Source: a virus (taxonomy: Duplodnaviria; Heunggongvirae; Uroviricota; Caudoviricetes). From it: a stretch of 19,014 nucleotides of DNA. The notes under the pieces were generated by a model. The model did no database searches and had not been told where the DNA came from. It saw only the letters and a list, made by a program, of their open reading frames with translations. Position numbers and translations under genes: made by a program. The stretch spans positions 1-19,014 of the IMG/VR virus record IMGVR_UViG_2645727905_000013; one strand, given 5' to 3'. This document shows, one piece after another, positions 1-19,014 of this stretch; positions within the stretch are counted from its first letter, which is position 1, and each line of letters opens with the position of its first letter.

Positions 1-534
1 TCACTTTTCATCCGTCGTTGACACATGCGGGTCGTCGTAAGCCAGTGCCTGCTGCTGACCGAGTATTTTGTTGATTACCTCAATCACCGTTTCACCGTGA
101 TCAGGCTGGACATCCGGAATAACACCCGACGGCGCACCGTTGTTCACCACCTCAATGCCGAAAGGCGCAGCAAGCGCCTGCGCAATCTGTACCAGCGATC
201 GTCCGTTAAACTGTGTCGATTCGGCTGCACAGTCAATCAGGTCAGCGGTCAGACTGCGTCCGGCAATACCGGTGCTGACCGAACGGGCATCGTAACGAAC
301 GGGCGTCGCCTCCACCCAGCCGGTGATCACCAGCTCATCACCAATCAGAACTTCCACTTTTGAACCGTTTTTAATACGCGGCTGAAGCGTGGTGATACAC
401 TCATCTCCCGGCCACTGGCGGGTGATCTCCACACTGAAATCCCGTGCCAGCCGTTCAATACCGGCACCGATGCGCACCGATGTCCAGCCATTCCACTCCC
501 GGCCATTTACCCGTAGCGTGACGTTATCGTTCAT
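1..534 (-). CDS. Mu-type tail/baseplate protein (gpP-like position), short, possibly truncated
   Basis: 177-aa ORF whose ATG overlaps the stop of the upstream DNA-circulation gene (tcat at 531-534). It occupies the position that follows gpN in Mu-type tail clusters. Its stop codon is at window bases 1-3. Family assignment is by context only. Confidence 0.4.
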   Translation of the reverse strand: MNDNVTLRVNGREWNGWTSVRIGAGIERLARDFSVEITRQWPGDECITTLQPRIKNGSKVEVLIGDELVITGWVEATPVRYDARSVSTGIAGRSLTADLIDCAAESTQFNGRSLVQIAQALAAPFGIEVVNNGAPSGVIPDVQPDHGETVIEVINKILGQQQALAYDDPHVSTTDEK

Positions 535-1859
535 TGCACTGGCACCTTCAGAGGGATCACCGGCACAAAGCCGGGATGTGTAATGGCATTGCGCCGGATA
601 ATGTCCGCGTCATGCGCCGCGTTATCAAACCAGGTCGCCGCCAGCACCAGCGCGGGTAAAACCTCATCCGGCGTACGCTGAATGATCCGCGCAGACTGTT
701 CAAGGCGCGTGTTGATATCCGCATTCAGATCTGCTTTCACCCGGCGCAGCGCCAGAAACAGCACATCACTGGTTGTACGGGACAACTCCTTATCAATTGC
801 CGTATTCAGTGTGTCGCGAATGTCGGTCAGCTCTTCCCACGTTGGCAGGTCAACCGTGTTTTTCACCGCCGGTGCATTGTTCAGTGCCGGATGCGTGACG
901 GAAGGCCAGCCGGTGCTCTGCGCGGGTGTTGTTGACTGCCCCACTGCGGCATTCTGCATCACCGCGGAAGTTGTTGGCGCAGGCAATCGGGTAACGGCAT
1001 ACGCCGCTTCGCTGATTGCAGTCGTACGAAGGGTGCTGGCAACCACGTTACGCTGCTGCGTCGCTGTGGCGGTGGTTTTACTGTCCGTTTTCCAGACACC
1101 GCGCGGTTGCAGATCGCTGCCGAGGCTGACACCGGAAAGCGTTTTGATCATGGTGACCAGGTCGCTGGCGTTACCATAAAGGCGCTTCCCGGTACGCCAC
1201 ATTTTCTGCACCTGCTCAACGAAATTTTTGCCTGACGATGGCGGCGGCAGAAGTACCGAGATATCCCCCTGCAACAGCCTGGCGGCATCCGATACAGCAG
1301 AATCCACCACTTTCATCGCATCAGAAACATACCCCAGCATTATGCTGGCATTACCGATAACGTCGTTCTGCACAAAATCTGCCACGCCATCGATACTGAA
1401 ACCACTGAAACTGTCACTGATGCAGTCATCCAGTGCAGAACAGGATGACATCAGCGTCTGCGCCGTCGCCGCACCTGATGTGGGGTAAGAGAGTTCTCCC
1501 GCTTCGACAAACTTCAGGTCAAAGCGGACAATACGCCCTTCACTCTTCGATGTGCTGACCCGAACCTCCCCGTCAACACAGACTTTCAGCTCACCGTATG
1601 TCGGATGGACAAGCGTGCCGGGACCGGGTTTATTCAGCGCATCAATCAGGCGATCGCGCTGGTCAAAGCAGTCATCTCCCACCACATAAGCCGTGATGGA
1701 CGGGCGGAAAGTGACTTTTCCCAGATCTTCGGTATAGGGTTTGTCGCGGTTCGGGTATTCGTGCGTTTCCACACGACGACCGGTTCCCGCACTTTCTTCT
1801 TCAACCTTAAACGGCACACCGCGAAATGACGCGTCCTGAAGTCTGTCTTTCCACGTCAT
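531..1859 (-). CDS. Phage DNA circulation protein (Mu gp43/N-like)
   Basis: N-terminal MTWKDRLQDASFRGVPFKVEEES... matches the recalled signature of the Mu N / DNA-circulation N-terminal domain. Start placed at the internal ATG (1857-1859), which has a GGAG 7 nt upstream; the ORF-track start at 1901 has no SD and would include the upstream hairpin. Confidence 0.7.
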   Translation of the reverse strand: MTWKDRLQDASFRGVPFKVEEESAGTGRRVETHEYPNRDKPYTEDLGKVTFRPSITAYVVGDDCFDQRDRLIDALNKPGPGTLVHPTYGELKVCVDGEVRVSTSKSEGRIVRFDLKFVEAGELSYPTSGAATAQTLMSSCSALDDCISDSFSGFSIDGVADFVQNDVIGNASIMLGYVSDAMKVVDSAVSDAARLLQGDISVLLPPPSSGKNFVEQVQKMWRTGKRLYGNASDLVTMIKTLSGVSLGSDLQPRGVWKTDSKTTATATQQRNVVASTLRTTAISEAAYAVTRLPAPTTSAVMQNAAVGQSTTPAQSTGWPSVTHPALNNAPAVKNTVDLPTWEELTDIRDTLNTAIDKELSRTTSDVLFLALRRVKADLNADINTRLEQSARIIQRTPDEVLPALVLAATWFDNAAHDADIIRRNAITHPGFVPVIPLKVPVQ

Positions 1860-1874
1860 ATAAACTCCGTACAT

Positions 1875-1896
1875 AAAAAATCCCACCGGAGTGGGA
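1875..1896 (-). terminator. Possible weak intrinsic terminator/attenuator between tape-measure and DNA-circulation genes
   Basis: On the minus strand: 6-bp stem tcccac/gtggga with a 4-nt loop, followed immediately by a T6 run. Confidence 0.3.
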
Positions 1897-1919
1897 CTCA
1901 TTAACAGATTAATTTTTCA

Positions 1920-2717
1920 TTACCTGCCAAAGCGCGTATAGCCAACATCATGGCTGACATCAAAACCGCTGGATCGCGTTTCCATAACCCGCATACCCGG
2001 AGGCGAATTCACAAAAGAGACCTTGATCTCACCATCAACTTTTGGCGCAGAAGCTTTGTTAATCATGAAGGGGGTCGGGCCTGTGACATCGGAGGCGTTG
2101 TTTGACTGAGCCGGATCTACCGCCGGATAAGGTGTGTATCCCCGCGCCGGTATTCCCGTCCCATAAGCATCATAAGCACCCGCGCCCCACTGCGCAGAGT
2201 TAATGGCATCGACCGTGTCACCGGAACTGTCGGTAAACCACTCAATAATTGGCTTCAGCTTGTCCCACATATCCTGAAACCACTTAACAACCGGCCCCCA
2301 GTTATTGATCACCATCCCCAGCGGCGACCAGGCAAAAACTTTCTTAAGGAGTTCCCAGCCGGCCTCAAAATAAGGACCAATGGTTTCCCAGAGTTTCTTA
2401 AAATAAGGTCCGACAACATCCCAGTTAGTGATAATTAATCCCGCAGCCAGGGCTATCGCCGTCGCAATCATGCCAATCGGCGTCATCGACATGATCCTGC
2501 TGACAATACTGATGGCACCGCCAACGCCCATCAATCCCAGTTTCAGAATCGCAAGACCGGCAGCAAGCCCGACGACGCCGCGAATAACCCGGGGATTTTC
2601 ATCCGCAAACTTCGTGAATTTCTCCCCCAACTCCCCCAGCCATTGCGTGATATTTTTAGCGTCACCAGAAAATGCGCCGCCAATAGCTGCAAGACCGTTA
2701 GTTGCGGTCCCCGTCAT
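1920..2717 (-). CDS. Tail tape measure protein, C-terminal segment (downstream of in-frame TAG)
   Basis: 265-aa ORF with a long Gly/Ala-rich hydrophobic stretch typical of tape-measure C-terminal regions. It is in the same frame as ORF 2724..3623, separated only by TAG (2724-2726) plus two codons. Confidence 0.55.
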   Translation of the reverse strand: MTGTATNGLAAIGGAFSGDAKNITQWLGELGEKFTKFADENPRVIRGVVGLAAGLAILKLGLMGVGGAISIVSRIMSMTPIGMIATAIALAAGLIITNWDVVGPYFKKLWETIGPYFEAGWELLKKVFAWSPLGMVINNWGPVVKWFQDMWDKLKPIIEWFTDSSGDTVDAINSAQWGAGAYDAYGTGIPARGYTPYPAVDPAQSNNASDVTGPTPFMINKASAPKVDGEIKVSFVNSPPGMRVMETRSSGFDVSHDVGYTRFGR

Positions 2718-2723
2718 TGCCTC

Positions 2724-3623
2724 CTACAGGTTGGACAGCGTACCAAGCTGTGCCTGAACACGTTTATTCAGGCTGGCCTGTTTATTCATCTTCTGCTGGA
2801 TCTGATCGTAACCATCCTTCCCTTTATCGATCAGAGCATTGACCACCTGAAGGGTTTCGGCATCATCACCAAATATTGCCTTAAGTACACCTGTTCGCTT
2901 AACGTCGGTCAGTTTTCGCAGCTTTGCCAGTTGCCTGAACATGTTATCAAGACCGCCAAAACTCCCTTTGCCGTCAGTAAAATCGAGCTGCACTCCGAGT
3001 TTCTGGCGGGCCATAACTTTATTAACGTCCCTGATTTTCTTAACGCTTAATCCGGACTGGATAACTTTTCGCAGGGCATTACCTGCCGACTCCCCGTTCA
3101 TCCCCATCTGATCCATCATGACGCTGATGGGGGCAAGGCTCTGTGCAGCCTGAAGACCATCCTTGTTCACCATCTTCAGAACAGAACTGGTTTTAGTGAA
3201 GAAGGACAACATGTTGGTATCGTCAACGCCCAGATAAAACGCCTTCTGGATAGTGTCGAACAGCCCCATCATGTCTTCTGACGCCGTTCCGGTAGCATCC
3301 TGCATCTTTGCAGCAAACTCAGCAGCCGCTTCCGGTGTTTTTTTCAGTTGTACCGCAAGATAGGCTGTCGCTTTACCCACACCACCCAGAATGTTTTCTG
3401 CCGGGATCCCCTGACGCACCAGCATCTGCATCATGTTCTGGAAATCAGCCGTTGTACCGGGTAGCTGGTTACCCAGGCCAATAGCCAGTTTATTGATGTC
3501 CTGAAAGCGCTTTCCGACCTCACCGTTCGCATCCATCATGGCAACTTTCAGCCCGGTATCCATTTCCGCATAAAACAACGGAACCAGCGTATTCGACGGA
3601 ATGGTGTTAAAGCTTATCGTCAT
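2724..3623 (-). CDS. Tail tape measure protein, N-terminal segment (ends at in-frame amber codon)
   Basis: 299-aa alpha-helical, Gln/Lys/Ala-rich ORF located upstream of the DNA-circulation gene as in Mu-type tails. Minus-strand read across the junction is ctg tag gag gca atg. Confidence 0.55.
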   Translation of the reverse strand: MTISFNTIPSNTLVPLFYAEMDTGLKVAMMDANGEVGKRFQDINKLAIGLGNQLPGTTADFQNMMQMLVRQGIPAENILGGVGKATAYLAVQLKKTPEAAAEFAAKMQDATGTASEDMMGLFDTIQKAFYLGVDDTNMLSFFTKTSSVLKMVNKDGLQAAQSLAPISVMMDQMGMNGESAGNALRKVIQSGLSVKKIRDVNKVMARQKLGVQLDFTDGKGSFGGLDNMFRQLAKLRKLTDVKRTGVLKAIFGDDAETLQVVNALIDKGKDGYDQIQQKMNKQASLNKRVQAQLGTLSNL

Positions 3624-3785
3624 CGGTATTCACCTTTTTATTCACGCGCCGGATATCACCCGCTGCTTCACGGCGCAGCCAGTAGTTGTTCTCGTCAACA
3701 TTTCGCCCTTCGGCGGGCAAAAGGTCGCCGCGGGCAGGGTCAGGAACTGACCGCCCTTTAACAGGTTTGACAAACATGAGGATCC

Positions 3786-4139
3786 TCAGGAAGGAAGGGT
3801 TATTTCGGTGTGATGTTCGATATCGCCGTCAGGCCCGTTACCGGGCTCGAGATAATCAACATCAATCGCCAGCGTTTGCAGTTCATCCAGACTGTTCAGA
3901 TCATCCTGCTGGCGGGTATCGTCTTCGGTCAGCTCGCTGATGATCGAAAAATCGAACTGATAAATCAGCTCATGACGATTCAGATCCAGCAGCGTGCCGC
4001 CGTCATAGGTAATCGGGTTACCGCACGCTTCCGGGTTCCAGCCCAGCAGAGCCTTAAAGAGCATCTGCCGGATATCCGTTCCTTCTGACCATGCCACCAT
4101 ATCCAGGAAAGCTTTACGCTGGGAATTTAGTATCTGCAT
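3786..4139 (-). CDS. Endolysin remnant: lambda R-type N-terminus (about 22 aa) fused to unrelated acidic sequence
   Basis: MQILNSQRKAFLDMVAWSEGTD closely matches the recalled lambda R N-terminus MVEINNQRKAFLDMLAWSEGTD; the remainder does not resemble R. The gene sits immediately downstream of the holin, as R does. Confidence 0.4.
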   Translation of the reverse strand: MQILNSQRKAFLDMVAWSEGTDIRQMLFKALLGWNPEACGNPITYDGGTLLDLNRHELIYQFDFSIISELTEDDTRQQDDLNSLDELQTLAIDVDYLEPGNGPDGDIEHHTEITLPS

Positions 4140-4142
4140 AAA

Positions 4143-4469
4143 TTACTCCTTAGAGCCACCAAACTTGTTACCGATCACTCTCATTGCAGCCCCACGAATT
4201 GCATCGACACCAATCAGCCCAACACCGCCACCAATGGCAACAGAAAGAGATTTAGGCCATCCGACATACTCAAGAGCGGATGCAAAAGTCAGCGTCAGAG
4301 CACCACAGAGCAAAATCTCGAGCGTTTTTCGCTTCCACCCACCACCACCGCCAAAATAGGCAATGCGCAATCCAGCCATAACAATCGACATAATCACTGC
4401 GCCAAGAGGCGTATCTCCACGCCACCAGCTCTGGAACAACTCCAGCCAGGTATTTGGGTTATGAGGCAT
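4143..4469 (-). CDS. Holin, lambda S family (class I)
   Basis: 108 aa with hydrophobic helices and a charged C-terminus. Segment LRIAYFGGGGGWKRKTLEILLCGALTL parallels lambda S [24 protein letters not shown]. It lies directly upstream of the R-like ORF. Confidence 0.65.
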   Translation of the reverse strand: MPHNPNTWLELFQSWWRGDTPLGAVIMSIVMAGLRIAYFGGGGGWKRKTLEILLCGALTLTFASALEYVGWPKSLSVAIGGGVGLIGVDAIRGAAMRVIGNKFGGSKE

Positions 4470-4622
4470 TTGTAGTTATCTCTCACCTCGCCGATACAGG
4501 AGGTGTAAATTGAGGGAGTACCACGAACCGCAAATCAGAAGCGGAAACGTAAAAGAAGTCGAGCCAATGGATAAGTACTAGATAGACCAAGCCCAACGAA
4601 TACCAAGGCCCAGAAAAGACAA

Positions 4623-4645
4623 AACCCGCTCAATGGCGGGTTTAA
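4623..4645 (-). terminator. Intrinsic terminator hairpin upstream of holin (tR'-like candidate)
   Basis: Perfect 8-bp inverted repeat aaacccgc/gcgggttt with a 6-nt loop; on the minus strand it is followed by a T-rich tract (tgtcttttct). Confidence 0.4.
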
Positions 4646-4725
4646 GCTGTGTGGCGAAGTAACCACTCTTAACAGATTACAAGAATTTTTGCGGACCGCG
4701 TTAATGATTTTTAATCCCAAAGTCG

Positions 4726-4754
4726 TATTATTCGTTTTTTACTGTAGGAGTTAA
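4726..4754 (-). promoter_or_regulatory. Candidate sigma70 late promoter (pR'-like) reading toward the lysis genes
   Basis: Minus strand: TTAACT (-35), 17-nt spacer, ATAATA (-10). Located about 75-95 nt upstream of the hairpin terminator and about 250 nt upstream of the holin. Confidence 0.3.
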
Positions 4755-4759
4755 CAGGT
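4740..4759. promoter_or_regulatory. LexA (SOS) box-like motif TACTGT-N8-ACAG
   Basis: Sequence tACTGTaggagttaACAGgt has the conserved CTGT and ACAG arms at canonical 8-nt spacing, with an imperfect central region. It sits 10 nt upstream of the KAP NTPase ATG and overlaps the opposite-strand promoter candidate. Confidence 0.3.
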
Positions 4760-4766
4760 TTATATT

Positions 4767-5609
4767 ATGTTAGATACACTATCGTTCACTGAACGTGACG
4801 AGTTCCAACGAAGAAACATCGCTGAAAATATCATCAAGTTGCTAAAACCAGAGGCAGACATTTCACCACTGGTAATAGATGGCGCATGGGGAACAGGGAA
4901 ATCAGAATTTAGTATCAAACTGAAAAATCTCATTATTGAGCAAGAACCCGAATCTAAAGTTGTTTATATTGATGCCTTTAAAGGGGATCATGCAGAATCT
5001 CCATTACTTCTCATAACCTCTGCAATTGCCAGCATTTTGCCTGAGGAAGAAAAACAACACTTCATTAAGAGGTCTCTTCCTGCAATTCGATTTGGTTTAA
5101 AAACTGTACTAAAAGCTGGTGCAGGTTGGTTTTTACGACAGGAGGCTAGTGAAGTTGCCGAAGAATTCCAAGATGCGATGAAGAAAGCAAGCAATGCAGC
5201 AATAGATGGGACTATTGAAAGTTTGCTTGAAGACCATATGGAATCAGAGAAAAACATAAATTCACTTAAATCTTGCATCGAAAGTATTTCAGAAAATCAA
5301 AAGATAGTAATTATAATTGATGAATTAGATCGATGTAAGCCGAGTTTTTCAACAAATGTCATTGAAACAATAAAACACATTTTTGACATCAATAATGTCT
5401 TTTTTATTTTAGTTACAAACACAGAACAATTAAGAGCATCGATAAATCATATTTATGGTTATAGTATTAACTCACAAAAGTATCTTGACAAGTTTATAAA
5501 ATATACCATCACGCTTCCAGATACATGTTTGATAAATGGTCACGACGTATGTAAAGCCTCTGTTATATATTGGAATTACCTTGTAGAAAAAAACAAGATC
5601 ATTAAATGA
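4767..5609 (+). CDS. KAP-family P-loop NTPase, N-terminal part (Walker A and B present); gene appears frameshifted
   Basis: Walker A VIDGAWGTGKSEF (GxWGxGKS type) and Walker B IVIIIDELDRC (DELDRC) are the KAP NTPase signatures. AT-rich composition. Encoded on the opposite strand between Q and the lysis genes. Confidence 0.7.
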   Translation: MLDTLSFTERDEFQRRNIAENIIKLLKPEADISPLVIDGAWGTGKSEFSIKLKNLIIEQEPESKVVYIDAFKGDHAESPLLLITSAIASILPEEEKQHFIKRSLPAIRFGLKTVLKAGAGWFLRQEASEVAEEFQDAMKKASNAAIDGTIESLLEDHMESEKNINSLKSCIESISENQKIVIIIDELDRCKPSFSTNVIETIKHIFDINNVFFILVTNTEQLRASINHIYGYSINSQKYLDKFIKYTITLPDTCLINGHDVCKASVIYWNYLVEKNKIIK

Positions 5610-5757
5610 AATCAATAGCTTATCAGGTTATTTTATCCGTGATTTAATTCAACGAACCAACTTATCATTACGTGAAACACAAACATTTTCACGCAATCTT
5701 AACATTTTTCAACTGTTAAACGACAATGAAGACAACAGTAGTGATCGTTTTATAAAT

Positions 5758-6099
5758 ATGATCTTTGTCGTAGCTGTCTTCATACATTGCTTTGGTGACA
5801 AGGAAAAACTAAAACACGAAATTACCGCTGAATCTATATCTTATTTAGCAGACCTGCTTAAAATAAAAGAGATACCTTATTCTTATGAGATGAGTTCGAA
5901 AATCCCTAAAATATCAATTGTATTCTTTGGAATAATTAAAGACAGTATTACTCTTAATGAGCGATTTGCTCCTAAAAGTGATGAAGAACTAAAAAGATTC
6001 ACCAAAGTTTATACTGATTATGACCACCTAAATTTTTGGAGTACTACACCCAGAGAGTTATTGATAAAATATATCAATCAAATGTCATTCATTCAGTAA
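5758..6099 (+). CDS. Probable C-terminal continuation of the KAP NTPase gene in the +1 frame
   Basis: This frame is open from 5587 (just after a TAG at 5584-5586) through 6099, overlapping the end of the upstream ORF. Deleting one A from the A7 run (5587-5593) fuses the two ORFs into about 443 aa. The first ATG is only at 5758. Confidence 0.4.
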   Translation: MIFVVAVFIHCFGDKEKLKHEITAESISYLADLLKIKEIPYSYEMSSKIPKISIVFFGIIKDSITLNERFAPKSDEELKRFTKVYTDYDHLNFWSTTPRELLIKYINQMSFIQ

Positions 6100-6101
6100 A
6101 T

Positions 6102-6126
6102 AATACGCCCCTGCATGGGGCGTATT
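6102..6126. terminator. Bidirectional intrinsic terminator between convergent KAP moron and Q gene
   Basis: Perfect 10-bp stem aatacgcccc/ggggcgtatt with a 5-nt loop, flanked by T-rich tracts on both strands (tttattaaa on plus; ttattta on minus). Confidence 0.55.
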
Positions 6127-6129
6127 TTA

Positions 6130-6495
6130 TTAAACGTCCAAATCTAATGTTAGATCTAGCATGGAAAGGCAGCCATCAATAAATCCTTCGGCTAACTGTA
6201 TTTCTATACGTATCAATTTCTCATCCTTTCCACGCGCCTTTGCAATCTTACGCTTGGATATTCTGTATAAATAATGTGCCACAAGAAGCGAATGCTCATA
6301 AGGTCTTTTTTGCTTTAGACGAGCAAGACAACCTTCAATAATTAATGCATCACTATCCGAACAAGCCAAGCGTTTCTTGCTGGTATAGGGAAGAAGTCCC
6401 TTAAACCCAGCAGCTATAGGTGAATAATCAACACCAGAGTTATCACTCGCAGCCCATGCTCCCCAACGTTCAAGTATCATCTGAATATCACGCAT
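6130..6495 (-). CDS. Late-gene antitermination protein Q (QuuD / phage 82 Q-like family)
   Basis: MRDIQMILERWGAWAA...IAAGFKGL closely matches the recalled N-terminus of E. coli DLP12 QuuD. Start placed at the ATG at 6493-6495, which has an AGAAAGG SD; the ORF-track start codon at 6508-6510 is TTG. Confidence 0.75.
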   Translation of the reverse strand: MRDIQMILERWGAWAASDNSGVDYSPIAAGFKGLLPYTSKKRLACSDSDALIIEGCLARLKQKRPYEHSLLVAHYLYRISKRKIAKARGKDEKLIRIEIQLAEGFIDGCLSMLDLTLDLDV

Positions 6496-6512
6496 CACCT
6501 TTCTCCACAAAA

Positions 6513-7508
6513 TCAGGCCAGTACGCCAATTGCCAGCGCACGATCGATAAAACGAAATATCAGCTCCAGCTGAGAGCCATACTTCTCTTCAAATGCCACG
6601 GTATCCGCATGCAGCTCGTCGTGATGCTTTCTGCACAAAGGCAACACAAAGAGGTCATGCGCTTTTGTACCCATTCCACCCTGACCGTGGCCTATCAGAT
6701 GGTGGGGATCATCAGCAGGCTTTCCACAACATGCACACGGCTGTGTCTTAACCCAGCGCGTGTACTTTTCATTAACCCAGCGGCGGCTTTTTGGGCGTAA
6801 CATAAAAGACTCCGGCGACTCCGGATCCACTTTCAGCGCCAGCACCTTTTTCGCTTTATCCAGGATGATGCTGGTGGCAGGAACCGAAGGCACAAGGTCA
6901 CTTTCCCGGGTGACAGACGGCACAACAGGTTTCGGTAATCTCAGCGCCTTACGGGCTACGCTTTCAGGTAAGGCATCCGCCAGGTCATTACGAATCAGCC
7001 ACCAGCACAGTTCCGGCATTGTCACGGCATGGTTATCATCAAAATCGAGATCCCGACGGACTACAGACAACACCCAACGGGCACAGTTATCCGTTGCCAT
7101 TGATTCCAGCCGCTCCGTGAACTGATCACGTAACTGATTATCGCAGTGCCAGCACAGACGGATTGCGCCCGGCGCGTGTCGCATTGTGGTCATGTTCTCG
7201 CTGTGCCAGTCGGAATGAGGCCACTGGCAGCCTTTTTCACGAAGTAACCAGCTTTCAAGACATTCCACCCCACCAGCACGACGAATCACTGCCTCATTAC
7301 GGAACACGGCCCGAACGGCAGGATCATCCGCCAGCGGTTGTGATGCCGCCGGAACGGCACCACTGGCGAAAGATGAATAACGTTCCGGCTCAGGCTCCAG
7401 CAGGACACGCCCCTGCATAAACAGGGGCATCAGCTCTGAACCTGGCCTGAACAATACGATCCCCATACGCGGGGCAATTTCAGGGGTCAGTAGCGCTCTC
7501 ACGGTCAC
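6513..7508 (-). CDS. DUF968-like phage protein with C-terminal HNH/zinc-finger-like motif (YdfU-like)
   Basis: C-terminus CACCGKPADDPHHLIGHGQGG...CRKHHDELH has an HNH-type Cys/His pattern. It sits immediately upstream of Q, as ydfU does relative to quuQ in the Qin prophage (recalled). Confidence 0.5.
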   Translation of the reverse strand: MTVRALLTPEIAPRMGIVLFRPGSELMPLFMQGRVLLEPEPERYSSFASGAVPAASQPLADDPAVRAVFRNEAVIRRAGGVECLESWLLREKGCQWPHSDWHSENMTTMRHAPGAIRLCWHCDNQLRDQFTERLESMATDNCARWVLSVVRRDLDFDDNHAVTMPELCWWLIRNDLADALPESVARKALRLPKPVVPSVTRESDLVPSVPATSIILDKAKKVLALKVDPESPESFMLRPKSRRWVNEKYTRWVKTQPCACCGKPADDPHHLIGHGQGGMGTKAHDLFVLPLCRKHHDELHADTVAFEEKYGSQLELIFRFIDRALAIGVLA

Positions 7509-7509
7509 C

Positions 7510-8319
7510 TCAATGAACGGTATCGAGCAGCTTTAACAGCTCAGGGAATCGGGATTCGAAGAAATGCGGCTGCGTCTCGCGCGGATTTGCGGGACTGGTG
7601 ATGTTCTTGCCGAACATGCAGCCTTTCGCCGTCAGCGACCAGAATTTTTTGATGTTGTTAATCGCAGTGCGGCTGTATCGTTCACGTTGTTCAACGATCC
7701 CCAGCTTCGCCATCTGGTGATATGCCTGATTAGCTGTCAGGCGGATACCATACTGCTTCAGCAGTGCACTCAGTGACAGCGTGGGGCGGCTTGAGCCATC
7801 AGGCGCGTCAGCAGGAGCATCAATGGCATAGCGCGGTGCCAGATTCGGTAAGCCAACAGCCTCCTGGAGTTTCTGACAGGCACCAAGCACTGAAGAGTTA
7901 GACAGGTTTAACTCCCGGCGCATAAAGTCCAGCAGGATCACGCCAGCCTGCATCTTGTCAGCAGCCTGTCCGGATAATTTTTCCGGTGCGCTGGTTACCA
8001 TATCGAAAGTACGGATCACCTTCAGATGGAATGACGGGCTGATCCACATTGCATAGGCATACACCAGTTCCTTGCAGACATATGTTCCCCGTTCATTTCC
8101 CCCATGAATCACACTCACCGGGTCAACACCCAAATTCTGGGTGTTGGTCAATTCATGAACAAGCTCAACAGTTTGTTGGCTGGAAAGAAACTTTCCCGGC
8201 TCCTTGGTTCTGGCATTTGCACCAGATGCTACTGCTGCGCGATGCAGATCGTTCAGGCTGTAACGCCCATAAGCATCACGACGAACTTCAATACCATCAA
8301 TGACCATCAGATTATTCAT
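7510..8319 (-). CDS. KilA-N domain protein (antirepressor-like)
   Basis: N-terminal MVIDGIEVRRDAYGRYSLNDLHRAA... is typical of the KilA-N domain. Start placed at the ATG at 8317-8319, which has a GAGGAG SD about 8 nt upstream. Confidence 0.65.
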   Translation of the reverse strand: MNNLMVIDGIEVRRDAYGRYSLNDLHRAAVASGANARTKEPGKFLSSQQTVELVHELTNTQNLGVDPVSVIHGGNERGTYVCKELVYAYAMWISPSFHLKVIRTFDMVTSAPEKLSGQAADKMQAGVILLDFMRRELNLSNSSVLGACQKLQEAVGLPNLAPRYAIDAPADAPDGSSRPTLSLSALLKQYGIRLTANQAYHQMAKLGIVEQRERYSRTAINNIKKFWSLTAKGCMFGKNITSPANPRETQPHFFESRFPELLKLLDTVH

Positions 8320-8338
8320 ACTTCGTTTCTCCTCTTGA

Positions 8339-8728
8339 TCAGGCGGCTGCACCCGCCGTTTTCTCGTACTTACTGATAGTGATCTCGACCTTCCCTTCCG
8401 GGATAACCGGTCCCCACTCCACCAGCATTCTTTTCACCTGACTGTCGTCTTCCCACACACCCGCGTGGGTCAGGGCGTCAAACAGCGCCTTGTTATAGTT
8501 GTCCAGATCGCGGATCCGGTTATCCGGAGGAAACAACACGATCTCCACTGAAGCAGGTGCCGACGTTGGTTTTGGCAGACGACGTAACTGCTCAACTATT
8601 GCTGCACACGCTGCGCTCTGGAATTTGCGCCCCGCCGCGCTTATCAGGCTCTTACCTGCAAACGCCCCTTTGTTGGGGTGTCGCCAGTACGTGTTCACGC
8701 TGGGCGGGAAAGGCAGGATCAGCTTCAT
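8339..8728 (-). CDS. rusA: Holliday junction resolvase RusA
   Basis: 129 aa; ...PPSVNTYWRHPNKG...RDLDNYNKALFDALTHAGVWEDDSQV... parallels E. coli RusA (PPSNNRYYRH...[27 protein letters not shown]). Its ATG overlaps the stop of the upstream gene. Confidence 0.8.
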   Translation of the reverse strand: MKLILPFPPSVNTYWRHPNKGAFAGKSLISAAGRKFQSAACAAIVEQLRRLPKPTSAPASVEIVLFPPDNRIRDLDNYNKALFDALTHAGVWEDDSQVKRMLVEWGPVIPEGKVEITISKYEKTAGAAA

Positions 8729-9051
8729 ACTTTCAGGCCCCTCTCATGTAACCAGTGGGCTGCACGCAGCCTGGCGTTTTCCTCACCGGCAAGCAGTGAG
8801 CGGATAATCCCGACCGCCTCGCTGTCGTCGTCCTTCACCGCGGTATGAAGCGTTATCCCCCGGGCCACGCCACGCTTTATCGTGATGACGCCTTTTTTCT
8901 CCAGCGCACGAAGATGCTCCACCGCTGCATTCACCGAACGGTATCCCAGCATGGTTGCCACCTCCTGATTGGTTGGTGGGAAGCCACGTTCTTTCTGATA
9001 AGAAATCAGCATATCCAGCACCTGCTGCTGGCATTGAGTTAACGTCGTCAT
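8725..9051 (-). CDS. LexA N-terminal DNA-binding-domain-only protein (no S24 peptidase domain)
   Basis: MTTLTQCQQQVLDMLISYQKERGFPPTNQEVATMLGYRSVNAAVEHLRALEKKGVITIKRGVARGITL aligns with the LexA N-terminus ([68 protein letters not shown]). It retains an AGE linker motif but ends about 25 aa later. Start (ATG at 9049-9051) overlaps the upstream stop (TAATG). Confidence 0.65.
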   Translation of the reverse strand: MTTLTQCQQQVLDMLISYQKERGFPPTNQEVATMLGYRSVNAAVEHLRALEKKGVITIKRGVARGITLHTAVKDDDSEAVGIIRSLLAGEENARLRAAHWLHERGLKV

Positions 9052-9545
9052 TAAGCCCCCACGTAATTCCCTGACAGATACCACTCTTCACCCGATGCAG
9101 CGCGCTTGCTGCTTTTCCGTAAGCACCGCTCACGACGCGCCAGAAAATTGTTTCGTTCTGGCTGGGAGTGGCTTTCACGGAATGCCGCCATCCACACGGT
9201 TGCAGCACGACGAAATAAGCCCCTGGACTCCAGTTCTTCCGCCTGGCGGGCCAGGCACAAAATCACCCGCGGGTCGTTAGTGCCGACATAGAAATTGCGC
9301 ACAGGTCTGGTTTCACGAACTGGTTGCCGTTCCGCCTCCGGAGATATCTTTGTCTGGCGCGGGAAATGTCTGCGTGTATCCCCTTCACAACGGTGAGCCA
9401 CACGCCCACTCTGACGTAACTTGCTTGCTGACTGCAGAACGCGCTGCCGTGAGTAACCTGCAAAAGCATCAGCAATGTCTCCGGAAGTACCCCCTGGATG
9501 GGCTTCAATGAATTTCTGAACTTCATTCAAAAGACTCATAATCAC
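9051..9545 (-). CDS. Hypothetical regulator; C-terminal region PerC/ANR-like
   Basis: 164-aa ORF whose ATG overlaps the stop of the replication gene (ATGA). C-terminal ARQAEELESRGLFRRAATVWMAAF...RRERCL resembles the recalled PerC/Pch motif GLWRRAAxRW. The N-terminal half may be a winged helix. Confidence 0.4.
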   Translation of the reverse strand: MIMSLLNEVQKFIEAHPGGTSGDIADAFAGYSRQRVLQSASKLRQSGRVAHRCEGDTRRHFPRQTKISPEAERQPVRETRPVRNFYVGTNDPRVILCLARQAEELESRGLFRRAATVWMAAFRESHSQPERNNFLARRERCLRKSSKRAASGEEWYLSGNYVGA

Positions 9546-10483
9546 CCCCTGAATCCTGCCGGGATCTGGCTGTAGTCCACATTGTCGTAACTGGCTTTGA
9601 AGTACGGGTCTTCACGTTTTTCTGTGTGCGTGCTGACGGACGGCGATAAGCGCAGGGAAAGCTCATCCCATTTTTCCCGCAACTTCGACGGGCTGAGCAC
9701 GTTACGGCACCAGAACGGATCGCGGCTGACGCGGCTGTACATCTCGCAGATTTGTTTGTGAGTACGACCATCCTGCACACACATCAGGCGAATTTCGTTT
9801 GCCCAGGCTGTCCAGTTCGGTTCTTTGGGACGAATCACCTCGCCGTCACATTCGGCGGCCTGCTCGTACAGGGCGATGATTTTTTTCCAGAGCCACTGTG
9901 CGCAGGTCAAATCATCCTGCGTTCCCCACTGACGCTTTTTAGGGCTGAATACAACCGCATCAGGATGGCGAGTTAAAAAATCCTGTTCATCCGTCTGCGT
10001 GTCCGGTTGCGAAGCGTCCGGACGAGAAGTTTTTTTATCTGACGGATCATGTTTTGATTTTACTGACGGATCCCCGCCAGATTCTGACGGGTGAAAACCC
10101 GCTTTTTTGCCAGATTTCGACGCATCAAATTTTGACGGGTCAGATTTTGATGCGTCAGATTTTGACGGGTCAGAATCTGACAGTTGAGAAAATGCCGCTG
10201 CCTGAAGCTTCGCAACGTTAAGCTGATAAACATTCGACGCATTGCGGTTACCCTGGCGACGCGCCTTACGCGTTAACCAGCCTTCTGCTTCCAGCCGTGC
10301 GATAGCCGTTCTGACGGTACTCATCCCCGCGCCAATCTGGCGGGCAATGGTTTCAATTGATGGCCAGCACACACCTTCGTCATTACTGAAATCAGCCAGG
10401 CGGGCCATAATTGCCACGCTGGATAACTTCATGCCTGATGCAGCGCAACCATCCCATACATAGCCGGTTAATTTAGTACTCAT
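9542..10483 (-). CDS. Phage replication initiation protein (lambda O-like role), N-terminal wHTH, internal repeat linker
   Basis: N-terminal wHTH-like segment SIETIARQIGAGMSTVRTAIARLEAEGWL. A repetitive linker (SDSDPSKSDASKSDPSKFDASKSG) is encoded by tandem 15-bp DNA repeats. Located downstream of cro and the cII-position genes. Confidence 0.6.
   Translation of the reverse strand: MSTKLTGYVWDGCAASGMKLSSVAIMARLADFSNDEGVCWPSIETIARQIGAGMSTVRTAIARLEAEGWLTRKARRQGNRNASNVYQLNVAKLQAAAFSQLSDSDPSKSDASKSDPSKFDASKSGKKAGFHPSESGGDPSVKSKHDPSDKKTSRPDASQPDTQTDEQDFLTRHPDAVVFSPKKRQWGTQDDLTCAQWLWKKIIALYEQAAECDGEVIRPKEPNWTAWANEIRLMCVQDGRTHKQICEMYSRVSRDPFWCRNVLSPSKLREKWDELSLRLSPSVSTHTEKREDPYFKASYDNVDYSQIPAGFRG
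10038..10185. repeat. Iteron-like tandem direct repeats (candidate replication origin) inside the replication initiator gene
   Basis: Four or more tandem 15-bp units (caaattttgacgggt, cagattttgatgcgt, cagattttgacgggt, cagaatctgacagtt) plus degenerate upstream copies, with an adjacent T-rich tract (agtttttttatc, 10029-10040). Confidence 0.55.
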
Positions 10484-10652
10484 GACCGACCTCTATTTCC
10501 CTGAATTTACGACGAAACTGTTCGAGCGGACTGAAGCATTCATGCTCATAACCTTCGCGGAGGTAGATAACCCGTTGTGTTTCCGGCTCCCAACGAATGA
10601 CTCTGACGGGCACTCCGTAGTGATCTTTGAACCAGCGGTTAACTTGTCGCAA
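10473..10652 (-). CDS. Small ORF (59 aa, TTG start) overlapping the 3' end of ORF 10493..10831; alternatively the displaced C-terminus of that gene
   Basis: AAGGAG SD 8 nt upstream of TTG; translation [59 protein letters not shown] is protein-like. Its stop overlaps the start region of the replication gene. Below the 60-aa ORF-track cutoff. Confidence 0.3.
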
Positions 10653-10831
10653 AGGACTGTCTCCTTCTGCCGGTTGAAATCACCCACAGCCCACTCTGCA
10701 AAGCTGTGGGTTACAATTTCCCTGTCACCTGGTACATTCACTGCATAGCAATATTCCACCTTCGCTTTTCCACCCGGTACAGGAAGCGCAATCAGTTGCG
10801 AGCGACGGTAGTGTGTTGTTAAACTGTTCAT
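10493..10831 (-). CDS. Hypothetical protein (C-terminal third looks non-protein-like; possible frameshift)
   Basis: ATG overlaps the stop of the upstream gene (ATGA at 10828-10831), which supports the start. A second frame with a strong SD carries protein-like sequence over its 3' part. Confidence 0.35.
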
Positions 10832-11442
10832 GCGTTAGTTTCTCCACAACCAGAAGCAATCGACGCCACGACGCCCGGAGCTGCACACTCGCGGGCGTCA
10901 TTACTTTCTGAAATGCAAAAAATTTTGTAGACAAGTGCTGCATGCTCCTGCAGCTTCGAAATTGAGAGATACAGCTCGTCGTTAATTGCTGTCTTCTCAT
11001 GCGGTTCCACTACACCGTCTTCAATTGCTGAACGAATCTGTTTTGAATAACTGCCGATCTGTTCAATGACTTCCAGCAGGCGCTGGTTAATATCGGCGTT
11101 GTCCACATCCTCGACGTCAGGAAGAGACACAAAGACGCCATTTGCAGACTGCGCCACAGCGTCAGCAATGAAGTGAGTTCCACCAGCACGTTGCAAAATC
11201 ATTGCCCATCCCAGCGGGAAAATCTGATCGCCATCTGCACGAAGGCGGTTAAATAATGCGTTCTCTGTTACATCCAGCCAGTCAGCTGCTTCAGCGTAAC
11301 CACCCGGCAACGCTGCGATAGTTTTTCTGACAGCTTTCACGTACCACTCAGGCTGTTTTTCTACTTTCCAGTGATGCTTACCCACGGTTAGCCTCATCGT
11401 TCTGTGGTTTCTGTTAATCGATTTATCCATTAGATTTTTCAT
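10828..11442 (-). CDS. Hypothetical early protein in the cII/YdaT position downstream of cro
   Basis: Long ORF directly following cro. Start uncertain: ATGs at 11440-11442 and 11428-11430 overlap or abut the cro stop; the ORF-track start at 11499 would overlap cro by 77 nt. Function not recognised. Confidence 0.4.
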
Positions 11443-11623
11443 AAAGCTCAGGTTTAAATGGCAACCGTCCGCAAGTTCTATATGCAGCTTCTGCTGCACG
11501 TCCTTTTGGAATTAACTGGCCCGGACGGTTTCGCCACTGATAAACGGCTTCAGTTGTTATGCCGAAAAAAGCAGCAACTTTCTCAATACTGCCGAAGTAG
11601 CTTTCGATATCGTCAGTTGTCAT
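11423..11623 (-). CDS. cro: Cro-like HTH regulator
   Basis: 66-aa HTH protein (GITTEAVYQWRNR) transcribed divergently from the CI-like repressor, with a GGAGGG SD upstream. Confidence 0.7.
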   Translation of the reverse strand: MTTDDIESYFGSIEKVAAFFGITTEAVYQWRNRPGQLIPKGRAAEAAYRTCGRLPFKPELYEKSNG

Positions 11624-11720
11624 ACGCCCTCCAAACTAAGTTTTATTAGATGCTAATTACAAATCTATCTTTGGTCAACAAAAACTAAGATTACTTAGTA
11701 ATTAAAGAAATGGTGCTCCT
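11624..11720. promoter_or_regulatory. cI-cro intergenic operator/promoter region (OR-like)
   Basis: 97-bp AT-rich divergent intergenic region containing the palindrome ACTAAGattaCTTAGT (11684-11699) and a further ACTAAG copy (11635-11640). A possible minus-strand promoter is TTGACC, 17 nt, TAGCAT. Confidence 0.5.
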
Positions 11721-12347
11721 ATGGAAACGGTTGGTCAGCGTATAAAAGCTCTGAGAAGAGTAACCAGAACGTCCCAGAAAGAATTGGGTAAATTTTGTGG
11801 AGTAAGCGACGTTGCTGTGGGGTACTGGGAGAAAGACATCAATACCCCTGGTGGGGAGGCACTTTCGAAATTAGCGAAGTTCTTCAATACGTCAATAGAT
11901 TACATTCTTTATGGTGCTGAGTTTGAAGGCAAACTCGTCACAAACATGCGCAGAGTTCCTGTAATATCGTGGGTTCAGGCTGGGCAGTTTACTGAGTGCA
12001 GGGCAGCAGAAGTGTTTAGTGAAGTGGACAAGTGGGTAGATACATCATTAAAGATTGGTGATAACTCATTTGCATTAGAGGTTAAAGGTGACTCCATGAC
12101 TAACCCTAATGGCCTCCCAACAATACCAGAAGGCGCAACAGTGATTGTAGATCCAGATGCAGAACCTCGTCATGGAAAAATAGTCATCGCTCGACTTGAT
12201 GGAACAAACGAAGCTACAGTAAAAAAATTAGTCATCGATGGCCCTCAAAAGTTTTTAGTGCCATTAAATCCTCGGTATCCCAACATCCCTATCAATGGTA
12301 ATTGCCTTATCATTGGTGTAGTCAAAGGAGTTCAATACGAACTCTAA
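11721..12347 (+). CDS. cI: CI-like prophage repressor (HTH-XRE N-domain plus S24 LexA-type autopeptidase C-domain)
   Basis: N-terminal HTH (QKELGKFCGVSDVAVGYWEKD), a putative Ala-Gly cleavage site (VQAGQF), catalytic Ser in GDSM and Lys in TVKKL. Confidence 0.85.
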   Translation: METVGQRIKALRRVTRTSQKELGKFCGVSDVAVGYWEKDINTPGGEALSKLAKFFNTSIDYILYGAEFEGKLVTNMRRVPVISWVQAGQFTECRAAEVFSEVDKWVDTSLKIGDNSFALEVKGDSMTNPNGLPTIPEGATVIVDPDAEPRHGKIVIARLDGTNEATVKKLVIDGPQKFLVPLNPRYPNIPINGNCLIIGVVKGVQYEL

Positions 12348-12357
12348 GACCTCTCTT

Positions 12358-12430
12358 TTCTAACTAAGGCACCGAACTAAGAAAAGTTTGGTGTTTTCTC
12401 TTGCCATAATAACTAAGTTAAGTTAGATTT
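12358..12430 (+). promoter_or_regulatory. Candidate OL/pL-like region downstream of cI (repeated ACTAAG motifs; possible promoter)
   Basis: ACTAAG at 12363-12368, 12377-12382 and 12413-12418, the same hexamer as in the cI-cro operators. Possible promoter TTGCCA (12401-12406), 17 nt, TAGATT (12424-12429). Confidence 0.25.
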
Positions 12431-12534
12431 TATGTCAAAGATAACGAACAGGCAGGACGCGCACGAAGTAGCCCGCCCGGTACGTACGAAGACCGGGATG
12501 ATTCGTTAGCGGATGATTTCAGTGGAGAGAATAG

Positions 12535-12843
12535 ATGAATGAGCAGGATTTGAAGCATGTGATCGCATTGTTGCTGGAAGACGCTAAACGTTTGCAGCAG
12601 ATAGAGCCAAATGCAGGCACTGAGGCCCGTATTTTGTTAGCAAAACAGGCATTAAAGACTTGCGGGGCGCAAGACCCTGATCGAACCAAGTTCATGAATT
12701 TCATGGCTAACACGATCACCCCACTGCCATGCAATGGAGAGAGGGTTAGCCGTGTTTATCACGACACAATGGTTAAGGCATTAAGAATCGAGCTTGATGG
12801 GCTTAGGCGTAAGATCGTGATGAACAAAATCGTTGCCAACTAA
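12535..12843 (+). CDS. Hypothetical immunity-region protein
   Basis: 102-aa ORF with a GGAGAG SD at appropriate spacing; first gene downstream of cI. No family recognised. Confidence 0.4.
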   Translation: MNEQDLKHVIALLLEDAKRLQQIEPNAGTEARILLAKQALKTCGAQDPDRTKFMNFMANTITPLPCNGERVSRVYHDTMVKALRIELDGLRRKIVMNKIVAN

Positions 12844-13122
12844 GGAAGCAGACGGAAGTAAGCATGCGCTTTGTTCAAATTTGCAGACAAATATATTTGC
12901 GTCAACACCAGCACTGTTAGCAATGGAAAAAGTTTGATCAAGGATTTGTTGGCAGTTCATTGTGCTTTTGAGGATATATCCCTCTGGAATCAGTCTGCAG
13001 CAGCTATCGTCAGACTCTTTGATTGTTTTCTGGTACAGAAAGTTAAGCATTAATTCTTCAAATTTTTTGGTCTGTTCGGCTGTTGCTTCAAACAGACGAA
13101 CGTGAACATAAAACTGGTTCAT
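12781..13122 (-). CDS. Hypothetical protein encoded antisense to the early-left operon (immunity-region moron candidate)
   Basis: ORF with an AGGAAA SD 5 nt upstream of the ATG at 13120-13122 (protein MNQFYVHVRLFEATAEQ...). Relatively AT-rich. Convergent with 12535..12843, overlapping it by 63 nt. Confidence 0.35.
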   Translation of the reverse strand: MNQFYVHVRLFEATAEQTKKFEELMLNFLYQKTIKESDDSCCRLIPEGYILKSTMNCQQILDQTFSIANSAGVDANIFVCKFEQSACLLPSASLVGNDFVHHDLTPKPIKLDS

Positions 13123-13401
13123 TAGATTTCCTTGCTGGCTGTGTGAGAACTCCAGCATACCACCGAGCCTGAAGTGGTGAAAAGACAGGCAATAGTTTCA
13201 TTGCTGTGTGTAGTCTTGGCGGTACCAGCTTGTACCCTTGCTTCCGGCTGGTACCGTCCTTTTTACAAAACAGAGAAGAGTATCACCGGACGACGGGCTC
13301 ATAACCCAATCCATCCGGGCGGCTGCCACCGCAGGTGTTCTTCTCTGTTTTGTGGAGAAACCAACCGACCTTGCAGGGTCGATATGATGAGGAGCAGCAA
13401 A

Positions 13402-13764
13402 ATGGCTAGCGAACGCAGTACTGATGTGCAGGCATTTATCGGGGAGCTGGACGGCGGCATATTTGAAACCAAAATCGGCGCTGTTCTCAGTGAAGTCGCT
13501 TCCGGTGTGATGAACACAAAAACCAAAGGGAAAGTCTCACTCAACCTGGAAATCGAACCATTTGATGAGAACCGTGTGAAAATCAAACACAAACTCTCAT
13601 ATGTTCGCCCGACTAACCGCGGGAAAATTTCCGAAGAAGACACCACCGAAACGCCGATGTATGTCAATCGCGGTGGTCGCCTGACTATTCTGCAGGAAGA
13701 CCAGGGACAATTACTGACTCTTGCCGGTGAACCTGACGGAAAACTCCGCGCAGCAGGTCGTTAA
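13402..13764 (+). CDS. Hypothetical phage protein (possibly YfdP-like)
   Basis: Strong GAGGAG SD 8 nt upstream of the ATG at 13402. The ORF-track N-terminal extension from 13174 is Cys/Arg-rich and implausible. Confidence 0.45.
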   Translation: MASERSTDVQAFIGELDGGIFETKIGAVLSEVASGVMNTKTKGKVSLNLEIEPFDENRVKIKHKLSYVRPTNRGKISEEDTTETPMYVNRGGRLTILQEDQGQLLTLAGEPDGKLRAAGR

Positions 13765-13829
13765 TATCGTTTTTAATAAACTGATTATTTATCTCATCAC
13801 TGAATATCTTTATATAGTGAGGACTTATT

Positions 13830-14654
13830 ATGTCTCAGAACTTAGACGCAACCGCAATTAATCAAATCCATGCCCTTATTTCTGCTCAGGGTGTTAATGA
13901 AATTATCAGTAAGATTGGTGCCGATGCTGTGGCATTGCCTGAGAATTTCCGCATTCATGATCTGGAAAAATTTAATTTAAATCGCTTCCGTTTCCGAGGT
14001 GCGCTTTCCACTGCAAGCATCGATGACTTTACCCGTTATTCTAAAGATCTTGCAGATGAAGGCACCCGCTGCTTTATCGATGCTGATAATATGCGTGCCA
14101 TCAGTGTGCTTAACCTGGGCACTATTGATGAACCAGGTCACGCAGATAACACCGCCACTCTCAAACTGAAAAAGGCAGCACCGTTCTCTGCTCTGTTGTC
14201 TGTTAACGGCGAGCGTAACTCCCAGAAGTCACTGGCAGAATGGATTGAAGACTGGGCCGACTACCTTGTGGGCTTTGATGCTAATGGTGACGCTATTCAG
14301 GCAACAAAAGCGGCTGCGGCTGTCCGTAAAATCACGATTGAAGCAAACCAGACCGCTGATTTTGAAGATAATGACTTCAGCGGCAAACGCTCCCTGATGG
14401 AGTCTGTCGAAGCGAAGACCAAAGATATTATGCCAGTGGCATTTGAATTTAAATGCGTTCCGTTTGAAGGTCTGAAAGAACGTCCGTTTAAATTACGTCT
14501 CAGCATTATCACTGGCGATCGTCCTGTACTGGTTCTGCGCATTATTCAGCTGGAAGCAGTGCAGGAAGAAATGGCTAACGAATTTCGTGATCTGCTTGTT
14601 GAGAAATTCAAAGACAGCAAAGTAGAAACCTTTATTGGTACTTTCACCGCCTGA
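13830..14654 (+). CDS. Hypothetical phage protein, 274 aa (YfdQ-like by size and context)
   Basis: Well-formed ORF with a GAGGA SD. Size and position next to an HD-domain gene match the yfdQ-yfdR arrangement recalled from the E. coli CPS-53 prophage. Confidence 0.5.
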
Positions 14655-14666
14655 TTTCATTACTGC

Positions 14667-14688
14667 AAATGCCCCTGCGGGGGCATTT
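14667..14688 (+). terminator. Strong hairpin (possible partial terminator) between the 274-aa gene and the HD-domain gene
   Basis: Perfect 9-bp stem aaatgcccc/ggggcattt with loop tgcg; the downstream T-tract is short (ttt). Confidence 0.3.
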
Positions 14689-14782
14689 ATGGAGACGTAA
14701 TTAACTCAATAATCGCCGGATGGTAAGGGCTTCTTTTTACCAAAATTCAGTGCGGTGCAGCGCAAATAACGTGGAGAACAAA

Positions 14783-15331
14783 ATGTCATTTATTAAAACT
14801 TTTTCCGGGAAGCATTTTTATTATGACAAGATAAATAAAGACGACATCGTGATTAACGATATCGCGGTTTCCCTTTCAAATATCTGTCGCTTTGCAGGAC
14901 ATCTTTCACACTTCTACAGTGTCGCCCAGCATGCGGTGCTTTGCAGCCAGCTGGTGCCACAGGAATTTGCTTTTGAAGCATTAATGCATGATGCAACAGA
15001 AGCTTATTGCCAGGACATCCCCGCTCCACTGAAACACCTTCTTCCTGACTATAAACGGATGGAAGAAAAAATAGATGCCGTAATCCGTGAGAAATACGGG
15101 TTACCCCCGGTTATGAGCACGCCCGTGAAATATGCCGATCTCATCATGCTGGCAACCGAACGCCGCGATCTCGGGCTTGATGATGGCTCTTTCTGGCCTG
15201 TACTGGAAGGCATCCCGGCAACAGAGATGTTCAACGTGATTCCACTGGCACCGGGCCATGCCTACGGGATGTTTATGGAACGCTTTAAAGAGCTACATAA
15301 GATACATAAACAATCCAGACAGCGAAATTAA
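14783..15331 (+). CDS. HD-domain phosphohydrolase (YfdR-like 5'-deoxynucleotidase family)
   Basis: His...HD pattern (RFAGH, AQHAV, LMHDATEAY). Start placed at the ATG at 14783 with a GGAGAA SD; about 182 aa. Confidence 0.65.
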   Translation: MSFIKTFSGKHFYYDKINKDDIVINDIAVSLSNICRFAGHLSHFYSVAQHAVLCSQLVPQEFAFEALMHDATEAYCQDIPAPLKHLLPDYKRMEEKIDAVIREKYGLPPVMSTPVKYADLIMLATERRDLGLDDGSFWPVLEGIPATEMFNVIPLAPGHAYGMFMERFKELHKIHKQSRQRN

Positions 15332-15359
15332 CTAGTGAAATAGTTTTGTAGCAAAAGAA

Positions 15360-15620
15360 ATGAGGTTATCAAAAATGCTTCAAATGCTGACACTTGAGGA
15401 ATGGGCTACGGAAAAATACAGAAGTAATCCTCCAAGTGTGTCCACATTGCGTCGTTATGCTAAGCAGAATTTATTTTGTCCACCGGCAATGAAACAAGGT
15501 CGACTATGGCGAGTGCGTGAGGACGCAGAGTTAGTTGGGGAATTAGTTACTCCTGTCATCAAGAAAAGTGATTCTATTATTCTACAAAGGATTTTAAGTA
15601 ATGGCAGCCAGACCACGTAA
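15360..15620 (+). CDS. xis: Excisionase (lambda Xis-like)
   Basis: LTLEEWATEKYRSNPPSVSTLRRYAKQNLFCPPAMKQGRLWRV parallels lambda Xis (YLTLQEWNARQRRPRSLETVRRWVRECRIFPPPVKDGREYLF). Overlaps the integrase start by 20 nt. Start may be the internal ATG at 15375 or 15384. Confidence 0.7.
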   Translation: MRLSKMLQMLTLEEWATEKYRSNPPSVSTLRRYAKQNLFCPPAMKQGRLWRVREDAELVGELVTPVIKKSDSIILQRILSNGSQTT

Positions 15621-16728
15621 AAATAATGTTTCAGTCCCGAACTTGTATCCGCTCTATAGCAGAAAAGTAAATAAAGTCTATTGGCGATATAAGCATCCAG
15701 TGACCGGGAAGTTTCATTCTTTGGGCACAAACGAAGCTGAAGCCATTGCTATTGCCACTGAGGCCAATACACGCCTGGCTGAGCAAAGAACCCGGCAGAT
15801 TCTGGCTATCAGTGACAGGATCGCAACCAGCAAAGGAAAAGCGATAACAACATCAACATGGTTAGACCGCTACCAGGCCATCCAGGATGACAGGCTGAAA
15901 AGTGGTGATATAAGACTCAACACCTATAAGCAGAAAGCCAAACCAGTATCCTTGCTCAGGGAACGAGCAGGAATGAAATTGATTTCAGCTGTTGATGTCA
16001 GGGATATAGCACAATTGCTTGACGAGTATATCGCTGCCGGGCAACCGAGAATGGCCCAAGTTGTAAGGTCTGTATTGATTGATGTGTTTAAGGAAGCACA
16101 GCACTATGGCGAAGTTCCGCCAGGGTATAACCCTGCTCTTGCGACGAAGCAACCCAGAAGGAAAATTACCCGTCAACGCCTCAGCCTGGAAGAATGGCAA
16201 AAAATCTTTGATATCGCAGATGCCAGTCATCGTTATATGGGAAATGCCATGCTGTTAGCACTGGTTACTGGCCAGCGGTTAGGTGATATTTCGCGTATGA
16301 AATTTAGCGATATTTGGGATGATCATCTTCACGTCATTCAGGAAAAGACCGGGAGCAAAATCGCCATCCCGCTTTCTCTTCGCCTCAATGCGATTAACTG
16401 GAGTTTACGCGATGTAGTATCCCGCTGCCGTGACTATGCAGTCAGCCCATACCTTGTACATTTTTTCCGTACGACTTCACAGGCTGAACGTGGCGCACAG
16501 GTTAAATCCAATACATTGACGATGAATTTCAGTAAAGCGAGGGATTTTGCAGGAATTGACTGGGGTGATGGCTCACCCGCAACATTCCATGAACAAAGGT
16601 CTTTATCTGAACGTCTGTACAAAGAACAGGGGTTAGACACACAAAAACTACTTGGTCATAAAACGCAACAACAAACCGATCGTTATCATGACGATCGCGG
16701 CAAAGGATGGAGCAAAGTTGCGTTGTGA
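15601..16728 (+). CDS. int: Tyrosine site-specific integrase, lambda Int family
   Basis: 375 aa. N-terminal arm-binding region (VPNLYPLYSRK...HPVTGKFHSLG) and C-terminal catalytic region (TFHEQRSLSERLYKEQ...LLGHKTQQQTDRYHDDRG) parallel lambda Int (PPNLYIRNNG..., TFHELRSLSARLYEKQ...LLGHKSDTMASQYRDDRG). Confidence 0.9.
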   Translation: MAARPRKNNVSVPNLYPLYSRKVNKVYWRYKHPVTGKFHSLGTNEAEAIAIATEANTRLAEQRTRQILAISDRIATSKGKAITTSTWLDRYQAIQDDRLKSGDIRLNTYKQKAKPVSLLRERAGMKLISAVDVRDIAQLLDEYIAAGQPRMAQVVRSVLIDVFKEAQHYGEVPPGYNPALATKQPRRKITRQRLSLEEWQKIFDIADASHRYMGNAMLLALVTGQRLGDISRMKFSDIWDDHLHVIQEKTGSKIAIPLSLRLNAINWSLRDVVSRCRDYAVSPYLVHFFRTTSQAERGAQVKSNTLTMNFSKARDFAGIDWGDGSPATFHEQRSLSERLYKEQGLDTQKLLGHKTQQQTDRYHDDRGKGWSKVAL

Positions 16729-16976
16729 AAATTTAAGCGTCCCAACGCCACCTTGAACTTCTCACCACACATGAAAAAGAACCAAACTGTTCGCTTTGAG
16801 CGAAAGGCGGACGTCATGAGACGCGTATAACATATATTGTAAATATAAGGTTCGATTATTTGCTTTCTTAACGTAAAATAAGTATGGAATGGTCTTGCTT
16901 ACGTAAGGTCTTTTAAGTTATATCTAGTAGTTATGATTTTAAATAGGTCTTTCGTGCTAATAAATAAGGTGGTTGC
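16729..16976. other. Probable attachment-site / prophage boundary region (core not identified)
   Basis: Non-coding AT-rich segment immediately downstream of int with a marked compositional shift. Contains ttacgtaa-type palindromes (16870-16910). Confidence 0.3.
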
Positions 16977-17897
16977 ATGTTACATAAAAAAACAACACAA
17001 GAAAATGTAGCTTTTGGACTTGCTGTACTTAACTACTATCTTCGTTTCAATTCTAAAGCGAATTTACAGGACGCTAATGTAAGTTCAGAGGAGTTGATAA
17101 GTAATTTAGTAAATATTCTGAATGATAGTGATTTTATCTGCACATCGGAAATCTCAGCAAATTATCCAGGAATAGATGCTATCGATAAAGTAAATAGACT
17201 CGGGCTCCAGATAACACATACAAAAACCAATTCAAAAATTAATAAAACAATAGATAGAATTCGCGAAAATAAAGTTAACAATGAAATTGGTGTGCTATAT
17301 TTTTTCATTACATCAAGAAAGCAGAAGAAATACACTATCACAGCACAATGCCCAAATCTAAACGTCACAACAAATAACATATTGGACTTTGATTCCCTAG
17401 CTGAACTGCTTTCGAAAAATCAGAATAAACTGGCTCAAGCAGAAGCAGAACTTATTAAAGCAATGCCTCGTCTCTACCAAGATGGAAAAGCACGACATGA
17501 GGCTATGCTTAATAGTATTCTTGTGGCCAGAAATGAATTAGATAGAAGAGTATTCACTGCTGATAAAATTTTAGAAGAACCAGAGGAAATGCTTTTATCC
17601 CTCAGGGAAATGAGAATAGCCATACAAAAAGCAGGAATAATGAATGAAGCTAATTCTGTTGTATCTACTTCATTTAAAAAAATAATTAAAATTATTAATG
17701 ATGCAGAGGGTCAAATTGCAAAAAAACATACCAGTGGATATAAAAAATATAAGGCCAGAATATTTCCCTCGTGGGATTATACTGATAGAGATGATTGTTT
17801 AAATATTTTAATGGGGATAAGAAAAGATGTTTTAGACCAAATAGATATTATTGACATTGAGATCAATAAACTGAAAGGGTTTCTTGGAATACGGTAA
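16977..17897 (+). CDS. Hypothetical protein with SMEK-like N-terminal domain and helical C-terminal half (candidate defence-associated)
   Basis: 306-aa AT-rich ORF. N-terminal region (...SANYPGIDAIDKVNRLGLQITHTKTNSKINKTIDRI...GVLYFFITS) resembles, from memory, the SMEK-type domain pattern (AIDLGD...IAFQVTS). C-terminal half is predicted helical/coiled-coil. SD AAGGTGG upstream. Confidence 0.45.
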   Translation: MLHKKTTQENVAFGLAVLNYYLRFNSKANLQDANVSSEELISNLVNILNDSDFICTSEISANYPGIDAIDKVNRLGLQITHTKTNSKINKTIDRIRENKVNNEIGVLYFFITSRKQKKYTITAQCPNLNVTTNNILDFDSLAELLSKNQNKLAQAEAELIKAMPRLYQDGKARHEAMLNSILVARNELDRRVFTADKILEEPEEMLLSLREMRIAIQKAGIMNEANSVVSTSFKKIIKIINDAEGQIAKKHTSGYKKYKARIFPSWDYTDRDDCLNILMGIRKDVLDQIDIIDIEINKLKGFLGIR

Positions 17898-18330
17898 CAT
17901 TTAAATTTATCAATACGTTATTCGCAATCTATTAATATGAAATAAGGTACAATTGGCGGGCATGACAAATGTCCGCTTCTGGCACGGAGCAGACCCAAGC
18001 AAGGCCATTAGGTCTGGTGTGAGCGAAGAACAGACGTTACAGTGGAGTTAGAATCTGATTGGTTTTCACAATACATCTAAGTGCATTGAGATAAGAAATG
18101 AATTACATCCGGTCAAACCCCAATCGACGCTTTATGGAAAGTATGGCAAAACGATGAAAACGTTCTGCCTTGTGCTGATTTATTTCATAAAACTGATGAG
18201 AAGCCCCATATATCTATATCTGGTGAAACTGGCTTCTAATTTCCCCCAAAAGCTTAATATTGAATTGAAGCCATTATTGAAATTGTCATATTTAAAGTAT
18301 ATTGAAGTTGATGCGAAAAAACAAACTTTT

Positions 18331-19014
18331 CTAAAAATCATTTGCCGATTGGATAGCGTTATATGGATTGATTGATGGGGTGCTGCCAGTCACTATTCCA
18401 ATTAAACTACCAATTACAAAAGGCTCTTTGTTATCAATTATAATATAGGGCCCGCCAGAGCATCCAGGATAGCTATTATGATTCACCATTAGACGAGATG
18501 TAATACACCCCCCATTTGAATGTTTAGTACAATTCTTATTGAAAGGTTGAGAAACTATACCTTGCATTTGATTAAGTTGAGACTTTCCTAAAGGAAACCC
18601 TAATCCGAAGGCAGCAGTTTTTTGTGTAATTGAGGTTTTTTTAAAGAAATTTGATATAGGATGGATATCATCTCTATTTAATACTAATTCTGCGCTATCT
18701 ACAAAAGGGTCAGGGTTGTTATAGTTATTTACATCATTACAGTCGTTGAGAATAAAATCGACTAAGATAGGCGTTGATTTTACTAGTCCGTGATGGTTTT
18801 CAAATTTGACGAATAATTGGACGGTATTATTAGTTGGATATATCCGGTTAAGAGCGTTAGTAACAACATGAGCTGCGGTAAGCATTTTCTTACACTCACC
18901 ATCGTCAAAACCAAATGCAGTGGCTTCGAATGGGTTTTGAAAATTAGAATGAGCACTTACATAGATTTTGCATACATAGTCATCAAAGTGAAAACTGCTA
19001 AAAAATTTTAGCAC
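18331..19014 (-). CDS. Trypsin-like (S1/chymotrypsin-fold) serine peptidase, N-terminus probably beyond window edge
   Basis: Catalytic triad motifs present: LTAAHVV (His), VDSAELVL (Asp), PGCSGGP (Ser). The ORF runs to the window end at 19014 with no ATG in frame. AT-rich. Confidence 0.6.
   Translation of the reverse strand: MLKFFSSFHFDDYVCKIYVSAHSNFQNPFEATAFGFDDGECKKMLTAAHVVTNALNRIYPTNNTVQLFVKFENHHGLVKSTPILVDFILNDCNDVNNYNNPDPFVDSAELVLNRDDIHPISNFFKKTSITQKTAAFGLGFPLGKSQLNQMQGIVSQPFNKNCTKHSNGGCITSRLMVNHNSYPGCSGGPYIIIDNKEPFVIGSLIGIVTGSTPSINPYNAIQSANDF

Follow-up and report, generated by a model that had tools for sequence, protein, structure and literature searches.

An amber codon in the tape measure remnant of a probable cryptic SfV-like prophage of Escherichia coli

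On the minus strand of one viral DNA record (IMG/VR IMGVR_UViG_2645727905_000013, positions 1 to 19,014; this whole stretch of 19,014 nt is referred to as the window), a reading frame for a phage tape measure protein is broken by one TAG codon and opens again two codons later. Is this stop a lesion, a boundary between two working genes, or a codon that ribosomes read through? The original prediction raised all three options, and each calls for a different annotation of the locus.

Across the stop, the minus strand reads ...CAG CTT GGT ACG CTG TCC AAC CTG TAG GAG GCA ATG ACG GGG.... The two ORFs have a common frame (2724-1920 = 804 = 268x3), with only TAG, GAG and GCA between them. The next ATG follows the stop at a distance of 6 nt, and an SD-like hexamer precedes it with a spacing of 2 nt (Table 1). 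This layout of same-frame ORFs, TAG plus two codons, AGGAGG and ATG is just as originally described. The upper ORF matches PF10145 (PhageMin_Tail) at residues 44-252 (E = 8.6e-28), covering the full profile (1-201). The lower ORF holds the hydrophobic segments of the C-terminal half of the tape measure protein, as seen in its translation.

Table 1. Features of the interrupted tape measure locus and its surroundings (window coordinates)
Feature	Coordinates	Strand	Description
Amber codon TAG	2726..2724	-	Position of Trp344 (TGG) in the intact tape measure protein (611 aa)
SD-like AGGAGG	2725..2720	-	Followed by CA, then ATG at 2717..2715
Upper ORF, 299 aa	3623..2724	-	Sheath codons 1-22 plus tape measure codons 67-343, amber codon at the end
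Lower ORF, 265 aa	2717..1920	-	Tape measure codons 347-611; start is internal Met347
Sheath codons 1-22, MTISFNTIPSNTLVPLFYAEMD	3623..3558	-	Source of the fusion ORF's start codon and ribosome-binding site
Junction J1	3557..3558	-	In-frame join between sheath codon 22 and tape measure codon 67
DUF2635 gene (similar to Mu gp38)	3607..3777	-	Kept between the two deletions
117-aa fusion	3786..4139	-	Endolysin codons 1-22 in frame with tail terminator codons 92-186; junction J2 near 4071
DNA circularization protein gene (similar to Mu gpN), 442 aa	531..1859	-	Apparently intact
Baseplate gpP-like gene	1..534	-	177 aa, versus 359 aa in the intact prophage
KAP-family NTPase gene	4767..6099	+	280-aa and 113-aa pieces; A6 to A7 (+1) slip at ~5587-5593

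Codon 344 in intact tape measure genes

When 5,426 complete E. coli genomes were searched by megablast, the region 1800-3800 was matched in 1,132 records. The annotation there gives one "phage tail tape measure protein" and, after it, a "DNA circularization protein". SfI and SfII of Shigella flexneri (98.6% identity for both) and SfV (98.2%) come closest among isolated phages, with Escherichia phages SKA5 (97.2%) and vB_EcoM-689R6 (96.6%) as further relatives. In SfV, SfI and vB_EcoM-689R6, the tape measure gene is one ORF of 1,836 nt, encoding 611 aa. The SfV record lists Mu-like neighbours (gpL, gp38, gpN and gpP), and the vB_EcoM-689R6 record names the tape measure protein Mup42.

We aligned the locus codon by codon with five intact genes, those of SfV, SfI, vB_EcoM-689R6 and the prophages of strains AH01 and Z0117EC0098. 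The sequences were colinear over 1,638 nt, with no indels and with 12-56 substitutions, mostly synonymous, and homology crossed the TAG unbroken into the second ORF. Because both ORFs align without indels to a single 611-aa gene in all five references, their arrangement is not a chance juxtaposition. At the stop, 5/5 references read AACCTGTGGGAGGCAATG (AAC CTG TGG GAG GCA ATG, versus AAC CTG TAG GAG GCA ATG in the window). One G-to-A transition, at window 2725, thus accounts for the lesion (W344*), and this point mutation is seen directly in the alignment. The original prediction had allowed that related phages might also carry two separate genes at this position; each intact homologue is a single ORF with TGG.

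Absence of the TAG elsewhere is likewise a direct observation. A 61-nt query centred on the stop found 915 E. coli complete-genome records and matched 0/915 exactly, with identity at 60/61 positions among the matches listed. An exact scan of GTDB species-representative genomes did not find the TAG context TCCAACCTGTAGGAGGCAATGAC. Six sister remnants of the same prophage, described below, have TGG at codon 344 in 6/6 cases. The mutated base lies outside CCWGG on inspection, and a Dcm-site hotspot was accordingly rejected.

The same transition accounts for the SD-like hexamer. The G-to-A change converts TGGGAGG to TAGGAGG, and the intact GGGAGG lies within the Trp-Glu-Ala codons. The ATG at 2717 corresponds to Met347, an internal residue in every homologue. 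Since the hexamer is a by-product of the mutation and the methionine is present in all homologues, neither is evidence of an evolved restart site.

Two deletions that predate the stop

The region 1920-3623 had been taken for a complete tape measure gene; it is really a deletion fusion, sheath(1-22)::tape measure(67-611). The sequence at 3558..3623 is the same as the beginning of the sheath protein (499 aa) in prophage L001, and E. coli matches to the sheath half of a query spanning J1 fall in an annotated phage tail sheath gene. Every E. coli match to 1800-3800 ends at window 3557. Pairwise BLAST against L001 aligned window 3557..26 with L001 6001..9532, and window 4076..3551 with L001 3087..3613. 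Relative to a second intact prophage, L002, 2,395 bp are missing at J1, from sheath codon 23 through tape measure codon 66. With this segment went the remainder of the sheath gene, the genes for the tube and for the tail assembly protein (chaperone), and tape measure codons 1-66. J1 did not occur in any of 5,426 complete E. coli genomes, where a 71-nt junction query gave half-length matches only.

The locus thus has neither an N-terminus of its own nor an uninterrupted ORF, as codons 1-66 are replaced and a stop stands at codon 344. Nor does it have the normal tail-module context: L001, L002 and SfV carry genes for the sheath, tube and tail assembly protein, and in the window these are deleted. 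Judged on its sequence, the locus is a pseudogene of the PF10145 tape measure family (SfV orf14 / Mu gp42 type) and not a functional member. Being a sheath::tape measure deletion fusion, the gene had already lost its function when the amber codon appeared.

The second deletion, J2, is larger. Mapping of the whole window onto L002 showed 9,337 bp to be missing at this junction. These include most lysis genes (among them an Rz-like gene) and the genes for HNH, the small and large terminase subunits, portal and protease, as well as those for the major capsid protein, connector and head closure. In the resulting 117-aa fusion protein, PF23840 was detected at residues 21-66. No complete E. coli genome contained J2, a 71-nt junction query again giving half-length matches only. 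Both deletions are read directly from these comparisons, and together they account for the loss of ~11.7 kb of essential morphogenesis genes.

The left breakpoints of J1 (3551-3565) and J2 (4065-4080) are alike. In each, the 5' gene is left at codon 22, after GGATA, and the endolysin and sheath genes have in common the motif GGAA.GGATAAC..GGCG. With the break marked by a slash, the sequences are GGAACGGATA/ACGGGCG for endolysin and GGAAATGGATA/ACCAGGCG for sheath. (T)CCGG is the landing point of both junctions, and each fusion keeps the frame. The chance expectation for a 7-mer common to the two in the same register is roughly 1e-4. Despite these like breakpoints, J1 and J2 appear to be separate events, to judge from two contigs (L014 and L015) that carry J2 only.

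Other parts of the element are damaged to different degrees. The gpN-like gene has one synonymous change, at 1641, specific to the lineage of the window. A terminator-like hairpin with a T-run (GAGTCCCACTCCGGTGGGATTTTTTT; 1878-1899, minus strand) separates the end of the tape measure frame from the gpN start. A 456-aa ORF from the ATG at 1901 runs through this hairpin; homologues begin gpN at the ATG at 1859 (442 aa). Across 1700-4800, counts of predicted promoters and terminators were no higher than in shuffled sequence, and nothing was specific to the TAG region. For the gpP-like gene, phage homology gives way at about window 26 to one end of an IS100kyp-like element (IS21 family). The sequence adjoining the cut gpP gene in an identical contig (L003, 13590-13700) matches the IS100kyp element end, and contigs of several draft assemblies break at this gpP/IS end. 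The KAP-family NTPase gene, which lies between Q and the holin gene, weakly matches a model of the QatA anti-phage ATPase, below the cut-off.

Retained are the early region (repressor/Cro, replication, RusA, KilA-N, DUF968 and Q), the holin gene and xis/int. A residual prophage backbone is therefore present and the genes for particle formation are lost, which is the state expected of a cryptic prophage. Exact protein matches carry E. coli as their source name. We infer that the element is a cryptic SfV-like prophage in E. coli, unable to make heads or tails; to judge from its gene content, it would produce no particles.

Some differences from L002 look like ordinary lambdoid mosaicism rather than decay. 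An N6-adenine methyltransferase gene (~650 bp) is absent at 9048-9051, and ~700 bp near the immunity region (12510-13202) are unrelated to that prophage. Past the e14-type xis/int, the segment 16977-19014 encodes a SMEK-domain protein (306 aa) and has a gene weakly similar to trypsin/HtrA-like serine protease. No close counterpart of this segment occurs in complete E. coli genomes (~80% to plasmid-borne SMEK genes). The flank 16750-19014 likewise gave only matches of ~80%, to plasmid or chromosomal SMEK-domain genes, and is therefore uninformative on the integration site. The SMEK/protease stretch may belong not to the core chromosome but to an accessory or defence islet of its own.

Sister remnants and the order of decay

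The exact 117-aa J2 fusion protein was found on 15 contigs of public assemblies. All known copies of the remnant come from draft, Logan or metagenome assemblies, and by comparison of their DNA the contigs fall into three nested stages.

In stage A, represented by L014 (GCA_001283865.2) and L015 (GCA_001284385.1), J2 is the only junction present, and the sheath gene runs beyond codon 22. These contigs end inside the sheath gene and could be chimeric if the strains also carry an intact SfV-like prophage. Stage B comprises six contigs: L009 (GCA_002075205.1), L010 (an ENA metagenome scaffold), L011 (GCA_902505375.1), L012, L013 and L016. They have both J2 and J1, an uninterrupted fusion ORF of 567 aa with TGG, and an intact KAP NTPase gene (443 aa) where it is covered; L016 covers only the 3' end of that gene. 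Their gpP gene encodes the same 177 aa, or 167 aa in L013, where it is cut by the contig end.

Stage C consists of the window, L003/L008 (GCA_001266305.1) and L004 (Logan SRR19671050), in which the TAG and the KAP frameshift are added to the features of stage B. L003/L008 match the window at 100% identity across 13,623 nt, L004 across 8,450 nt. Relative to stage B, the lineage of the window shows four specific changes in 5-10 kb: the W-to-stop change at 2725, an N-to-T change at 2074 in the tape measure remnant, the synonymous change in gpN, and a one-base insertion at 5593.

The order of events can be observed directly in this series. The contigs indicate that the large deletion J2 came before J1, and that the amber codon arose after J1, together with the KAP frameshift. 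Because stages A to C are nested, the amber codon is the latest step of the decay series.

What the stop represents

These data make it very probable that a spontaneous G-to-A change turned Trp344 into the amber codon, a nonsense mutation in an already broken tape measure remnant of a cryptic SfV-like prophage of the Mu-like, contractile-tailed type. One of the three options first proposed, a nonsense mutation in a decaying prophage, is thereby borne out: homology is unbroken, intact homologues have TGG, and ~11.7 kb have been lost. The other two, expression as two polypeptides and stop-codon readthrough, found no support.

For expression as two functional polypeptides, AGGAGG and ATG would drive reinitiation, and the split would be tolerated or even useful. 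The stop and the ATG are indeed close together, with a strong SD-like hexamer between them, and termination-reinitiation over such short distances is common in bacteria. Yet the hexamer arose as a by-product of the mutation, the ATG encodes Met347 of every homologue, and the spacing from SD to ATG is merely 2 nt. Moreover, no split homologue was seen among 915 E. coli records, the five references and the six sister remnants. The tube, sheath and chaperone partners, along with all head genes, are deleted, and the split is confined to the most decayed sub-lineage, where it occurs alongside a frameshift in another gene. We consider a two-polypeptide function very unlikely. A selective origin is also highly improbable; here, the fusion (567 aa in the sisters) would have been kept for a host-beneficial or toxic activity of its hydrophobic, putatively membrane-active C-terminal half, and the amber codon selected to silence it or to free the 265-aa fragment.

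Readthrough of the UAG, by a suppressor tRNA or by programmed recoding, would yield a full-length protein. The frame is open for 265 codons downstream, but this is equally expected of a recent mutation. Recoding sites are defined by a conserved stop, and this stop is not conserved (0/915 E. coli records, 0/5 references, 0/6 sister remnants). A tRNA scan found no tRNA genes in the window, and hence no suppressor in cis, and no Rfam family matched the window at gathering thresholds. Even if made in full length, the product would join sheath to tape measure sequence, lack its N-terminus and have no tail to measure, and readthrough deserves hardly any credence. The same can be said of a sequencing or assembly error in an uninterrupted gene. 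The TAG is a single-base difference from very close relatives, as such an error would be, but the identical TAG sequence occurs in an NCBI assembly (GCA_001266305.1, JHTC01000038.1) and in an independent Logan assembly of a separate run (SRR19671050). Both sources are 100% identical to the window over 8.4-13.6 kb, each reported for two samples. The same base in two independent sources makes a sequencing error unlikely, and the thought that a sense codon really stands at this position is contradicted at the assembly level.

With the nonsense mutation as the preferred reading, the history of the locus runs as follows. The 9,337-bp deletion came first, removing the terminase, portal, capsid and connector genes. 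The 2,395-bp deletion then swapped the first 66 tape measure codons for 22 sheath codons, with loss of the sheath, tube and assembly genes. Last, the G-to-A transition would have become fixed without opposing selection. The gene was already non-functional, with J1 and J2 both earlier, so the amber codon probably reflects neutral decay. If Q-dependent late transcription persists, translation begun at the former sheath start would terminate at the UAG, giving a product of 299 aa. Ordinary coupling of termination to reinitiation may let some ribosomes resume at the AUG, which lies 6 nt further on, even though the SD spacing is 2 nt. Neither fragment could contribute to a tail.

The locus is best annotated as a pseudogene (sheath'::tape measure fusion, W344*) of a cryptic SfV-like prophage; to list it as a recoding candidate, or as two tail genes, would be a mislabel. 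Beyond annotation, the importance of the stop is small. A by-product of the analysis is a clean nested decay series of a single prophage across public assemblies, which might be used as a lineage marker or to illustrate, on a small scale, in what order and at what tempo a prophage decays.

In kind, this is ordinary pseudogene decay, with nothing new about it. The parent gene was of the SfV type: like the tape measure genes of SfV (orf14, NP_599046.1), SfI and SfII, with 98.2-98.6% nt identity over 1,638 colinear nt, it encodes PF10145 and the same C-terminus and is followed by the same Mu gpN-like gene. Unlike them, the copy in the window lacks codons 1-66, carries 22 sheath codons in their place, has the W344* lesion and has no tube, sheath or chaperone gene upstream. 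A parallel is the programmed -1 frameshift of the phage tail assembly chaperone upstream of tape measure genes, which belongs to the same tail-operon neighbourhood and gives two related products. That site, however, is conserved among phages and lies in a gene deleted here, whereas the stop in the window is a plain nonsense codon in a single sub-lineage. As a whole, the element is like E. coli K-12 cryptic prophages such as e14 and CPS-53. These also keep a lambdoid early region and integrase/excisionase and have lost morphogenesis genes through deletions, IS insertion and point lesions, and RefSeq gives homologues in related prophages e14/CPS-53 names (ymfL, ymfQ, intE, xisE, yfdN and yfdP-yfdT). 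The present element differs from e14 and CPS-53 in having junctions of its own, absent from the 5,426 complete E. coli genomes searched.

Follow-up and report, generated by a model that had tools for sequence, protein, structure and literature searches.

The weak SOS boxes of Escherichia coli, among them those of polB/dinA (heterology index, HI, 12.09), dinB (HI 12.85) and the site ACCTGTAGGATCGTACAGGT (HI 12.6), are promoter-proximal 20-bp palindromes of the form CTG-N10-CAG with a G/C-containing spacer and an HI of 12-13 on the published scale, and they are bound by LexA experimentally. In experimental tests the binders reach 12.1 (polB) and 12.6 (ACCTGTAGGATCGTACAGGT) and the non-binders begin at 15.5; cut-offs of 13.2 and 14.8 are given in the supplement of the same study (PMC12527982). 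The usual distance between a validated SOS box and the ATG is 8-80 nt (PMC8072944 Table 1). Prophages also carry LexA-controlled genes: boxes upstream of the Gifsy dinI copies (HI 3.9-4.6; PMC8072944 Table 1) and of the Gifsy antirepressors (PMC3121763) couple the expression of this cargo to DNA damage. The late side of lambdoid prophages has its own reference systems in the Stx-phage PR'-tR' unit of the StxS region, for which the Sakai PR' start and tR' end were mapped 258 nt apart (Sy et al., PMC7547250), and in the Q21 family, whose Q-binding element (QBE) lies between -35 and -10 (PMC6606751).

Here we compare with these systems a LexA-box-like palindrome, TACTGTAGGAGTTAACAGGT (4740..4759, unstranded; core CTGT-N8-ACAG at 4742-4757), found in a 19,014-nt stretch of viral DNA (hereafter the window, in whose coordinates all positions are given). 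It shares with the weak E. coli boxes the 20-bp palindrome, the CTG-N10-CAG arms with their G/C-containing spacer, the published-scale HI of 12-13 and a position close to the predicted promoter of its gene, and with the Gifsy boxes it shares a place upstream of a non-structural prophage gene. Whereas the weak E. coli boxes are bound by LexA, the window’s candidate is polymorphic at an invariant arm position and absent from orthologs; whereas the Gifsy boxes are strong (HI ~4) and have been shown to respond to DNA damage, the candidate sits at the weak limit and is not conserved. We conclude that the box is probably an incidental near-match rather than a conserved or selected LexA operator; at most it would be a weak LexA site restricted to one allele.

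As a whole, the window represents a lambdoid prophage of E. coli/Shigella/Salmonella type. Its early-right and late genes are on the minus strand and comprise P22-Cro-like, CII-like, replication and PerC-like genes, a protein consisting of a LexA DNA-binding domain (LexA-DBD), RusA, KilA-N, DUF968, Q and the holin. The antiterminator Q (6130..6510, minus strand; PF06530) is distantly Q21-like, and the lambda-family holin is encoded at 4143-4469 on the same strand. The prophage repressor at 11721-12347 is of the cI type, an HTH domain joined to a Peptidase_S24 domain, so that prophage induction would not need LexA boxes. Between Q and the holin, on the plus strand, lies a gene for a KAP-family P-loop NTPase (4767..6099; PF07693, E=6e-65). 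This protein matches the PADLOC candidate defence family PDC-S20 (PDLC04956) over its full length (E=4.5e-177, residues 3-442 of an intact relative) and also resembles F-plasmid PifA (E=6e-18); PDC-S20 is itself only a candidate defence family. LexA regulation is not known for the PDC-S20 family, and none was found in the other members analysed here.

The KAP moron was seen in 42 complete E. coli genomes, and in Salmonella a protein cluster of 2,139 members represents it. E. coli XH988 and 30 IMG/VR contigs carry the KAP gene in intact form, encoding 443 aa. In the window, its reading frame is broken by a 1-nt insertion (A7 at 5581-5587 versus A6 in the nearest relatives, L017 and L018) that leaves two open reading frames, 4767-5609 and 5758-6099; the extra A is either a pseudogene mutation or a homopolymer sequencing error. 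A bidirectional terminator hairpin, ACGCCCC-ATGCA-GGGGCGT (6103..6125), stands between the convergent stop codons of Q (6130) and KAP (6099) and marks the right-hand limit of the moron cassette, with an analogous terminator beside the Q stop in phage cdtI. At the other end of the cassette, similarity to other lambdoid phages ends at ~4712, just before 54 nt of moron-specific DNA (4713..4766, plus strand) that include the box and were found only in KAP-bearing contigs.

The CTGT-N8-ACAG arms are present where the preliminary description had placed them, at 4742-4757 inside tACTGTaggagttaACAGgt (4740-4759), 10 nt ahead of the KAP ATG at 4767. That description had also reported, from a scan by eye, no other full match to the pattern, and here it was mistaken: a second one, GGCTGTTGCTTCAAACAGAC, occurs at 13080-13095 among ymfI/yfdP-type early-left genes, with an HI of 19.06 that puts it in the non-binder range. 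The box was first scored with a matrix of our own, derived from 18 validated boxes of PMC3009722 Table 4, which gave an HI of 12.9-13.5 at a chance rate of 35-55%. This matrix was replaced by the published Lewis matrix, which favours the box more. The symmetric Lewis matrix was recovered exactly by regression on 145 pairs of sequence and HI for candidate boxes of E. coli K-12 (PMC12527982 Table S1), with an RMSE of 2e-5 and with the values of recA (4.31) and polB (12.09) reproduced. On this scale the box has an HI of 12.32, which falls between the validated weak binders polB (12.1) and ACCTGTAGGATCGTACAGGT (12.6), lies inside the range of validated binders and passes the 13.2 cut-off, so that by a LexA matrix it does not fall short of the threshold of validated SOS boxes. 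Its lead over the rest of the window is almost 4 HI units, the runner-up scoring 16.08 and no other site falling under 16.

The bare CTGT-N8-ACAG pattern is expected 0.25 times per window and occurred at least twice in 8 of 200 shuffles. The expected number of sites with HI <=12.33 per 19 kb ranges from 0.075 by Markov-1 simulation to 0.16 by exact 0-order calculation, and an equally good site arises by chance in 7.5-15% of windows of the same composition; for the 297-nt intergenic region the expectation is 0.003. The occurrence of the box is thus moderately unusual, not overwhelmingly so.

The position of the box relative to KAP is best described through the predicted promoter of that gene. 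A putative -10, TATTAT (4726..4731, plus strand), has its T1, A2, T3 and T6 invariant in E. coli, Salmonella, Citrobacter, Enterobacter and Klebsiella and is preceded by a weak -35, ATGATT (4704-4709, plus strand). [quoted passage not shown] The probable Shine-Dalgarno core AGG (4756..4758, plus strand) lies 8 nt before the ATG and overlaps the right arm of the box; orthologs have GGA at this position (TTAAGGA/TAATGGA). In the reading we prefer, KAP would be an opposite-strand cargo gene inserted between the Q stop codon and the late promoter pR', most likely transcribed from its own sigma-70 promoter in divergence from pR', with the two -35 regions back-to-back. The 20-mer would then be the first ~20 nt of the KAP leader, which would take in the box and the AGG ribosome-binding site before reaching the ATG at 4767. 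In prophages with the ACAG arm LexA may bind weakly and dampen KAP transcription, which the element would not require in order to work.

A stronger role for host LexA is possible, if doubtful. In this account LexA would bind the ACAG box at ~+1 to +21 of the KAP promoter and repress the gene as long as the cell is undamaged, RecA-stimulated cleavage of LexA after DNA damage would derepress it, and alleles with ATAG in place of ACAG would be operator-constitutive. The HI in the validated range, the perfect arms, the rank of the box as the best site in the window and the chance of only ~0.003 in the intergenic region are all in its favour, as are the placement right after the conserved -10 of KAP, where operators classically sit, and the spacer ‘AGGA...’, which resembles that of the validated 12.6 site. 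The distance of 10 nt from the ATG is likewise within the 8-80 nt common for validated boxes (PMC8072944). Against it, the KAP frame is broken in the window and the KAP TSS is a prediction. A functional box would bring a candidate defence gene on a prophage under SOS induction, a modest addition to the LexA regulon. The box arms might also act in the RNA, as a hairpin over the ribosome-binding site in which the C-to-U change turns a G-C pair into a G.U pair. This reading was rejected: the leader folds no better than shuffles (z = +0.68), and the arms are unpaired in its MFE fold. Among the leaders only a hairpin of the Klebsiella ortholog stands out.

Variation within close relatives was assessed in 30 loci that share this KAP gene (protein identity 93-100%). 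Across this set hardly any change occurs in the 130 nt that precede KAP. Nonetheless 14 of the 30 loci have T in place of the C of CAG in the right arm (position 4755), so that the arm reads ATAG, and the palindrome with its CTG(T)-N8/10-(A)CAG arms is kept in only 16. The matrix treats CAG as invariant, so that the ATAG allele comes out at 16.67, which is a non-binder value (the lowest validated non-binder is at 15.5). The T occurs in two haplogroups ~52 differences apart, and a C is found in locus L006 at 1 difference from a T haplotype; position 4755 has therefore changed more than once, or recombined. A second polymorphism of the box, T/C at 4759, has its C allele in Salmonella and the L020 group and raises the HI to 13.66, in the uncertain zone. 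Of the 5 positions that vary in the 90 nt upstream of KAP, 2 belong to the 20-nt box, which therefore shows no more constraint than the sequence around it. For an operator that LexA uses to hold KAP down, recurrent knock-out alleles at ~47% frequency and the weakening by 4759C in the L020/Salmonella group are unfavourable. The same survey also yields a point in favour of such an operator, in that the most divergent KAP haplogroup (L020-L028) has C at 4755; the E. coli/Salmonella lineage could thus have started out with the box and lost it afterwards.

Comparison beyond this lineage was made with orthologs retrieved by a search for contigs encoding KAP homologs. Prophages of Citrobacter, Enterobacter and Klebsiella carry KAP homologs of 61-66% identity in the same position, convergent with a PF06530 Q and facing the late region. 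Within 350 nt upstream of these orthologs no box was found in any of the three genera: the best HI is 18.5-25, and the left arm has no counterpart. The same loci still keep the pR' block, the KAP -10 and the GGA ribosome-binding site. In the upstream alignment the invariant columns form two clusters, one over the block TGCGGnCCGCGTTAnTG / TTAC / TTA (4669-4706) and the other at GTAT..T (4725-4728 and 4731). A further 79 more distant KAP loci, obtained by an alignment-based search of genome contigs, have no upstream box either, the median best HI being 23.1 upstream and 23.1 in control regions; a search of genome contigs with a single KAP protein gave no matches. A scan of IMG/VR for the pattern of the box plus its flank returned only KAP-bearing contigs, all already known through KAP, and so no new context. 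As an observation on a leader of its own, the Klebsiella KAP leader (L126/L127, ~2468-2492) contains a perfect inverted repeat of 8 bp, CTTAACAA-N5-TTGTTAAG, which shares bases with the ribosome-binding site and folds at -9.8 kcal/mol (z = -1.8); it may be a lineage-specific translational or operator element.

These comparisons bear directly on whether LexA controls KAP, as the preliminary description had proposed. The score of the box is adequate for such control and its position relative to KAP plausible, but there is no detectable constraint on the box, ATAG is present in 14 of 30 loci and the three other genera have no box. The lack of a box in orthologs of three genera and in 79 distant homologs counts against a LexA operator that governs KAP. 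Regulatory turnover between genera is common, however, and absence in the orthologs is therefore compatible with a function specific to one lineage. We nevertheless favour an incidental near-match, because the box is confined to the E. coli/Salmonella lineage, has been altered by recurrent C-to-T change in about half of its copies there, and is absent where orthologs keep the other elements of the region. The value of this result is mainly corrective: a sequence can pass a LexA matrix threshold and fail every evolutionary test.

The preliminary description had offered a second potential regulator of the box in the prophage’s own LexA-DBD protein. The gene is real (8725..9051, minus strand; 108 aa from the ATG or 119 aa from an upstream GTG at 9084; PF01726, E=3.7e-19), and its product aligns to LexA residues 2-86 (E ~1e-15). 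The recognition helix reads RSVNAAVEHL against RSPNAAEEHL in LexA, with S39, N41, A42 and E45 kept, and this near-identity makes binding to CTGT-type half-sites conceivable. A motif ‘LAGE’ aligns with the Ala84-Gly85 cleavage region of LexA, and the S24 peptidase domain is absent from the protein. By its sequence the protein could thus be an SOS-box binder unable to autocleave as LexA does. A literature search found no report on a LexA-DBD-only protein or on LexA control of KAP genes.

It is nonetheless quite improbable that the box serves as the target of this protein. In such a scheme induction would lead to its synthesis from the early-right operon, and with host LexA cleaved it would shut KAP down again, perhaps together with host SOS genes. 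Such a role would suit the retained recognition-helix residues, the missing S24 domain and the fact that the protein is encoded in the same prophage as the box. However, the supposed tie between box and protein finds no echo in their distribution: the C allele occurs with the gene in 4 cases and without it in 2, the T allele with it in 5 and without it in 1, so that the two do not co-vary, and E. coli XH988 combines the gene with the ATAG allele. The isolated N-terminal domain of LexA binds DNA poorly without dimerisation, and the 35-aa tail of the prophage protein has no known dimerisation function. Moreover, the window holds no other site under HI 16 and therefore no regulon-like set of sites for the protein. 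The two repressors could also be combined into one circuit, in which host LexA would hold KAP low in the lysogen and the LexA-DBD protein would take over the same box, and possibly host SOS boxes, after SOS cleavage; we consider the chances of this slim indeed. If true, KAP, a potentially toxic protein of the abortive-infection type, would not abort the phage’s own lytic growth, and the ATAG alleles would be escape variants.

On the opposite strand the box had been linked to a late promoter for the lysis genes, TTAACT-17-ATAATA. The hexamers are indeed present on the minus strand (TTAACT at 4754-4749 and AATAAT/ATAATA at 4732-4726, 16/17 nt apart, with 9/12 consensus matches), yet the assignment to the lysis genes does not hold, the conserved pR' being at 4704-4676. 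As a late promoter we rejected the TTAACT candidate, which lies in moron-specific DNA, is absent from phages that share the Q/pR' block and is not conserved in the orthologs. By homology we place pR' at 4676..4704 (minus strand), with a -35 TTAACG (4704-4699), a 17-nt spacer, a -10 TGTAAT (4681-4676) and a TSS at ~4669 (range 4670-4668). Its spacer contains a palindrome, GCGGACCGC (4691-4699), that is invariant in five genera except at the central base and is a plausible candidate Q-binding element, since the QBE of the Q21 family lies between -35 and -10. Promoter-like hits number 12 in the 2.5-kb region, where 7.3 +/- 2.7 are expected.

The start site of pR' was positioned through the Sakai mapping. 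A distance of 258 nt, measured backwards from the second terminator's T tract in the Sakai prophages Sp5 and Sp15, leads to GATA[A]GAGTGG, inside the invariant core of the block, and the Sakai PR' TSS falls in the invariant GATAAGAGTGG; the genome version used by the mapping study (PMC7547250) is shifted against the current record by 142 and 135 nt, two offsets that agree with each other. The block as a whole (4621-4712) is homologous in SfII, SfIV, cdtI, 1720a-02 and many Stx phages, and the homology stops at 4712. In terms of the Stx-phage unit, window positions 4712-4621 correspond to the promoter and the first ~50 nt of the transcript, and the two share the -35/-10 positions, the invariant TAAGAGTGGTTAC start region and a hairpin with a U tract. 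That hairpin, an intrinsic-terminator-like structure with a T tract, AAACCCGCC-ATTGAG-CGGGTTT TGTCTTTTCT (4622..4643, minus strand), occupies ~+26 to +50 of the pR' transcript and is a tR'-like element ahead of the holin gene. The arrangements differ in that the block overlaps the 3' end of Q in Sakai Sp5 and Sp15, with the RNA running to a second terminator at +258, whereas in the window a 1.4-kb opposite-strand KAP cassette lies between Q and the block. Ahead of the holin the window shows no second terminator. The homologous hairpin of Sakai (L040, ~1065-1095) is read through, given that the mapped RNA is 258 nt long and ends at the second terminator.

With its TSS at ~4669, pR' leaves the box at -71 to -90; the box is therefore outside the core promoter and cannot occlude pR', overlapping neither the region from -35 to +1 nor the Q-loading region. 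In favour of the proposal that LexA on the box would occlude TTAACT-17-ATAATA, and with it expression of the lysis genes, the hexamers exist (9/12), and the box overlaps the -35 and the spacer of the candidate. The candidate is nevertheless in moron-specific DNA that the orthologs do not conserve, the conserved pR', positioned by the mapped Sakai TSS, lies 45-80 nt further downstream on the late strand, and RNA started at the candidate would run into the same terminator while lacking the geometry for Q loading. We regard the proposal as scarcely credible. Under the preferred reading, in which the 20-mer belongs to the leader of KAP, the box would have no direct role at the late promoter.

Two other assignments in this region were set aside. 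The conserved block is not the 74-nt StxS small RNA, as it represents the promoter and 5' end of the 258-nt Sakai RNA and not its 3' 74 nt. A pR' at the 3' end of Q, with a transcript antisense through KAP, is disfavoured because the bidirectional terminator abuts the Q stop, the DNA of the Q 3' end is not conserved and the promoter elements of the block are invariant across genera. A comparison with Rfam gave only sub-threshold terminator hits (P9 at 16.4 bits versus a gathering score of 43; Hrs10 at 17.5 versus 108), and a full-text literature search for the conserved core sequence found no paper. For this prophage family, the analysis moves the late promoter to a conserved block that Stx phages share.

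With pR' placed in the block, the junction between Q and its promoter can be compared among phages. In 1720a-02 and Stx2_14040 (L034/L037) the Q stop codon directly abuts the pR' block. Opposite-strand genes stand between Q and the block in cdtI (two; L033), SfIV (one; L035) and the Stx1a phage Stx1_14040 (three; L038), and the KAP and cdtI cassettes bring their own terminator beside Q. Opposite-strand cargo has thus entered repeatedly at the Q stop/pR' junction, which looks like a hotspot for lambdoid morons or defence genes. The placement of pR' and the recognition of this cargo junction should be useful for the annotation of lambdoid prophages and for searches for defence hotspots.

Further cargo was observed elsewhere in these prophages. 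In the Citrobacter prophages with a KAP ortholog, the nin region encodes a DinI-family protein (L121/L122, 6260-6335) where the window has the LexA-DBD gene, so that different SOS-related cargo occupies a similar position in the two. At the prophage end of the window, beside a lambda-type integrase (15601-16728), lies the gene for a SMEK-domain protein (16977-17897, plus strand; PF21941, E=2e-24), which may be another cargo or defence gene.

Follow-up and report, generated by a model that had tools for sequence, protein, structure and literature searches.

The 19,014-nt stretch of DNA analyzed here, referred to as the window, carries a broken gene for a KAP family P-loop NTPase (Table 1). The gene belongs to a catalogued family, for which RefSeq uses the name 'KAP family NTPase' and PADLOC the candidate label PDC-S20, and is not a new system. 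This copy is a pseudogene of an ordinary kind and recent origin, located in a heavily degraded prophage, and only the first 276 authentic residues of the protein can be made from it. Taken as a whole, it is quite likely that the window holds a recently inactivated PDC-S20 KAP NTPase in a decaying prophage, the intact form of which is probably anti-phage. With the family already annotated and this copy freshly pseudogenised in a prophage under decay, the finding is itself of little consequence.

Table 1. Positions of the KAP NTPase gene, its motifs, its flanks and the deletion junctions in the window.
Feature	Position	Strand	Details
Native KAP ORF	4767..5609	+	280 aa: alpha/beta core residues 1-276, four out-of-frame residues, TGA
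Walker A, GAWGTGKS	4881..4904	+	aa 39-46; G39, W41, G42, T43, G44 and K45 invariant in 40 homologues
Walker B / KAP signature, IIIDELDRC	5310..5336	+	aa 182-190; D185, E186, L187, D188, R189 and C190 invariant in 40 homologues
A7 homopolymer	5587..5593	+	+1 insertion versus A6 of intact alleles; sole lesion in the gene
+1 frame	5587..6099	+	ancestral residues 277-443, all-helical C-terminal domain; ends with TAA 6097-6099
LSLRE..R motif	5662..5694	+	aa 299-309; L301, R302 and R309 invariant in 40 homologues; downstream of the frameshift
Cargo cassette	4702..6126	+	own upstream region, gene and hairpin; flank homology among prophages with different cargo ends at ~4701 and ~6127
Antiterminator Q	6130..6498	-	PF06530 Phage_antitermQ; RefSeq annotation in relatives; convergent with the KAP gene
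Lambda-family holin	4143..4469	-	PF05106; RefSeq 'phage holin, lambda family'; only lysis gene left
Hairpin, 9-bp, GC-rich	6103..6125	.	3 nt past the KAP stop codon, 4 nt before the Q stop codon
Conserved late promoter/terminator module (inferred)	4622..4704	-	conserved beside different cargo; directly after the Q gene in Stx2 prophage
9.3-kb deletion junction	4067..4076	.	lost: most of endolysin, Rz, terminase, portal, capsid, head-tail genes, part of tail terminator
2.4-kb deletion junction	3551..3557	.	lost: tail sheath, tail tube, tail assembly protein, start of tape measure

Family assignment of the NTPase

A preliminary description of the window had assigned the ORF to the KAP family from two signatures. 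Both were located in the 280-aa product, which has the Walker A (GxxGxGKS/T) and Walker B (hhhhDELDR) motifs that define the family. Profile searches agreed. Against Pfam KAP_NTPase (PF07693, curated cut-off of 20 bits), the native ORF scored 219.8 bits (E=6e-65) and the protein repaired by removal of one A scored 238.5 bits (E=1.2e-70). Profile positions 1-242 of 293 are covered by the native ORF, and positions 1-292 only once the frameshift is repaired. The PADLOC PDC-S20 model likewise matched the native ORF over profile positions 4-281 of 450 only (E=9.5e-143) and reached position 449 only after repair, aligning residues 3-442 of the repaired protein to positions 4-449 (E=2e-176). A match to PHROG 8614 was also found (E=2e-182). 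The repaired protein retains all 55 invariant family residues and corresponds to PDC-S20 as a full-length, stand-alone gene. The native copy is not an intact translatable PDC-S20 gene, the +1 frameshift at the A7 run leading to a stop after 280 codons.

Among Escherichia and Salmonella prophages, intact homologues of 443 aa are common. The RefSeq counterpart, WP_001542658.1 ('KAP family NTPase'), is a stand-alone single gene of 443 aa. Relatives with 43-45% identity lie between cI and int in P2/186-like prophages. Deposited phage genomes held no close copy, the best match to a phage record being 45% identical, and the best match in a sequence search of solved structures had an E-value of 0.48. 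Across 26 loci no conserved partner gene accompanies the NTPase, and neither Pfam nor the AF2 model gave a recognisable effector domain.

The KAP protein is predicted to be soluble; no 19-residue window of it exceeds a Kyte-Doolittle value of 1.45, and no transmembrane helix was found. The helical insert between Walker A and Walker B (aa 93-177) is non-hydrophobic and is modeled in part with low confidence by AF2. According to Aravind et al. (2004), many KAP members have transmembrane helices inserted in the NTPase domain. Such an insert is not universal among KAP NTPases.

A single inserted A splits the gene

The preliminary description attributed the split to an A7 homopolymer, and the run is exactly seven A long. 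In the +1 frame a TAG at 5584-5586 is followed by codons open through the terminal TAA, as had been reported. This open stretch of 171 codons at ~30% GC would arise by chance with a probability of ~1e-6, as estimated from base composition. Deleting one A had been predicted to yield about 443 aa; natural intact homologues are exactly 443 aa long and have A6 at the site. Across the CDS the A7 run is the only indel relative to Escherichia coli XH988, and locus L023 is identical to the window over 4143-6510 (2,368 bp) save for A6 in place of A7. At the tract, the frame is intact in 25 of 26 relatives. Slippage probably added one A to the A6 run, and translation now stops after 280 residues. The product retains the Walker A/B core and lacks the whole helical C-terminal domain, including the invariant R302 and R309.

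The preliminary description left three options for the homopolymer, of which the evidence best fits a real pseudogenising mutation, ahead of sequencing error and phase switching. A sequencing or assembly artefact, with an intact gene in the organism itself, would fit the error-prone nature of homopolymers on some platforms and the existence of an A6 allele (L023) that is otherwise identical over the gene. The A7 is, however, present in the NCBI contig from GCA_001266305.1 and in an independent Logan contig from SRR19671050. Both contigs are 100% identical to the window and each is reported from two samples. L023 is moreover from a different strain, without the 2.4-kb deletion and with four other base differences. 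Given A7 in two independent assemblies, we consider an error very unlikely.

The A tract could also be a functional switch, acting through reversible phase variation or through a transcriptional or +1 ribosomal slippage bypass that gives some full-length protein. tRNA-Lys and RNA polymerase are known to slip on A runs, and the required +1 shift falls within this one. An otherwise identical A6/A7 pair, such as the window and L023 with only tract length differing over the 2,368 bp, is also expected from a reversible switch. A run of six or seven A is nevertheless shorter than typical contingency tracts. The tract is not conserved, six of the 18 distinct intact alleles having an interruption in it (ACAAGAC or GTGAAAC). 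The off state at the tract was found in one lineage among about 27 loci; L032, the other broken copy, has its lesion in a different run. Whereas the intact forms are found on 784 to 1000 or more contigs, the exact 280-aa form is on two to three. The pattern thus differs from that of a contingency locus, where the tract is long and conserved and on and off alleles are both common. Programmed -1 frameshifting on the canonical heptamer A AAA AAC was considered as well and rejected, as it meets a stop seven codons later and does not reach the C-terminal domain. With a tract that is short, interrupted in many alleles and off in one lineage, phase variation is unlikely, and we judge a switch of any of these kinds to be very improbable.

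We give equally little credence to the run being an on/off device for a costly abortive-infection NTPase in a dead prophage. If it were, the NTPase would be silenced by slippage and restored by reversion or leaky slippage when phage pressure returns, with the window as the off state and L023 as the on state of a single haplotype. As a by-product of modest value, the window (A7) and L023 (A6) constitute a natural isogenic off/on allele pair for testing PDC-S20.

The lost C-terminal domain

The split reading would fail if the 5587-6099 frame did not resemble the C-terminal regions of KAP proteins or if homologues consistently ended near residue 280. The C-terminal part of family members is homologous to this frame, which the PDC-S20 match spans. 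Of the 120 homologues listed, from the Enterobacterales, nearly all are about 436-452 aa long; a few are shorter and apparently partial, and in no case does the protein stop near residue 280. In the AF2 model residues 277-443 are helical, with pLDDT mostly 82-95. Among intact alleles dN/dS is 0.32 for the C-terminal part and 0.10 for the N-terminal part, a three times faster evolution than that of the core. Judging from these substitutions, the C-terminal domain is under purifying selection in intact alleles.

These features bear on whether the truncated 280-aa NTPase, alone or with a separate C-terminal piece, is still active as a shortened or split gene. The native product does retain Walker A, Walker B and most of the KAP core, and a 113-aa ORF follows at 5758-6099. 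Within the +1 frame, translation could first restart at the ATG at 5758, downstream of the LSLRE..R motif. Lying between the frameshift and this restart codon, the R302/R309 motif and the final fifth of the KAP domain cannot be made. Together with the near-uniform full length of the homologues and the selection on the C-terminal domain, this makes an active truncated or split form very improbable. The 113-aa ORF, which is present on more contigs, was also tried as a marker for further frameshifted copies. The only other sampled contig with it, L038, proved to be a contig-end artefact with A6.

The cassette in the Q-holin slot

The surroundings of the gene agree with much of what had been described. 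The KAP gene lies between Q and the holin gene on the strand opposite to the phage genes, and the block is AT-rich, with 28-40% GC compared with 50-58% in the flanks. It forms a self-contained 1.4-kb cassette. The reading of the gene as a moron at a hotspot is borne out by related prophages, in which other cargo occupies the Q-holin slot: a TIR-TM defence gene, an SDH-type Clp-fold protease, DUF6731 and several unnamed proteins. Most sister prophages lack the KAP gene.

Two details of the location change. The Q-to-S position holds as a Q-holin slot but is not the stx slot, since the cassette lies upstream of the slot for stx genes. As for the 'lysis genes' said to flank the block, the holin is present and the endolysin and Rz have been deleted from the prophage.

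A bidirectional terminator had been proposed at 6102-6126. We found a strong hairpin there that folds stably on both strands (-18.3 and -20.0 kcal/mol for the + and - strands, z-scores -4.5 and -5.2, respectively) and is probably a two-way terminator. The terminator scan omitted it because its T-run is just under the scan threshold. The XH988 hairpin keeps the stem with an altered loop, and every alternative cargo shows at the same position a GC-rich inverted repeat of its own, an apparent hairpin.

On the holin side of the cassette, a putative late promoter was read by eye and was not called by the promoter scan. It comprises the hexamers TTAACG (4704-4699) and TGTAAT (4681-4676) with a 17-nt spacer, in which an invariant palindrome, GCGGTCCGC (4699-4691), is found. 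An intrinsic terminator called by the terminator scan follows at 4643-4622. The cassette is probably positioned between the Q stop codon and this late promoter. A - strand promoter hit at 4754-4727 was rejected as the late promoter because it is in cargo-specific DNA.

For the KAP gene itself the scan gave no convincing promoter. Hits on the + strand at 4738-4766 and 4751-4780 were discarded, as they would place the transcription start on the ATG or beyond it; visual reading alone suggested a weaker TATTAT at 4726-4731. Rfam had no match in the whole window and a tRNA scan found none. Literature searches for a described defence hotspot between Q and the holin returned nothing specific.

Decay of the host prophage

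The host is a lambdoid prophage of the SfV/CPS-53-like type. Comparison with locus L035 revealed two deletions. Window positions 26-3557, 3551-4076 and 4067-8109 correspond to L035 positions 1001-4532, 6920-7446 and 16774-20813, respectively; the first two segments meet at the 2.4-kb junction and the last two at the 9.3-kb junction. In total, about 11.7 kb with genes for lysis, packaging, head and tail is missing from the prophage, which makes the frameshift one step in its decay. The 9.3-kb deletion is common to the window and L023, where the KAP gene is intact. The 2.4-kb deletion and the A7 run occur only in the window lineage, the 2.4-kb junction being absent from L023.

Possible function of the intact protein

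The preliminary description had put the gene forward as an anti-phage candidate, with which the KAP family and the cargo-slot context agree; we infer this role for the intact NTPase from context and homology. Two other KAP NTPases, Tmn (bioRxiv 10.1101/2022.08.21.504612) and EF_KAP (PMC12632615), protect against phage in experiments. In sister prophages the same slot holds the TIR-TM defence gene along with other cargo, which we counted toward a defence role. The distant relatives in P2/186-like prophages occupy the cI-int slot, and a comparable cI-integrase hotspot with known defence systems was described in P2-related (K139-like) Vibrionaceae phage by Rousset et al. (PMC9122126), who make no mention of KAP proteins.

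It is possible, though less likely, that the intact protein is not anti-phage and serves the prophage or host otherwise, for example in regulation of phage processes, host physiology or virulence. PDC-S20 is a computational candidate on which we found no paper, and the protein has no recognisable effector domain. Cdc6/Orc1, DnaA and TnsC-type ATPases are among its structural neighbors. The authors of the EF_KAP study (PMC12632615) also note that, in a published view, PifA probably has a primary role other than phage restriction. The best structural matches are nonetheless defence ATPases, the gene is dispensable in that most sister prophages lack it, and its C-terminal domain evolves three times faster than the core. 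These points, with the shared slot and the cI-int relatives, favor defence.

The intact protein is thus proposed to be an anti-phage NTPase, probably expressed in the lysogen. How it would act is a guess, as neither an effector domain nor a partner gene can be seen. It would be an RdrA/PifA-type sensor or switch powered by ATP, the faster-evolving C-terminal domain of which would recognise a phage cue and block infection, possibly by killing or arresting the cell.

Comparison with known systems

The closest known entry is PDC-S20 (model PDLC04956), matched end to end by the 443-aa protein and like it a stand-alone single gene. PDC-S20 is a computational single-gene 'phage defence candidate', and the window copy differs from it in being frameshifted. 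PifA of the F plasmid, which excludes T7, is also a single gene on a mobile element and shares the KAP core with Walker A and B (PADLOC PifA match to residues 7-252, E=1e-17). The PifA profile is, however, about 720 residues long, the similarity stops at the NTPase core, and by profile test its C-terminal domain is unrelated to that of the window protein.

PDC-S20 has an RdrA-like fold, RdrA being the ATPase of RADAR (PDB 8fnt and 8fnu). At about 790 residues RdrA is larger, it works with the RdrB deaminase, and sequence identity is only 11-15%. Membership in RADAR was rejected, as the neighbors are Q and the holin with no RdrB-like gene. Similarity to QatA is limited to the NTPase core; the NCBIfam QatA score of 36.6 bits is far below the cut-off of 600 and no Qat genes are nearby, so a Qat assignment was also discarded.

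Like the window gene, Tmn and EF_KAP are single-gene KAP P-loop proteins, and their Walker motifs are needed for their phage protection. Both have transmembrane helices whereas the window protein has none. The extra region of EF_KAP has 322 residues compared with about 167 in the window protein. No Tmn model appeared in the PADLOC output, and membership in Tmn was not retained.

A second by-product of modest value is the slot itself, from the Q stop codon to the conserved late-control block, which behaves as an exchangeable-cassette site in SfV/CPS-53-like prophages and could be mined for new defence genes carried by prophages. It resembles the P2/P4 hotspots (Rousset et al. 2022) and the stx slot in having conserved flanks and exchangeable cargo that includes known defence genes. 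The stx genes lie downstream of the conserved block, whereas the window cassette is flanked by the Q stop codon on one side and this block on the other.

The interrupted KAP gene

The KAP-family NTPase gene in the window is flanked by a lambda-family holin and the antiterminator Q and is antisense to both. As in the preliminary description, its ORF carries both Walker motifs and runs into a homopolymer of seven A's, where the +1 frame is open, and a hairpin follows. Sequence checks bore out all these features, along with the opposite strand and the AT-richness of the block (28-40% GC versus 50-58% in both flanks). From base composition we estimate that the 171-codon open run of the +1 frame would occur by chance with a probability of about 1e-6 at about 30% GC. 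Folding energies of the hairpin are -18.3 kcal/mol on one strand and -20.0 kcal/mol on the other (z-scores -4.5 and -5.2).

Coordinates of features in and around the KAP locus (window positions unless stated otherwise)
Feature	Position	Strand	Remark
Native KAP ORF	4767..5609	+	280 residues
Walker A, GAWGTGKS	residues 39-46 of KAP ORF
Walker B, IIIDELDRC	residues 182-190 of KAP ORF
A homopolymer	5587-5593		exactly seven A's
+1 frame	TAG 5584-5586 to TAA 6097-6099		open between the two stops
Lambda-family holin	4143-4469		KAP gene antisense to it
Antiterminator Q	6130-6498		KAP gene antisense to it
9-bp GC-rich hairpin	6103-6125		3 nt past KAP stop codon, 4 nt short of Q stop codon
9.3-kb deletion, junction	4067-4076		missing part is L035 7447-16773
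2.4-kb deletion, junction	3551-3557		missing part is L035 4533-6919
Conserved left block	4621-4712	-	92 nt
Intrinsic terminator in conserved block	4643-4622	phage strand	terminator scan
Possible promoter, TTAACG-N17-TGTAAT	4704-4676	-	read by eye
Invariant palindrome GCGGTCCGC	4691-4699		in promoter spacer
SMEK-domain protein	16977-17897		N-terminus weakly matches PADLOC Argonaute-associated model
Trypsin-like protein	18331-19014	-	weak LmuA match

Pfam KAP_NTPase matches both the native ORF (E=6e-65) and the 443-aa repaired protein obtained by deleting one A (E=1.2e-70), though only the latter spans the profile in full (positions 1-292 of 293). The repaired protein also matches PDC-S20, a computational single-gene phage defence candidate of PADLOC, from end to end (residues 3-442, E=2e-176); matches to PADLOC PifA (1e-17) and QatA (2e-13) are confined to the NTPase core. 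PHROGs assigns the protein to a family without annotation, and an NCBIfam profile search gave no family above the cut-off. The gene family is already catalogued. E. coli XH988 encodes in the same slot an intact 1,332-nt gene annotated as 'KAP family NTPase' (WP_001542658.1), and A7 versus A6 is the sole indel between the two over the full coding sequence. The 120 homologues listed come from Salmonella, Citrobacter, Enterobacter, Klebsiella, Yersinia, Serratia and other hosts, and nearly all are about 436-452 residues long. A few are shorter and seem to be partial, but no homologue stops close to residue 280. Because both translations match the profile and the +1 frame continues the family's C-terminal part, the original interpretation as one KAP gene split by a frameshift stands.

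AlphaFold2 was run on the Salmonella orthologue, which shares 92% identity with the intact E. coli protein. The model (mean pLDDT 81.8, pTM 0.78) has an alpha/beta NTPase core that ends near residue 273, followed by a domain made up of helices only (residues 277-443, pLDDT mostly 82-95). The frameshift falls exactly at the boundary of the two. Invariant in a 40-member alignment, L301, R302 and R309 all lie in the lost part. Their codons fall between the frameshift and the first possible restart codon in the +1 frame (5758), so a split-gene arrangement could not supply them. Intact alleles compared with one another gave a dN/dS of 0.10 over residues 1-276 versus 0.32 over residues 277-443; the C-terminal domain is under selection yet evolves about three times faster than the core, as expected of a recognition surface. 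We infer that the KAP copy in the window is non-functional.

Origin of the extra A

The preliminary description had left three readings of the A7 run: a pseudogenising mutation, a phase-variation switch or a sequencing error. The window matches NCBI contig JHTC01000038.1 (GCA_001266305.1) at 100% identity, and likewise the Logan assembly of run SRR19671050, which was made independently. A7 is present in each, and a random sequencing error is therefore unlikely. We compared 26 related loci, taken from IMG/VR and from E. coli genomes, and 25 were in frame at the A run. Among the distinct intact alleles, ten have A6 and six a run interrupted as ACAAGAC or GTGAAAC. A reversible switch (contingency locus) draws some support from the sister prophage L023 (IMGVR_UViG_2695420403_000002), identical to the window across the 2,368 bp from holin to Q except for this single A. 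However, the A tract is short and unconserved and there is a single off lineage, a poor fit that gives the switch a low probability. The pseudogenising mutation is thus the favoured reading.

We found the exact 280-residue product on 2-3 contigs, as against 784 with the intact E. coli-type form and at least 1,000 with the intact Salmonella-type form. The 113-residue downstream ORF is on a few further contigs, one of which (L038) was rejected as a frameshifted copy, having A6 and an ORF cut by the contig end. A second broken copy (L032) has an inactivating lesion of independent origin: a T6 run close to window position ~5400 (L032 ~4634) has lost one T, and the ORF ends after 214 aa. Many N-terminal fragments in Salmonella assemblies end at a few recurring positions (P0005, P0008, P0009, P0013, P0015). 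One of them, 198 aa long, occurs on 209 contigs, of which some exceed 450 kb. An insertion in the gene, carried by a single Salmonella lineage, may have caused contigs to break there repeatedly.

Decay of the prophage

Compared with L035, a related prophage with neither deletion, the 9.3-kb deletion removed Rz, DUF6236, HNH, the two terminase subunits, portal, protease, capsid and connectors. It also cut away most of the endolysin gene and part of the tail terminator. The 2.4-kb deletion removed the tail sheath, tail tube and tail assembly protein and truncated the tape measure gene at its start. ORF 3786-4139 (-) joins the endolysin start to the tail-terminator end. The window prophage is unable to make particles or lyse the cell. 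Short overlaps at the junctions (7 nt for the 2.4-kb and 10 nt for the 9.3-kb deletion) suggest microhomology-mediated deletion.

L023, compared with window 3551-8336, has the 9.3-kb junction and an intact A6 KAP gene but not the 2.4-kb junction; the 9.3-kb deletion therefore came first. The 2.4-kb deletion and the frameshift were later events in the window lineage. L023 thus stands one step back in this decay series, and its KAP gene is a natural isogenic 'on' allele. The repaired protein retains all 55 invariant residues of the 40-member alignment; the frameshift is the sole lesion of the gene, and recent. The lesion is ordinary decay within a defective prophage.

Cargo between Q and holin

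Prophages with the same holin and Q carry differing cargo in between: a TIR-TM protein known to PADLOC, an SDH-family Clp-fold serine protease, a DUF6731 protein and two unnamed proteins. Homology between loci stops at window 4701 on the left and ~6127 on the right. The cargo is antisense to the phage genes in all three cargo loci examined (L004-L006), and every cargo has its own GC-rich inverted repeat, an apparent hairpin, abutting the Q stop codon. In L004 (2125-2940, E. coli O166:H15 JNE070796) the TIR-TM gene is split into ORFs of 71 and 198 aa, which match a single PADLOC model at positions 1-71 and 75-249; the window is therefore not the only prophage whose cargo in this slot has decayed. 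In some sister prophages a further ORF of 350 aa, encoded on the phage strand, separates the KAP cassette from holin (L012 and L018 2332-3385 (-), L006 1913-2965; annotated DNA methyltransferase in L006), so the region can hold more than one cargo gene. The slot is a useful lead for mining lambdoid prophage cargo.

The block left of the cassette is conserved beside many different Q and holin types. In a Stx2 prophage it directly follows Q, upstream of methylase, tRNAs and stx2. Judged by this synteny, it is probably a module of late promoter, Q-binding site and tR' terminator; a promoter scan of the window did not call the TTAACG-N17-TGTAAT element. By the same synteny the KAP cassette would lie between Q and the putative late promoter, with the stx slot downstream of it.

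Possible function of the intact protein

We lean modestly towards an anti-phage role for the intact protein, from context and homology. The slot is also home to a known defence gene (TIR-TM), and the KAP gene is dispensable and patchily distributed. Other KAP NTPases, Tmn (bioRxiv 10.1101/2022.08.21.504612) and EF_KAP (PMC12632615), protect against phages in a Walker-motif-dependent manner. E. coli and Serratia also have relatives with 43-45% identity, located between cI and int of P2/186-like prophages (L040-L045). There the cargo slot is another one, and the temperate phage type is unrelated; this position resembles the cI-integrase hotspot with known defence systems that Rousset et al. described in a related P2-like Vibrionaceae phage (PMC9122126).

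No membrane helices were found in the protein, no recognisable effector domain by Pfam search and no conserved partner gene at KAP loci. Our best guess is an ATP-driven sensor or switch: a phage cue would be bound by the variable helical domain, and the protein would then oligomerise and so block infection, possibly costing the cell, as with PifA. Any particular mechanism is much less likely than the defence role. Among the papers searched, none mentions PDC-S20, and the window/L023 allele pair is a useful lead for testing it.

Other regions of the window

Relatives encode a phage N6-adenine methyltransferase between their PerC-like and LexA-like genes; the window lacks it (9048-9051). A 0.7-kb stretch peculiar to the window (12511-13201) holds ORFs 12535-12843 (+) and 12781-13158 (-), neither with a Pfam match. 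Just past the lambda-type integrase (15601-16728), positions 16800-19014 have 32-37% GC and encode the SMEK-domain and trypsin-like proteins; this stretch may be a second defence-type islet beside the attachment site.

What the first reader, a model, noticed from the sequence alone, without database searches (positions are those of the whole stretch)
8725..9051. Prophage-encoded LexA DNA-binding-domain-only protein
The 108-aa product aligns with the LexA N-terminal winged-helix domain and linker (including an AGE motif at the position of the cleavage site) but has no S24 peptidase domain. It therefore looks like an uncleavable LexA mimic, and it is translationally coupled into the early-right operon between the PerC-like ORF and rusA. 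Such a protein could occupy SOS boxes independently of RecA, or form mixed dimers with host LexA, altering SOS induction or prophage induction.
Basis: partly seen in the sequence, partly recalled or inferred. Interest (0 to 1): 0.65.

Follow-up and report, generated by a model that had tools for sequence, protein, structure and literature searches.

The report
Phage LexA-like DNA-binding protein, no protease
This prophage gene really does encode a small protein with the DNA-binding head of the bacterial SOS repressor LexA but without its self-cleaving domain; it is a common, already annotated but untested phage accessory gene, so whether it mimics LexA remains a plausible guess.

Summary
Window 8725-9051 (- strand) encodes a 108-aa protein. 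Residues 1-68 are a LexA-type winged helix (Pfam PF01726, E 2.9e-19; 1.1 A rmsd to DNA-bound E. coli LexA). There is no S24 peptidase domain. The gene overlaps the PerC-like gene upstream (TAATG) and rusA downstream (ATGA), and it is under purifying selection.

The "AGE cleavage motif" lies in the predicted turn of a C-terminal two-helix hairpin and is not conserved in the wider family. Mixed dimers with host LexA are unlikely because the LexA dimerisation domain is absent. Binding to SOS boxes is plausible: N41 and E45 are kept, and artificial LexA-head-plus-dimeriser fusions repress sulA. It is not shown, however. E44 is never kept, recognition positions 42/44/45 vary among relatives, and phage-borne SOS boxes are about as common in relatives that lack the gene.

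New here: the gene is almost always directly upstream of rusA (101 of 103 loci) and co-diverges with it. Rare fusions to the DUF968 nuclease domain also exist.

The gene is annotated in about 40% of complete E. coli genomes and in SfV and Stx phages. I found no functional study. The closest characterised analogue is GIL01 gp6. Verdict: a new member of a known kind, of moderate interest.

The parts
8725..9051 (-). CDS of the 108-aa LexA-N-domain-only protein (called LexN in this report)
   Evidence: 100% identical copies in phages and in IMG/VR contigs; dN/dS 0.10-0.26
8848..9051 (-). residues 1-68: LexA-type winged helix-turn-helix (helices 6-22, 28-35, 40-52; strands 56-58, 66-68)
   Evidence: Pfam PF01726 1-65; model secondary structure; Foldseek 3jso rmsd 1.1 A
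8896..8937 (-). residues 39-52: recognition helix SVNAAVEHLRALEK. S39, N41, A42 and E45 are as in LexA; E44 is replaced by V
   Evidence: alignments; contact residues as listed in PMC3091678, PMC13416735 and 10.1101/2020.07.14.201889
8746..8829 (-). residues 75-102: two conserved amphipathic helices (75-87, 93-102) that replace the S24 domain; inferred dimerisation hairpin
   Evidence: model; conserved I82 I83 L86 L87 A93 A97 W100 L101; dN/dS 0.25-0.48. Dimerisation itself is inferred, not shown
8782..8790 (-). codons for A88-G89-E90, the supposed cleavage-site motif; lies in the predicted inter-helix turn
   Evidence: not conserved in the wider family
9049..9053 (-). TAATG: stop of the PerC-like ORF overlapping the LexN start codon
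8725..8728 (-). ATGA: rusA start codon overlapping the LexN stop codon
   Evidence: the same 4-base overlap in Salmonella, Citrobacter and more distant loci
8339..8728 (-). rusA (Holliday junction resolvase), the near-invariant downstream partner
   Evidence: Pfam RusA 6.1e-15; adjacency in 101 of 103 loci; co-divergence
9051..9545 (-). PerC-like ORF, a variable upstream neighbour
   Evidence: Pfam PerC 2.7e-08; replaced by Dam, a roughly 700-aa methylase or the replication gene in other loci
6513..7508 (-). DUF968/HNH-like gene of the same conserved block; in rare relatives its C-terminal domain is fused to a LexA-type head
   Evidence: Pfam DUF968 3e-80; fusions P0179, P0274, P0275
   Evidence: score 13.6; right half not conserved in L009

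Best explanation
The gene encodes a phage accessory DNA-binding protein descended from LexA. It has a LexA-type winged helix (residues 1-68), a short linker, and a private two-helix hairpin (75-102) in place of the S24 protease/dimerisation domain.

Shown: the fold, the missing catalytic domain, the operon position and purifying selection. Without Ser119/Lys156 the protein cannot self-cleave, so RecA* cannot inactivate it the way it inactivates LexA.

Inferred: the hairpin makes it a homodimer. It is made from the rightward early transcript during lytic growth. As a dimer it binds LexA-box-like palindromes (CTGT-type half-sites) and acts as a RecA-proof repressor. In effect it would be a natural version of the laboratory LexA-head-plus-dimeriser fusions that repress sulA. 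It could then re-silence LexA-controlled promoters, both host SOS genes and LexA-boxed genes of this or co-resident prophages, once host LexA has been destroyed. The exact operator sequence may differ from the canonical SOS box.
For: - Domain and fold.
- S39, N41, A42 and E45 are identical to LexA in this allele, and the Salmonella clade helix differs from LexA only at E44A and K48R. N41 and E45 are described as two key base-contacting residues, and E45K abolishes specific binding (10.1101/2020.07.14.201889).
- The LexA head alone does not repress sulA-lacZ, but fused to any homodimerising protein it does (Dmitrova system as used in PMC7160566). A heterologous dimeriser is therefore sufficient at a natural SOS operator.
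- The C-terminal helices are conserved, amphipathic and under purifying selection.
- Overlapping stop/start codons and the absence of internal promoter- or terminator-like sites place the gene in the early-right operon.
- Canonical SOS boxes are the only CTGT-type palindrome enriched in these loci (locus choice was partly biased).
Against: - No binding data exist, and I found no paper on this protein.
- E44 is never retained in the family (V/A/T/F/L/Y), R28 is lost, and positions 42/44/45 vary among relatives. For example, Citrobacter P0088 at 66% identity reads NTIAGH. The host SOS box is constant across these hosts, so this variation argues for changed or diversifying specificity.
- Strong SOS boxes are about as frequent near related rusA modules that lack the gene: 23 of 71 loci against 34 of 83 loci with it.
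- This window has only one weak, non-conserved box.
- The characterised analogue GIL01 gp6 recognises a different palindrome and activates transcription (PMC6182141).
- Dimerisation and operator spacing are inferred only.
Confidence: 0.4

Rival explanations
1. It is a phage-specific transcription factor of the GIL01 gp6 type. The LexA-derived head has drifted to recognise the phage's own site(s) rather than SOS boxes, and it times phage gene expression as an activator or repressor.
For: gp6 is a truncated LexA homologue (44% identical to its host LexA head) that binds GaCACAnnTGTGaC and activates the late promoter (PMC6182141). Here the divergence from host LexA is similar (43%). E44 is systematically replaced, and positions 42/44/45 vary between related phages, as expected if targets co-evolve with each phage. 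LexA-head-only proteins are widespread in phages.
Against: I found no conserved non-SOS palindrome shared by the loci. The top hits were replication-origin iterons or conserved coding sequence, though this search was shallow. These phages already have a Q antiterminator for late genes. N41 and E45 are conserved in the E. coli and Salmonella clades.
Confidence: 0.3
2. It is a DNA-binding accessory factor for the neighbouring DNA-processing enzymes (RusA resolvase and/or the DUF968 HNH-like protein). It would target or restrain them on phage DNA rather than regulate transcription.
For: rusA lies directly downstream in 101 of 103 short family members, with an ATGA overlap, while the upstream neighbour varies. 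Identities co-diverge (LexN/RusA: 100/99, 66/91, 58/78, 47/75, 45/67). In more distant phages a LexA-head-only gene sits directly before, or two genes before, DUF968. Three clusters at about 79% mutual identity are LexA-head fusions to the DUF968 C-terminal domain.
Against: RusA homologues at 60-80% identity sit in the same module without this gene (F1055, vB_EcoS-716R3, YeP1). RusA is known to work alone (established knowledge). Co-divergence is also what simple block inheritance gives. Deletion-generated fusions of neighbouring genes are common in decaying prophages, and several appear. There is no structural evidence of an interaction.
Confidence: 0.12
3. It interferes with host LexA directly, either by forming mixed dimers or by serving as a trans-cleavable substrate or decoy through its AGE motif.
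For: AGE aligns with LexA A84-G85-E86. Intermolecular LexA cleavage has been reported in vitro (my recollection of Kim and Little 1993; not checked here).
Against: The LexA dimer interface and the RecA*-binding surface are in the missing C-terminal domain. AGE is predicted to lie in a helical turn and is not conserved.
Confidence: 0.03
4. It is a decaying, functionless remnant of a captured lexA gene.
For: It lacks two thirds of LexA, and related phages do without it.
Against: Length and frame are conserved from E. coli to Kosakonia, Buttiauxella and Enterobacter at 42-66% identity. dN/dS is 0.10-0.26, and both halves are constrained. It is present in at least 2169 of 5426 complete E. coli genomes.
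Confidence: 0.03

Closest known systems
E. coli LexA repressor (N-terminal domain; PDB 1lea, 3jso)
   Same: Same winged-helix fold (rmsd 1.1 A; 43-51% identity). S39, N41, A42 and E45 of the recognition helix are kept. Possible vestige of the linker and cleavage-site region up to AGE.
   Different: No S24 domain, so no Ser119/Lys156, no self-cleavage, no RecA* response and no LexA-type dimer interface. E44 is V and R28 is N. An 18-residue extra helix forms a private hairpin. It scores below the NCBIfam lexA cut-off.
GIL01 gp6 (Bacillus thuringiensis tectivirus), a truncated LexA homologue that activates late promoter P3 (PMC6182141)
   Same: A temperate-phage protein consisting mainly of a LexA DNA-binding domain, about 44% identical to its host LexA head, and lacking the protease domain.
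   Different: Different phage type and host; probably an independent capture. gp6 has a known non-SOS operator and activates transcription, whereas neither target nor sign of regulation is known here. The C-terminal hairpin and the rusA linkage were found here and were not compared with gp6.
Laboratory LexA-DBD fusions (Dmitrova LexA-based dimerisation system, as used in PMC7160566)
   Same: A LexA head plus a heterologous dimerising element is enough to repress the sulA operator in vivo. This is the architecture inferred here.
   Different: Those fusions carry the authentic LexA head (1-87) and artificial partners. Here the head is 43% identical to LexA, and dimerisation of the hairpin is only inferred.
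Database family: PHROG 362 'transcriptional repressor'; RefSeq WP_000210164.1 'LexA family transcriptional regulator'; SfV orf42
   Same: This protein is a full-length member (PHROG E 1.4e-59) and is 97-100% identical to annotated copies in SfV, SfII, SfIV, mEp460, cdtI and Stx2a/Stx2c phages.
   Different: Those names are homology-based annotations. I found no experimental test.

Membership tests
LexA repressor (NCBIfam TIGR00498 equivalog; S24 family) | N-terminal LexA-type winged-helix DNA-binding domain | tested here: met
   PF01726 E 2.9e-19, full profile; Foldseek 3jso/1lea rmsd 1.1-1.3 A
LexA repressor (NCBIfam TIGR00498 equivalog; S24 family) | C-terminal S24 peptidase/dimerisation domain with the Ser-Lys dyad | tested here: not met
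   Protein ends at residue 108; no PF00717 hit; alignment to LexA ends by residue 87-91
LexA repressor (NCBIfam TIGR00498 equivalog; S24 family) | Whole-protein score above the curated cut-off | tested here: not met
   70.8 bits against a cut-off of 110.95
LexA repressor (NCBIfam TIGR00498 equivalog; S24 family) | Functional Ala-Gly cleavage site | tested here: inconclusive
   AGE aligns with A84-G85-E86, but it lies in a predicted helix turn and varies (AGK, ANE, VGE; unrelated residues in distant members). Cleavage itself is not testable here
LexA repressor (NCBIfam TIGR00498 equivalog; S24 family) | Binds CTGT-N8-ACAG SOS boxes | not testable with these tools
   Only indirect evidence: 4 of the 5 listed contact residues are kept in this allele; E44 and R28 are not
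Phage LexA-DNA-binding-domain-only proteins (PF01726-only; PHROG 362) | PF01726 as the sole Pfam domain, about 70-150 aa, phage-encoded | tested here: met
GIL01 gp6-type activators | Truncated LexA homologue made mainly of the DNA-binding domain, encoded by a temperate phage | tested here: met
   description of gp6 in PMC6182141
GIL01 gp6-type activators | Direct sequence relationship to gp6 | not tested
GIL01 gp6-type activators | Binds its own palindrome at a late promoter and activates it | not testable with these tools
   No conserved non-SOS palindrome found, but the search was shallow

The most novel reading that the evidence does not exclude
A RecA-proof LexA surrogate, carried by prophages in about 40% of complete E. 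coli genomes (including Stx2a/Stx2c and Shigella serotype-converting phages), re-imposes repression on SOS-box promoters once host LexA has been cleaved. An induced prophage would thereby curb host mutagenesis and toxin functions and keep LexA-controlled rival prophages and defence genes silent. A more radical variant is that it works as the sequence-targeting partner of the RusA/DUF968 DNA-processing block.
Probability: 0.3. Interest if true: 0.7.

Novelty: new member of a known kind. Interest (0 to 1): 0.42.

Why it matters
If the protein does occupy SOS operators independently of RecA, then a very common prophage gene would reshape the SOS response during induction. That response drives mutagenesis, persistence, Shiga-toxin phage induction and cross-talk between prophages. 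The hypothesis is cheap to test with a sulA or recA reporter in a lexA(Def) strain plus a gel shift. If the protein instead has its own target, it would be the first Gram-negative counterpart of GIL01 gp6. The tight rusA linkage and the DUF968 fusions also give a lead into the poorly understood nin-region genes. As it stands, this is an annotated, uncharacterised accessory gene, not a new kind of system.

Tried and rejected
- A profile search of PDB sequences with alignment A2 is discarded, because A2 contained E. coli LexA itself. It was redone cleanly with A1.
- De novo search for shared palindromes (4- and 5-base half-sites, spacers 0-14) in about 15 diverse loci. The top hits were replication-origin iterons (GTCAGAnTCTGAC) and conserved coding sequence. 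No candidate operator emerged.
- Variant half-sites (CTAT, CTCT, CTTT and others) at spacers 2-14 showed no enrichment. Only CTGT-N8-ACAG stood out, and some loci had been chosen after boxes were seen in them.
- Inverted-repeat scan of the window's intergenic regions found nothing relevant.
- Test of association between the gene and phage-borne SOS boxes was negative: 41% of loci with the gene against 32% without. The scoring matrix was built from E. coli SOS boxes recalled from memory, so scores are approximate.
- PADLOC gave no meaningful defence-system hit for the protein.
- The search for related loci with the most diverse alignment failed.
- The afdb50 fold library was unavailable.
- The LexA-DNA structure paper could not be fetched.
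- Five of the eight literature searches looked for functional work on this protein and found none; the other three were for LexA contact residues and the LexA-fusion reporter system.

Full report
WHAT IS THERE

On the minus strand, ATG 9051 to TGA 8727-8725 encodes a 108-aa protein. Its stop codon overlaps the rusA start (ATGA, 8725-8728). Its start overlaps the stop of a PerC-like ORF (TAATG, 9049-9053). A G-rich stretch lies 4 nt upstream of the ATG. In 8200-9700 no promoter-like site was found on either strand, and the five terminator-like hits are all on the non-coding + strand. The gene is therefore internal to a leftward-reading operon.

The wider window and its closest annotated relatives show an SfV/e14-like prophage. 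The gene order is cI-like repressor, cro-like, cII-like, replication gene, PerC-like, (Dam), this gene, RusA, KilA-N, DUF968, Q antiterminator, a cargo gene, then lysis and structural genes.

HOMOLOGY AND FOLD

- Pfam LexA_DNA_bind matches end to end (E 2.9e-19). There is no S24 hit.
- The NCBIfam lexA equivalog aligns only over residues 1-91 and falls below its cut-off.
- PHROG 362 "transcriptional repressor" matches over the full length (E 1.4e-59).
- BLASTP against E. coli LexA gives 43% identity over residues 1-90.
- A profile built from ten homologues hits only LexA chains in the PDB sequence set. One search is void because its profile contained LexA.
- The AlphaFold model (pLDDT 81.5) has helices 6-22, 28-35 and 40-52 and strands 56-58 and 66-68. 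A low-confidence linker (71-75) follows, then two further helices at 75-87 and 93-102.
- Foldseek places the first 68 residues on the DNA-bound LexA N-domain (3jso) at 1.1 A.

THE C-TERMINAL THIRD AND THE "AGE" MOTIF

AGE (88-90) does line up with LexA A84-G85-E86. hhalign carries the alignment to residue 91 with middling confidence. The protein may therefore descend from a lexA gene truncated just after the cleavage region.

Three points argue against a functional cleavage site:
- The model puts AGE in the turn between the two helices.
- Close relatives read AGK, ANE or VGE.
- Family members at 42-52% identity have unrelated residues there (ERE, TRK, SGG, DDQ and others).

What is conserved is an amphipathic pattern: I82, I83, L86, L87, A93, A97, W/Y100, L101. 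dN/dS in this region is 0.25-0.48. I read this as a private dimerisation hairpin. That reading is an inference; I could not model a dimer.

RECOGNITION HELIX

Two papers list LexA's DNA-contact residues as S39, N41, A42, E44 and E45 (PMC3091678, PMC13416735). A third names N41 and E45 as two key base-contacting residues and R28 as a backbone contact, and notes that E45K abolishes specific binding (10.1101/2020.07.14.201889).

- This protein reads S39, N41, A42, V44, E45 and N28.
- The Salmonella clade helix (RSPNAAAEHLRAL) differs from LexA only at E44A and K48R.
- Across the family, S39 is invariant and N41 nearly so.
- Position 44 is never Glu (V/A/T/F/L/Y).
- Positions 42 and 45 vary. Citrobacter P0088, at 66% identity, reads NTIAGH.

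The head could therefore still read a CTGT-like half-site in the E. coli and Salmonella clades. Specificity is probably not identical to LexA, and it is not uniform within the family.

DISTRIBUTION

- The 1.3-kb PerC-LexN-RusA stretch matches 2703 of 5426 complete E. coli genomes, and 2169 of them cover at least 80% of it. It is annotated there as "LexA family transcriptional regulator/protein".
- tblastn finds the protein in 61 phage records. These include SfV (orf42), SfII, SfIV, mEp460, cdtI, and Stx2a and Stx2c phages.
- Homologues at 42-66% identity occur in Citrobacter, Salmonella, Kosakonia, Buttiauxella and Enterobacter prophages.
- LexA-head-only proteins are common among phages in general.
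- Stx-phage surveys merely list the family (PMC8136144). I found no functional study.

NEW CONTEXT OBSERVATIONS

1. Of 103 short family members with readable flanks, 101 have rusA immediately downstream. The upstream neighbour varies: PerC, Dam, a roughly 700-aa methylase or the replication gene.
2. LexN and RusA identities fall together (100/99, 66/91, 58/78, 47/75, 45/67).
3. RusA homologues at 60-80% identity sit in the same module without LexN. LexN is therefore optional.
4. In more distant phages a LexA-head-only gene lies just before, or two genes before, the DUF968 HNH-like gene.
5. Three protein clusters, about 79% identical to each other, are fusions of a LexA head to the DUF968 C-terminal domain.

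These points hint at a link with the DNA-processing block. Block inheritance and deletion fusions in decaying prophages could also explain them.

SOS BOXES

I scored loci with a matrix built from E. coli boxes recalled from memory, so scores are approximate. Strong boxes occur within about 6 kb of the gene in 49 of 102 loci, in three places:
- the 5' end of an N6/N4 methyltransferase gene downstream of Q;
- inside the cI-like repressor gene;
- in a few loci, the rusA/KilA-N intergenic region.

After dereplication, 34 of 83 loci with LexN have a strong box, against 23 of 71 related loci without LexN. There is no real association. The window's own site at 4740-4759 scores 13.6, and its right half reads ATAG in a strain where the downstream gene is intact. 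Searches for any other shared palindrome found only origin iterons and conserved coding sequence.

MECHANISM

The best-supported reading, at about 0.4, is a RecA-insensitive LexA-type repressor that dimerises through its own hairpin and binds LexA-box-like sites during lytic growth.

This architecture is known to work at an SOS operator. In the LexA-based dimerisation assay the LexA head alone does not repress sulA-lacZ, but fusions to homodimerising proteins do (PMC7160566).

The main rival, at about 0.3, is a gp6-like factor with its own target. GIL01 gp6 is a truncated LexA homologue that binds a non-SOS palindrome and activates the late promoter (PMC6182141). The variable recognition positions favour this rival.

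A role as accessory to RusA/DUF968 gets about 0.12. Mixed dimers or trans-cleavage get about 0.03, and a dead relic about 0.03.

VERDICT

The gene is an already annotated, very common, experimentally untouched member of the phage LexA-head-only proteins. It is a new member of a known kind, of moderate interest, with a cheap decisive experiment available.

Noticed in passing
window 4767-5609 and 5758-6099 (+): The cargo gene between Q and the holin is a KAP-family NTPase matching PADLOC candidate defence family PDC-S20 (E 9.5e-143), with weaker hits to PifA and QatA. In this window it is split into two ORFs covering profile positions 4-281 and 337-449. A related strain has an intact 443-aa gene (L009 19474-20805).
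   Followed up: partly
L014 2330-2349, L019 3094-3113, L010 836-855 and about 25 other loci: A near-consensus SOS box (for example TACTGTTTTTATATACAGTA) lies inside the coding region of the cI-like repressor gene (HTH + S24), about 70 codons in. It is seen in E. coli loci and in a divergent relative. Similar boxes at comparable offsets occur in loci lacking the LexA-like gene. The function is unexplained; an internal or antisense promoter is possible.
   Followed up: partly
L001 6839-6858; L002 12310-12329; 22 loci in all: A strong SOS box (TACTGTAAAAATAAACAGTG) sits about 10 nt inside the 5' end of the N6/N4 DNA methyltransferase gene located between Q and the lysis genes. This suggests LexA control of that cargo gene.
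   Followed up: partly
L071 974-993; L091 6765-6784; also L088, L090: In a few prophages a strong SOS box lies in a roughly 150-nt gap between rusA and the KilA-N gene. This suggests that the KilA-N (antirepressor-like) gene has its own LexA-controlled promoter there. In this window the two genes abut and no box is present.
   Followed up: partly
L299 5001-5723 (P0179); also P0274, P0275: Natural fusions of a LexA-type winged helix to the C-terminal HNH-like domain of DUF968, sitting just upstream of Q. The L299 prophage also carries a recA-like gene, split into two ORFs.
   Followed up: partly
proteins P0153, P0177, P0185 and others: Proteins with two LexA DNA-binding domains in tandem (about 160-220 aa) exist in the metagenomic library. 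They may be single-chain pseudo-dimers.
   Followed up: no
window 10111-10174 and about 10180 (inside the replication gene 9542-10483): There are 15-nt tandem repeats (4.3 copies) and a GTCAGATTCTGAC palindrome, conserved in distant relatives. These are probably replication-origin iterons inside the initiator gene.
   Followed up: partly
window 9051-9545 (-): The PerC-like ORF also gives a sub-threshold match to the ANR family of negative regulators (NF033650; 24.2 bits against a cut-off of 32).
   Followed up: no

What the first reader, a model, noticed from the sequence alone, without database searches (positions are those of the whole stretch)
9051..9545. PerC/ANR-like regulator motif in a prophage early gene
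The C-terminal region of this 164-aa ORF carries a motif resembling the PerC/Pch family (RGLFRRAATVW), whose prophage-encoded members regulate host virulence loci in pathogenic E. coli. The N-terminal 80 residues are an unexplained extension.
Basis: partly seen in the sequence, partly recalled or inferred. Interest (0 to 1): 0.4.

Follow-up and report, generated by a model that had tools for sequence, protein, structure and literature searches.

The report
Known prophage PerC-family gene yfdN
The flagged gene is yfdN, an already annotated PerC-family regulator gene found in prophages of about half of all E. coli genomes; its "unexplained" front part is predicted to be an ordinary winged-helix DNA-binding domain, and its real function is still untested.

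Summary
A minus-strand ORF at 9051-9545 carries RGLFRRAATVW (9192-9224). The likely start is the ATG at 9539, giving 162 aa. Residues 98-149 match Pfam PerC above the curated cut-off (34.4 vs 22.6 bits). They align with EHEC PchE (42% identity, E 2e-9) and PchD. The signature A..LE..G..RRA...W...R...R..C is invariant across all homologues aligned.

The gene is yfdN (E. coli K-12 CPS-53; Shigella phages SfII and SfIV). RefSeq already labels it "PerC family transcriptional regulator", and it occurs in 2625 of 5426 complete E. coli genomes.

The N-terminal extension is a real domain under purifying selection (dN/dS about 0.15). AlphaFold2 and Foldseek place residues 1-60 in the winged-helix fold (ArsR/MarR/BlaI-like). 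A variable linker follows, then a three-helix PerC module and a conserved tail. This two-domain family is narrow and enterobacterial.

The gene always sits in the pR early operon after the O-like initiator, at the head of a (Dam)-LexA-DBD-RusA-KilA-N-DUF968-Q block. One Salmonella prophage also has a lambda-P gene, which argues against a helicase-loader role.

The most likely function is an early phage DNA-binding transcription or nucleoid modulator. That is inferred, not shown. Nothing supports control of host virulence loci. Novelty is low.

The parts
9051..9539 (-). yfdN-type CDS, 162 aa from the ATG plus stop (an alternative GTG start at 9545 gives 164 aa)
   Evidence: ORF list and sequence. 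97-99% DNA identity to genes annotated yfdN / PerC family transcriptional regulator in SfIV, SfII and E. coli genomes. PHROG 1324 matches full length, E 6.6e-75.
9360..9539 (-). N-terminal winged-helix domain, residues 1-60: H3-13, H19-25, recognition helix H31-44, wing strands E47-52 and E55-60
   Evidence: AF2 pLDDT about 79-91 over residues 1-60. Foldseek matches to ArsR/SmtB, MarR, BlaI/MecI and DsrD winged helices, rmsd 1.4-3 A over about 60 residues, probability 1.00 but E only 0.02-0.1. dN/dS median 0.15. Residues 31-60 carry 8 K/R against 2 D/E. No Pfam family hit.
9276..9359 (-). Variable Pro/Glu/Arg-rich linker, residues 61-88
   Evidence: pLDDT below 50 for residues 63-84. Indels and low conservation in alignments. 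dN/dS median 0.52.
9090..9275 (-). PerC-type three-helix module, residues 89-150 (helices 90-105, 109-122, 126-149). The Pfam PerC match covers residues 98-149, window 9093-9248.
   Evidence: Pfam PF06069 34.4 bits against GA 22.6. Aligned with PchE and PchD. pLDDT above 90. dN/dS 0.23.
9192..9224 (-). Motif RGLFRRAATVW, residues 106-116, spanning the helix 1-helix 2 turn and the start of helix 2
   Evidence: Position. R111, A112 and W116 are invariant across the YfdN family, PchE and PchD.
9054..9089 (-). Conserved C-terminal tail ...EEWYLSGNYVGA, residues 151-162; role unknown
   Evidence: Y154, L155, G157, V160 and G161 are invariant in A2. The tail is retained in distant members P0150, P0160 and P0163 and absent from PchD and PchE. 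Model confidence is low.
9542..10483 (-). Upstream O-like replication initiator (313 aa). Its last codons GGATTCAGGGGGTGA hold the Shine-Dalgarno sequence for yfdN. Iterons lie at 10111-10174.
   Evidence: PHROG 391 E 1.4e-135 and Pfam HTH_36. Tandem repeats. Sequence.
8725..9051 (-). Downstream LexA DNA-binding-domain-only gene (108 aa from the ATG). Its start overlaps the yfdN stop. It is a recurrent neighbour of yfdN.
   Evidence: Pfam LexA_DNA_bind 68.7 bits with no S24 peptidase domain. Same neighbourhood in SfII, SfIV, and Salmonella, Citrobacter and Kosakonia prophages.

Best explanation
The ORF is yfdN, a prophage early-operon gene for a two-domain protein. An N-terminal winged helix (residues 1-60) is joined by a flexible linker to a C-terminal PerC-type three-helix module (residues 89-150), followed by a short conserved tail.

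Shown here: family membership of the C-terminal module, purifying selection on both domains, the predicted folds, and the conserved position in the pR operon.

Inferred: after prophage derepression the gene is transcribed from pR, and it is translationally coupled to the O-like initiator. The basic recognition helix and wing of the winged helix bind DNA. The PerC module does what characterised PerC/Pch/ANR modules do, namely remodel repressive nucleoprotein complexes (Pch displaces H-NS/StpA/Hha) or bind regulatory proteins (ANR binds AraC-type activators and H-NS). The protein would therefore be a phage-encoded transcription or nucleoid modulator serving the phage's own early-to-late programme, not a dedicated host-virulence activator.

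Confidence that it is yfdN and a PerC-family member is above 0.95. The 0.5 given below refers to the mechanistic reading.
For: Identity:
- 97-99% DNA identity to annotated yfdN / PerC-family genes in SfIV, SfII and E. coli genomes; present in 2625 of 5426 complete genomes.
- The literature calls yfdN 'the K12 unique PerC homologue' (PMC5931665).

PerC module:
- Pfam 34.4 bits against GA 22.6.
- PchE 42% identity, E 2e-9; PchD E 2e-5.
- Invariant A100, L103, E104, R111, A112, W116, R129, R136, C139.
- Three helices at pLDDT above 90.

N-terminal domain:
- Winged-helix model with Foldseek hits to ArsR/MarR/BlaI-type DNA-binding domains.
- A weak MarR PHROG hit.
- Net charge +6 on the recognition helix and wing.
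- dN/dS 0.15, so it is selected as protein.
- The two-domain architecture is kept down to 25-44% identity.

Context:
- The gene is always at O-like -> yfdN -> (Dam) -> (LexA-DBD) -> RusA -> ... -> DUF968 -> Q, with KilA-N after RusA in the E. coli, Shigella, Salmonella and Citrobacter loci. Gene boundaries overlap, and no convincing minus-strand terminator lies between pR and yfdN.

Mechanistic precedent:
- Pch relieves H-NS/StpA/Hha silencing and associates with DNA at many loci (PMC4764244).
- ANRs are three-helix proteins that bind AraC-family regulators and H-NS (PMC4983702 and PMC5570504).
Against: - No experiment on YfdN itself was found. The papers that mention it only delete it as a precaution, or list it in overexpression or transcriptome screens.
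- The winged-helix assignment rests on an AF2 model from 17 fairly similar sequences. Foldseek E-values are 0.02-0.1 and there is no Pfam HTH hit.
- Winged helices can also mediate protein contacts.
- PerC-family members differ in the sign and target of their effects (activators, repressors, or no effect on LEE; PMC5931665, PMC11773190), so family membership does not predict function.
- Pch did not co-precipitate with H-NS (PMC4764244), so even the precedent mechanism is unsettled.
- The C-terminal module has no significant structural neighbour in the PDB.
Confidence: 0.5

Rival explanations
1. YfdN is an ANR-type anti-regulator that works purely by protein-protein contact. The PerC/ANR-like helices would sequester an AraC/XylS-family activator or H-NS-family protein. 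The winged helix would serve dimerisation or partner binding rather than DNA binding.
For: There is a sub-threshold but real match to NCBIfam ANR_neg_reg (E 2.2e-5). The C-module is a TPR/MIT-like three-helix bundle with no DNA-binding motif. ANRs bind AraC partners and H-NS (PMC4983702, PMC5570504). A PICI PerC-like protein represses LEE1 and was suggested to be ANR-like (PMC11773190).
Against: The score is below the ANR cut-off (24.2 against 32). The protein is about 18 kDa, not under 10 kDa. No AraC-family gene lies in the operon or elsewhere in the window. The basic recognition helix and wing are under strong purifying selection, which fits DNA binding.
Confidence: 0.2
2. YfdN is a replication accessory factor. 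It would be a functional stand-in for lambda P that links the O-like initiator to host DnaB/DnaC in prophages whose replication module otherwise has only an initiator.
For: yfdN lies immediately downstream of, and is translationally coupled to, the O-like initiator. No P, DnaB or DnaC gene is seen in the pR operon of the window, SfII, SfIV, a Stx2c phage, or the Citrobacter and Salmonella Poona prophages. Different O-like proteins that precede yfdN share the same C-terminal tail.
Against: A Salmonella prophage has the same O-like family, plus a bona fide Phage_lambda_P gene, plus yfdN, so yfdN and P are not alternatives. yfdN travels with the downstream nin-like block rather than with one initiator type. 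The shared GFRG* tail is explained by the codons that form the yfdN ribosome-binding site. There is no similarity to P, DnaC or DnaD loaders, and the N-domain is unrelated to the O-like protein.
Confidence: 0.06
3. YfdN is a dedicated regulator of host virulence loci, for example LEE1/ler activation like PerC and PchABC.
For: It shares the PerC family signature. PerC and PchABC activate ler (PMC5931665, PMC4764244). Authors deleted yfdN from a K-12 reporter strain as a precaution.
Against: The gene is present in 48% of complete E. coli genomes, including K-12 and commensals, and in Shigella, Salmonella, Citrobacter and Kosakonia prophages. Many of these hosts, K-12 among them, have no LEE (LEE distribution from general knowledge, not tested here). 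Even the closer single-domain relatives PchD and PchE have little or no effect on ler. The position in the pR operon points to a phage function.
Confidence: 0.05
4. The gene is a decaying, non-functional remnant in a defective prophage, and the motif is a fossil.
For: The prophage in the window is degraded: lysis, head and part of the tail genes are lost, and the neighbouring defence gene is split. Many database relatives are frameshifted or truncated. The window copy has G17 where nearly all homologues have C17.
Against: The ORF is intact and 93% identical to the common allele. The family shows dN/dS of 0.15-0.23 in both domains. It is present in viable phages SfII, SfIV and others.
Confidence: 0.04

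Closest known systems
YfdN of E. coli K-12 cryptic prophage CPS-53/KpLE1 and its orthologues in Shigella phages SfII (SfII_42), SfIV (gp42) and SfV (Orf40; that name is from my own recollection of the InterPro family title)
   Same: This is the same gene: 91-94% protein identity to the common E. coli alleles and 97-99% DNA identity. It has the same length, the same two-domain layout, and the same position after the O-like gene.
   Different: Only allelic differences, for example G17 instead of C17 and a few changes in the linker. The host prophage here is more degraded.
PerC (EPEC EAF plasmid) and PchA/B/C (EHEC prophage-like elements), Pfam PF06069
   Same: Shared signature A..LE..G..RRA...W...ER...R..C and a predicted three-helix module. 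All are encoded on mobile elements.
   Different: PerC and Pch are single-domain proteins of about 90-105 aa, encoded as cargo genes. They activate LEE1 by relieving H-NS/StpA/Hha silencing (PMC4764244). YfdN adds a winged helix, a linker and a conserved tail, sits inside the phage pR early operon, and has no demonstrated target.
PchD (ECs1388, 89 aa) and PchE (ECs1588, 90 aa) of E. coli O157:H7 Sakai
   Same: These are the closest characterised relatives compared here: 33% and 42% identity over the PerC core. PchE lies in a satellite-like element next to replication genes.
   Different: Both lack the N-terminal domain and the YfdN tail. PchE represses curli/csgD and promotes flagella when overexpressed (PMC6265319, PMC7369912). 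PchD has no clear phenotype.
ANR family (Aar, Rnr, Cnr; NCBIfam NF033650)
   Same: Three conserved alpha-helices and weak profile similarity (E 2.2e-5). A protein-interaction mode of action is plausible for the C-module.
   Different: The score is below the family cut-off, the protein is about twice the size, and it is not paired with an AraC-family activator. ANRs are anti-activators that bind AggR-type regulators and H-NS (PMC4983702, PMC5570504).
Small winged-helix DNA-binding domains (ArsR/SmtB, MarR, BlaI/MecI)
   Same: The predicted fold of residues 1-60 superposes at 1.4-3 A over about 60 residues.
   Different: No sequence-profile membership. There is no dimerisation helix or ligand/metal site typical of those families. 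The domain is essentially confined to the YfdN family: only 55 representative clusters in 1.8 billion proteins.

Membership tests
PerC family (Pfam PF06069) | Profile score at or above the curated gathering threshold | tested here: met
   34.4 bits against 22.6, E 2.7e-8, residues 98-149 on profile positions 5-56 of 90
PerC family (Pfam PF06069) | Conserved signature residues shared with characterised members | tested here: met
   A100, L103, E104, R111, A112, W116, R129, R136 and C139 are invariant across YfdN homologues, PchE and PchD. BLASTP E 2e-9 and 2e-5.
PerC family (Pfam PF06069) | Small single-domain all-helical protein of about 90-105 aa | tested here: not met
   162 aa with an extra N-terminal winged helix, linker and tail. 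The PerC module itself is all-helical.
PerC family (Pfam PF06069) | Activates the LEE1/ler promoter or relieves H-NS silencing (the property that named the family) | not testable with these tools
   No data found for YfdN. PchD and PchE show little or no effect, and other members repress (PMC5931665, PMC11773190).
ANR family (NCBIfam NF033650) | Profile score at or above the curated cut-off | tested here: not met
   24.2 bits against a cut-off of 32
ANR family (NCBIfam NF033650) | Protein under 10 kDa made of three conserved helices | tested here: not met
   Three helices are present, but the protein is 162 aa, about 18 kDa, with an added domain
ANR family (NCBIfam NF033650) | Accompanies, and binds, an AraC/XylS-family activator | tested here: not met
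   No AraC-family gene appears among the Pfam-scanned ORFs of the window or in the related loci. Binding itself cannot be tested here.
Winged-helix DNA-binding domain (ArsR/MarR-like fold) | Topology of H1-H2-H3 followed by a beta-hairpin wing, superposable on solved winged helices | tested here: met
   AF2 elements H3-13, H19-25, H31-44, E47-52 and E55-60. Foldseek rmsd 1.4-3 A to 3cuo, 1smt, 1sd6, 6j05 and others; E only 0.02-0.1. BFVD hits to MarR/ArsR HTH proteins.
Winged-helix DNA-binding domain (ArsR/MarR-like fold) | Membership in a curated HTH sequence family | tested here: not met
   No Pfam or NCBIfam hit for residues 1-90. Only PHROG 1687 'MarR family' at E 0.0015. PDB profile search found nothing.
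Winged-helix DNA-binding domain (ArsR/MarR-like fold) | Binds DNA | not testable with these tools
   Only indirect support: 8 K/R against 2 D/E in residues 31-60
Lambda P-type helicase loader (PF06992), considered as a rival | Homology to P, DnaC or DnaD loaders, or mutual exclusivity with them | tested here: not met
   No such Pfam or PHROG hit. yfdN co-occurs with a Phage_lambda_P gene in Salmonella locus L006.

The most novel reading that the evidence does not exclude
The winged-helix-PerC fusion would be a DNA-targeted form of the PerC/ANR module that lambdoid and SfV-like prophages deploy from pR. Its job would be to counter H-NS-family silencing, or otherwise reprogramme transcription, at specific phage or host sites, perhaps together with the adjacent LexA-DBD-only protein. 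If so, about half of all E. coli would carry an uncharacterised phage anti-silencer, and the family would show how the small, motif-less PerC/Pch proteins find their targets. A still more exotic reading, a P-like replication adaptor, is not strictly excluded but is unlikely (about 0.05).
Probability: 0.25. Interest if true: 0.45.

Novelty: already known. Interest (0 to 1): 0.15.

Why it matters
As a discovery it matters little. The gene is yfdN, and public annotation already labels it a PerC-family regulator in thousands of genomes. Two modest points have value. First, the N-terminal half, which no curated family covers, is predicted to be a selected winged-helix domain. This makes YfdN-type proteins the only PerC relatives compared here with a recognisable DNA-binding fold, and gives a testable handle on how PerC/Pch/ANR modules are targeted. 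Second, yfdN is one of the commonest uncharacterised prophage early genes in E. coli, Shigella and Salmonella, including serotype-converting and Stx2c phages. Knowing whether it modulates H-NS silencing, induction or lysogeny would have broad, if incremental, relevance.

Tried and rejected
- Profile search of the family against all PDB sequences found no hit, even at E 10.
- Foldseek with the C-terminal module alone gave only insignificant TPR/MIT/14-3-3-like three-helix matches (E above 0.5). There is no solved homologue, and I draw no mechanism from it.
- The afdb50 library was unavailable. BFVD gave only generic winged-helix hits.
- I tested whether the N-domain is a duplicate of the winged helix in the neighbouring O-like or LexA-like proteins. 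No similarity was found.
- PADLOC gave no defence-system hit for YfdN.
- The helicase-loader idea was considered because most of these prophages lack a P, DnaB or DnaC gene. It was downgraded after finding O + lambda-P + yfdN in one Salmonella prophage, and after seeing that the shared O-protein tail GFRG* simply encodes the yfdN ribosome-binding site.
- The genome-contig scan returned only 8 loci, because it holds one genome per species. It was useful for the Kosakonia relatives but too few for neighbourhood statistics.
- Porter et al. 2005 (PMC543544), which may have tested K-12 yfdN, is not held.
- PchD and PchE were checked as possible orthologues. They are single-domain proteins of 89-90 aa in unrelated contexts, so they are not orthologues.

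Full report
**1. Observation**

The window has a minus-strand ORF at 9051..9545, 164 aa from a GTG. The GTG lies inside GGATTCAGGGGGTGATTATG. There, TGA is the stop of the upstream gene, and GGGGG sits 5 nt before an ATG at 9539. The ATG start (162 aa, MSLLNEV...) is therefore more plausible, and SfII is annotated from that ATG. The motif RGLFRRAATVW is at residues 106-116 (window 9192-9224).

**2. Identity**

- The DNA is 97-99% identical to genes annotated "yfdN: PerC family transcriptional regulator" in E. coli RefSeq genomes.
- A match is present in 2625 of 5426 complete genomes, almost always on the chromosome.
- It also matches Shigella phage SfIV gp42 and SfII_42 ("PerC transcriptional activator family protein") and many other temperate phages, including Stx2c-converting phages.
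- The protein search returns hundreds of clusters named "PerC family transcriptional regulator" from Escherichia, Salmonella, Citrobacter and Hafnia.
- One paper explicitly calls yfdN "the K12 unique PerC homologue" and deletes it from a ler-lacZ reporter strain (PMC5931665).

The finding is therefore a rediscovery of a known, annotated gene.

**3. The PerC claim**

- Pfam PerC (PF06069) matches residues 98-149 at 34.4 bits, against a gathering score of 22.6 (E 2.7e-8).
- NCBIfam's ANR model also matches, but below its cut-off (24.2 against 32).
- I fetched PchE (ECs1588, 90 aa) and PchD (ECs1388, 89 aa) from the Sakai genome. BLASTP gives 42% identity over 48 residues (E 2e-9) for PchE and 33% (E 2e-5) for PchD.
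- In a joint alignment with YfdN homologues down to 25-30% identity (Kosakonia), nine residues are invariant: A100, L103, E104, R111, A112, W116, R129, R136 and C139.

PchD and PchE are single-domain proteins in unrelated genomic contexts. They are relatives of YfdN, not orthologues.

**4. The N-terminal "extension"**

- An AlphaFold2 model built on 17 homologues has mean pLDDT 78.5.
- Residues 1-60 form H3-13, H19-25, H31-44 and a beta-hairpin (47-52, 55-60), with block-mean pLDDT of 79-91.
- Residues 63-84 are disordered.
- Residues 90-149 form three helices with pLDDT above 90.
- Foldseek against the PDB matches the N-domain to winged-helix DNA-binding domains (E. coli 3cuo, SmtB, ArsR, MecI/BlaI, MarR/SlyA, DsrD) at rmsd 1.4-3 A over about 60 residues. 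Probability is 1.00, although E-values are only 0.02-0.1 for so small a domain. BFVD gives the same picture.
- PHROGs adds a weak MarR-family match for residues 6-59 (E 0.0015). It also shows that the two halves occur as separate PHROG families: 23071 for the N part, and 2608 and 10396 for the C part.
- The recognition helix and wing (31-60) carry 8 K/R against 2 D/E.

Nei-Gojobori dN/dS across nine E. coli, Shigella, Salmonella and Citrobacter alleles:

| Region | Residues | Median dN/dS |
|---|---|---|
| N-domain (winged helix) | 1-60 | 0.15 |
| Linker | 61-88 | 0.52 |
| PerC module | 89-150 | 0.23 |
| Tail | 151-162 | 0.50 |

So the N-terminal part is a real domain, at least as constrained as the PerC part, joined by a relaxed linker that carries indels.

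A full HMMER scan of 1.8 billion representative proteins with residues 1-95 found only 55 clusters. Nearly all are the same family or fragments of it. The most distant full-length members (32-44% identity) keep both domains and the tail. No curated family covers this domain.

**5. The C-terminal module and tail**

Modelled alone, the module is three antiparallel helices with pTM 0.67. It has only insignificant TPR/MIT/14-3-3-like neighbours in the PDB. This is a helical protein-interaction-type scaffold with no canonical DNA-binding motif. Helix 3 is very basic (8 K/R against 2 D/E).

A tail motif, W-Y-L-S/A-G-N-Y/F-V-G, is conserved throughout the YfdN family and absent from PchD and PchE. 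Its role is unexplained.

**6. Context**

- The window is an SfII/SfIV/SfV-like prophage: integrase at 15601-16728, DUF2303, a cI-type repressor with S24 peptidase at 11721-12347, and a pR-like promoter at 11678-11650.
- The minus-strand operon then runs cII-like, orf112, O-like initiator (iterons at 10111-10174), yfdN, LexA-DBD-only protein, RusA, KilA-N protein, DUF968/HNH and Q.
- Genes overlap or abut, and no convincing minus-strand terminator intervenes.
- The order O-like -> yfdN -> (Dam) -> (LexA-DBD) -> RusA -> ... -> DUF968 -> Q recurs in SfII, SfIV, a Stx2c phage with a different O-like protein, and in Salmonella, Citrobacter and Kosakonia prophages, with KilA-N after RusA in all but the Kosakonia loci.
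- Most of these prophages have no P, DnaB or DnaC gene, which raised the idea that YfdN substitutes for lambda P.
- However, Salmonella locus L006 has the same O-like family, a Phage_lambda_P gene and yfdN.
- The C-terminal GFRG* shared by different O-like proteins is encoded by the yfdN ribosome-binding site.

yfdN therefore behaves as the first gene of the nin-like block, not as part of the replication pair.

**7. Mechanism**

What is shown: family membership of the C-module, the predicted folds, purifying selection on both domains, and the conserved early-operon position.

What is inferred: expression from pR after derepression, DNA binding by the winged helix, and modulation of transcription or nucleoid structure by the PerC module.

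Precedents:
- Pch activates LEE1 only when H-NS/StpA/Hha silencing is present. It reduces H-NS occupancy and associates with many chromosomal loci, yet does not co-precipitate with H-NS (PMC4764244).
- ANRs are three-helix proteins under 10 kDa that bind AraC-family activators and H-NS (PMC4983702, PMC5570504).
- PerC-like proteins of mobile elements can activate LEE, repress it, or have no effect on it (PMC5931665, PMC6265319, PMC7369912, PMC11773190).

Family membership therefore does not predict target or sign. No functional experiment on YfdN was found. It appears only in an overexpression screen for glycogen phenotypes, in an NO-response gene list with other prophage genes, in a filamentation-screen region, and in a computed interactome cluster on negative regulation of transcription.

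I rate the "phage early DNA-binding modulator" reading at about 0.5. The rivals are a pure protein-binding ANR-like mode (about 0.2), a replication adaptor (about 0.06), a host LEE-type virulence regulator (about 0.05) and a dead remnant (about 0.04).

**8. Verdict**

The observation and interpretation are correct, but the feature is already known and annotated. The only increment is the fold assignment and selection evidence for the N-terminal domain, plus the exclusion of some alternatives. Interest is low.

Noticed in passing
window 1-4469: The prophage is degraded. Tail genes at 26-4076 match SfII 7364-13809 in two pieces, with an internal loss of about 2.4 kb, and abut the holin gene (4143-4469). 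Endolysin, terminase, portal and head genes are missing. ORF 3786-4139 retains only a fragment of a tail-terminator profile.
   Followed up: partly
window 4767-5609 and 5758-6099 (+): A KAP-family P-loop NTPase lies between Q and the holin gene. It matches the PADLOC candidate defence system PDC-S20 (E 9.5e-143). It is split into a 280-aa piece (profile 4-281 of 450) and a 113-aa piece (profile 337-449), so it is probably inactivated. An intact 443-aa version sits at the same place in Salmonella loci L016 and L018.
   Followed up: partly
window 8725-9051 (-): A LexA DNA-binding-domain-only protein (108 aa, PF01726 at 68.7 bits, no S24 peptidase/dimerisation domain) overlaps the yfdN stop. It recurs next to or near yfdN in Shigella, Salmonella, Citrobacter and Kosakonia prophages. 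It might interfere with SOS boxes; function unknown.
   Followed up: partly
window 9542-10483 (-), repeats at 10111-10174: The O-like initiator has 4.3 copies of a 15-bp iteron (CAGATTTTGACGGGT), which encode the repeated PSKSDASKSD peptide; this is the probable origin. The pR operon of this and related phages (SfII, SfIV, Stx2c) has no recognisable P, DnaB or DnaC gene, whereas Salmonella locus L006 pairs the same O family with a lambda-P gene.
   Followed up: partly
window 9054-9089 (-); proteins P0150, P0160, P0163: The C-terminal tail W-Y-L-S/A-G-N-Y/F-V-G is conserved throughout the YfdN family and absent from PchD and PchE. It is modelled at low confidence and has no explanation.
   Followed up: no
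window 9489-9491 (-), residue 17: The window allele has Gly17 (HPGGTS), where nearly all homologues have Cys17 (HPGCTS), just before helix 2 of the winged helix. Significance unknown.
   Followed up: no
window 16977-17897 (+) and 18331-19014 (-): Just outside the prophage, beyond the integrase, lie two genes. One is a SMEK-domain protein that hits PADLOC Aga_REase-PNTD (E 9e-16). The other is a trypsin-like ORF that runs off the window end and weakly hits LmuA (E 4.7e-7). This may be a defence island next to the attachment site.
   Followed up: no
L002 11104-12045 (Sakai Sp7) and L003 32944-35147 (Sakai SpLE1): pchE sits in a satellite-like element (integrase, primase, SSB, then head, portal and terminase genes). 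pchD sits directly after ibrA/ybdM (PAPS-reductase-like plus partner). The short PerC-family genes therefore occupy quite different mobile-element niches from yfdN.
   Followed up: no
window 8783-9208 (-): A 141-aa alternative-frame ORF overlaps yfdN and the LexA-like gene. Its peptide (..CGWRHSVKATPSQNETIFWRVV..) appears as the C-terminus of several database 'homologues' (P0103, P0109, P0117). Those entries are thus frameshifted yfdN copies, not evidence for a second gene.
   Followed up: yes

Follow-up and report, generated by a model that had tools for sequence, protein, structure and literature searches.

The gene at 9542-10483 of the window (the whole 19,014-nt stretch of phage DNA that was analyzed) encodes, as judged from homology, a replication initiator of the lambda-O family. 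It carries iterons within its own reading frame and, as is newly recognized here by sequence comparison, its extreme C-terminus is the conserved C-terminal peptide of the host protein DnaT. Across the related initiators compared, the type of tail predicts the type of helicase loader encoded alongside, and the DnaT-like tail probably lets this initiator borrow the host loader DnaC.

The replication module and its gene content

The locus is the replication module of a lambdoid prophage of the SfII/SfIV/e14/CPS-53 type, and the 313-aa initiator is its sole phage-encoded replication factor. The genes and the two globular domains of the initiator are arranged as follows:

9051..9545, minus strand: PerC-like gene, occupying the slot of P in lambda (Pfam PerC, E 3e-8; PHROG 1324)
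9542..10483, minus strand: replication initiator gene, 313 aa, lambda-O family, "solo" type (ORF call; PHROG 391; BLASTP)
9644..9994, minus strand: C-terminal globular domain of the initiator, aa 164-280, homologous to the lambda O C-terminal domain (BLASTP)
10190..10483, minus strand: N-terminal winged-helix DNA-binding domain, aa 1-98, presumed iteron reader
10493..11623, minus strand: upstream early-operon block (Pfam/PHROG), made up of the next three genes
10493-10831, minus strand: 112-aa ORF, PHROG 1170
10828-11499, minus strand: cII/CP76-like gene
11423-11623, minus strand: cro

Because cro, the cII/CP76-like gene and the PHROG 1170 ORF lie upstream, the initiator belongs to the rightward early transcript; lambda O likewise follows cro and cII in the early rightward operon. 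The initiator is 97-99% identical to the "O protein/primosomal protein" of SfII and SfIV. Its gene is found in 2725 of 5426 complete E. coli genomes and the prophage is very common in E. coli and Shigella; the copy in the window is defective elsewhere, with lysis and head genes deleted. PGAP labels the gene only as "helix-turn-helix domain-containing protein", so that recognizing an initiator with its origin corrects the annotation of a gene in about half of the complete E. coli genomes.

A reading made earlier from the sequence alone had called this a replication gene and proposed a profile search for initiator domains. The search returned Pfam HTH_36 for the N-terminal domain (E 4e-11; the AF2 model and fold searches also gave winged-helix matches) and PHROG 391, "replication initiation O-like", for the protein (E 1e-135). 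The N-terminal domain thus differs from that of lambda O, which is Phage_rep_O. The C-terminal half has no match in Pfam, NCBIfam or PDB sequence searches, but BLASTP aligns aa 182-277 with residues 187-270 of lambda O (E 4e-26), which agrees with the earlier assignment, and AF2 models the globular domain with a pLDDT of about 90. The DnaD_N score of 19.4 bits lies under the cut-off of 27. PHROG 2514, "DnaD-like helicase loader", has the C-terminal domain in common with the initiator (E 3e-29), the name being annotation only. The linker between the two domains is predicted to be disordered, as is the C-terminal tail.

The PerC-like ORF stands directly downstream of the initiator, where lambda has P. 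The sequence-only reading had seen no P- or DnaC-like loader gene there, and the searches agree: no homologue of DnaC, DnaB or lambda P was found in the window by tblastn or by Pfam search of all sizeable ORFs, and tblastn with the three proteins likewise gave no match in the GFRG-tail loci searched with them (see below). An ORF at 531-1901 (456 aa), considered as a DnaB-like helicase, was rejected as a DNA-circularization/tail protein. Loader-less lambdoid modules were reportedly described by Weigel and Seitz in 2006; the term "initiator-solo" was not found in a literature search. SfIV, which is UV-inducible and plaque-forming, has the same initiator module and no P, DnaC or DnaB homologue in its whole genome. 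The module is therefore not incomplete, which had been one of two options offered earlier; in addition to SfIV, 48 distinct genome loci carry the loader-less initiator module. Decay of the module after loss of a loader gene would match the deletions elsewhere in the prophage, but it is extremely improbable in view of the intact initiator ORF and of the order from initiator to PerC-like gene, which recurs unchanged in the viable phages SfIV and SfII as well as in thousands of E. coli genomes.

Iterons in the linker DNA

The DNA encoding the linker contains three elements:

10111..10185: tandem iteron array of four to five 15-bp units (GACCCGTCAAAATCT / GACGCATCAAAATCT, coding strand), recognized by Tandem Repeats Finder, repeat search, core enrichment and codon-level constraint
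10040..10093: three spaced degenerate iteron cores, CACCCGTCA at 10085-10093 and GATCCGTCA at 10064-10072 and 10040-10048 (coding strand)
10015..10039: T7/A7 run (10030-10036) and 10-bp palindrome CGTCCGGACG (10015-10024), candidate unwinding region, read directly

Tandem Repeats Finder reports a period of 15 with 4.3 copies and 81% matches at 10111-10174, and in a second report a period of 30 with 2.1 copies and 88% matches; the repeat search also found degenerate copies, at 10040-10058 and at 10063-10092. The units are GAC CCG TCA AAA TCT or GAC GCA TCA AAA TCT on the coding (-) strand, and the array is translated as S-D-S-DPSKS-DASKS-DPSKF-DASKS. In the 19-kb window there are 9 copies of the core GAYSCRTCA where 1.23 are expected, a count attained in 0 of 200 shuffles, and 7 of the 9 fall in 10040-10171. 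Four of the seven cores in the linker DNA belong to the 15-bp tandem array and three are degenerate. With two slightly relaxed copies included, the coding-strand cores lie at 10163-10171, 10148-10156, 10133-10141, 10118-10126, 10085-10093, 10064-10072 and 10040-10048, spaced by 15, 15, 15, 33, 21 and 24 nt. These results agree with the earlier description of at least four tandem 15-bp repeats with degenerate flanking copies, and the translation with the DPSKS/DASKS linker that they were said to encode. The comparison drawn there with the lambda origin inside O also holds, as the annotated iterons of lambda sit at equivalent codons, between the DNA-binding and C-terminal domains; the 15-bp period and the repeat sequence differ from those of ori-lambda. 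The T-rich tract noted beside the repeats is real, with the T7 run and the palindrome just past the last iteron in the direction of transcription, but its extent is modest: it is short and moderately AT-rich, and the lowest GC content per 40-nt window is 35% (10020-10059). It may serve as an unwinding element.

Since 15 bp is a whole number of codons, the repeats could, in the window allele taken alone, be a protein-level feature. They might accordingly be a mere slippage-prone, low-complexity protein linker, with the true origin elsewhere in the prophage, and this would suit both the predicted disorder of the linker and the differences in copy number among near-identical alleles. The homologues make this reading quite improbable. 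The linkers of 77 distinct homologues contain the core (median 4 copies, up to 7) with conserved spacing, and only 3 cores lie outside the linker in this set. Core spacings of 33/48, 21 and 24 are kept across genera, and the peptide GGDPSV.SK.DPS from the region of the degenerate cores is nearly invariant in 60 homologues. The Ser codon of the D[PA]S motifs is TCA in 281 of 300 cases (94%), compared with 23% elsewhere in those genes, and a conserved control Ser uses six codons. At the synonymous sites of the cores, CCT and AGY are never used. This codon choice indicates a constraint on the DNA sequence of the repeats. Initiators with other types of N-terminal domain have other repeats at the same place, namely five of 23 nt in L065, 22 nt in L077 and 24/42 nt in cdtI, so that the iterons covary with the DNA-binding domain; periods of 22-23 nt are not multiples of three and hence not peptide repeats. 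The lambda precedent also speaks against a mere linker.

Repeats absent or variable in number in close homologues without functional consequence, together with a non-replicative protein family, had been named in the sequence-only reading as grounds for giving up the origin. Copy number does vary, but the family is replicative and the array is complete in the common allele: clusters with the full array have sizes of 5414 and 117, those of the shortened alleles 87, 6, 3 and 1. In the "repeat-less" allele P0019, the DNA-binding domain has likewise lost its wing through a deletion between two 10-nt repeats, and the allele is probably dead. Such close alleles, all rare, were therefore rejected as a refutation of the iterons.

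The DnaT-like tail and the neighboring loader gene

Two further features concern the end of the protein:

9545..9583, minus strand: C-terminal tail NVDYSQIPAGFRG, aa 301-313, common to host DnaT; proposed docking peptide for DnaC or DnaB-DnaC
9400..9617: mosaic DNA block spanning the initiator tail and the start of the PerC-like gene, 97% common with phages of a different initiator body (cdtI, Stx2c phages, Ayreon)

The initiator ends in ...SQIPAGFRG, which differs from the ...TDWIYGVDL of lambda O and is identical to the C-terminus of E. coli DnaT (primosomal protein 1) at 8 of 9 positions; the tail of a sister allele matches DnaT at 14 of 20 (E 9e-8). The DnaT sequence was checked against PDB 9ZBT, and a GFRG-type tail is kept in all DnaT orthologues examined, close and distant. 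The likeness is confined to this (I/V)PxGFRG peptide. The DNA-binding three-helix domain of DnaT (PF17948) gives no Pfam match in the initiator even at E 10, no BLASTP likeness extends to the N-terminal oligomerization domain, and a globular DnaT domain was rejected, the hhalign comparison with the DnaT alignment covering 16 tail columns only. A tail of about 8-20 residues is short enough for the likeness to be convergent in principle. C-domains of at least four unrelated kinds carry a GFRG tail: the lambda-O type, Phg_2220_C, the cdtI type and the DnaT domain. Literature searches found no report on the DnaT tail, and none of binding, replication or host dependence for the 313-aa initiator.

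Lambda-like DW tails are followed by a P-family gene in 14 of 14 cases (lambda, 9 distinct genome loci and four further contigs, the next gene being Phage_lambda_P). GFRG tails are followed at 2-7 nt by a DnaC homologue in Rac (YdaU-YdaV), Gifsy-1, 75/02 Stx, 666R9 and SPN3UB. The Rac, Gifsy-1, SPN3UB and 75/02 Stx initiators resemble that of the window in their ...IPxGFRG tail and lambdoid early operon but have different bodies, and the DnaC homologue directly downstream (an IstB/DnaC-like ATPase) has no counterpart in the window module. DnaC homologues beside GFRG initiators share 47-51% identity with E. coli DnaC. This arrangement recurs in the chromosomal dnaT-dnaC operon, in which DnaC directly follows a GFRG-tailed protein; the window has the PerC-like gene in the place of DnaC. 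The remaining GFRG-tail loci have no loader next and never an intact P; in L092 a 5'-truncated P-like ORF follows. The difference between DW and GFRG loci in the presence of a downstream P gene has a Fisher p of 1e-10, for loci that are not phylogenetically independent. The 19-aa tail RCVNHISEPDTEIPPGFRG is identical in the DnaC-paired module of 75/02 Stx and in the solo modules of HannyBb and Tritos. A further tail class, WxxIW, is likewise without a loader at its 19 loci; its tails were considered as mimics of Yersinia/Proteus DnaT tails and rejected, as divergent DnaT orthologues all keep GFRG-type tails. Since tail type covaries with loader type while the helicase does not differ between the cases, the loader is the likely partner of the tail. 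We infer from this covariation that the initiator tail docks host DnaB-DnaC via DnaC. Of the two earlier options, the second, another route to the host helicase, gains support in this specific form.

Helicase loading might instead proceed as in iteron plasmids, with the repeats as origin, DnaB-DnaC recruited by DnaA, transcription or the lambda-O-type C-domain, and the tail serving oligomerization, turnover or regulation. Iteron plasmids without a loader do exist: the Rep proteins of pSC101, F, P1 and RK2 are winged-helix initiators that act on direct repeats and use host DnaB-DnaC. Removal of the C-terminal region of DnaT reportedly altered oligomerization in work by Szymanski et al. in 2013, which would also favor this alternative. 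It is nevertheless unlikely. In those plasmids the origin is separate from the rep gene and relies on DnaA boxes, whereas no DnaA box (TTATCCACA, ≤1 mismatch) was found within 9542-10483, nor any enrichment (7 against 4.7 expected, the nearest ~650 bp from the iterons). Moreover, the same C-domain with a DW tail is always accompanied by P, so this domain by itself does not remove the need for P.

An alternative of similarly low probability accepts the repeats as origin and lets the GFRG tail dock PriA, PriB or the SSB-tail pocket, with the helicase loaded through the PriA restart pathway. DnaT is a partner of PriA and PriB, the partner of the tail is not defined in the literature examined, and the acidic-x-IP-x-GF pattern of the initiator tail bears a loose resemblance to the SSB tail DDDIPF. 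The PriA route leaves the covariation of tail type with the adjoining loader family unexplained. Structural work also speaks against it: in cryo-EM structures the helical C-domain of DnaT contacts PriA and its linker contacts PriB, no contact being described for residues 155-179. As to the recruitment of DnaB-DnaC by DnaT, a 2026 structural paper on the preprimosome states that the mechanism is unknown; its suggestion that the DnaT N-domain, rather than the tail, may recruit DnaB/DnaC counts against a docking role of the tail.

Proposed mechanism and related systems

Recruitment of DnaB-DnaC through the proposed DnaC-docking tail can be assembled into a scheme that, taken whole, has a slightly better than even chance of being correct. 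The N-domain would bind the iterons within its own gene to form an O-some-like complex, the adjacent A/T run would melt, aided by transcription from the early promoter, and the flexible tail would dock the host DnaB6-DnaC6 complex via DnaC. The docking peptide would be the one found at the C-terminus of DnaT, which acts in replication restart in the host, and of the Rac/Gifsy-type initiators adjoining DnaC homologues. The tail would then do the joint work of the lambda O tail and P, so that the phage could do without its own loader and would be expected to require host dnaC. DnaT is directed to forks by PriA/PriB, whereas the iterons would direct the initiator to the origin.

A broader and more tentative proposal, rated somewhat below an even chance, is that (I/V)PxGFRG is a portable DnaC-docking module of DnaT and many phage initiators, within a tail code that pairs GFRG with DnaC-family and DW with lambda-P-family loaders. 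If so, the way in which a phage origin acquires the host helicase would be set by this code, DnaT would hand over DnaB-DnaC to the restart fork through its last ~10-20 residues, and dnaT-dnaC would be a Rac/Gifsy-type cassette of initiator and loader that has become domesticated. The association of tail and loader thus bears both on how loader-less lambdoid phages load DnaB and on how DnaT recruits DnaB-DnaC. A DnaC-docking motif would also give a handle on the host dependence of temperate phages and possibly a peptide inhibitor of replication restart.

A domesticated pair of O-like and P-like proteins has been described in DopC-DopE, and the O-P pair was there paralleled with DnaT-DnaC (Brezellec et al., 2017, PMC5509034). 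Like the initiator of the window, DopC is O-like, has an HTH_36 domain and is related to DnaT at its C-terminus. DopC has the DnaT globular domain, a P-like partner and no iterons, whereas the initiator is DnaT-like in its tail only, has no partner gene and carries iterons.

Iterons inside the initiator gene

The window harbors an iteron array within a lambda-O-family replication gene. The elements that bear on replication are:

9542-10483, minus strand: initiator gene, 313 codons for amino acids
10111-10174: tandem repeat with a 15-nt unit (4.3 copies, 81% matches) or, alternatively, a 30-nt unit (2.1 copies, 88% matches; Tandem Repeats Finder)
10040-10058 and 10063-10092: further degenerate copies (repeat search of the window)
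10030-10036: run of seven T, read from the sequence
10015-10024: perfect 10-bp palindrome, CGTCCGGACG, adjoining the T run, beyond the final core in transcription order

On the coding strand the units GAC CCG TCA AAA TCT and GAC GCA TCA AAA TCT encode DPSKS and DASKS, as the sequence-only reading had stated; its description of tandem 15-bp repeats, degenerate flanking copies and a T-rich tract inside the replication gene is right in every particular. Nine copies of the 9-nt core, GAYSCRTCA, are present in the window, where 1.23 would be expected (none of 200 shuffles reaches nine), and seven of these copies lie within 10040-10171. The coding-strand cores, seven when two relaxed copies are counted, are spaced by 15, 15, 15, 33, 21, and 24 nt. 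The GC minimum is 35% (40-nt window).

Profile searches of 9542-10483 bear out the assignment to replication: the entire protein is covered by a match to PHROG 391 ("replication initiation O-like"; E = 1e-135), and residues 23-70 match the HTH_36 winged-helix family (Pfam). An AlphaFold2 model built on 60 homologues contains a confident winged-helix N-domain, a disordered linker (residues 102-161) that comprises precisely the repeat-encoded residues, and a confident helical C-domain (164-280) followed by a low-confidence tail. The winged helix is the only part recognized in PDB fold searches. The C-domain has no sequence match in Pfam, NCBIfam or PDB; it aligns to the lambda O C-terminal domain (E = 4e-26) and, judged by this alignment, the parallel with lambda is in part true homology. 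In contrast, the N-domain of lambda O is Phage_rep_O, a different family from that of the window initiator.

Several features of the repeats favor a function at the DNA level over a purely peptide linker. The core recurs in the linker of 77 distinct homologues from many enterobacterial genera (median 4, maximum 7 copies) with conserved spacing (15, 15, (15), 33/48, 21, 24), and only three copies occur outside the linker in these genes. Of 300 D[PA]S motifs, 281 have TCA as the Ser codon, and AGY and TCC are absent at this position; in the rest of these genes TCA accounts for 23% of Ser codons, and a conserved Ser of the DNA-binding domain, used as a control, is written with six different codons. 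Initiators that share the C-domain or tail and have another N-domain carry different repeats at the equivalent position: five 23-nt units with internal dyad symmetry (locus L065), 22-nt units (locus L077), or units spaced by 24/42 nt (phage cdtI). A period of 22-23 nt is incompatible with a peptide repeat. In lambda, the annotated iterons occupy the equivalent codons of O. Recurrence and geometry, fixed synonymous positions, covariation with the N-domain and the lambda precedent together make it quite probable that the repeat region is a replication origin. The counter-evidence is the differing copy number among close alleles, which the sequence-only reading had named as an objection: the number does vary, but the variant alleles are rare (cluster sizes 87, 6, 3, and 1 vs. 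5414 and 117 for the full array). In one of them, P0019 (locus L086), a 117-bp in-frame deletion removes the tandem iterons and the wing of the DNA-binding domain, through recombination between two copies of a perfect 10-nt direct repeat, TTCGACGCAT (10116-10125 and 10233-10242). Lambda ori-minus mutants arise likewise. Origins inside O-type genes are classical; the array is real, its interpretation sound, and, viewed as an origin within an initiator gene, it belongs to a familiar type.

Initiator tails and helicase loaders

The gene following the initiator is, as originally read, the PerC-like ORF, and the absence of a P- or DnaC-like loader is upheld: E. coli DnaC, E. coli DnaB and lambda P have no tblastn match in the window, and Pfam scans of all its sizeable ORFs reveal no loader or helicase. 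The suggestion that the module might be incomplete has to be abandoned. Phage SfIV, which has this module too, can be induced by UV and forms plaques, and its complete genome (39.7 kb) contains no DnaC, DnaB or P homologue; the module is thus complete as it stands.

The initiator ends in ...NVDYSQIPAGFRG and E. coli DnaT (sequence checked against PDB 9ZBT and the K-12 genome) in ...SEPDSQIPPGFRG, with 8 of 9 residues matching at the extreme C-termini. A sister allele (81% identical overall) ends in RCVNHISEPDTEIPPGFRG, which is identical to DnaT at 14 of 20 positions (E = 9e-8). The motif is kept in all close DnaT orthologues, and those only 30-50% identical still retain (I/V)PxGF(R/K)(G/D/S). 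Because nothing except the tail aligns in a profile comparison with DnaT, membership of the DnaT family is ruled out; what the two proteins have in common is a short linear motif at a flexible terminus. A 218-bp block that includes the initiator tail and the first part of the PerC-like gene recurs, at 97% identity, in phages whose initiator body is different.

Initiators compared over 80 genome loci and additional phage records are mosaics in which several N-domains, at least four C-domains (lambda-O type, Phg_2220_C, cdtI type and the true DnaT domain, PF17948) and several tail classes are joined in many combinations. DW-type tails (lambda O ...TDWIYGVDL, HWNSPEAWENTL and related forms) are followed directly by a Phage_lambda_P gene in 14 of 14 distinct cases (lambda, nine distinct genome loci and four further contigs); some initiators of these further contigs have a DnaT-like globular domain. 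Among 48 distinct genome loci with a GFRG-type (DnaT-like) tail, none has an intact P after it (Fisher p = 1e-10, the sample not being phylogenetically independent). GFRG tails fall into two groups. In the first (Rac YdaU-YdaV, Gifsy-1, 75/02 Stx, vB_EcoS-666R9, SPN3UB), a DnaC homologue, 47-51% identical to E. coli DnaC, begins 2-7 nt past the initiator stop codon, and the initiator bodies differ in kind. The second, lacking a loader, comprises the window, SfIV, cdtI, SPN1S, HannyBb, ST11-OXA245phi3.2, Tritos and the 48 genome loci. One 19-residue tail is found unchanged both in a module paired with DnaC and in solo modules, and the tail of one initiator that precedes a DnaC homologue is the variant ...DIPEGFNQ.... 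The single imperfect case for the tail-loader rule is locus L092, where 300 nt separate a GFRG-tailed initiator from a downstream P-like ORF (4707-5171) that is without its N-terminal ~100 residues. This ORF is best read as a remnant and may be a loader decaying after a tail swap.

A further class, WxxIW (...RWNAIWKEQAQR... / ...AWAGIWQQAAEQAA...), is found on two kinds of C-domain, mainly in Providencia, Proteus, Yersinia, Rahnella, Ewingella, and Buttiauxella, and has no P or DnaC gene after the initiator at its loci (L012, L014, L015, L017, L018, L020, L021, L035, L042, L052, L059, L061, L066, L069, L071-L073, L076, L079). It was considered as a local form of the DnaT tail and rejected, since divergent DnaT orthologues keep the GFRG-type motif.

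Many phage-like initiators of 250-540 residues (P0277-P0390) have a true PF17948 domain with a GFRG or DW tail; an entry at locus L084 (2479-3018 / 1739-2476) is grouped with these and with the dnaT-dnaC layout. On the E. coli chromosome dnaT is directly followed by dnaC, an arrangement that matches Rac YdaU-YdaV. Together, these sequence relationships suggest that DnaT has a common ancestry with the C-terminal halves of phage initiators.

Proposed mechanism and precedents

The winged-helix domain would bind the iterons, the A/T run would open, and the tail would recruit host DnaB-DnaC. As the helicase is the same throughout and tail class covaries with loader family, the loader, here host DnaC, would be the most economical tail partner. 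There are two main rivals. The tail may bind another primosome protein, or it may have another role, with loading assisted by DnaA; against the latter, no DnaA box lies near the iterons.

Loader-less lambdoid modules were reportedly described by Weigel and Seitz in 2006. Annotation pipelines name some of these initiators "primosomal protein I." An O-like protein with a DnaT C-terminal domain, DopC, is known next to a P-like gene, and the parallel between O-P and DnaT-DnaC has already been drawn (Brezellec et al., 2017, PMC5509034). The 2026 preprimosome paper describes the route by which DnaT recruits DnaB/DnaC as unknown and suggests the N-domain. No statement of the shared terminal peptide, or of tail class predicting the loader, was found in the literature searched. 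Both the loader-less variant, with its DnaT-type tail, and the rule linking tail to loader, which accounts for it, appear to be new and can be tested directly.

Gene neighborhood and prophage state

The genes around the initiator form a lambdoid early operon, in transcription order:

Upstream: cI (divergent), cro, a cII/CP76-like gene, a 112-aa ORF
Downstream: PerC-like gene, LexA-like gene, RusA, KilA-N, DUF968, Q

The 112-aa ORF (10493-10831, minus strand; PHROG 1170, no Pfam match) lies directly upstream of the initiator; many E. coli prophages that are otherwise nearly identical have a DUF4222 gene in its place. The DNA of this region shares 97-99% identity with Shigella phages SfII and SfIV and with several E. 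coli phages, and the initiator DNA is present in 2725 of 5426 complete E. coli genomes. Three contigs labeled Chryseobacterium, Vagococcus and a Bacillota MAG (loci L047, L048, L074) carry the enterobacterial prophage module at 45-78% protein identity, probably through contamination or mis-binning of assemblies.

The prophage is defective (1-4500). At a junction near 4067-4076, the holin region is fused directly to DNA matching SfIV 7320-7848 (tail genes), with loss of the genes for endolysin, spanins, terminase, portal and head; the region for sheath, tube and tape measure (1847-3549) is likewise truncated or substituted. Between Q and holin, on the opposite strand, a KAP-family P-loop NTPase (4767-5609, plus strand; E = 6e-65) and a 113-aa ORF without family (5758-6099, plus strand) look like moron or defense cargo. 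Just past the integrase, a gene for a SMEK-domain protein (16977-17897, plus strand; E = 2e-24) probably lies outside the prophage or at its edge.

Follow-up and report, generated by a model that had tools for sequence, protein, structure and literature searches.

Overlapping ymfM and DUF4222 genes upstream of a lambdoid prophage replication gene, and evidence for selection on an open second frame

Organization of the ymfM–DUF4222 locus

The window, which is the whole 19,014-nt stretch of viral DNA analysed, carries a ymfM ORF (frame A) and a DUF4222 gene (frame B) whose out-of-frame overlap, 160 nt long, lies just upstream of a replication gene. Both are genuine genes and neither is a pseudogene. 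The features of the region are listed below; the start of the ymfL-like gene, at 11385, is adopted from the RefSeq annotation of K-12.

10828..11385, minus strand: ymfL-like regulator gene (Phage_CP76/cII-like; NCBIfam YmfL equivalog)
10493..10831, minus strand: ymfM ORF (frame A), 112 aa, with TAG stop at 10495..10493
10661..10831, minus strand: YmfM N-module, codons 1–57, the sole part behaving as a conserved protein
10496..10660, minus strand: YmfM tail, codons 58–112, in the +1 frame over DUF4222; stop-free, with unconstrained amino acids
10680..10682, minus strand: TGA closing frame B upstream of the DUF4222 start
10661..10666, minus strand: AAGGAG Shine–Dalgarno sequence of the DUF4222 gene, with an 8-nt spacer to the TTG
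10473..10652, minus strand: DUF4222 gene (frame B, at −1 relative to frame A), with TTG at 10652..10650, 59 codons and TAA at 10475..10473
10481..10495, minus strand: junction TAG-AGGTCGGTC-ATG, with the frame-A stop 9 nt before the replication-gene ATG and in the same frame
9542..10483, minus strand: replication initiator-like gene (HTH_36), 313 aa, with ATG at 10483..10481
10482..10748, plus strand: antisense 88-aa ORF, a by-product and no gene

At the upstream end of the pair, the ymfM ATG overlaps the TGA stop of the ymfL-like gene (10830..10828) in an ATGA at 10831..10828. At the downstream end, the DUF4222 TAA lies 5 nt past the replication-gene ATG, giving a second overlap. The initial annotation, made from the sequence alone, had placed the 112-aa ORF, the TGA, the AAGGAG 8 nt before a TTG, and a 59-aa frame overlapping the replication-gene start; all of these were recovered at the positions given, on the minus strand. 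It had also described the last third of the 112-aa ORF as looking out of frame. This appearance is real, but it extends over the last half, from about codon 58, where the ORF is in the +1 frame of DUF4222. No Rfam match and no promoter-like site were found in a search of 10200..11700 for RNA families, promoters and terminators.

The 112-aa ORF is identical at 111 of 112 residues to YmfM of Escherichia coli K-12, encoded in the e14 prophage, where ymfL and the replication gene likewise flank it. Identity and synteny together make it the counterpart of K-12 b1148. The replication gene differs between the two, being intact in the window (313 aa, as in UTI89) and a remnant in K-12. In published work K-12 ymfM is treated as a simple 112-aa gene; neither the DUF4222 ORF within it nor the lack of constraint on its tail is mentioned there.

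The antisense ORF, which some Klebsiella and Escherichia phage records annotate, was rejected as a gene; 8 of 33 homologues have it interrupted, and it is a trivial by-product, with stops that can come only from TTA, CTA and TCA codons of DUF4222.

The DUF4222 protein and the YmfM N-terminal module

Profile searches with both translations, as proposed in the initial annotation, were run. The 59-aa product matches Pfam DUF4222 (PF13973) with E=8.6e-19 and 67.3 bits (cut-off 27) over profile positions 3–52 of 53, which is far above chance, and it also matches phrog_1343 (E=4e-34). The ymfM ORF matches phrog_1170 (E=7.6e-70). RefSeq annotates the DUF4222 ORF as WP_001250269.1. The alternative that the 59-aa frame is a genuine small gene lying under a 60-aa cut-off is therefore the one borne out, the product being a DUF4222 member with a conserved start. 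A start codon and a purine-rich ribosome-binding motif are found in the same place in all 23 representative DUF4222 loci; the starts are mostly ATG among the loci examined, with TTG in the E. coli e14 type. With other members of the DUF4222/phrog_1343 family, the product shares a full-length profile match, its size (typically 59–70 aa) and its place immediately upstream of an O-like replication gene. It is a small stand-alone protein with its own start, and the replication-initiator gene is the next gene downstream. Most of the loci checked have this neighbour directly downstream; SfV-type loci are the exceptions and have an Ash-Rha regulator after DUF4222.

Codon variation in DUF4222 is concentrated at third positions, of which 47 of 50 vary, against 23 first and 15 second positions. 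Polymorphism within the overlap has the same character, as all 14 sites among 51 haplotypes are DUF4222 third codon positions. To judge from these patterns, DUF4222 is under strong purifying selection and is the most strongly constrained sequence of the region. Its AlphaFold2 (AF2) model has a pLDDT of 83.5 and shows a small SH3-like beta-barrel. A fold search returned only generic SH3/KOW/Tudor-like barrels, with E values of at least 0.03, and function therefore cannot be transferred from these matches. A sequence search for relatives with a solved structure found none for DUF4222 or YmfM, and a literature search for ribosome profiling or proteomics of ymfM, or for DUF4222 function, returned nothing relevant. 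In sum, DUF4222 is a small beta-barrel protein with strong conservation and initiation of its own, and it accompanies the replication-initiator gene.

The ymfM gene encodes a fast-evolving N-terminal module of about 57 aa. A motif of the form R..QL...P.PG ... VG is kept in this module across four sequence types (alignments A1 and A4). Its variable columns show a third-position excess in frame A (25/24/36 and 18/15/32 at codon positions 1, 2 and 3), and its polymorphic sites are distributed 2/6/14. The module matches phrog_20047, and it occurs alone, as a gene of 53–68 aa, in Yersinia phage YeP2 and in Providencia. In nearly all loci the start lies on the stop of the upstream gene as (A/G)TGA. 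In the AF2 model, pLDDT is 50–72 in the N-module against less than 45 in the tail; the whole YmfM model (pLDDT 48) was too poor for a fold search. Truncated YmfM variants in the protein database were considered as simple nonsense alleles, but proved instead to be contig ends or rearrangement/insertion junctions.

An open frame across DUF4222

In a first set of 33 unique DUF4222 genes, all 33 are free of stops in frame A, and frame C (+2) contains one to eight stops in every case. Extended to 105 unique DUF4222 cores, the comparison finds 81 with an open frame A and not one with an open frame C. The chance that frame A is open, calculated exactly for a given protein sequence and local codon usage, is 0.015–0.11 per gene. 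For 16 clusters that are diverged at synonymous sites, these probabilities multiply to 1e-20.

The avoidance of stops is visible at individual codons. Valine and leucine codons ending in G or A are used in 0 of 50 cases before a codon starting with A, where they would put a stop into the +1 frame, against 24 of 44 before a codon starting with C or T, where they are harmless (p=1.2e-10). General codon-pair bias was rejected as the source; in 121 neighbouring long ORFs, taken as a control, the G/A-ending fraction of Val/Leu codons before an A-starting codon is 0.62. Openness is also not intrinsic to DUF4222 sequences, as 24 of the 105 cores are interrupted. Of these, 21 carry three or four frame-A stops, and some have GTG-ATT or GTG-ACC at the critical valine sites. 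Where these loci were inspected, the upstream gene (a large KilA-N/Rha-type one or another) goes no further than the DUF4222 start. The interrupted set represents about four or five clades only, and its link to a missing read-in ORF rests on few independent events.

The amino acids specified by the open frame behave differently. The third positions of DUF4222 are the second positions of frame A, and they vary almost freely (in the 47 of 50 codons given above). The composition of the tail follows host GC content, with much Ser/Thr in E. coli and a hydrophobic make-up in Providencia, and residues 60–112 of YmfM are without structure in the AF2 model. Codon comparisons thus show a +1 frame that is held open by selection on DUF4222 synonymous codon choice, with amino acids free to vary. 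The initial annotation had not foreseen that the 112-aa ORF is also a real, known gene (ymfM), the frame of which is actively kept open across DUF4222 in diverged relatives. As refuting evidence it had named homologues that conserve the 112-aa protein in frame over its full length and show no conservation of the 59-aa frame. Neither part turned out in that form: homologues keep the long frame open throughout, and of the two frames it is the 59-aa one that is better conserved.

Nested out-of-frame gene pairs are known from lambda (Rz/Rz1) and phiX174 (D/E). As in those pairs, one gene fully encloses a smaller one, which is in a different frame and initiates from a ribosome-binding site and start codon of its own, and both frames are open in diverged homologues. 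In Rz/Rz1 and D/E, however, both products are constrained at the amino-acid level, whereas here only frame B is so constrained in the overlap and the outer gene merely avoids stops. This DUF4222 subfamily is overprinted by a second open frame, while Serratia BZS1-like, phiNP and EKP1-like members are not. Since DUF4222 is also found without the overprinting frame, the inner gene is apparently the older of the two.

Alternative explanations, ribosome transit and SfiC

The RefSeq view, in which DUF4222 is the sole gene and the 112-aa ORF is open by chance, or is at most a short upstream ORF with a meaningless extension, is very improbable. PGAP calls only DUF4222 and leaves 175 nt after ymfL unannotated, YmfM has no model in Pfam or NCBIfam, and the amino acids of the tail are unconstrained; but the coding-type variation and motifs of the N-module, the conserved ymfM start on the ymfL stop, and a frame openness that is far above chance and lost where no ORF reads in would all be left without explanation. 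Still less credible is a true product in which the N-terminal part of YmfM is fused to DUF4222, through a frameshifted gene (the second possibility raised in the initial annotation, with the 59-aa frame as a displaced C terminus) or through programmed −1 frameshifting as in lambda G/GT, dnaX and IS3 orfAB. DUF4222 does lie in the −1 frame of ymfM, with a Shine–Dalgarno-like element near the start of the overlap as in those systems, and a search for homologues fused in one frame yielded five database proteins joining the two parts (P0031, P0053, P0060, P0065 and P0090). The five have five different junctions, and are therefore attributed to sporadic indels or assembly errors. Both frames are intact and unfused in 79 of 79 close relatives aligned over their full length (from a set of 80 IMG/VR relatives), and the unfused arrangement holds across genera, which disposes of a frameshifted pseudogene; nor is there relaxed constraint on the supposedly displaced part. 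Programmed frameshifting was rejected in the lack of a slippery site or stimulatory structure: there is no X XXY YYZ heptamer in frame-A codons from 10684 to 10493, no A AAA AAG in the region, and no significant RNA structure in 10580..10700 (MFE z-score 0.39). The systems named above also have a conserved fusion and an early stop in the zero frame, both lacking here. In addition, the sequence upstream varies from locus to locus, initiation of DUF4222 is provided for by a ribosome-binding site of its own and in most cases an ATG, and a frameshift would leave 53 further open frame-A codons unexplained. The structural claim, namely that both overlapping ORFs are real and translated and that selection acts on the openness of the second frame, is considered highly probable.

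The frame might alternatively be kept for the polypeptide itself, if the tail were a functional part indifferent to its sequence, such as a disordered spacer or a degradation tag keeping a division inhibitor short-lived. The division inhibitor SulA, which is controlled by Lon proteolysis, provides an analogy for such a tag. A disordered tail with a sequence-independent role, e.g. a degron, would be expected to leave the same open-but-unconstrained signature, and the predicted lack of structure and the filamentation obtained on expression of the ymfM ORF also fit. In Providencia, however, the N-module is a separate protein of 58–68 aa and yet a separate +1 ORF is still held open, and the YeP2 N-module has no tail whatever. 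The swing of the tail from Ser/Thr-rich to hydrophobic with host GC content is hard to reconcile with a single physical role, and a polypeptide function for the tail is judged unlikely.

The junctions of the locus suggest a role for translation as such. Termination–reinitiation coupling in polycistronic operons uses ATGA and TGATG overlaps, and in the loci studied here a stop and start overlap, or lie within about 10 nt of each other, at successive junctions. In the window the chain runs from ymfL through the ATGA to ymfM, and from its TAG across 9 nt to the replication ATG. The 9-nt gap is that of e14-type loci and is found in 23 of 34 loci, whichever variant of the replication gene is present; the frame-A stop arises from rare ATA/TTA codons of frame B. 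The Providencia loci have the +1 frame as an ORF of its own, 55–58 aa long, whose ATG overlaps the N-module stop as TGATG or ATGA; 4 or 5 nt separate the stop of this ORF from the replication ATG. In Entomohabitans, DUF4222 is mostly deleted and the ymfM ORF still ends at the replication-gene start. The arrangement departs from usual coupling in that the putative coupling ORF would cross the whole of another gene in another frame.

It is proposed that ymfM translation would start by coupling on the ymfL stop codon and, past the N-module, cross DUF4222 in its +1 frame for about 55 codons. Ribosomes loaded at ymfL/ymfM would be carried over the DUF4222 cistron and released at the replication-gene start. 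This stretch of mRNA would stay translated, and the replication gene would be coupled to upstream translation, whatever the rate of initiation at DUF4222 itself; the selected trait would be ribosome transit through DUF4222. That transit, rather than the tail peptide, is under selection is the preferred reading, at about even odds. The rationale is weakened because DUF4222 translation also ends at the replication-gene start, where the replication gene has its own GAGG motif. Also against it, the read-through frame of the L149-type clade ends 34–79 nt inside the replication gene, and in SfV/ST64B-type phages frame A runs stop-free into the Ash-Rha regulator, where it may be the N-terminal extension of one long protein. 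No significant RNA structure masking the replication-gene ribosome-binding site was detected (z=+1.9), nor any covariation, and there is thus no sign that coupling is obligatory.

The overlap also bears on the cell-division phenotype of ymfM. The e14 gene (b1148) has been reported as SfiC, a division inhibitor known for 35 years and SOS-inducible, the expression of which inhibits FtsZ-ring formation; the pBAD24 clone carried "the open reading frame" of ymfM (Ansari et al., bioRxiv 10.1101/2020.11.19.390815). This fragment includes the Shine–Dalgarno sequence, the TTG and codons 1–53 of DUF4222, which is the whole Pfam domain. The ymfM deletion removes both genes, and the library clones carry both. 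The published experiments, based on a clone and a deletion both of which span DUF4222, do not tell YmfM and the nested protein apart, and the phenotype could be due to either. A literature search found no paper mentioning the overlap. That DUF4222 causes the division block wholly or in part is judged unlikely, though favoured by the complete domain with its own Shine–Dalgarno sequence in the clone, by the joint effect of the deletion and library clones on both genes, and by the well-folded, highly conserved nature of the product. Against this, its positional link with the replication gene in many phages suggests a role in replication, and its TTG start would express it less than the vector-driven ymfM ATG. 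Small, fast-evolving proteins of the N-module kind moreover resemble known phage division inhibitors, e.g. Kil and DicB.

A joint reading is put forward tentatively, as rather less than an even prospect. Lambdoid prophages would possess a conserved dual-frame segment, its second frame selected for openness alone, in which a relay ORF (ymfM, or a separate coupled ORF) insulates expression of the replication gene from translation of the nested gene, and the long-sought SfiC may be DUF4222 or the 57-aa N-module instead of YmfM in its annotated form. Annotations of the region conflict: GenBank gives ymfM for K-12, RefSeq/PGAP gives only DUF4222, and phage records vary, some giving either gene alone, some both and some even the antisense ORF. 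From the evidence, both sense-strand ORFs are real. As a natural case, the locus shows cleanly how selection can act on a reading frame for its openness alone, with controls built in, namely harmless sites within the same gene and sister clades without a read-in ORF. It should be of use in thinking about overprinting and translational coupling, and in the scoring of overlapping ORFs.

Locus and identity of the two ORFs

The window contains a lambdoid prophage's immunity and replication region (e14/SfIV/mEp460 type, Escherichia coli), with the rightward genes on the minus strand:

11721..12347, plus: LexA-family cI-like repressor
11423..11623, minus: Cro-like gene
10828..11385, minus: ymfL/cII(CP76)-like regulator
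10831..10493, minus: ymfM ORF, 112 aa, its ATG overlapping the ymfL stop as ATGA
10682..10680, minus: TGA in frame B (the DUF4222 frame), the -1 frame relative to ymfM
10666..10661, minus: AAGGAG, 8 nt before the TTG
10652..10473, minus: DUF4222 ORF, TTG start at 10652, 59 codons, TAA at 10475..10473
9542..10483, minus: HTH_36 replication-initiator gene

The 59-aa ORF, whose TAA falls 5 nt beyond the ATG (10483) of the replication gene, encodes a full-length member of Pfam DUF4222 (E=8.6e-19). The 112-aa ORF is identical at 111 of 112 residues to the same-position ORF of E. coli K-12, ymfM, reported to encode the SOS-inducible division inhibitor SfiC (bioRxiv 10.1101/2020.11.19.390815). RefSeq/PGAP annotates DUF4222 alone here (WP_001250269.1), leaving 175 nt after ymfL unannotated, and PHROGs has one family each for the 112-aa form (phrog_1170), its N-terminal part alone (phrog_20047) and DUF4222 (phrog_1343). 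The finding is therefore an annotation conflict between two known genes. Some Klebsiella and Escherichia phage records list, as a 'hypothetical protein', an ORF antisense to DUF4222 (10482..10748, plus strand; 1635..1922, minus strand, in homologous loci L004 and L007). Stops, for which TTA, CTA and TCA codons are the only possible source, interrupt this ORF in 8 of 33 homologues, and it is probably spurious.

The longest ORF of the ymfL-like gene (10828..11499, 223 aa from a GTG) shares 77 nt with the Cro-like gene; the RefSeq start is the ATG equivalent to 11385 (185 aa), and the NCBIfam YmfL model spans residues 16–156 of this 185-aa form. Within the replication-initiator gene (10111..10174), the 15-nt unit CAGATTTTGACGGGT is repeated in tandem (4.3 copies), resembling an iteron array, i.e. 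an origin inside the initiator gene as in lambda O. This prophage has a full 313-aa replication gene, as in UTI89. In K-12 e14 (locus L001, E. coli K-12 NCM3722, 1717..3009) only a 141-nt remnant of the gene is left, with a truncated terminase after it; despite this, the ymfL–ymfM–DUF4222 block is intact.

Protein-level constraint in DUF4222 and the YmfM N-terminus

The two ORFs overlap, and DUF4222 and the N-module of YmfM (codons 1–57) are each constrained as protein. All the elements described in the initial annotation are present (112-aa ORF, TGA, AAGGAG, TTG, 59-codon frame and replication-gene overlap), and its suggestion of a genuine small gene, missed by a 60-aa cutoff, is borne out by the Pfam match, by strong purifying selection and by a ribosome-binding site of its own, purine-rich in 23 of 23 representative loci. 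Most of these loci have an ATG start; the SfV type and a few others have GTG, and only the E. coli e14 type has TTG. In e14-type E. coli (10650..10667, minus strand), GAAGGA of the Shine–Dalgarno sequence pairs with UCCUUU in a 6-bp hairpin of the MFE fold, the pairing partner taking in the first two bases of the TTG. If this hairpin exists, translation of ymfM would expose the DUF4222 start; the site differs in sequence in other genera, and the fold overall is not significant.

The alternative offered, that the 59-aa frame is the displaced C-terminus of a frameshifted gene, proved wrong. A search with YmfM gave five proteins in which its N-terminal part is fused to DUF4222, the junction differing in each, as expected for sporadic indels or assembly errors. 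Both frames are intact in all 79 full-length-aligned relatives (51 haplotypes), from 80 close IMG/VR relatives taken. There is no X XXY YYZ heptamer in frame A (the ymfM frame, +1 relative to DUF4222) and no significant RNA structure at the overlap start, and a FRAMESHIFTED gene was rejected on all these grounds.

At frame-A positions 1/2/3, variable N-module columns number 25/24/36 and 18/15/32, a third-position excess, and polymorphic sites number 2/6/14. The motif R..QL...P.PG is common to several divergent N-module types, and the module is a stand-alone 53–68-aa gene in Yersinia phage YeP2 and Providencia. From codon ~58 on, YmfM is the +1 frame of DUF4222, and protein-level conservation of YmfM (alignments A1 and A4) is limited to the first ~57 residues. 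In the overlap, 47 of 50 DUF4222 third positions (YmfM second positions) are variable, compared with 23 first and 15 second positions, and among close-relative haplotypes 14 of 14 polymorphic sites are DUF4222 third positions. This indicates strong purifying selection on DUF4222 and none on the sequence of the YmfM tail (codons 58–112). The AlphaFold2 models agree with this pattern: DUF4222 is confidently predicted as a five-stranded SH3-like barrel (pLDDT 83.5; fold matches to generic KOW, Tudor, SH3 and KorB-C domains, E>=0.03), and YmfM has pLDDT 50–72 at residues 6–59 and <45, with no predicted secondary structure, at residues 60–112. Four YmfM-related database proteins (P0020, P0021, P0024 and P0026) become unrelated in sequence at ...SRKHNG(L) or a few residues from it, which points to a recurrent breakpoint, of insertion or rearrangement, within the overlap.

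Openness as the only constraint on the YmfM tail

The +1 frame of DUF4222 has zero stops across the whole gene in 34 loci (E. coli, Shigella, Klebsiella, Citrobacter, Enterobacter, Kluyvera, Kosakonia, Raoultella, Atlantibacter, Buttiauxella, Silvania, Phytobacter, Pantoea and Providencia), and the +2 frame has 1–8. The probability of an open +1 frame, computed exactly, conditional on each protein sequence and neighbouring-gene codon usage, is 0.015–0.11 per gene; its product over 16 clusters of the 33 unique genes (synonymous-codon identity <=0.70) is 1e-20. The frame is open because stop-creating xTG and xTA codons are avoided codon by codon. At sites where these would make a +1-frame stop (L/V4, followed by Asn; V18 and V28, followed by Ile; V16 when the following codon begins with A), only CTT, CTC, GTT and GTC are used; GTG and CTG occur often where they are harmless (10/15 at V14, followed by Pro; 19/29 at L31, followed by Arg). 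Among the 16 cluster representatives, Val/Leu codons ending in G or A make up 0 of 50 before A-starting codons versus 24 of 44 before C- or T-starting codons (Fisher p=1.2e-10). General codon-pair bias is excluded as an explanation, the fraction ending in G or A before an A-starting codon being 0.62 in 121 neighbouring long ORFs.

A second scan, this time with distant DUF4222 sequences, gave a natural control. Of 105 unique 47-codon cores, 81 are open in the +1 frame and none is open in the +2 frame. Stops interrupt the +1 frame of the other 24, at 1–4 per core (3–4 in 21). In the loci inspected from this interrupted set, a large KilA-N/Rha-type or other upstream gene ends right at the DUF4222 start, and the Serratia-like ones use GTG-ATT and GTG-ACC at critical positions. 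Openness thus goes with the presence of a read-in ORF, an association limited by the interrupted set comprising a handful of clades only.

Proposed ribosome transit and the identity of SfiC

In nearly all loci the open frame starts on the upstream regulator's stop, (A/G)TGA. In the e14 type it ends in frame with the replication gene and exactly 9 nt upstream of that gene's ATG, whatever the replication-gene variant or DUF4222 stop location; a rare DUF4222 codon, ATA or TTA, forms this stop together with a following GAG, AAG or ACG. In 117-aa forms the +1-frame stop is 7 nt downstream of the ATG, which the DUF4222 stop overlaps. The Providencia N-module has its stop at the DUF4222 start, and the +1 frame is there a separate ORF of 55–58 aa, whose ATG overlaps this stop (TGATG or ATGA) and which ends 4–5 nt before the replication gene. 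In Entomohabitans DUF4222 is mostly deleted, yet the ymfM ORF still terminates at the replication gene's start.

We consider the chances about even that what matters is ribosome transit through DUF4222. Translation would be coupled from ymfL into ymfM, whose ribosomes would traverse the DUF4222 cistron and come off at the start of the replication gene; this would maintain translation of the stretch and coupling of the replication gene, however often DUF4222 itself is initiated. A disordered YmfM tail with a sequence-independent role seems rather improbable, and the Providencia and YeP2 arrangements favour ribosome transit over it. Several observations weigh against a strict relay. DUF4222 translation likewise ends at the replication gene's start, and no structure masking that gene's ribosome-binding site was found. 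Nor do two groups of exceptions fit. In the L149-type clade the +1 frame ends 34–79 nt inside the replication gene, and in SfV/ST64B-type phages the frame has no stop and runs into Ash and Rha domains. The latter are the annotated 278–385-aa 'transcriptional regulator' ORFs (L008 1852..2688, SfV orf37; L009 1858..3015, ST64B sb41; L032 2352..3503), which begin at a ymfL-type stop and cross DUF4222 in the +1 frame before Phage_ASH and Rha domains; the DUF4222 gene is unannotated in these records. The read-in ORF of the L149 type has an ATGA start on the upstream stop and also crosses DUF4222 in the +1 frame. It is a different ORF (L149, L151, L153–L155, L163 and others, ~1310..1762), of ~113–150 aa and not N-module-like.

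Filamentation was ascribed to ymfM on the basis of library clones, a deletion and a pBAD24 clone carrying the 339-nt ORF (Ansari et al.). The pBAD24 insert includes the DUF4222 Shine–Dalgarno sequence, TTG and codons 1–53, the whole Pfam domain, and the deletion takes out both genes. The N-module, full-length YmfM and DUF4222 are therefore not distinguished as SfiC. Databases already contain both genes, so the finding as such is ordinary, and the arrangement belongs to a known kind, nested or overprinted phage genes. A literature search found no mention of the ymfM/DUF4222 overlap; the conserved dual-frame arrangement maintained by selection, and the ambiguity over SfiC that follows from it, are apparently unreported.

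Follow-up and report, generated by a model that had tools for sequence, protein, structure and literature searches.

We found that the two convergent genes next to the cI repressor gene of a lambdoid phage sequence (the window, the whole analysed stretch of 19,014 nucleotides) are ymfJ and ymfI of the e14 prophage of Escherichia coli K-12, known but uncharacterised prophage genes of the K-12 'y-gene' group. They form a swappable pair in a hypervariable slot, which in related phages holds other pairs of plus- and minus-strand ORFs. With a probability of roughly one half, we read them as a two-gene cassette swapped in at the start of the pL operon of a prophage of the e14/SfV/ST64B type, organized as an excludon in which YmfI acts on RNA and YmfJ functions early in the lytic cycle. 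Transcription from pL would first yield a leader RNA, continue through ymfJ and then antisense through ymfI, and enter a terminator upstream of yfdPQR-xis-int. In the lysogen, cI would hold pL off and YmfI would be made from an outward-facing promoter at the right boundary of the slot; upon SOS induction, pL would fire and produce YmfJ, and ymfI would be silenced by convergent transcription and antisense pairing. The most likely role of YmfI would be that of a small RNA-binding or RNA-cleaving protein directed at phage early transcripts, whether leaky ones from the resident prophage or those made by a related superinfecting phage. It would thus be a lysogen-state accessory gene that follows the logic of a type V antitoxin without a GhoT-type toxin. 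The N-terminal module of YmfJ would serve a general early function, and its C-terminal module may counteract YmfI.

Megablast identified both ORFs as the e14 genes, and the module that contains them (12443–13194) is about 95.6% identical to e14 at the DNA level. The initial annotation had described a plus-strand ORF with a good Shine–Dalgarno sequence (SD) and a convergent, AT-rich minus-strand ORF of about 113 amino acids with an SD of its own, and had recognised neither. Its description of the ORFs was accurate, and both now carry names (Table 1). The SD of ymfJ is GGAG, about 9 nt 5' of the ATG, and that of ymfI is AAGGA; the GC content of ymfI is 39.8%, compared with 46.6% for the window. 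The minus-strand ORF spans 12781–13158 and would encode 125 amino acids from its first ATG. We rejected this longer version because ATG 13158 lies within a candidate –10 element and lacks an SD; the 113-residue version is the one annotated as YmfI in RefSeq. The 3' ends of the two coding sequences share 63 bp, which the initial annotation had not noted. Gene lengths, orientation, this overlap and the upstream leader RNA are identical in e14 (ymfJ, b1144; ymfI, b1143). The surroundings differ, as the window has another immunity type (cI and operators) and continues with yfdP-yfdQ-yfdR, whereas ymfH-xisE-intE comes directly next in e14.

Both genes are under purifying selection. The ymfI core has a dN/dS of 0.13–0.26 at a dS of 0.6–1.5, and the N-terminal module of ymfJ has a dN of 0.12–0.24 with synonymous sites at or near saturation, and therefore neither ORF is spurious. 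Saturated synonymous sites together with low dN also rule out that the N-terminal module of ymfJ is conserved as DNA or RNA and not as protein. Both genes are kept in prophages of E. coli, Salmonella, Klebsiella, Citrobacter, Raoultella and Enterobacter, which, with the purifying selection, removes the earlier concern that they might be unconserved, fortuitous reading frames. Scans of both proteins against Pfam, NCBIfam and PHROGs returned family names without a function, a PADLOC scan gave no match to a defence family, and profiles of both families had no match among the sequences of solved structures.

Table 1. Features of the ymfJ–ymfI cassette and its surroundings (window coordinates)
Feature	Coordinates	Strand	Remarks
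OL-like operator repeats and pL-like promoter	12362..12429	+	Promoter scan, repeat comparison
Three-way-junction leader RNA	12439..12513	+	Model R1, covariation
ymfJ	12535..12843	+	First ORF of the predicted pL transcript, 102 aa
ymfI	12781..13122	-	Opposite-strand gene, 113 aa
Candidate ymfI promoter	13154..13183	-	Sequence reading; followed by SD AAGGA and ATG 13122
Right boundary motif of variable slot	13159..13179		ACCACCGAGCCTGAAGTGGTG
Strong intrinsic terminator	13218..13264	+	Between cassette and yfdP

A promoter scan detected a pL-like site between cI and ymfJ (TTGCCA at 12401–12406, a 17-nt spacer and TAGATT at 12424–12429), with a predicted transcription start at about 12436–12437. 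Operator-like repeats at 12375–12400 and 12408–12428 match those of the cI–cro intergenic region (11634–11651 and 11680–11698); the repeat families that link the two regions are D1–D3 and I1, with half-sites AACTAAG. The equivalent site in e14 (TTGACA, 16 nt, CATAAT) follows the terminator behind its repressor gene, and SfV likewise has a terminator after cI. Judging by these signals, ymfJ stands where N or nun would be expected, as the first early-left gene under repressor control, and is kept off in lysogens. Consistent with this position, published SOS transcriptomes and a proteome of K-12 record a late log2 fold change of 4.8 for ymfJ, detection of its protein and co-induction with xisE and ymfL. 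The initial annotation had compared the position with that of the rex genes. Rex-type genes share a transcription unit with cI, with no operator or promoter in between; here the OL-like repeats and the pL-like promoter (12362–12429) separate cI from ymfJ, and ymfJ is de-repressed only late in the K-12 SOS response, so the rex comparison does not hold.

For ymfI, a putative promoter can be read on the minus strand (–35 TTTTCA at 13183–13178, an 18-nt spacer and an extended –10 TGgTATGCT at 13162–13154). It is a weak consensus match that scores 8/12, under the threshold of the promoter scan, and this counts against our preferred reading. The ymfI–ymfJ pair is listed as a convergent excludon in K-12 on the basis of RNA-seq coverage, and the overlap of the coding sequences is present in the window. 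However, the published K-12 data also show a late SOS increase of ymfI (log2 change about 2, or about fourfold, in a measurement that may not separate the two strands), which is unlike simple silencing; the mutual exclusivity expected of an excludon is putative here.

Between the predicted pL start and ymfJ lies a structured RNA of about 65 nt (about 12443–12507), which begins about 6 nt past the start. It forms a three-way junction in which P1 pairs 12443–12448 with 12502–12507, P2 pairs 12452–12456 with 12473–12476 around a near-invariant loop (ACGCSCACGAAGUAG) and P3 pairs 12477–12480 with 12493–12496 around a loop with the consensus GGCRUAYGAAnn, from which the loop in the window, UACGUACGAAGA, departs; a GAUGA junction lies 3' of P3. 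Model R1 matches here with 78.9 bits, as a single copy. In the alignment, 95–96% of cells are paired and both sides change in 9 of the 14 pairs, and the covariation score is 0.43, whereas shuffles give 0.12 and slid controls no more than 0.09. Covariation of P2, whose 5' strand and loop are nearly invariant, was not demonstrable even with a 3'-anchored search, and single-sequence folding of the leader was not significant (z = –0.66). The core of the element is present in more than 120 IMG/VR contigs and in SfV, ST64B, YeP1, ZF40 and e14, and it stays nearly invariant while the first pL gene varies. Wobble pairs do not discriminate between the strands (18 G–U against 16 A–C cells); the plus strand is favoured by the position of the element and by its constant orientation relative to cI (73/73 loci), and by these only. 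Rfam had no match for the leader, even when the element was searched alone, on which ground a hammerhead or other known ribozyme or riboswitch was rejected, and we found no description of it in a literature search. It is a well-supported, apparently undescribed structured RNA that occupies the 5' end of the early-left transcript in many enterobacterial phages.

The hairpin that the initial annotation had suspected at 12455–12490 is therefore real and belongs to this larger conserved structure, but the proposal that it is nut-like does not stand. The nutL site of lambda consists of boxA and boxB and acts with the N protein, and such sites are found in both early operons. Like nutL, the leader RNA lies between pL and the first early-left gene, ahead of a terminator. 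By contrast, it has no boxA (no boxA-like match near 12400–12560) and no 5-bp boxB hairpin with a GNRA-like pentaloop; there is no second site after cro on the pR side, and no N-like family was found for the first pL ORFs. A further comparison is with putL and putR of HK022 and the putL-like RNA of HK639, which likewise have two hairpins in about 65–75 nt and follow pL directly, with the first pL gene and intrinsic terminators lying beyond them. Placement of the leader RNA is the same: it follows pL directly, its P2 and P3 hairpins are supported and a terminator lies downstream; SfV has annotated terminators. The HK639 record annotates its putL-like RNA 3' of pL and has no second put copy after pR. 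The differences are the closing helix P1, which makes the structure a three-way junction, and other conserved loops. Homology with put was rejected, as model R1 had no significant match in the HK022 immunity region (L141) or the HK639 putL-like RNA (L142, 34187–34312).

The put RNAs suppress termination independently of protein factors, through the zinc-binding domain of the RNA polymerase β′ subunit. One possible, still tentative, explanation of the locus is that the leader RNA represents a new class of processive antiterminator that acts in cis and without protein factors, put-like but unrelated to put. It would allow pL transcription in phages of the e14/SfV/ST64B type to pass DicF-like and other terminators and reach xis and int. 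Behind it, the slot would be a hotspot for opposite-strand genes that are expressed in the lysogen, such as ymfI, and that are each shut down by the firing of pL.

The terminator concerned, on the pL strand, has a 13-bp stem (GGCGGUACCAGCU/GGCUGGUACCGUC) followed by U5 and folds with –32 kcal/mol (z = –2.5). It resembles the 3' hairpin of DicF and scores weakly (19.4 bits) with the Rfam DicF model, whose gathering score is 48; genuine DicF is located at the corresponding position in relatives of the Qin and Rac type. The hairpin seen in the window recurs in 31 of 124 loci, 0.8–1.1 kb after the leader RNA. The contents of the slot vary: in phage 569R4 the same cI and yfdP flank another pair of plus- and minus-strand ORFs. 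A census of the slot recovered an orf33-like ORF with an 81-aa minus-strand ORF in 18 loci, a YdfC-like ORF together with an ECs1072-family member in 17 and the YmfJ–YmfI pair in 6–7. The accessory genes that the initial annotation had proposed beside the immunity region are genuine and conserved, and specific pairings recur in the slot.

On its right side, the slot is bounded by a motif (ACCACCGAGCCTGAAGTGGTG) that is common to the window, e14 and SfV despite their differing slot contents, and that is present in 46 of the 124 loci bearing the leader element, 219–1851 nt 3' of it. The minus-strand sequence GGTAT, from the TGgTAT half of the –10, is found in 34 of these 46 loci, with TATCCT, TATGCT and TATCTT as the commonest –10 completions. 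The TGGTAT part of the candidate ymfI –10 sits in this boundary motif, which is kept across different cassettes.

The ymfI slot is comparable in kind to the one that holds sieB in the Rac prophage, and ymfI may by analogy have an exclusion function. In Rac, sieB also lies on the opposite strand close to where the early-left operon starts and converges on a small pL ORF (ydaF), and sieB–ydaF is listed in K-12 as a convergent pair and excludon. Unlike the membrane-bound SieB of Rac, lambda and P22, YmfI is predicted to be soluble, and nothing ties its sequence to SieB, as a Pfam search with YmfI returned no hit at all (E ≤ 10).

We assign YmfI to the GhoS/Cas2-like superfamily of ferredoxin-fold proteins, in which it is probably related, at a distance, to GhoS, an antitoxin that cuts RNA. 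In the predicted structure, residues 1–83, the only part modelled with confidence and from a shallow alignment, form a ferredoxin-like, Cas2-like β-α-β-β-α-β core whose best solved structural match is GhoS (PDB 2LLZ). Residues 84–113 are a predicted disordered tail, the last 20 codons of which, with the stop codon, fall inside the ymfJ overlap. An exhaustive search with the YmfI profile recovered prophage relatives of about 92 amino acids, two of which, P0160 (28.8 bits) and P0157 (24.2 bits), lie above the Pfam GhoS (PF11080) gathering score of 21. The YmfI family aligns with these relatives at 99.5% probability in hhalign, and in a Rac/Qin-like prophage the P0157 gene is located in this same slot, on the opposite strand. 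Direct hhalign comparison of YmfI or its distant relatives with E. coli GhoS is weak (0.8–5.8%), in a consistent register. In that register, Arg28 of GhoS, described in the literature as the key catalytic residue and the most important one for its RNase activity, aligns with Glu22 in YmfI and His22 in the distant relatives; to judge from this alignment, the RNase activity of YmfI may be lost or changed. A fold search of BFVD with YmfI was uninformative, and a scan of species-representative genomes yielded 3 loci.

GhoS (YjdK), a type V antitoxin endoribonuclease, and YmfI thus share the fold and a length of about 90–100 residues, and homologues of YmfI pass the Pfam threshold. They differ in that YmfI itself falls under Pfam detection, has Glu in place of Arg28 and an extra 30-residue tail, lacks a ghoT partner and is prophage-borne and convergent to its neighbour; GhoS is the first gene of a two-gene operon. 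The profile and structure searches proposed earlier led to a GhoS-type fold for YmfI; they left the fold of YmfJ unassigned and neither protein in a defence family.

YmfJ is predicted to be a small, all-helical, soluble protein. It consists of a widely shared N-module (residues ~1–43, LKHVIALLLEDAKRLQQxEPNAGTEARI), which is fused to many unrelated C-termini, and a cassette-specific C-module (residues ~60–102), which accompanies ymfI behind two unrelated N-modules. ymfI is always convergent to an ORF with the YmfJ C-module, behind unrelated repressors. In the middle of ymfJ, outside the overlap, the window and L009 differ by 0 non-synonymous and 6 synonymous changes, and dN/dS is about 0.33 against more distant copies; within the overlap, constraint on the ymfJ frame is weak (dN/dS 0.33–1.5).

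This modular linkage could mean that the two genes are a defence and self-immunity pair, in which YmfI would be a lysogen exclusion or abortive-infection effector and the C-terminal helix of YmfJ its pL-made neutraliser, with the other pairs in the slot working alike. The recurrence of specific pairings in the slot, the movement of the C-module with ymfI and the sieB-like nature of the slot would fit such a function, as would the extra disordered tail, which is present in the YmfI clade paired with the C-module and absent from distant relatives. However, the overlap of the 3' ends and linkage alone can explain the pairings, a point that also bears on our preferred reading, since the association of the C-module with ymfI could merely reflect physical overlap. 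In addition, YdfC-like ORFs also occur without ECs1072, the GhoS-positive P0157 has a partner without the C-module, the frame of ymfJ is weakly constrained within the overlap and neither protein matches PADLOC. We consider this explanation unlikely.

The GhoS relationship also invites comparison with type V toxin–antitoxin modules. GhoS is known to cleave the mRNA of its toxin, and YmfI could be an antitoxin of the GhoS type that degrades the message of a toxic early gene (ymfJ itself or a kil-type gene downstream), keeping leaky pL transcription harmless in lysogens; relatives of YmfI do occur where the early-left operon includes Kil, KilR or DicB. Yet no GhoT/OrtT-type toxin (PF10753) was present beside ymfI or its relatives in the loci examined, and no small hydrophobic ORF with a start codon and SD was found near ymfI. 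As a soluble, helical protein, YmfJ does not resemble a membrane peptide, and the literature searched contained no data on its toxicity. The equivalent of Arg28 is not conserved, and the genes are convergent, unlike the ghoS–ghoT operon. We therefore regard this explanation as improbable. The suggestion in the initial annotation that the pair is exclusion- or toxin–antitoxin-like was a reasonable direction, in that the slot is sieB-type and YmfI falls in the superfamily of a toxin–antitoxin component, but the genes are convergent and form no operon, and hence are not a classical toxin–antitoxin arrangement.

It is just as improbable that ymfJ and ymfI are unrelated neighbours coupled by transcriptional interference only, with ymfI an independent moron, possibly of non-RNA function on a generic ferredoxin-like scaffold, and ymfJ an ordinary early gene whose C-terminus extends into inserted DNA: the slot does act like a recombination hotspot between conserved non-coding anchors, the N-module does join many C-termini, the ymfJ frame is weakly constrained in the overlap and the catalytic Arg is absent from YmfI, but the middle region of YmfJ, outside the overlap, is conserved as protein.

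Assignment of YmfI to the GhoS/Cas2-like superfamily makes RNA binding or cleavage a testable biochemical hypothesis for this protein, and GhoS-like proteins emerge as recurrent opposite-strand prophage genes without a GhoT toxin. Should the leader RNA prove to control elongation, phages would have another answer to the antitermination problem besides N/nut, Q and put. With ymfJ as the predicted first gene of the pL operon and the ymfJ–ymfI pair as one filling of the slot, the locus provides a general map of where prophages of the e14/SfV/ST64B type would carry their lysogen-state accessory genes.

The two open reading frames (ORFs) behind cI are as the initial annotation described them: both are present, each has its own SD sequence, they are convergent, and the minus-strand ORF has the lower GC content (39.8%, compared with 46.6% for the window). 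They overlap by 63 bp. Neither is novel, as a megablast search against complete E. coli genomes revealed that window positions 12443-13194 share ~95.6% identity with the K-12 prophage e14, in which the matching ORFs are already named ymfJ (102 aa) and ymfI (113 aa). PHROGs families with no attached function exist for both proteins, the NCBIfam equivalog model 'YmfI family phage protein' likewise carries no function, and Pfam and PADLOC scans of YmfJ and YmfI returned no match. Comparison of the window with copies in Salmonella, Klebsiella and metagenomic contigs showed that both genes are under selection. The ymfI core had dN/dS values of 0.13-0.26 at dS of 0.6-1.5; ymfJ differed from its nearest diverged copy by seven synonymous and no non-synonymous changes, and its dN/dS was about 0.33 against more distant copies. 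Within the overlap, ymfI is the better-conserved frame. Both ymfJ and ymfI are real genes.

YmfJ is modular. Its N-module (residues ~1-43; LKHVIALLLEDAKRLQQxEPNAGTEARI) recurs (50-95% identity) in many proteins that are 57-141 aa long and have unrelated C termini, and its C-module (ITPLPCxG..V.RVYHDTMVKALRIEL..LR) is also found after another N-module, MEFKDLP... Conservation of the N-module at the nucleic-acid level was ruled out: dN is low (0.12-0.24) while synonymous sites are saturated, indicating conservation of the protein.

Features of the ymfJ-ymfI region and of related loci (window positions unless a locus is named)
Feature	Position	Strand	Description
O-like replication protein gene		-	First in local gene order
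CII/CP76 gene		-	After the O-like replication gene
P22-type cro	11423-11623	-	
cI	11721-12347	+	HTH and S24 peptidase domains
Promoter-like site	12401-12429		TTGCCA/17/TAGATT
Leader RNA	~12443-12507 (outer span 12439-12513)	+ (favoured)	Three-way junction
ymfJ	12535-12843	+	102 aa; SD GGAG ahead of start
ymfI	3' end 12781; start 13158 or 13122	-	125 or 113 aa; SD AAGGA before 13122 ATG
Right boundary motif	13159-13179		ACCACCGAGCCTGAAGTGGTG
DicF-like hairpin stretch	13205-13264	+	
Intrinsic terminator	13218-13264	+	Strong; 13-bp stem; -32 kcal/mol; z -2.5
yfdP, yfdQ (DUF2303), yfdR-like HD hydrolase gene		+	Beyond ymfJ and ymfI
xis and int		+	Past the yfdR-like gene; end of listed gene order
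Tail genes	531-3623	-	DNA circularisation protein N, minor tail protein
nin-region-type genes	3786-9545		DUF968/HNH, KilA-N, RusA
KAP-family P-loop NTPase gene	4767-5609	+	Pfam E 6e-65
SMEK-domain protein gene	16977-17897	+	Just past the integrase gene
81-aa ORF of SfV (L002)	2805-3050	-	Unannotated
DicF-type hairpin stretch, L013	3473-3524		
DicF-type hairpin stretch, L015	3204-3258		
C4 antisense RNA and isrK, L002	313-501	-	Rfam, above threshold
C4 antisense RNA and isrK, L003	242-430	-	Rfam, above threshold
C4 antisense RNA and isrK, L017	3774-3962	+	Rfam, above threshold
Degenerate leader RNA copy, L078	977-1037	-	43.6 bits

Because of the local gene order, the plus strand of the window corresponds to the leftward direction of lambda. 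AACTAAG repeats lie immediately past the cI stop codon and match repeats of the cI-cro intergenic region, and one of them overlaps the promoter-like site. At the equivalent positions in e14 and SfV, an intrinsic terminator behind the repressor gene is followed by TTGACA/16/CATAAT; therefore, cI transcription ends and OL/pL follows. The proposed analogy to rex is thus wrong, as operator-like repeats and a pL-like promoter separate cI from ymfJ. Instead, the early-left transcript, which the repressor controls, has ymfJ as its first gene. This assignment agrees with published K-12 data: ymfJ is upregulated late in the SOS response (log2 fold change 4.8) alongside intE and ymfM, YmfJ protein appears upon SOS induction, and ymfJ, xisE and ymfL go up jointly in an SOS-on hupAB mutant.

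Elsewhere in the window, the prophage appears to be rearranged or deleted. Tail genes abut nin-region-type genes, with head genes absent between them, and the ORFs scanned in the 531-9545 region, which were part of the total, included no lysis-gene-like ORF. The KAP-family NTPase gene, on the strand opposite to its neighbours, may also be an accessory or conflict gene. The SMEK-domain gene lies at or outside the prophage end.

Between the predicted pL start and ymfJ, we found a new structured leader RNA. A possible nut-like hairpin had been noted at 12455-12490; this hairpin is structured, but it is just part of a larger conserved element, and with no boxA nearby the nut reading is wrong. The element is conserved at 80-90% identity in SfV, SfII, SfIV, ST64B, Yersinia YeP1, Pantoea AH07, Pectobacterium ZF40 and others, always lies 100-150 bp past the repressor gene and ahead of the first early-left ORF, and is annotated in none of the related records. 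Among the matches listed, more than 120 IMG/VR contigs contained its 24-nt core, each in a single copy. Rfam 15 contained no match to the element, and searching the literature for its core sequence yielded no description.

The proposed structure of the leader RNA comprises a closing helix, P1, and hairpins P2 and P3. In the alignment, 95-96% of cells were paired, both sides changed in 9 of 14 pairs, and the covariation score was 0.43, whereas shuffles scored 0.12 and slid controls no more than 0.09. P1 alternates among ACGAA/UUCGU, GCGAA/UUCGC, GUCAUC/GAUGAC and CCACC/GGUGG, and P3 among CCGG/CCGG, CUGG/CCAG, CGGU/ACCG and UACC/GGUA. P2 and both loops are almost invariant, even with the search anchored on the 3' half, and P2 is therefore supported by complementarity rather than covariation. 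Overall, the three-way junction is strongly supported, with covariation in P1 and P3. Counts of wobble cells (18 G-U and 16 A-C) do not separate the strands; the plus strand is favoured because the element starts ~6 nt past the predicted pL start and shares the orientation of cI in all 73 loci with a cI-like gene detected upstream. A covariance model found exactly one copy each in the window, e14 and SfV/ST64B-type loci. Homology to put, the antiterminator RNA of HK022 and HK639, was ruled out, as the model found no copy in HK022 or at the annotated putL-like RNA of HK639. Qin/Rac-like loci also had no copy. One related contig (L078) carries, besides an intact copy, a second, degenerate one lacking the P2 loop.

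The interval beyond the leader RNA behaves as a cassette. Phage vB_EcoS-569R4 shares its cI and yfdP with the window and has, between window positions 12511 and 13201, a different pair: a YdfC-like 68-aa plus-strand ORF and an overlapping 144-aa minus-strand ORF (ECs1072 family). Homologues of ymfI in Salmonella, Klebsiella and others are always convergent to, and overlap, an ORF with the YmfJ C-module (102, 124 or 118 aa); these pairs directly follow repressors of differing types, and the early genes beyond them vary (for example, yfdP, Kil or KilR). YmfJ relatives that share only the N-module are each followed by a distinct convergent, overlapping minus-strand ORF (92, 59, 79 or 77 aa). The 81-aa ORF of SfV (U82619.2), which has its own SD and homologues in 18 related loci, overlaps and is convergent to orf33, the same layout as ymfJ and ymfI. 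Among the ~120 distinct leader-RNA-bearing loci in the matches listed, the main contents of the slot were an orf33-like ORF with the 81-aa ORF in 18, a YdfC-like ORF with the ECs1072 ORF in 17, a plus-strand 121-aa CSFCG zinc-ribbon ORF in 12, and YmfJ with YmfI in 6-7. The 121-aa ORF, found in L083 and 11 other loci, is the first plus-strand ORF past the leader RNA; its start, MNHLFTCSFCG, presumably recalls the N-terminal zinc-binding motif of ClpX.

This opposite-strand slot, newly described here, has the leader RNA as its left border and the motif ACCACCGAGCCTGAAGTGGTG as its right border; the motif was present in 46 of 124 listed loci, 219-1851 nt 3' of the leader RNA. The minus strand of this boundary reads TGgTATnnT, an extended -10 directed into the slot, of which the motif supplies the TGgTAT half; in the window it is preceded, 18 nt upstream, by TTTTCA. 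Judged from these motifs, the boundary is a candidate promoter for whichever minus-strand gene fills the slot. We assign ymfI to the same type of slot as sieB of Rac because a K-12 RNA-seq listing reports both ymfI-ymfJ and sieB-ydaF as convergent excludons.

The YmfI family is narrow, comprising 30 clusters at 90% identity, each sharing at least 75% full-length identity with the window protein; when 1.8 billion representatives were searched exhaustively with a profile, only 15 hits emerged. An AF2 model (mean pLDDT 72; core elements 84-93) predicts that residues 1-83 form a beta-alpha-beta-beta-alpha-beta ferredoxin-like core with a disordered tail, which is missing from distant relatives of ~92 aa recovered by the profile search. 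Two relatives, P0160 (28.8 bits) and P0157 (24.2 bits), scored above the Pfam gathering score (21) for GhoS, a type V antitoxin endoribonuclease, and three more had weak GhoS matches. P0157 is encoded in a Rac/Qin-like prophage, in a slot of the type that holds ymfI. Using hhalign, the YmfI family matched the ~92-aa relatives with 99.5% probability and E. coli GhoS directly only weakly (0.8-5.8%), in a consistent register. Because of the relatives above threshold, the 99.5% link and this register, we place YmfI, with a probability of roughly three in four, in the GhoS/Cas2-like superfamily, a new assignment under which RNase activity is putative. Unlike GhoS, for which Arg28 is reported as a key catalytic residue, YmfI has Glu22 at this position in the register of the weak alignment, and its relatives have His. 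Moreover, neither the window nor any related locus examined has a nearby ORF for a toxin like GhoT, the membrane partner of GhoS. The suggestion of a sieB-like position or toxin-antitoxin-like pair was partly right: ymfI sits in a sieB-type slot, and YmfI is probably related to GhoS.

The terminator hairpin that follows the cassette resembles the 3' hairpin of DicF (19.4 bits, below threshold), and Qin/Rac-like relatives have genuine DicF at the corresponding place. After this place, many loci have a sub-threshold STnc100-like sequence, and the window lacks most of the stretch present in SfV. Rfam matches to C4 antisense RNA and isrK occur in SfV, ST64B and related loci; neither RNA is in the window. 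The succession of pL, structured RNA, first gene, terminator and xis/int parallels pL-putL-nun-tL of HK022 and pL-nutL-N-tL1 of lambda. By analogy, we hypothesize a put-like role for the leader RNA, with putative antitermination. A host target would be more likely than a phage-encoded partner, since the leader RNA stays constant whereas the first gene changes.

In a lysogen, pL would be repressed and YmfI would be produced from the boundary promoter. Upon SOS induction, transcription from pL would yield the leader RNA and YmfJ and would cross ymfI antisense. Expression of ymfJ and ymfI may be mutually exclusive, and any interaction between their products is putative. Given the family to which we assign it, YmfI most probably acts on RNA by binding or cutting it; this predicted activity may provide a benefit by tightening lysogeny, by exclusion or in some other way.

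Follow-up and report, generated by a model that had tools for sequence, protein, structure and literature searches.

The DNA analysed here, referred to as the window, comprises the whole stretch of 19,014 nucleotides. Three consecutive open reading frames are located on its plus strand between the immunity region and the integration genes. They are accompanied by RNA elements on either side of the first two genes, and the segment as a whole comprises the following features:

13200 to 13265, plus strand: candidate DicF-like sRNA, composed of a 5' seed (TGCTGTGTGTAGTCTT, 13202-13217), a GC-rich hairpin (13218-13258) and a T-run (13260-13264)
13260 to 13381, plus strand: structured leader with a long closing stem (13260-13284 with 13334-13358) around small helices
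13402 to 13764, plus strand: yfdP, 120 aa; Shine-Dalgarno GAGGAG 7 nt upstream
13830 to 14654, plus strand: yfdQ, 274 aa, DUF2303 family; GAGGA 7 nt upstream
14667 to 14688, plus strand: conserved hairpin HP1, AAATGCCCC-TGCG-GGGGCATTT, beginning 13 nt past the yfdQ stop, with a weak T tract behind it
14713 to 14726, plus strand: conserved hairpin HP2, consensus TCGCC-loop-GGCGA; one mismatch weakens the window copy
14783 to 15331, plus strand: yfdR, 182 aa, predicted HD-superfamily metal-dependent phosphohydrolase of the 5'-deoxynucleotidase type
15360 to 15620, plus strand: xis, e14 xisE-type lambda-like excisionase (Pfam Exc, E 1.3e-11; PHROG 629)
15601 to 16728, plus strand: int, e14 intE-type lambda-family tyrosine integrase (Arm-DNA-bind_1, E 2e-37; Phage_integrase, E 1.1e-17)

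The segment is almost certainly the yfdP-yfdQ-yfdR trio of E. coli-type lambda-like prophages, situated at its usual site 5' of xis-int, and the match to this known block lies far above chance level. BLASTP alignment with the proteins encoded by the CPS-53 prophage of E. coli K-12 yields identity at 117 of 120 positions for YfdP (98%, E 9e-89), at 270 of 274 for YfdQ (99%, E 0) and at 169 of 176 for YfdR (96%, E 2e-132), which bears out the assignment to the CPS-53 block made in a preliminary description of this DNA. The three consecutive genes named there are present at the place indicated, and its sizes of about 118, 274 and 182 aa are correct for YfdQ and YfdR while YfdP actually consists of 120 residues. 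The three proteins match PHROGs 204, 210 and 318 (YfdP with PHROG 204 at E 3.9e-49). The DUF2303 profile, which the same description had singled out, is matched by YfdQ with 305.2 bits compared to a cut-off of 26.6 (Pfam PF10065), residues 7-272 covering profile positions 2-269. For YfdP, PF27127 is precomputed on all close homologues, whereas the local copy of Pfam, which does not include the PF27127 model, returned no match. As the trio is already known, its genes being named, annotated in thousands of genomes and treated in recent literature, and as it occupies its customary position, we regard the segment as an ordinary finding.

The block is present in 2442 of 5426 complete E. coli genomes. 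Nucleotide matches of the 2.3-kb block at 95-99% identity are obtained in 3031 of the 5426, and RefSeq annotates the matching copies as yfdP/yfdQ/yfdR/xisE. A scan of viral contigs gave only E. coli-type loci which are 99-100% identical; the counts of diversity reported below were instead obtained from a species-level genome scan. The ratio dN/dS amounts to 0.03-0.15 for each of yfdP, yfdQ and yfdR, all of which are intact and under purifying selection, while the boundaries of the cassette are sharp and mosaic. We consider it probable that the cassette is an accessory module which SfV/e14/CPS-53-type lambdoid prophages widely carry in their early-left operon.

The gene order of the window reads cro (minus strand), repressor (plus), ymfJ (plus), ymfI (minus), leader, yfdP, yfdQ, yfdR, xis and int. 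Thus, the cassette is encoded on the strand of the repressor, between the immunity region and xis-int, with the oppositely oriented ymfI intervening between it and the repressor. This placement is that of lambda's early-left operon, as had been supposed beforehand, and agrees with the early-left placement of the trio described in PMC12315714. The supposed junction with lambda-type xis-int likewise holds, an Exc-family excisionase and an integrase with a lambda arm-binding domain following directly 3' and sharing 88.5% nucleotide identity with xisE-intE of K-12 e14. The order replication gene, ymfL, cro and repressor, followed at a distance by yfdP, yfdQ, yfdR and then xis and int, recurs in Enterobacterales at about 60 species-level loci. 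A promoter scan yielded only a weak candidate at 12401-12429 and nothing convincing upstream of yfdP, shuffled sequences containing more promoter-like sites than the DNA itself. Neither an N homologue nor a nut site was recognised in the window. The prophage is defective, its lysis and head genes and part of its tail genes being lost, and the cassette may therefore never be expressed within a lytic programme in the strain which carries the window.

The region upstream of yfdP is predicted to be strongly structured. Folding of 13200-13404 yields -88.6 kcal/mol (z -6.17), and none of 200 shuffled sequences is equally stable. The strands of the long closing stem vary between genera with their complementarity being kept. 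Its 3' part runs into a conserved motif, GTGGAGAAAC (13352-13361), which is followed by a short hairpin (13366-13381) and by the Shine-Dalgarno sequence and ATG of yfdP. The 5' part of the region harbours the candidate sRNA, whose seed has also been given as UGCUGUGUGUAGUCUU. Fifteen species-level loci, which have at least six different hairpin stems, share exactly this seed, and the succession of seed, hairpin and T-run is present in 21 of 64 loci. Since RNAalifold yielded no pairs on the MAFFT alignment of the sRNA because the stems are out of register, covariation of the stem was assessed by inspection and by counting stems, and the model of this sRNA group is a model of sequence only. It retrieves copies in K-12 e14 and in other E. 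coli prophages, and does not find K-12 dicF.

Three other readings of the leader were dropped. The TGCTCTT element, which might be taken for boxA/nut, is one strand of the covarying stem and changes between genera; the leader motif differs, as GTGGAGAAA, from the complement of a DnaA box; and a small open reading frame inside the leader (ATGTTCTG...) was rejected because several genera have a stop codon only two codons into it.

The arrangement strongly resembles that of DicF and of the dicF-dicB spacer in the Qin prophage of K-12. Both are located in the early-left operon of a lambdoid prophage, where they separate the immunity region from the first gene downstream, and both comprise a single-stranded seed, a GC-rich hairpin, a U-run, a long closing stem and finally a Shine-Dalgarno sequence with ATG. 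The core TTGGCGGTAYCAG and the tail CCGCCCTTTTT are common to both. The seeds, however, differ, that of DicF being TTTCTGGTGACGTTT. The Rfam model of DicF (RF00039) scores 19.4 bits on 13205-13259 of the leader compared to a gathering threshold of 48 (E 0.066 in a 351-nt search); at this threshold DicF was found neither in the window nor in 11 related loci, and no known RNA family reaches its gathering score in the window. The leader element is hence best described as a candidate which matches the DicF-type cassette in architecture and operon position and which, by the curated score, is not a member of the family.

Two further hairpins are located in the spacer between yfdQ and yfdR. HP1 is fully paired (100%) across 38 sequences, with compensatory changes at four of its nine pairs; Proteus, Morganella and Hahella have other stems at this site, and the T-runs behind them are stronger. 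HP1 resembles a leaky terminator or attenuator, termination remaining putative since the U tract is poor in E. coli. HP2 shows compensatory changes at two pairs, 91.5% of the alignment cells being paired. An Rfam-type search of this spacer gave chance-level matches only. Transcription data from K-12 handle yfdPQ as one unit (PMC9181523).

YfdP and YfdQ form an obligate pair of which yfdP is the upstream partner: at 69 of 70 species-level loci yfdP lies directly 5' of yfdQ (with a spacer of 65 nt in the window), and the pair also occurs in Xanthomonas phage CP2, in a Vibrio podophage and in a Stx2a phage. The association with YfdR is looser, as YfdR is encoded downstream of YfdQ at 54 of 67 species-level loci (about 80%) and adjacent to it at 48. 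The YfdQ family comprises 1759 clusters at 50% identity. It is matched by PDB entry 9o7m (“YfdQ Protein”, E 7.6e-44), which contains 36 chains of a homologue whose sequence we traced to Xanthomonas phages of the CP2/MET23-P3 type; YfdQ thus probably acts as a large homo-oligomer. A search for a publication accompanying 9o7m found none. Foldseek, run against a library reaching up to April 2026, did not return this entry, and fold comparison for YfdQ detected no significant similarity to other folds. The YfdQ family therefore now has a solved structure for which we found no description. Relatives of YfdQ are encoded in about 45% of complete E. coli genomes, and YfdP and YfdQ belong to the commonest uncharacterised gene pairs of lambdoid phages.

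As regards the neighbourhood of this pair, phage CP2 has the order P-Q-ORF36-ERF-exonuclease-HNH-SSB, Vibrio podophage 34E29.1 the order ERF-YqaJ-DnaQ-like exonuclease-P-Q-SSB, and Stx2a phage phiON-2011 the order recT-exo-ORF18-P-Q. Accordingly, in three unrelated phage lineages the pair adjoins genes for single-strand annealing, exonuclease and SSB functions. A gene for an Rv2179c-like 3'-5' exonuclease follows downstream at 24 loci, and SSB is encoded immediately after yfdQ at two. The consistent vicinity to recombination and single-stranded-DNA genes is, together with its abundance and the solved structure, what makes the pair attractive for further study.

The reading frame of yfdR is open from 14720, and the supported start is the ATG at 14783, which is preceded by GGAG 6 nt upstream. 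As had been noticed in the preliminary description, its product harbours a clear HD motif: His50, His69-Asp70, Glu73, Asp78 and Asp119 are present and align with YfbR and its motif HDASEVLTGD, Glu73 and Asp78 corresponding to Glu72 and Asp77 of YfbR. Judged from this alignment, YfdR retains every HD-type metal and catalytic residue. The motif H...HD..E....D...D and the HD-superfamily core are shared with YfbR (PDB 2paq) and with Atu1052 (PDB 2gz4), the latter matching residues 18-173 with E 2.5e-13. PHROG 318, named “deoxyribonucleoside 5' monophosphate phosphatase”, is matched with E 9e-108, K-12 YfdR bears the RefSeq name 5'-deoxynucleotidase, and the HD protein of the lambdoid-phage trio is predicted to be a 5'-nucleotide phosphatase in PMC12315714. 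YfbR itself is only remotely similar (phmmer E 0.59). The Pfam YfbR-like model scores 25.4 bits compared to a curated cut-off of 25.9 and HD_3 scores 17.2 compared to 22.5, both just short of the cut-off, while the matches to PHROG 318 and 2gz4 are strong. The NCBIfam equivalog model NF003009 gives 21.1 bits compared to 122, so that YfdR is, in terms of sequence, a distant paralogue-like relative of YfbR and not its orthologue. Beyond residue 170 its tail is of the xisE-joined type, a change from TGA to AGA adding four residues.

Work on K-12 provides further indications. PMC4776307, citing Zimmerman et al. 2008, gives the nucleotide affinity of K-12 YfdR as far below that of YfbR. According to the same study YfdR binds DnaA directly, contacting domain I in a Phe46-dependent manner, and inhibits initiation upon overexpression (PMC4776307). 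The replication-inhibition phenotype required YfdQ, YfdR and either YfdS or YfdT, and the authors concede a possible overexpression artefact. Both yfdS and yfdT are absent from the window.

From these observations a tentative picture emerges which, taken as a whole, we hold to be possible though somewhat doubtful. Upon induction or infection, the operon would be read through the structured leader carrying the DicF-like sRNA, as the RNA structure suggests. YfdP and YfdQ would be made first, with the conserved terminator-like hairpin after yfdQ reducing read-through into yfdR-xis-int. Gene neighbourhoods point to YfdP and YfdQ acting jointly on replication or recombination intermediates of phage or host DNA, presumably as accessory factors rather than as a replacement recombinase. 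YfdR, to go by the K-12 work, may be a low-affinity 2'-deoxynucleoside 5'-monophosphate phosphohydrolase which also binds DnaA domain I. The leader sRNA and the attenuator after yfdQ represent testable regulatory elements.

The functional suggestion of the preliminary description was that YfdR might be an HD-domain dNTP hydrolase which depletes the dNTP pool, in defence against superinfection or altering host metabolism. Apart from the HD motif itself, a weak match to PHROG 7076 (“dATP triphosphohydrolase”, E 1.8e-4), confined to that motif, could be quoted in its favour, as could the fact that prophages carry defence genes and that the window has candidates elsewhere. The dNTPases of the dGTPase/SAMHD1 type, however, are more than twice as long as the 182 residues of YfdR and possess extra domains. 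YfdR is a small Atu1052/YfbR-like protein without a match to any PADLOC defence model at E <= 0.01, the families which it matches best are named dNMP phosphatase and 5'-deoxynucleotidase, and the low reported nucleotide affinity mentioned above speaks against such a role too. Moreover, yfdR is part of an early lytic-side operon with xis-int and not of a lysogen-expressed cargo island, and its deletion left the CMP yield of an engineered strain unchanged. We therefore consider a dNTP-depleting activity very improbable. A different proposal would make YfdP, YfdQ and YfdR an unrecognised Rec module which replaces Red/Erf-type functions in lambdoid phages devoid of a known annealing protein or exonuclease. 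Indeed, the cassette takes the position which exo-bet-gam has in the early-left operon, the prophage family of the window has no recognisable annealing protein at that place, the pair adjoins ERF or RecT, exonucleases and SSB in the three lineages described above, and deletion of yfdQ is reported to increase sensitivity to MMS and H2O2. Yet phiON-2011 possesses recT and exo as well as the pair, CP2 and the Vibrio phage carry ERF and exonucleases besides it, and the predicted models show no fold similarity to annealing proteins of the Rad52, RecT or Erf type. In PMC12315714, the trio is considered unlikely to function in recombination because it coexists with complete Rec modules, ArgO145 being cited for this; nor is it universal among Rec-less phages. 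A replacement Rec module is, in our view, distinctly improbable.

Alternatively, the cassette might be expressed from the prophage to the benefit of the lysogen, damping DnaA-dependent initiation or conferring tolerance to oxidative or alkylation stress, and not serve the phage at all. In defective prophages (the window, CPS-53 and many others in E. coli) its genes remain intact and subject to purifying selection, H2O2 and MMS phenotypes as well as hydroxyurea resistance upon overexpression have been reported for K-12, the YfdR-DnaA binding was likewise found in K-12 (PMC4776307), and yfdPQ mRNA is detectable there and responsive to SrsR (PMC9181523). The promoter context in K-12, however, is a deletion artefact, as CPS-53 joins yfdP to the interior of a replication gene. 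Deletion of yfdQRST has no replication phenotype in K-12, and the P-Q pair also occurs in strictly lytic podophages. Finally, the window cassette lies behind a terminator-bearing leader and in the same operon as xis-int, which argues for repression in the lysogen. A lysogen-serving module thus appears unlikely, if slightly less so than a replacement Rec module. A more far-reaching reading would treat everything from leader to yfdR as one self-contained unit which reprograms the host at induction. Such a unit would combine a DicF-like sRNA with a new and strongly conserved seed, an obligate YfdP-YfdQ pair whose large assembly acts on intermediates of replication or recombination or else blocks a nuclease or defence of the host, an attenuator after yfdQ, and an HD nucleotidase which also titrates DnaA. 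We regard it as speculative and rather unlikely; if true, YfdP and YfdQ would represent a novel type of phage factor for DNA metabolism or counter-defence, common among lytic and temperate phages alike.

Outside K-12, the closest counterparts of the cassette are found in LLS, ST64B, phiNP and ArgO145, whose “yfbR, yfdQ, yfdP” cluster (PMC12315714) is the same trio in a lambdoid early-left operon, and in Shigella phage SfV, where it corresponds to ORFs 29-31 (PMC4776307). YfdQ of phiNP is 58.5% identical to that of the window. In contrast to the defective prophage of the window, all of these are complete, plaque-forming or inducible phages.

K-12 itself holds two instructive relatives. In CPS-53 (KpLE1), yfdP, yfdQ and yfdR are present in the same order and with the same spacing, at 97% nucleotide identity over window 13383-15291. 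Differences arise on both sides. Downstream, K-12 goes on to yfdS, yfdT and torI, with intS being located at the opposite end, at argW, whereas in the window yfdR, whose tail deviates beyond residue 170, runs straight into e14-type xis-int. Upstream, K-12 possesses neither immunity region nor leader, the deletion junction corresponding to window 10250|13383. Due to this deletion, the immediate neighbour of yfdP in K-12 is the truncated replication gene yfdO with its iterons; CPS-53 of K-12 is hence a deletion derivative of the window arrangement. Prophage e14 (ymfL-croE-cohE-ymfJ-ymfI-ymfH-xisE-intE) has the immunity-side genes ymfL, ymfJ and ymfI in common with the window, its xis-int is of the same type, and it contains the same leader at 84.7% identity, annotated there as the open reading frame ymfH. 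Exactly window 13392-15355, i.e. the entire yfdPQR cassette, is missing from e14, the leader being joined straight to xisE. Beyond int, e14 carries lit, whereas the cargo of the window at this position includes a SMEK-domain gene. The window context (immunity region, leader, yfdP, yfdQ, yfdR, xis, int) is probably the ancestral one. The undeleted arrangement accounts for two oddities of K-12: the “ymfH” reading frame of e14 is the leader of a lost yfdPQR cassette, and the “SrsR boxes” 5' of yfdP in CPS-53 are origin-type iterons which in the window lie 3.2 kb away and which were moved to their present site by the deletion.

The block extending from 13402 to 15331 comprises three consecutive plus-strand open reading frames, all of them preceded by a good Shine-Dalgarno sequence 6-7 nt before the start:

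13402-13764, plus strand: yfdP, 120 aa, Shine-Dalgarno GAGGAG
13830-14654, plus strand: yfdQ, 274 aa, Shine-Dalgarno GAGGA
14783-15331, plus strand: yfdR, 182 aa from the supported ATG at 14783 (frame open from 14720), Shine-Dalgarno GGAG

As the preliminary description had surmised, they correspond to yfdP, yfdQ and yfdR of CPS-53, a cryptic prophage of E. coli K-12. Alignment to the K-12 proteins (genes from NC_000913.3) yields 98% identity for YfdP, 99% for YfdQ and 96% for YfdR; YfdQ matches the Pfam profile DUF2303 with 305 bits, and the proposed junction to lambda-type genes is present, since an excisionase and an integrase gene directly follow yfdR. Of 5426 complete E. coli genomes, 3031 contain the 2.3-kb block, annotated as yfdP, yfdQ, yfdR and xisE, with 95-99% identity, and in 2442 the coverage is 80% or more. 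All three genes are intact and show dN/dS values of 0.03-0.15 (versus two E. coli copies). The cassette and its location are already described in the literature and as such constitute an ordinary finding.

The assignment of an HD domain to YfdR holds at the level of the motif, where H50, H69-D70, E73, D78 and D119 correspond to catalytic-motif residues in YfbR; the Pfam HD-family scores stay slightly under their cut-offs. YfdR matches Atu1052 (PDB 2gz4, E 2.5e-13), while its match to YfbR is remote and falls below the YfbR equivalog cut-off (21 bits vs 122). Judged by motif and relatives it is a member of the HD superfamily. The idea that this protein depletes dNTP pools is not supported in view of its small size, its likeness to Atu1052, its PHROG, which is named “deoxyribonucleoside 5' monophosphate phosphatase”, and the lack of a match to the PADLOC defence models. 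RefSeq names the K-12 protein 5'-deoxynucleotidase, and PMC4776307 gives its nucleotide affinity as far lower than that of YfbR. According to Noguchi and Katayama (PMC4776307), initiation at oriC is inhibited when yfdQ-yfdR is present in multicopy together with yfdS or yfdT, yfdP being dispensable for this phenotype, and deletion in K-12 has no replication phenotype. YfdR is most likely a dNMP phosphohydrolase of low affinity that also serves as a DnaA binder. The window contains neither yfdS nor yfdT, so that the DnaA effect may or may not operate there; torI is absent too.

A survey in which one genome per species was scanned returned 71 loci. In 69 of the 70 usable ones the gene directly before yfdQ is yfdP; yfdR comes after yfdQ in 54 of 67, in 48 of them as its direct neighbour. 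Throughout Enterobacterales the order replication gene, ymfL, cro / repressor ... yfdP, yfdQ, yfdR ... xis, int recurs. In 24 loci a gene for an Rv2179c-like 3'-5' exonuclease separates yfdR from xis, and in two an SSB gene comes directly after yfdQ. Outside this prophage family the yfdP-yfdQ pair (P-Q) occurs without yfdR, each time within a recombination or ssDNA module:

Xanthomonas podophage CP2: P-Q-ORF36-ERF-RecE-like exonuclease-HNH-SSB
Vibrio podophage 34E29.1: ERF-YqaJ exonuclease-DnaQ-like exonuclease-P-Q-SSB
Stx2a phage phiON-2011: recT-exo-ORF18-P-Q-ORF15-Ea22

This obligate pairing beside recombination genes is a modestly new side result. The Vibrio phage, which is lytic, additionally encodes a protein with a Tad2-like (Thoeris anti-defence 2) domain three genes downstream of YfdP-YfdQ-SSB (6712-7221 of its locus, L157).

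At 50% identity the YfdQ family falls into 1759 clusters, almost all of them with a length of about 270 aa. AF2 models of YfdP and YfdQ revealed no convincing structural relative for either. PDB entry 9o7m (“YfdQ Protein”), whose sequence traces to Xanthomonas phages of the CP2/MET23-P3 type and on which our literature search found no publication, matches the YfdQ of the window with E 7.6e-44; its 36 chains suggest that YfdQ forms a large homo-oligomer. Chain number and the recombination/ssDNA gene neighbourhoods together lead us to a best guess, held at less than even odds, that YfdP and YfdQ have an accessory function, exerted on intermediates of replication or recombination or else directed at a host nuclease, and are not a substitute recombinase. 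The trio has been judged unlikely to be hidden recombination proteins since it coexists with full Rec modules, yfdQ and yfdP being stated to be without known function in the lambdoid phage cluster (PMC12315714). Sensitivity of yfdQ mutants to MMS and H2O2 is cited in PMC4776307.

The spacer between yfdQ and yfdR is conserved beyond expectation and contains two hairpins:

14667-14688, plus strand: HP1, beginning 13 nt past the yfdQ stop, paired in 38 of 38 sequences, with compensatory changes at 4 of 9 pairs
14713-14726, plus strand: HP2, with two covarying pairs and one mismatch in the window copy

The observed values exceed those of all 500 column shuffles, and pairing falls to about 50% in slid controls. 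In E. coli the T tract after HP1 is weak; in other genera the corresponding position is occupied by a stem unrelated to HP1, whose T-run is stronger. This fits a leaky terminator or attenuator favouring YfdP and YfdQ over yfdR-xis-int, a modestly new side result which agrees with the treatment of K-12 yfdPQ as a transcription unit (PMC9181523).

The window belongs to a lambdoid prophage of the SfV/e14/CPS-53 type:

minus strand: cro, ymfL, O-like replication gene, yfdN, RusA, KilA-N, DUF968, antiterminator
plus strand: S24/HTH repressor, ymfJ-like gene and, beyond ymfI (minus), yfdP, yfdQ, yfdR, xis, int
4143-4469, minus strand: holin gene, abutting the tail-terminator fragment
3786-4139, minus strand: tail-terminator fragment
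2724-3623 and 1920-2717, minus strand: two tape-measure fragments

In a related E. coli prophage that is intact (L158), the genes for endolysin, terminase, portal, capsid, sheath and tube lie between the holin and tape-measure genes. These are missing from the window (about 12.5 kb), and as the tail-terminator and tape-measure genes in 1-4469 are moreover fragmentary, the prophage is defective; the yfd genes are all intact despite this. ymfI (12781-13158, minus) and the 3' end of the ymfJ-like gene (12535-12843, plus) share 63 nt. Owing to its location between repressor and cassette, early-left transcription would have to pass antisense through it. The slot from repressor to leader varies across genera.

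A low-GC island (about 32-36%) harbours a gene for a P-loop NTPase of the KAP family, with a match to PDC-S20, a candidate defence system in PADLOC (E 9.5e-143). The gene is broken into two plus-strand frames, 4767-5609 and 5758-6099 (profile positions 4-281 and 337-449), and is probably a pseudogene, since its homologue in L158 is a single intact frame of 443 aa. Beyond int, cargo of 33-36% GC (16977-17897, plus; 18331-19014, minus) has no megablast-level match in complete E. coli genomes. It encodes a SMEK-domain protein (Pfam SMEK_N, E 2e-24; weak match to a PADLOC Aga REase-type model) and a trypsin-like protease with a weak LmuA-like match. Strain RM7190 has a DUF262 gene in the same slot, and e14, another K-12 cryptic prophage, has lit there, so the slot appears to be a variable hot spot, probably a defence-related one.

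The leader, made up of the 200 nt before the yfdP gene, has a very stable predicted fold (-88.6 kcal/mol, z -6.17; 13200-13404). It consists of the following elements:

element 1: conserved 16-nt single-stranded stretch (seed), TGCTGTGTGTAGTCTT
element 2: GC-rich hairpin with T-run, which together with element 1 makes up the candidate sRNA (13200-13265, plus strand), about 200 nt upstream of yfdP
element 3, within 13260-13381, plus strand: long closing stem, its strands differing between genera with complementarity kept
elements 4 and 5, plus strand: motif GTGGAGAAAC, then a short hairpin, then the yfdP start

The seed is identical in 15 species-level loci with at least six different hairpin stems; seed, hairpin and T-run occur in 21 of 64 loci, and different seeds are present in other loci. 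In the spacer between dicF and dicB of the K-12 prophage Qin the layout is the same, and DicF is built like the candidate, whose strongly conserved seed, however, differs. Since the Rfam DicF model scores 13205-13259 below threshold (19.4 bits, gathering score 48) and our own model of the new sRNA group does not recover K-12 dicF, we regard the element, by architecture and position, as a DicF-like candidate sRNA cassette and not as a member of the DicF family, again a modestly new side result. Given the shared Qin layout, the structure at 13260-13381 may be an RNase III processing site. The start of the seed, UUGCUGU (13201-13207), is complementary to GCAGCAA (13394-13400) between Shine-Dalgarno and ATG of yfdP. 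This pairing, present in the predicted fold and confined to E. coli-type sequence, may reflect chance or lineage-specific cis control. Our model also detects a copy of the candidate in e14, within the annotated frame ymfH (7195-7258, minus, of the e14 locus).

BLASTN of the window against the K-12 loci delimits the mosaic boundaries. e14 matches 12443-13191, 13202-13391 and 15356-16812; by these limits, with which the junction sequences agree, it lacks exactly 13392-15355, the yfdPQR cassette. CPS-53 matches 9048-10250 and 13383-15291, and because these two stretches adjoin in K-12 it is a deletion derivative of the arrangement seen in the window. Lost is 10251-13382, and with it ymfL, cro, the repressor, ymfJ and ymfI, the part of the replication gene that encodes the N-terminus, and almost all of the leader. 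Within the O-like replication gene (9542-10483, minus) four 11-bp repeats with 15-bp spacing (TCAAATTTTGA, twice TCAGATTTTGA, and TCAGATTCTGA; 10125-10180) look like origin iterons. The “SrsR boxes” described from the spacer between yfdO and yfdP of K-12 (PMC9181523) are these same sequences; their position beside yfdP there is solely the result of the CPS-53 deletion (junction 10250/13383). The right-hand CPS-53 breakpoint falls inside yfdR at about codon 170, which explains the two alternative C-terminal tails of YfdR, KELHKIHKQS if joined to xisE and NDLSELRKCA if joined to yfdS. The usual TGA stop of the xisE-joined form (strain RM7190) is AGA in the window (15319-15331), extending YfdR by four residues (RQRN). 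The cassette boundaries, a modestly new side result, account for the layouts of both e14 and CPS-53.
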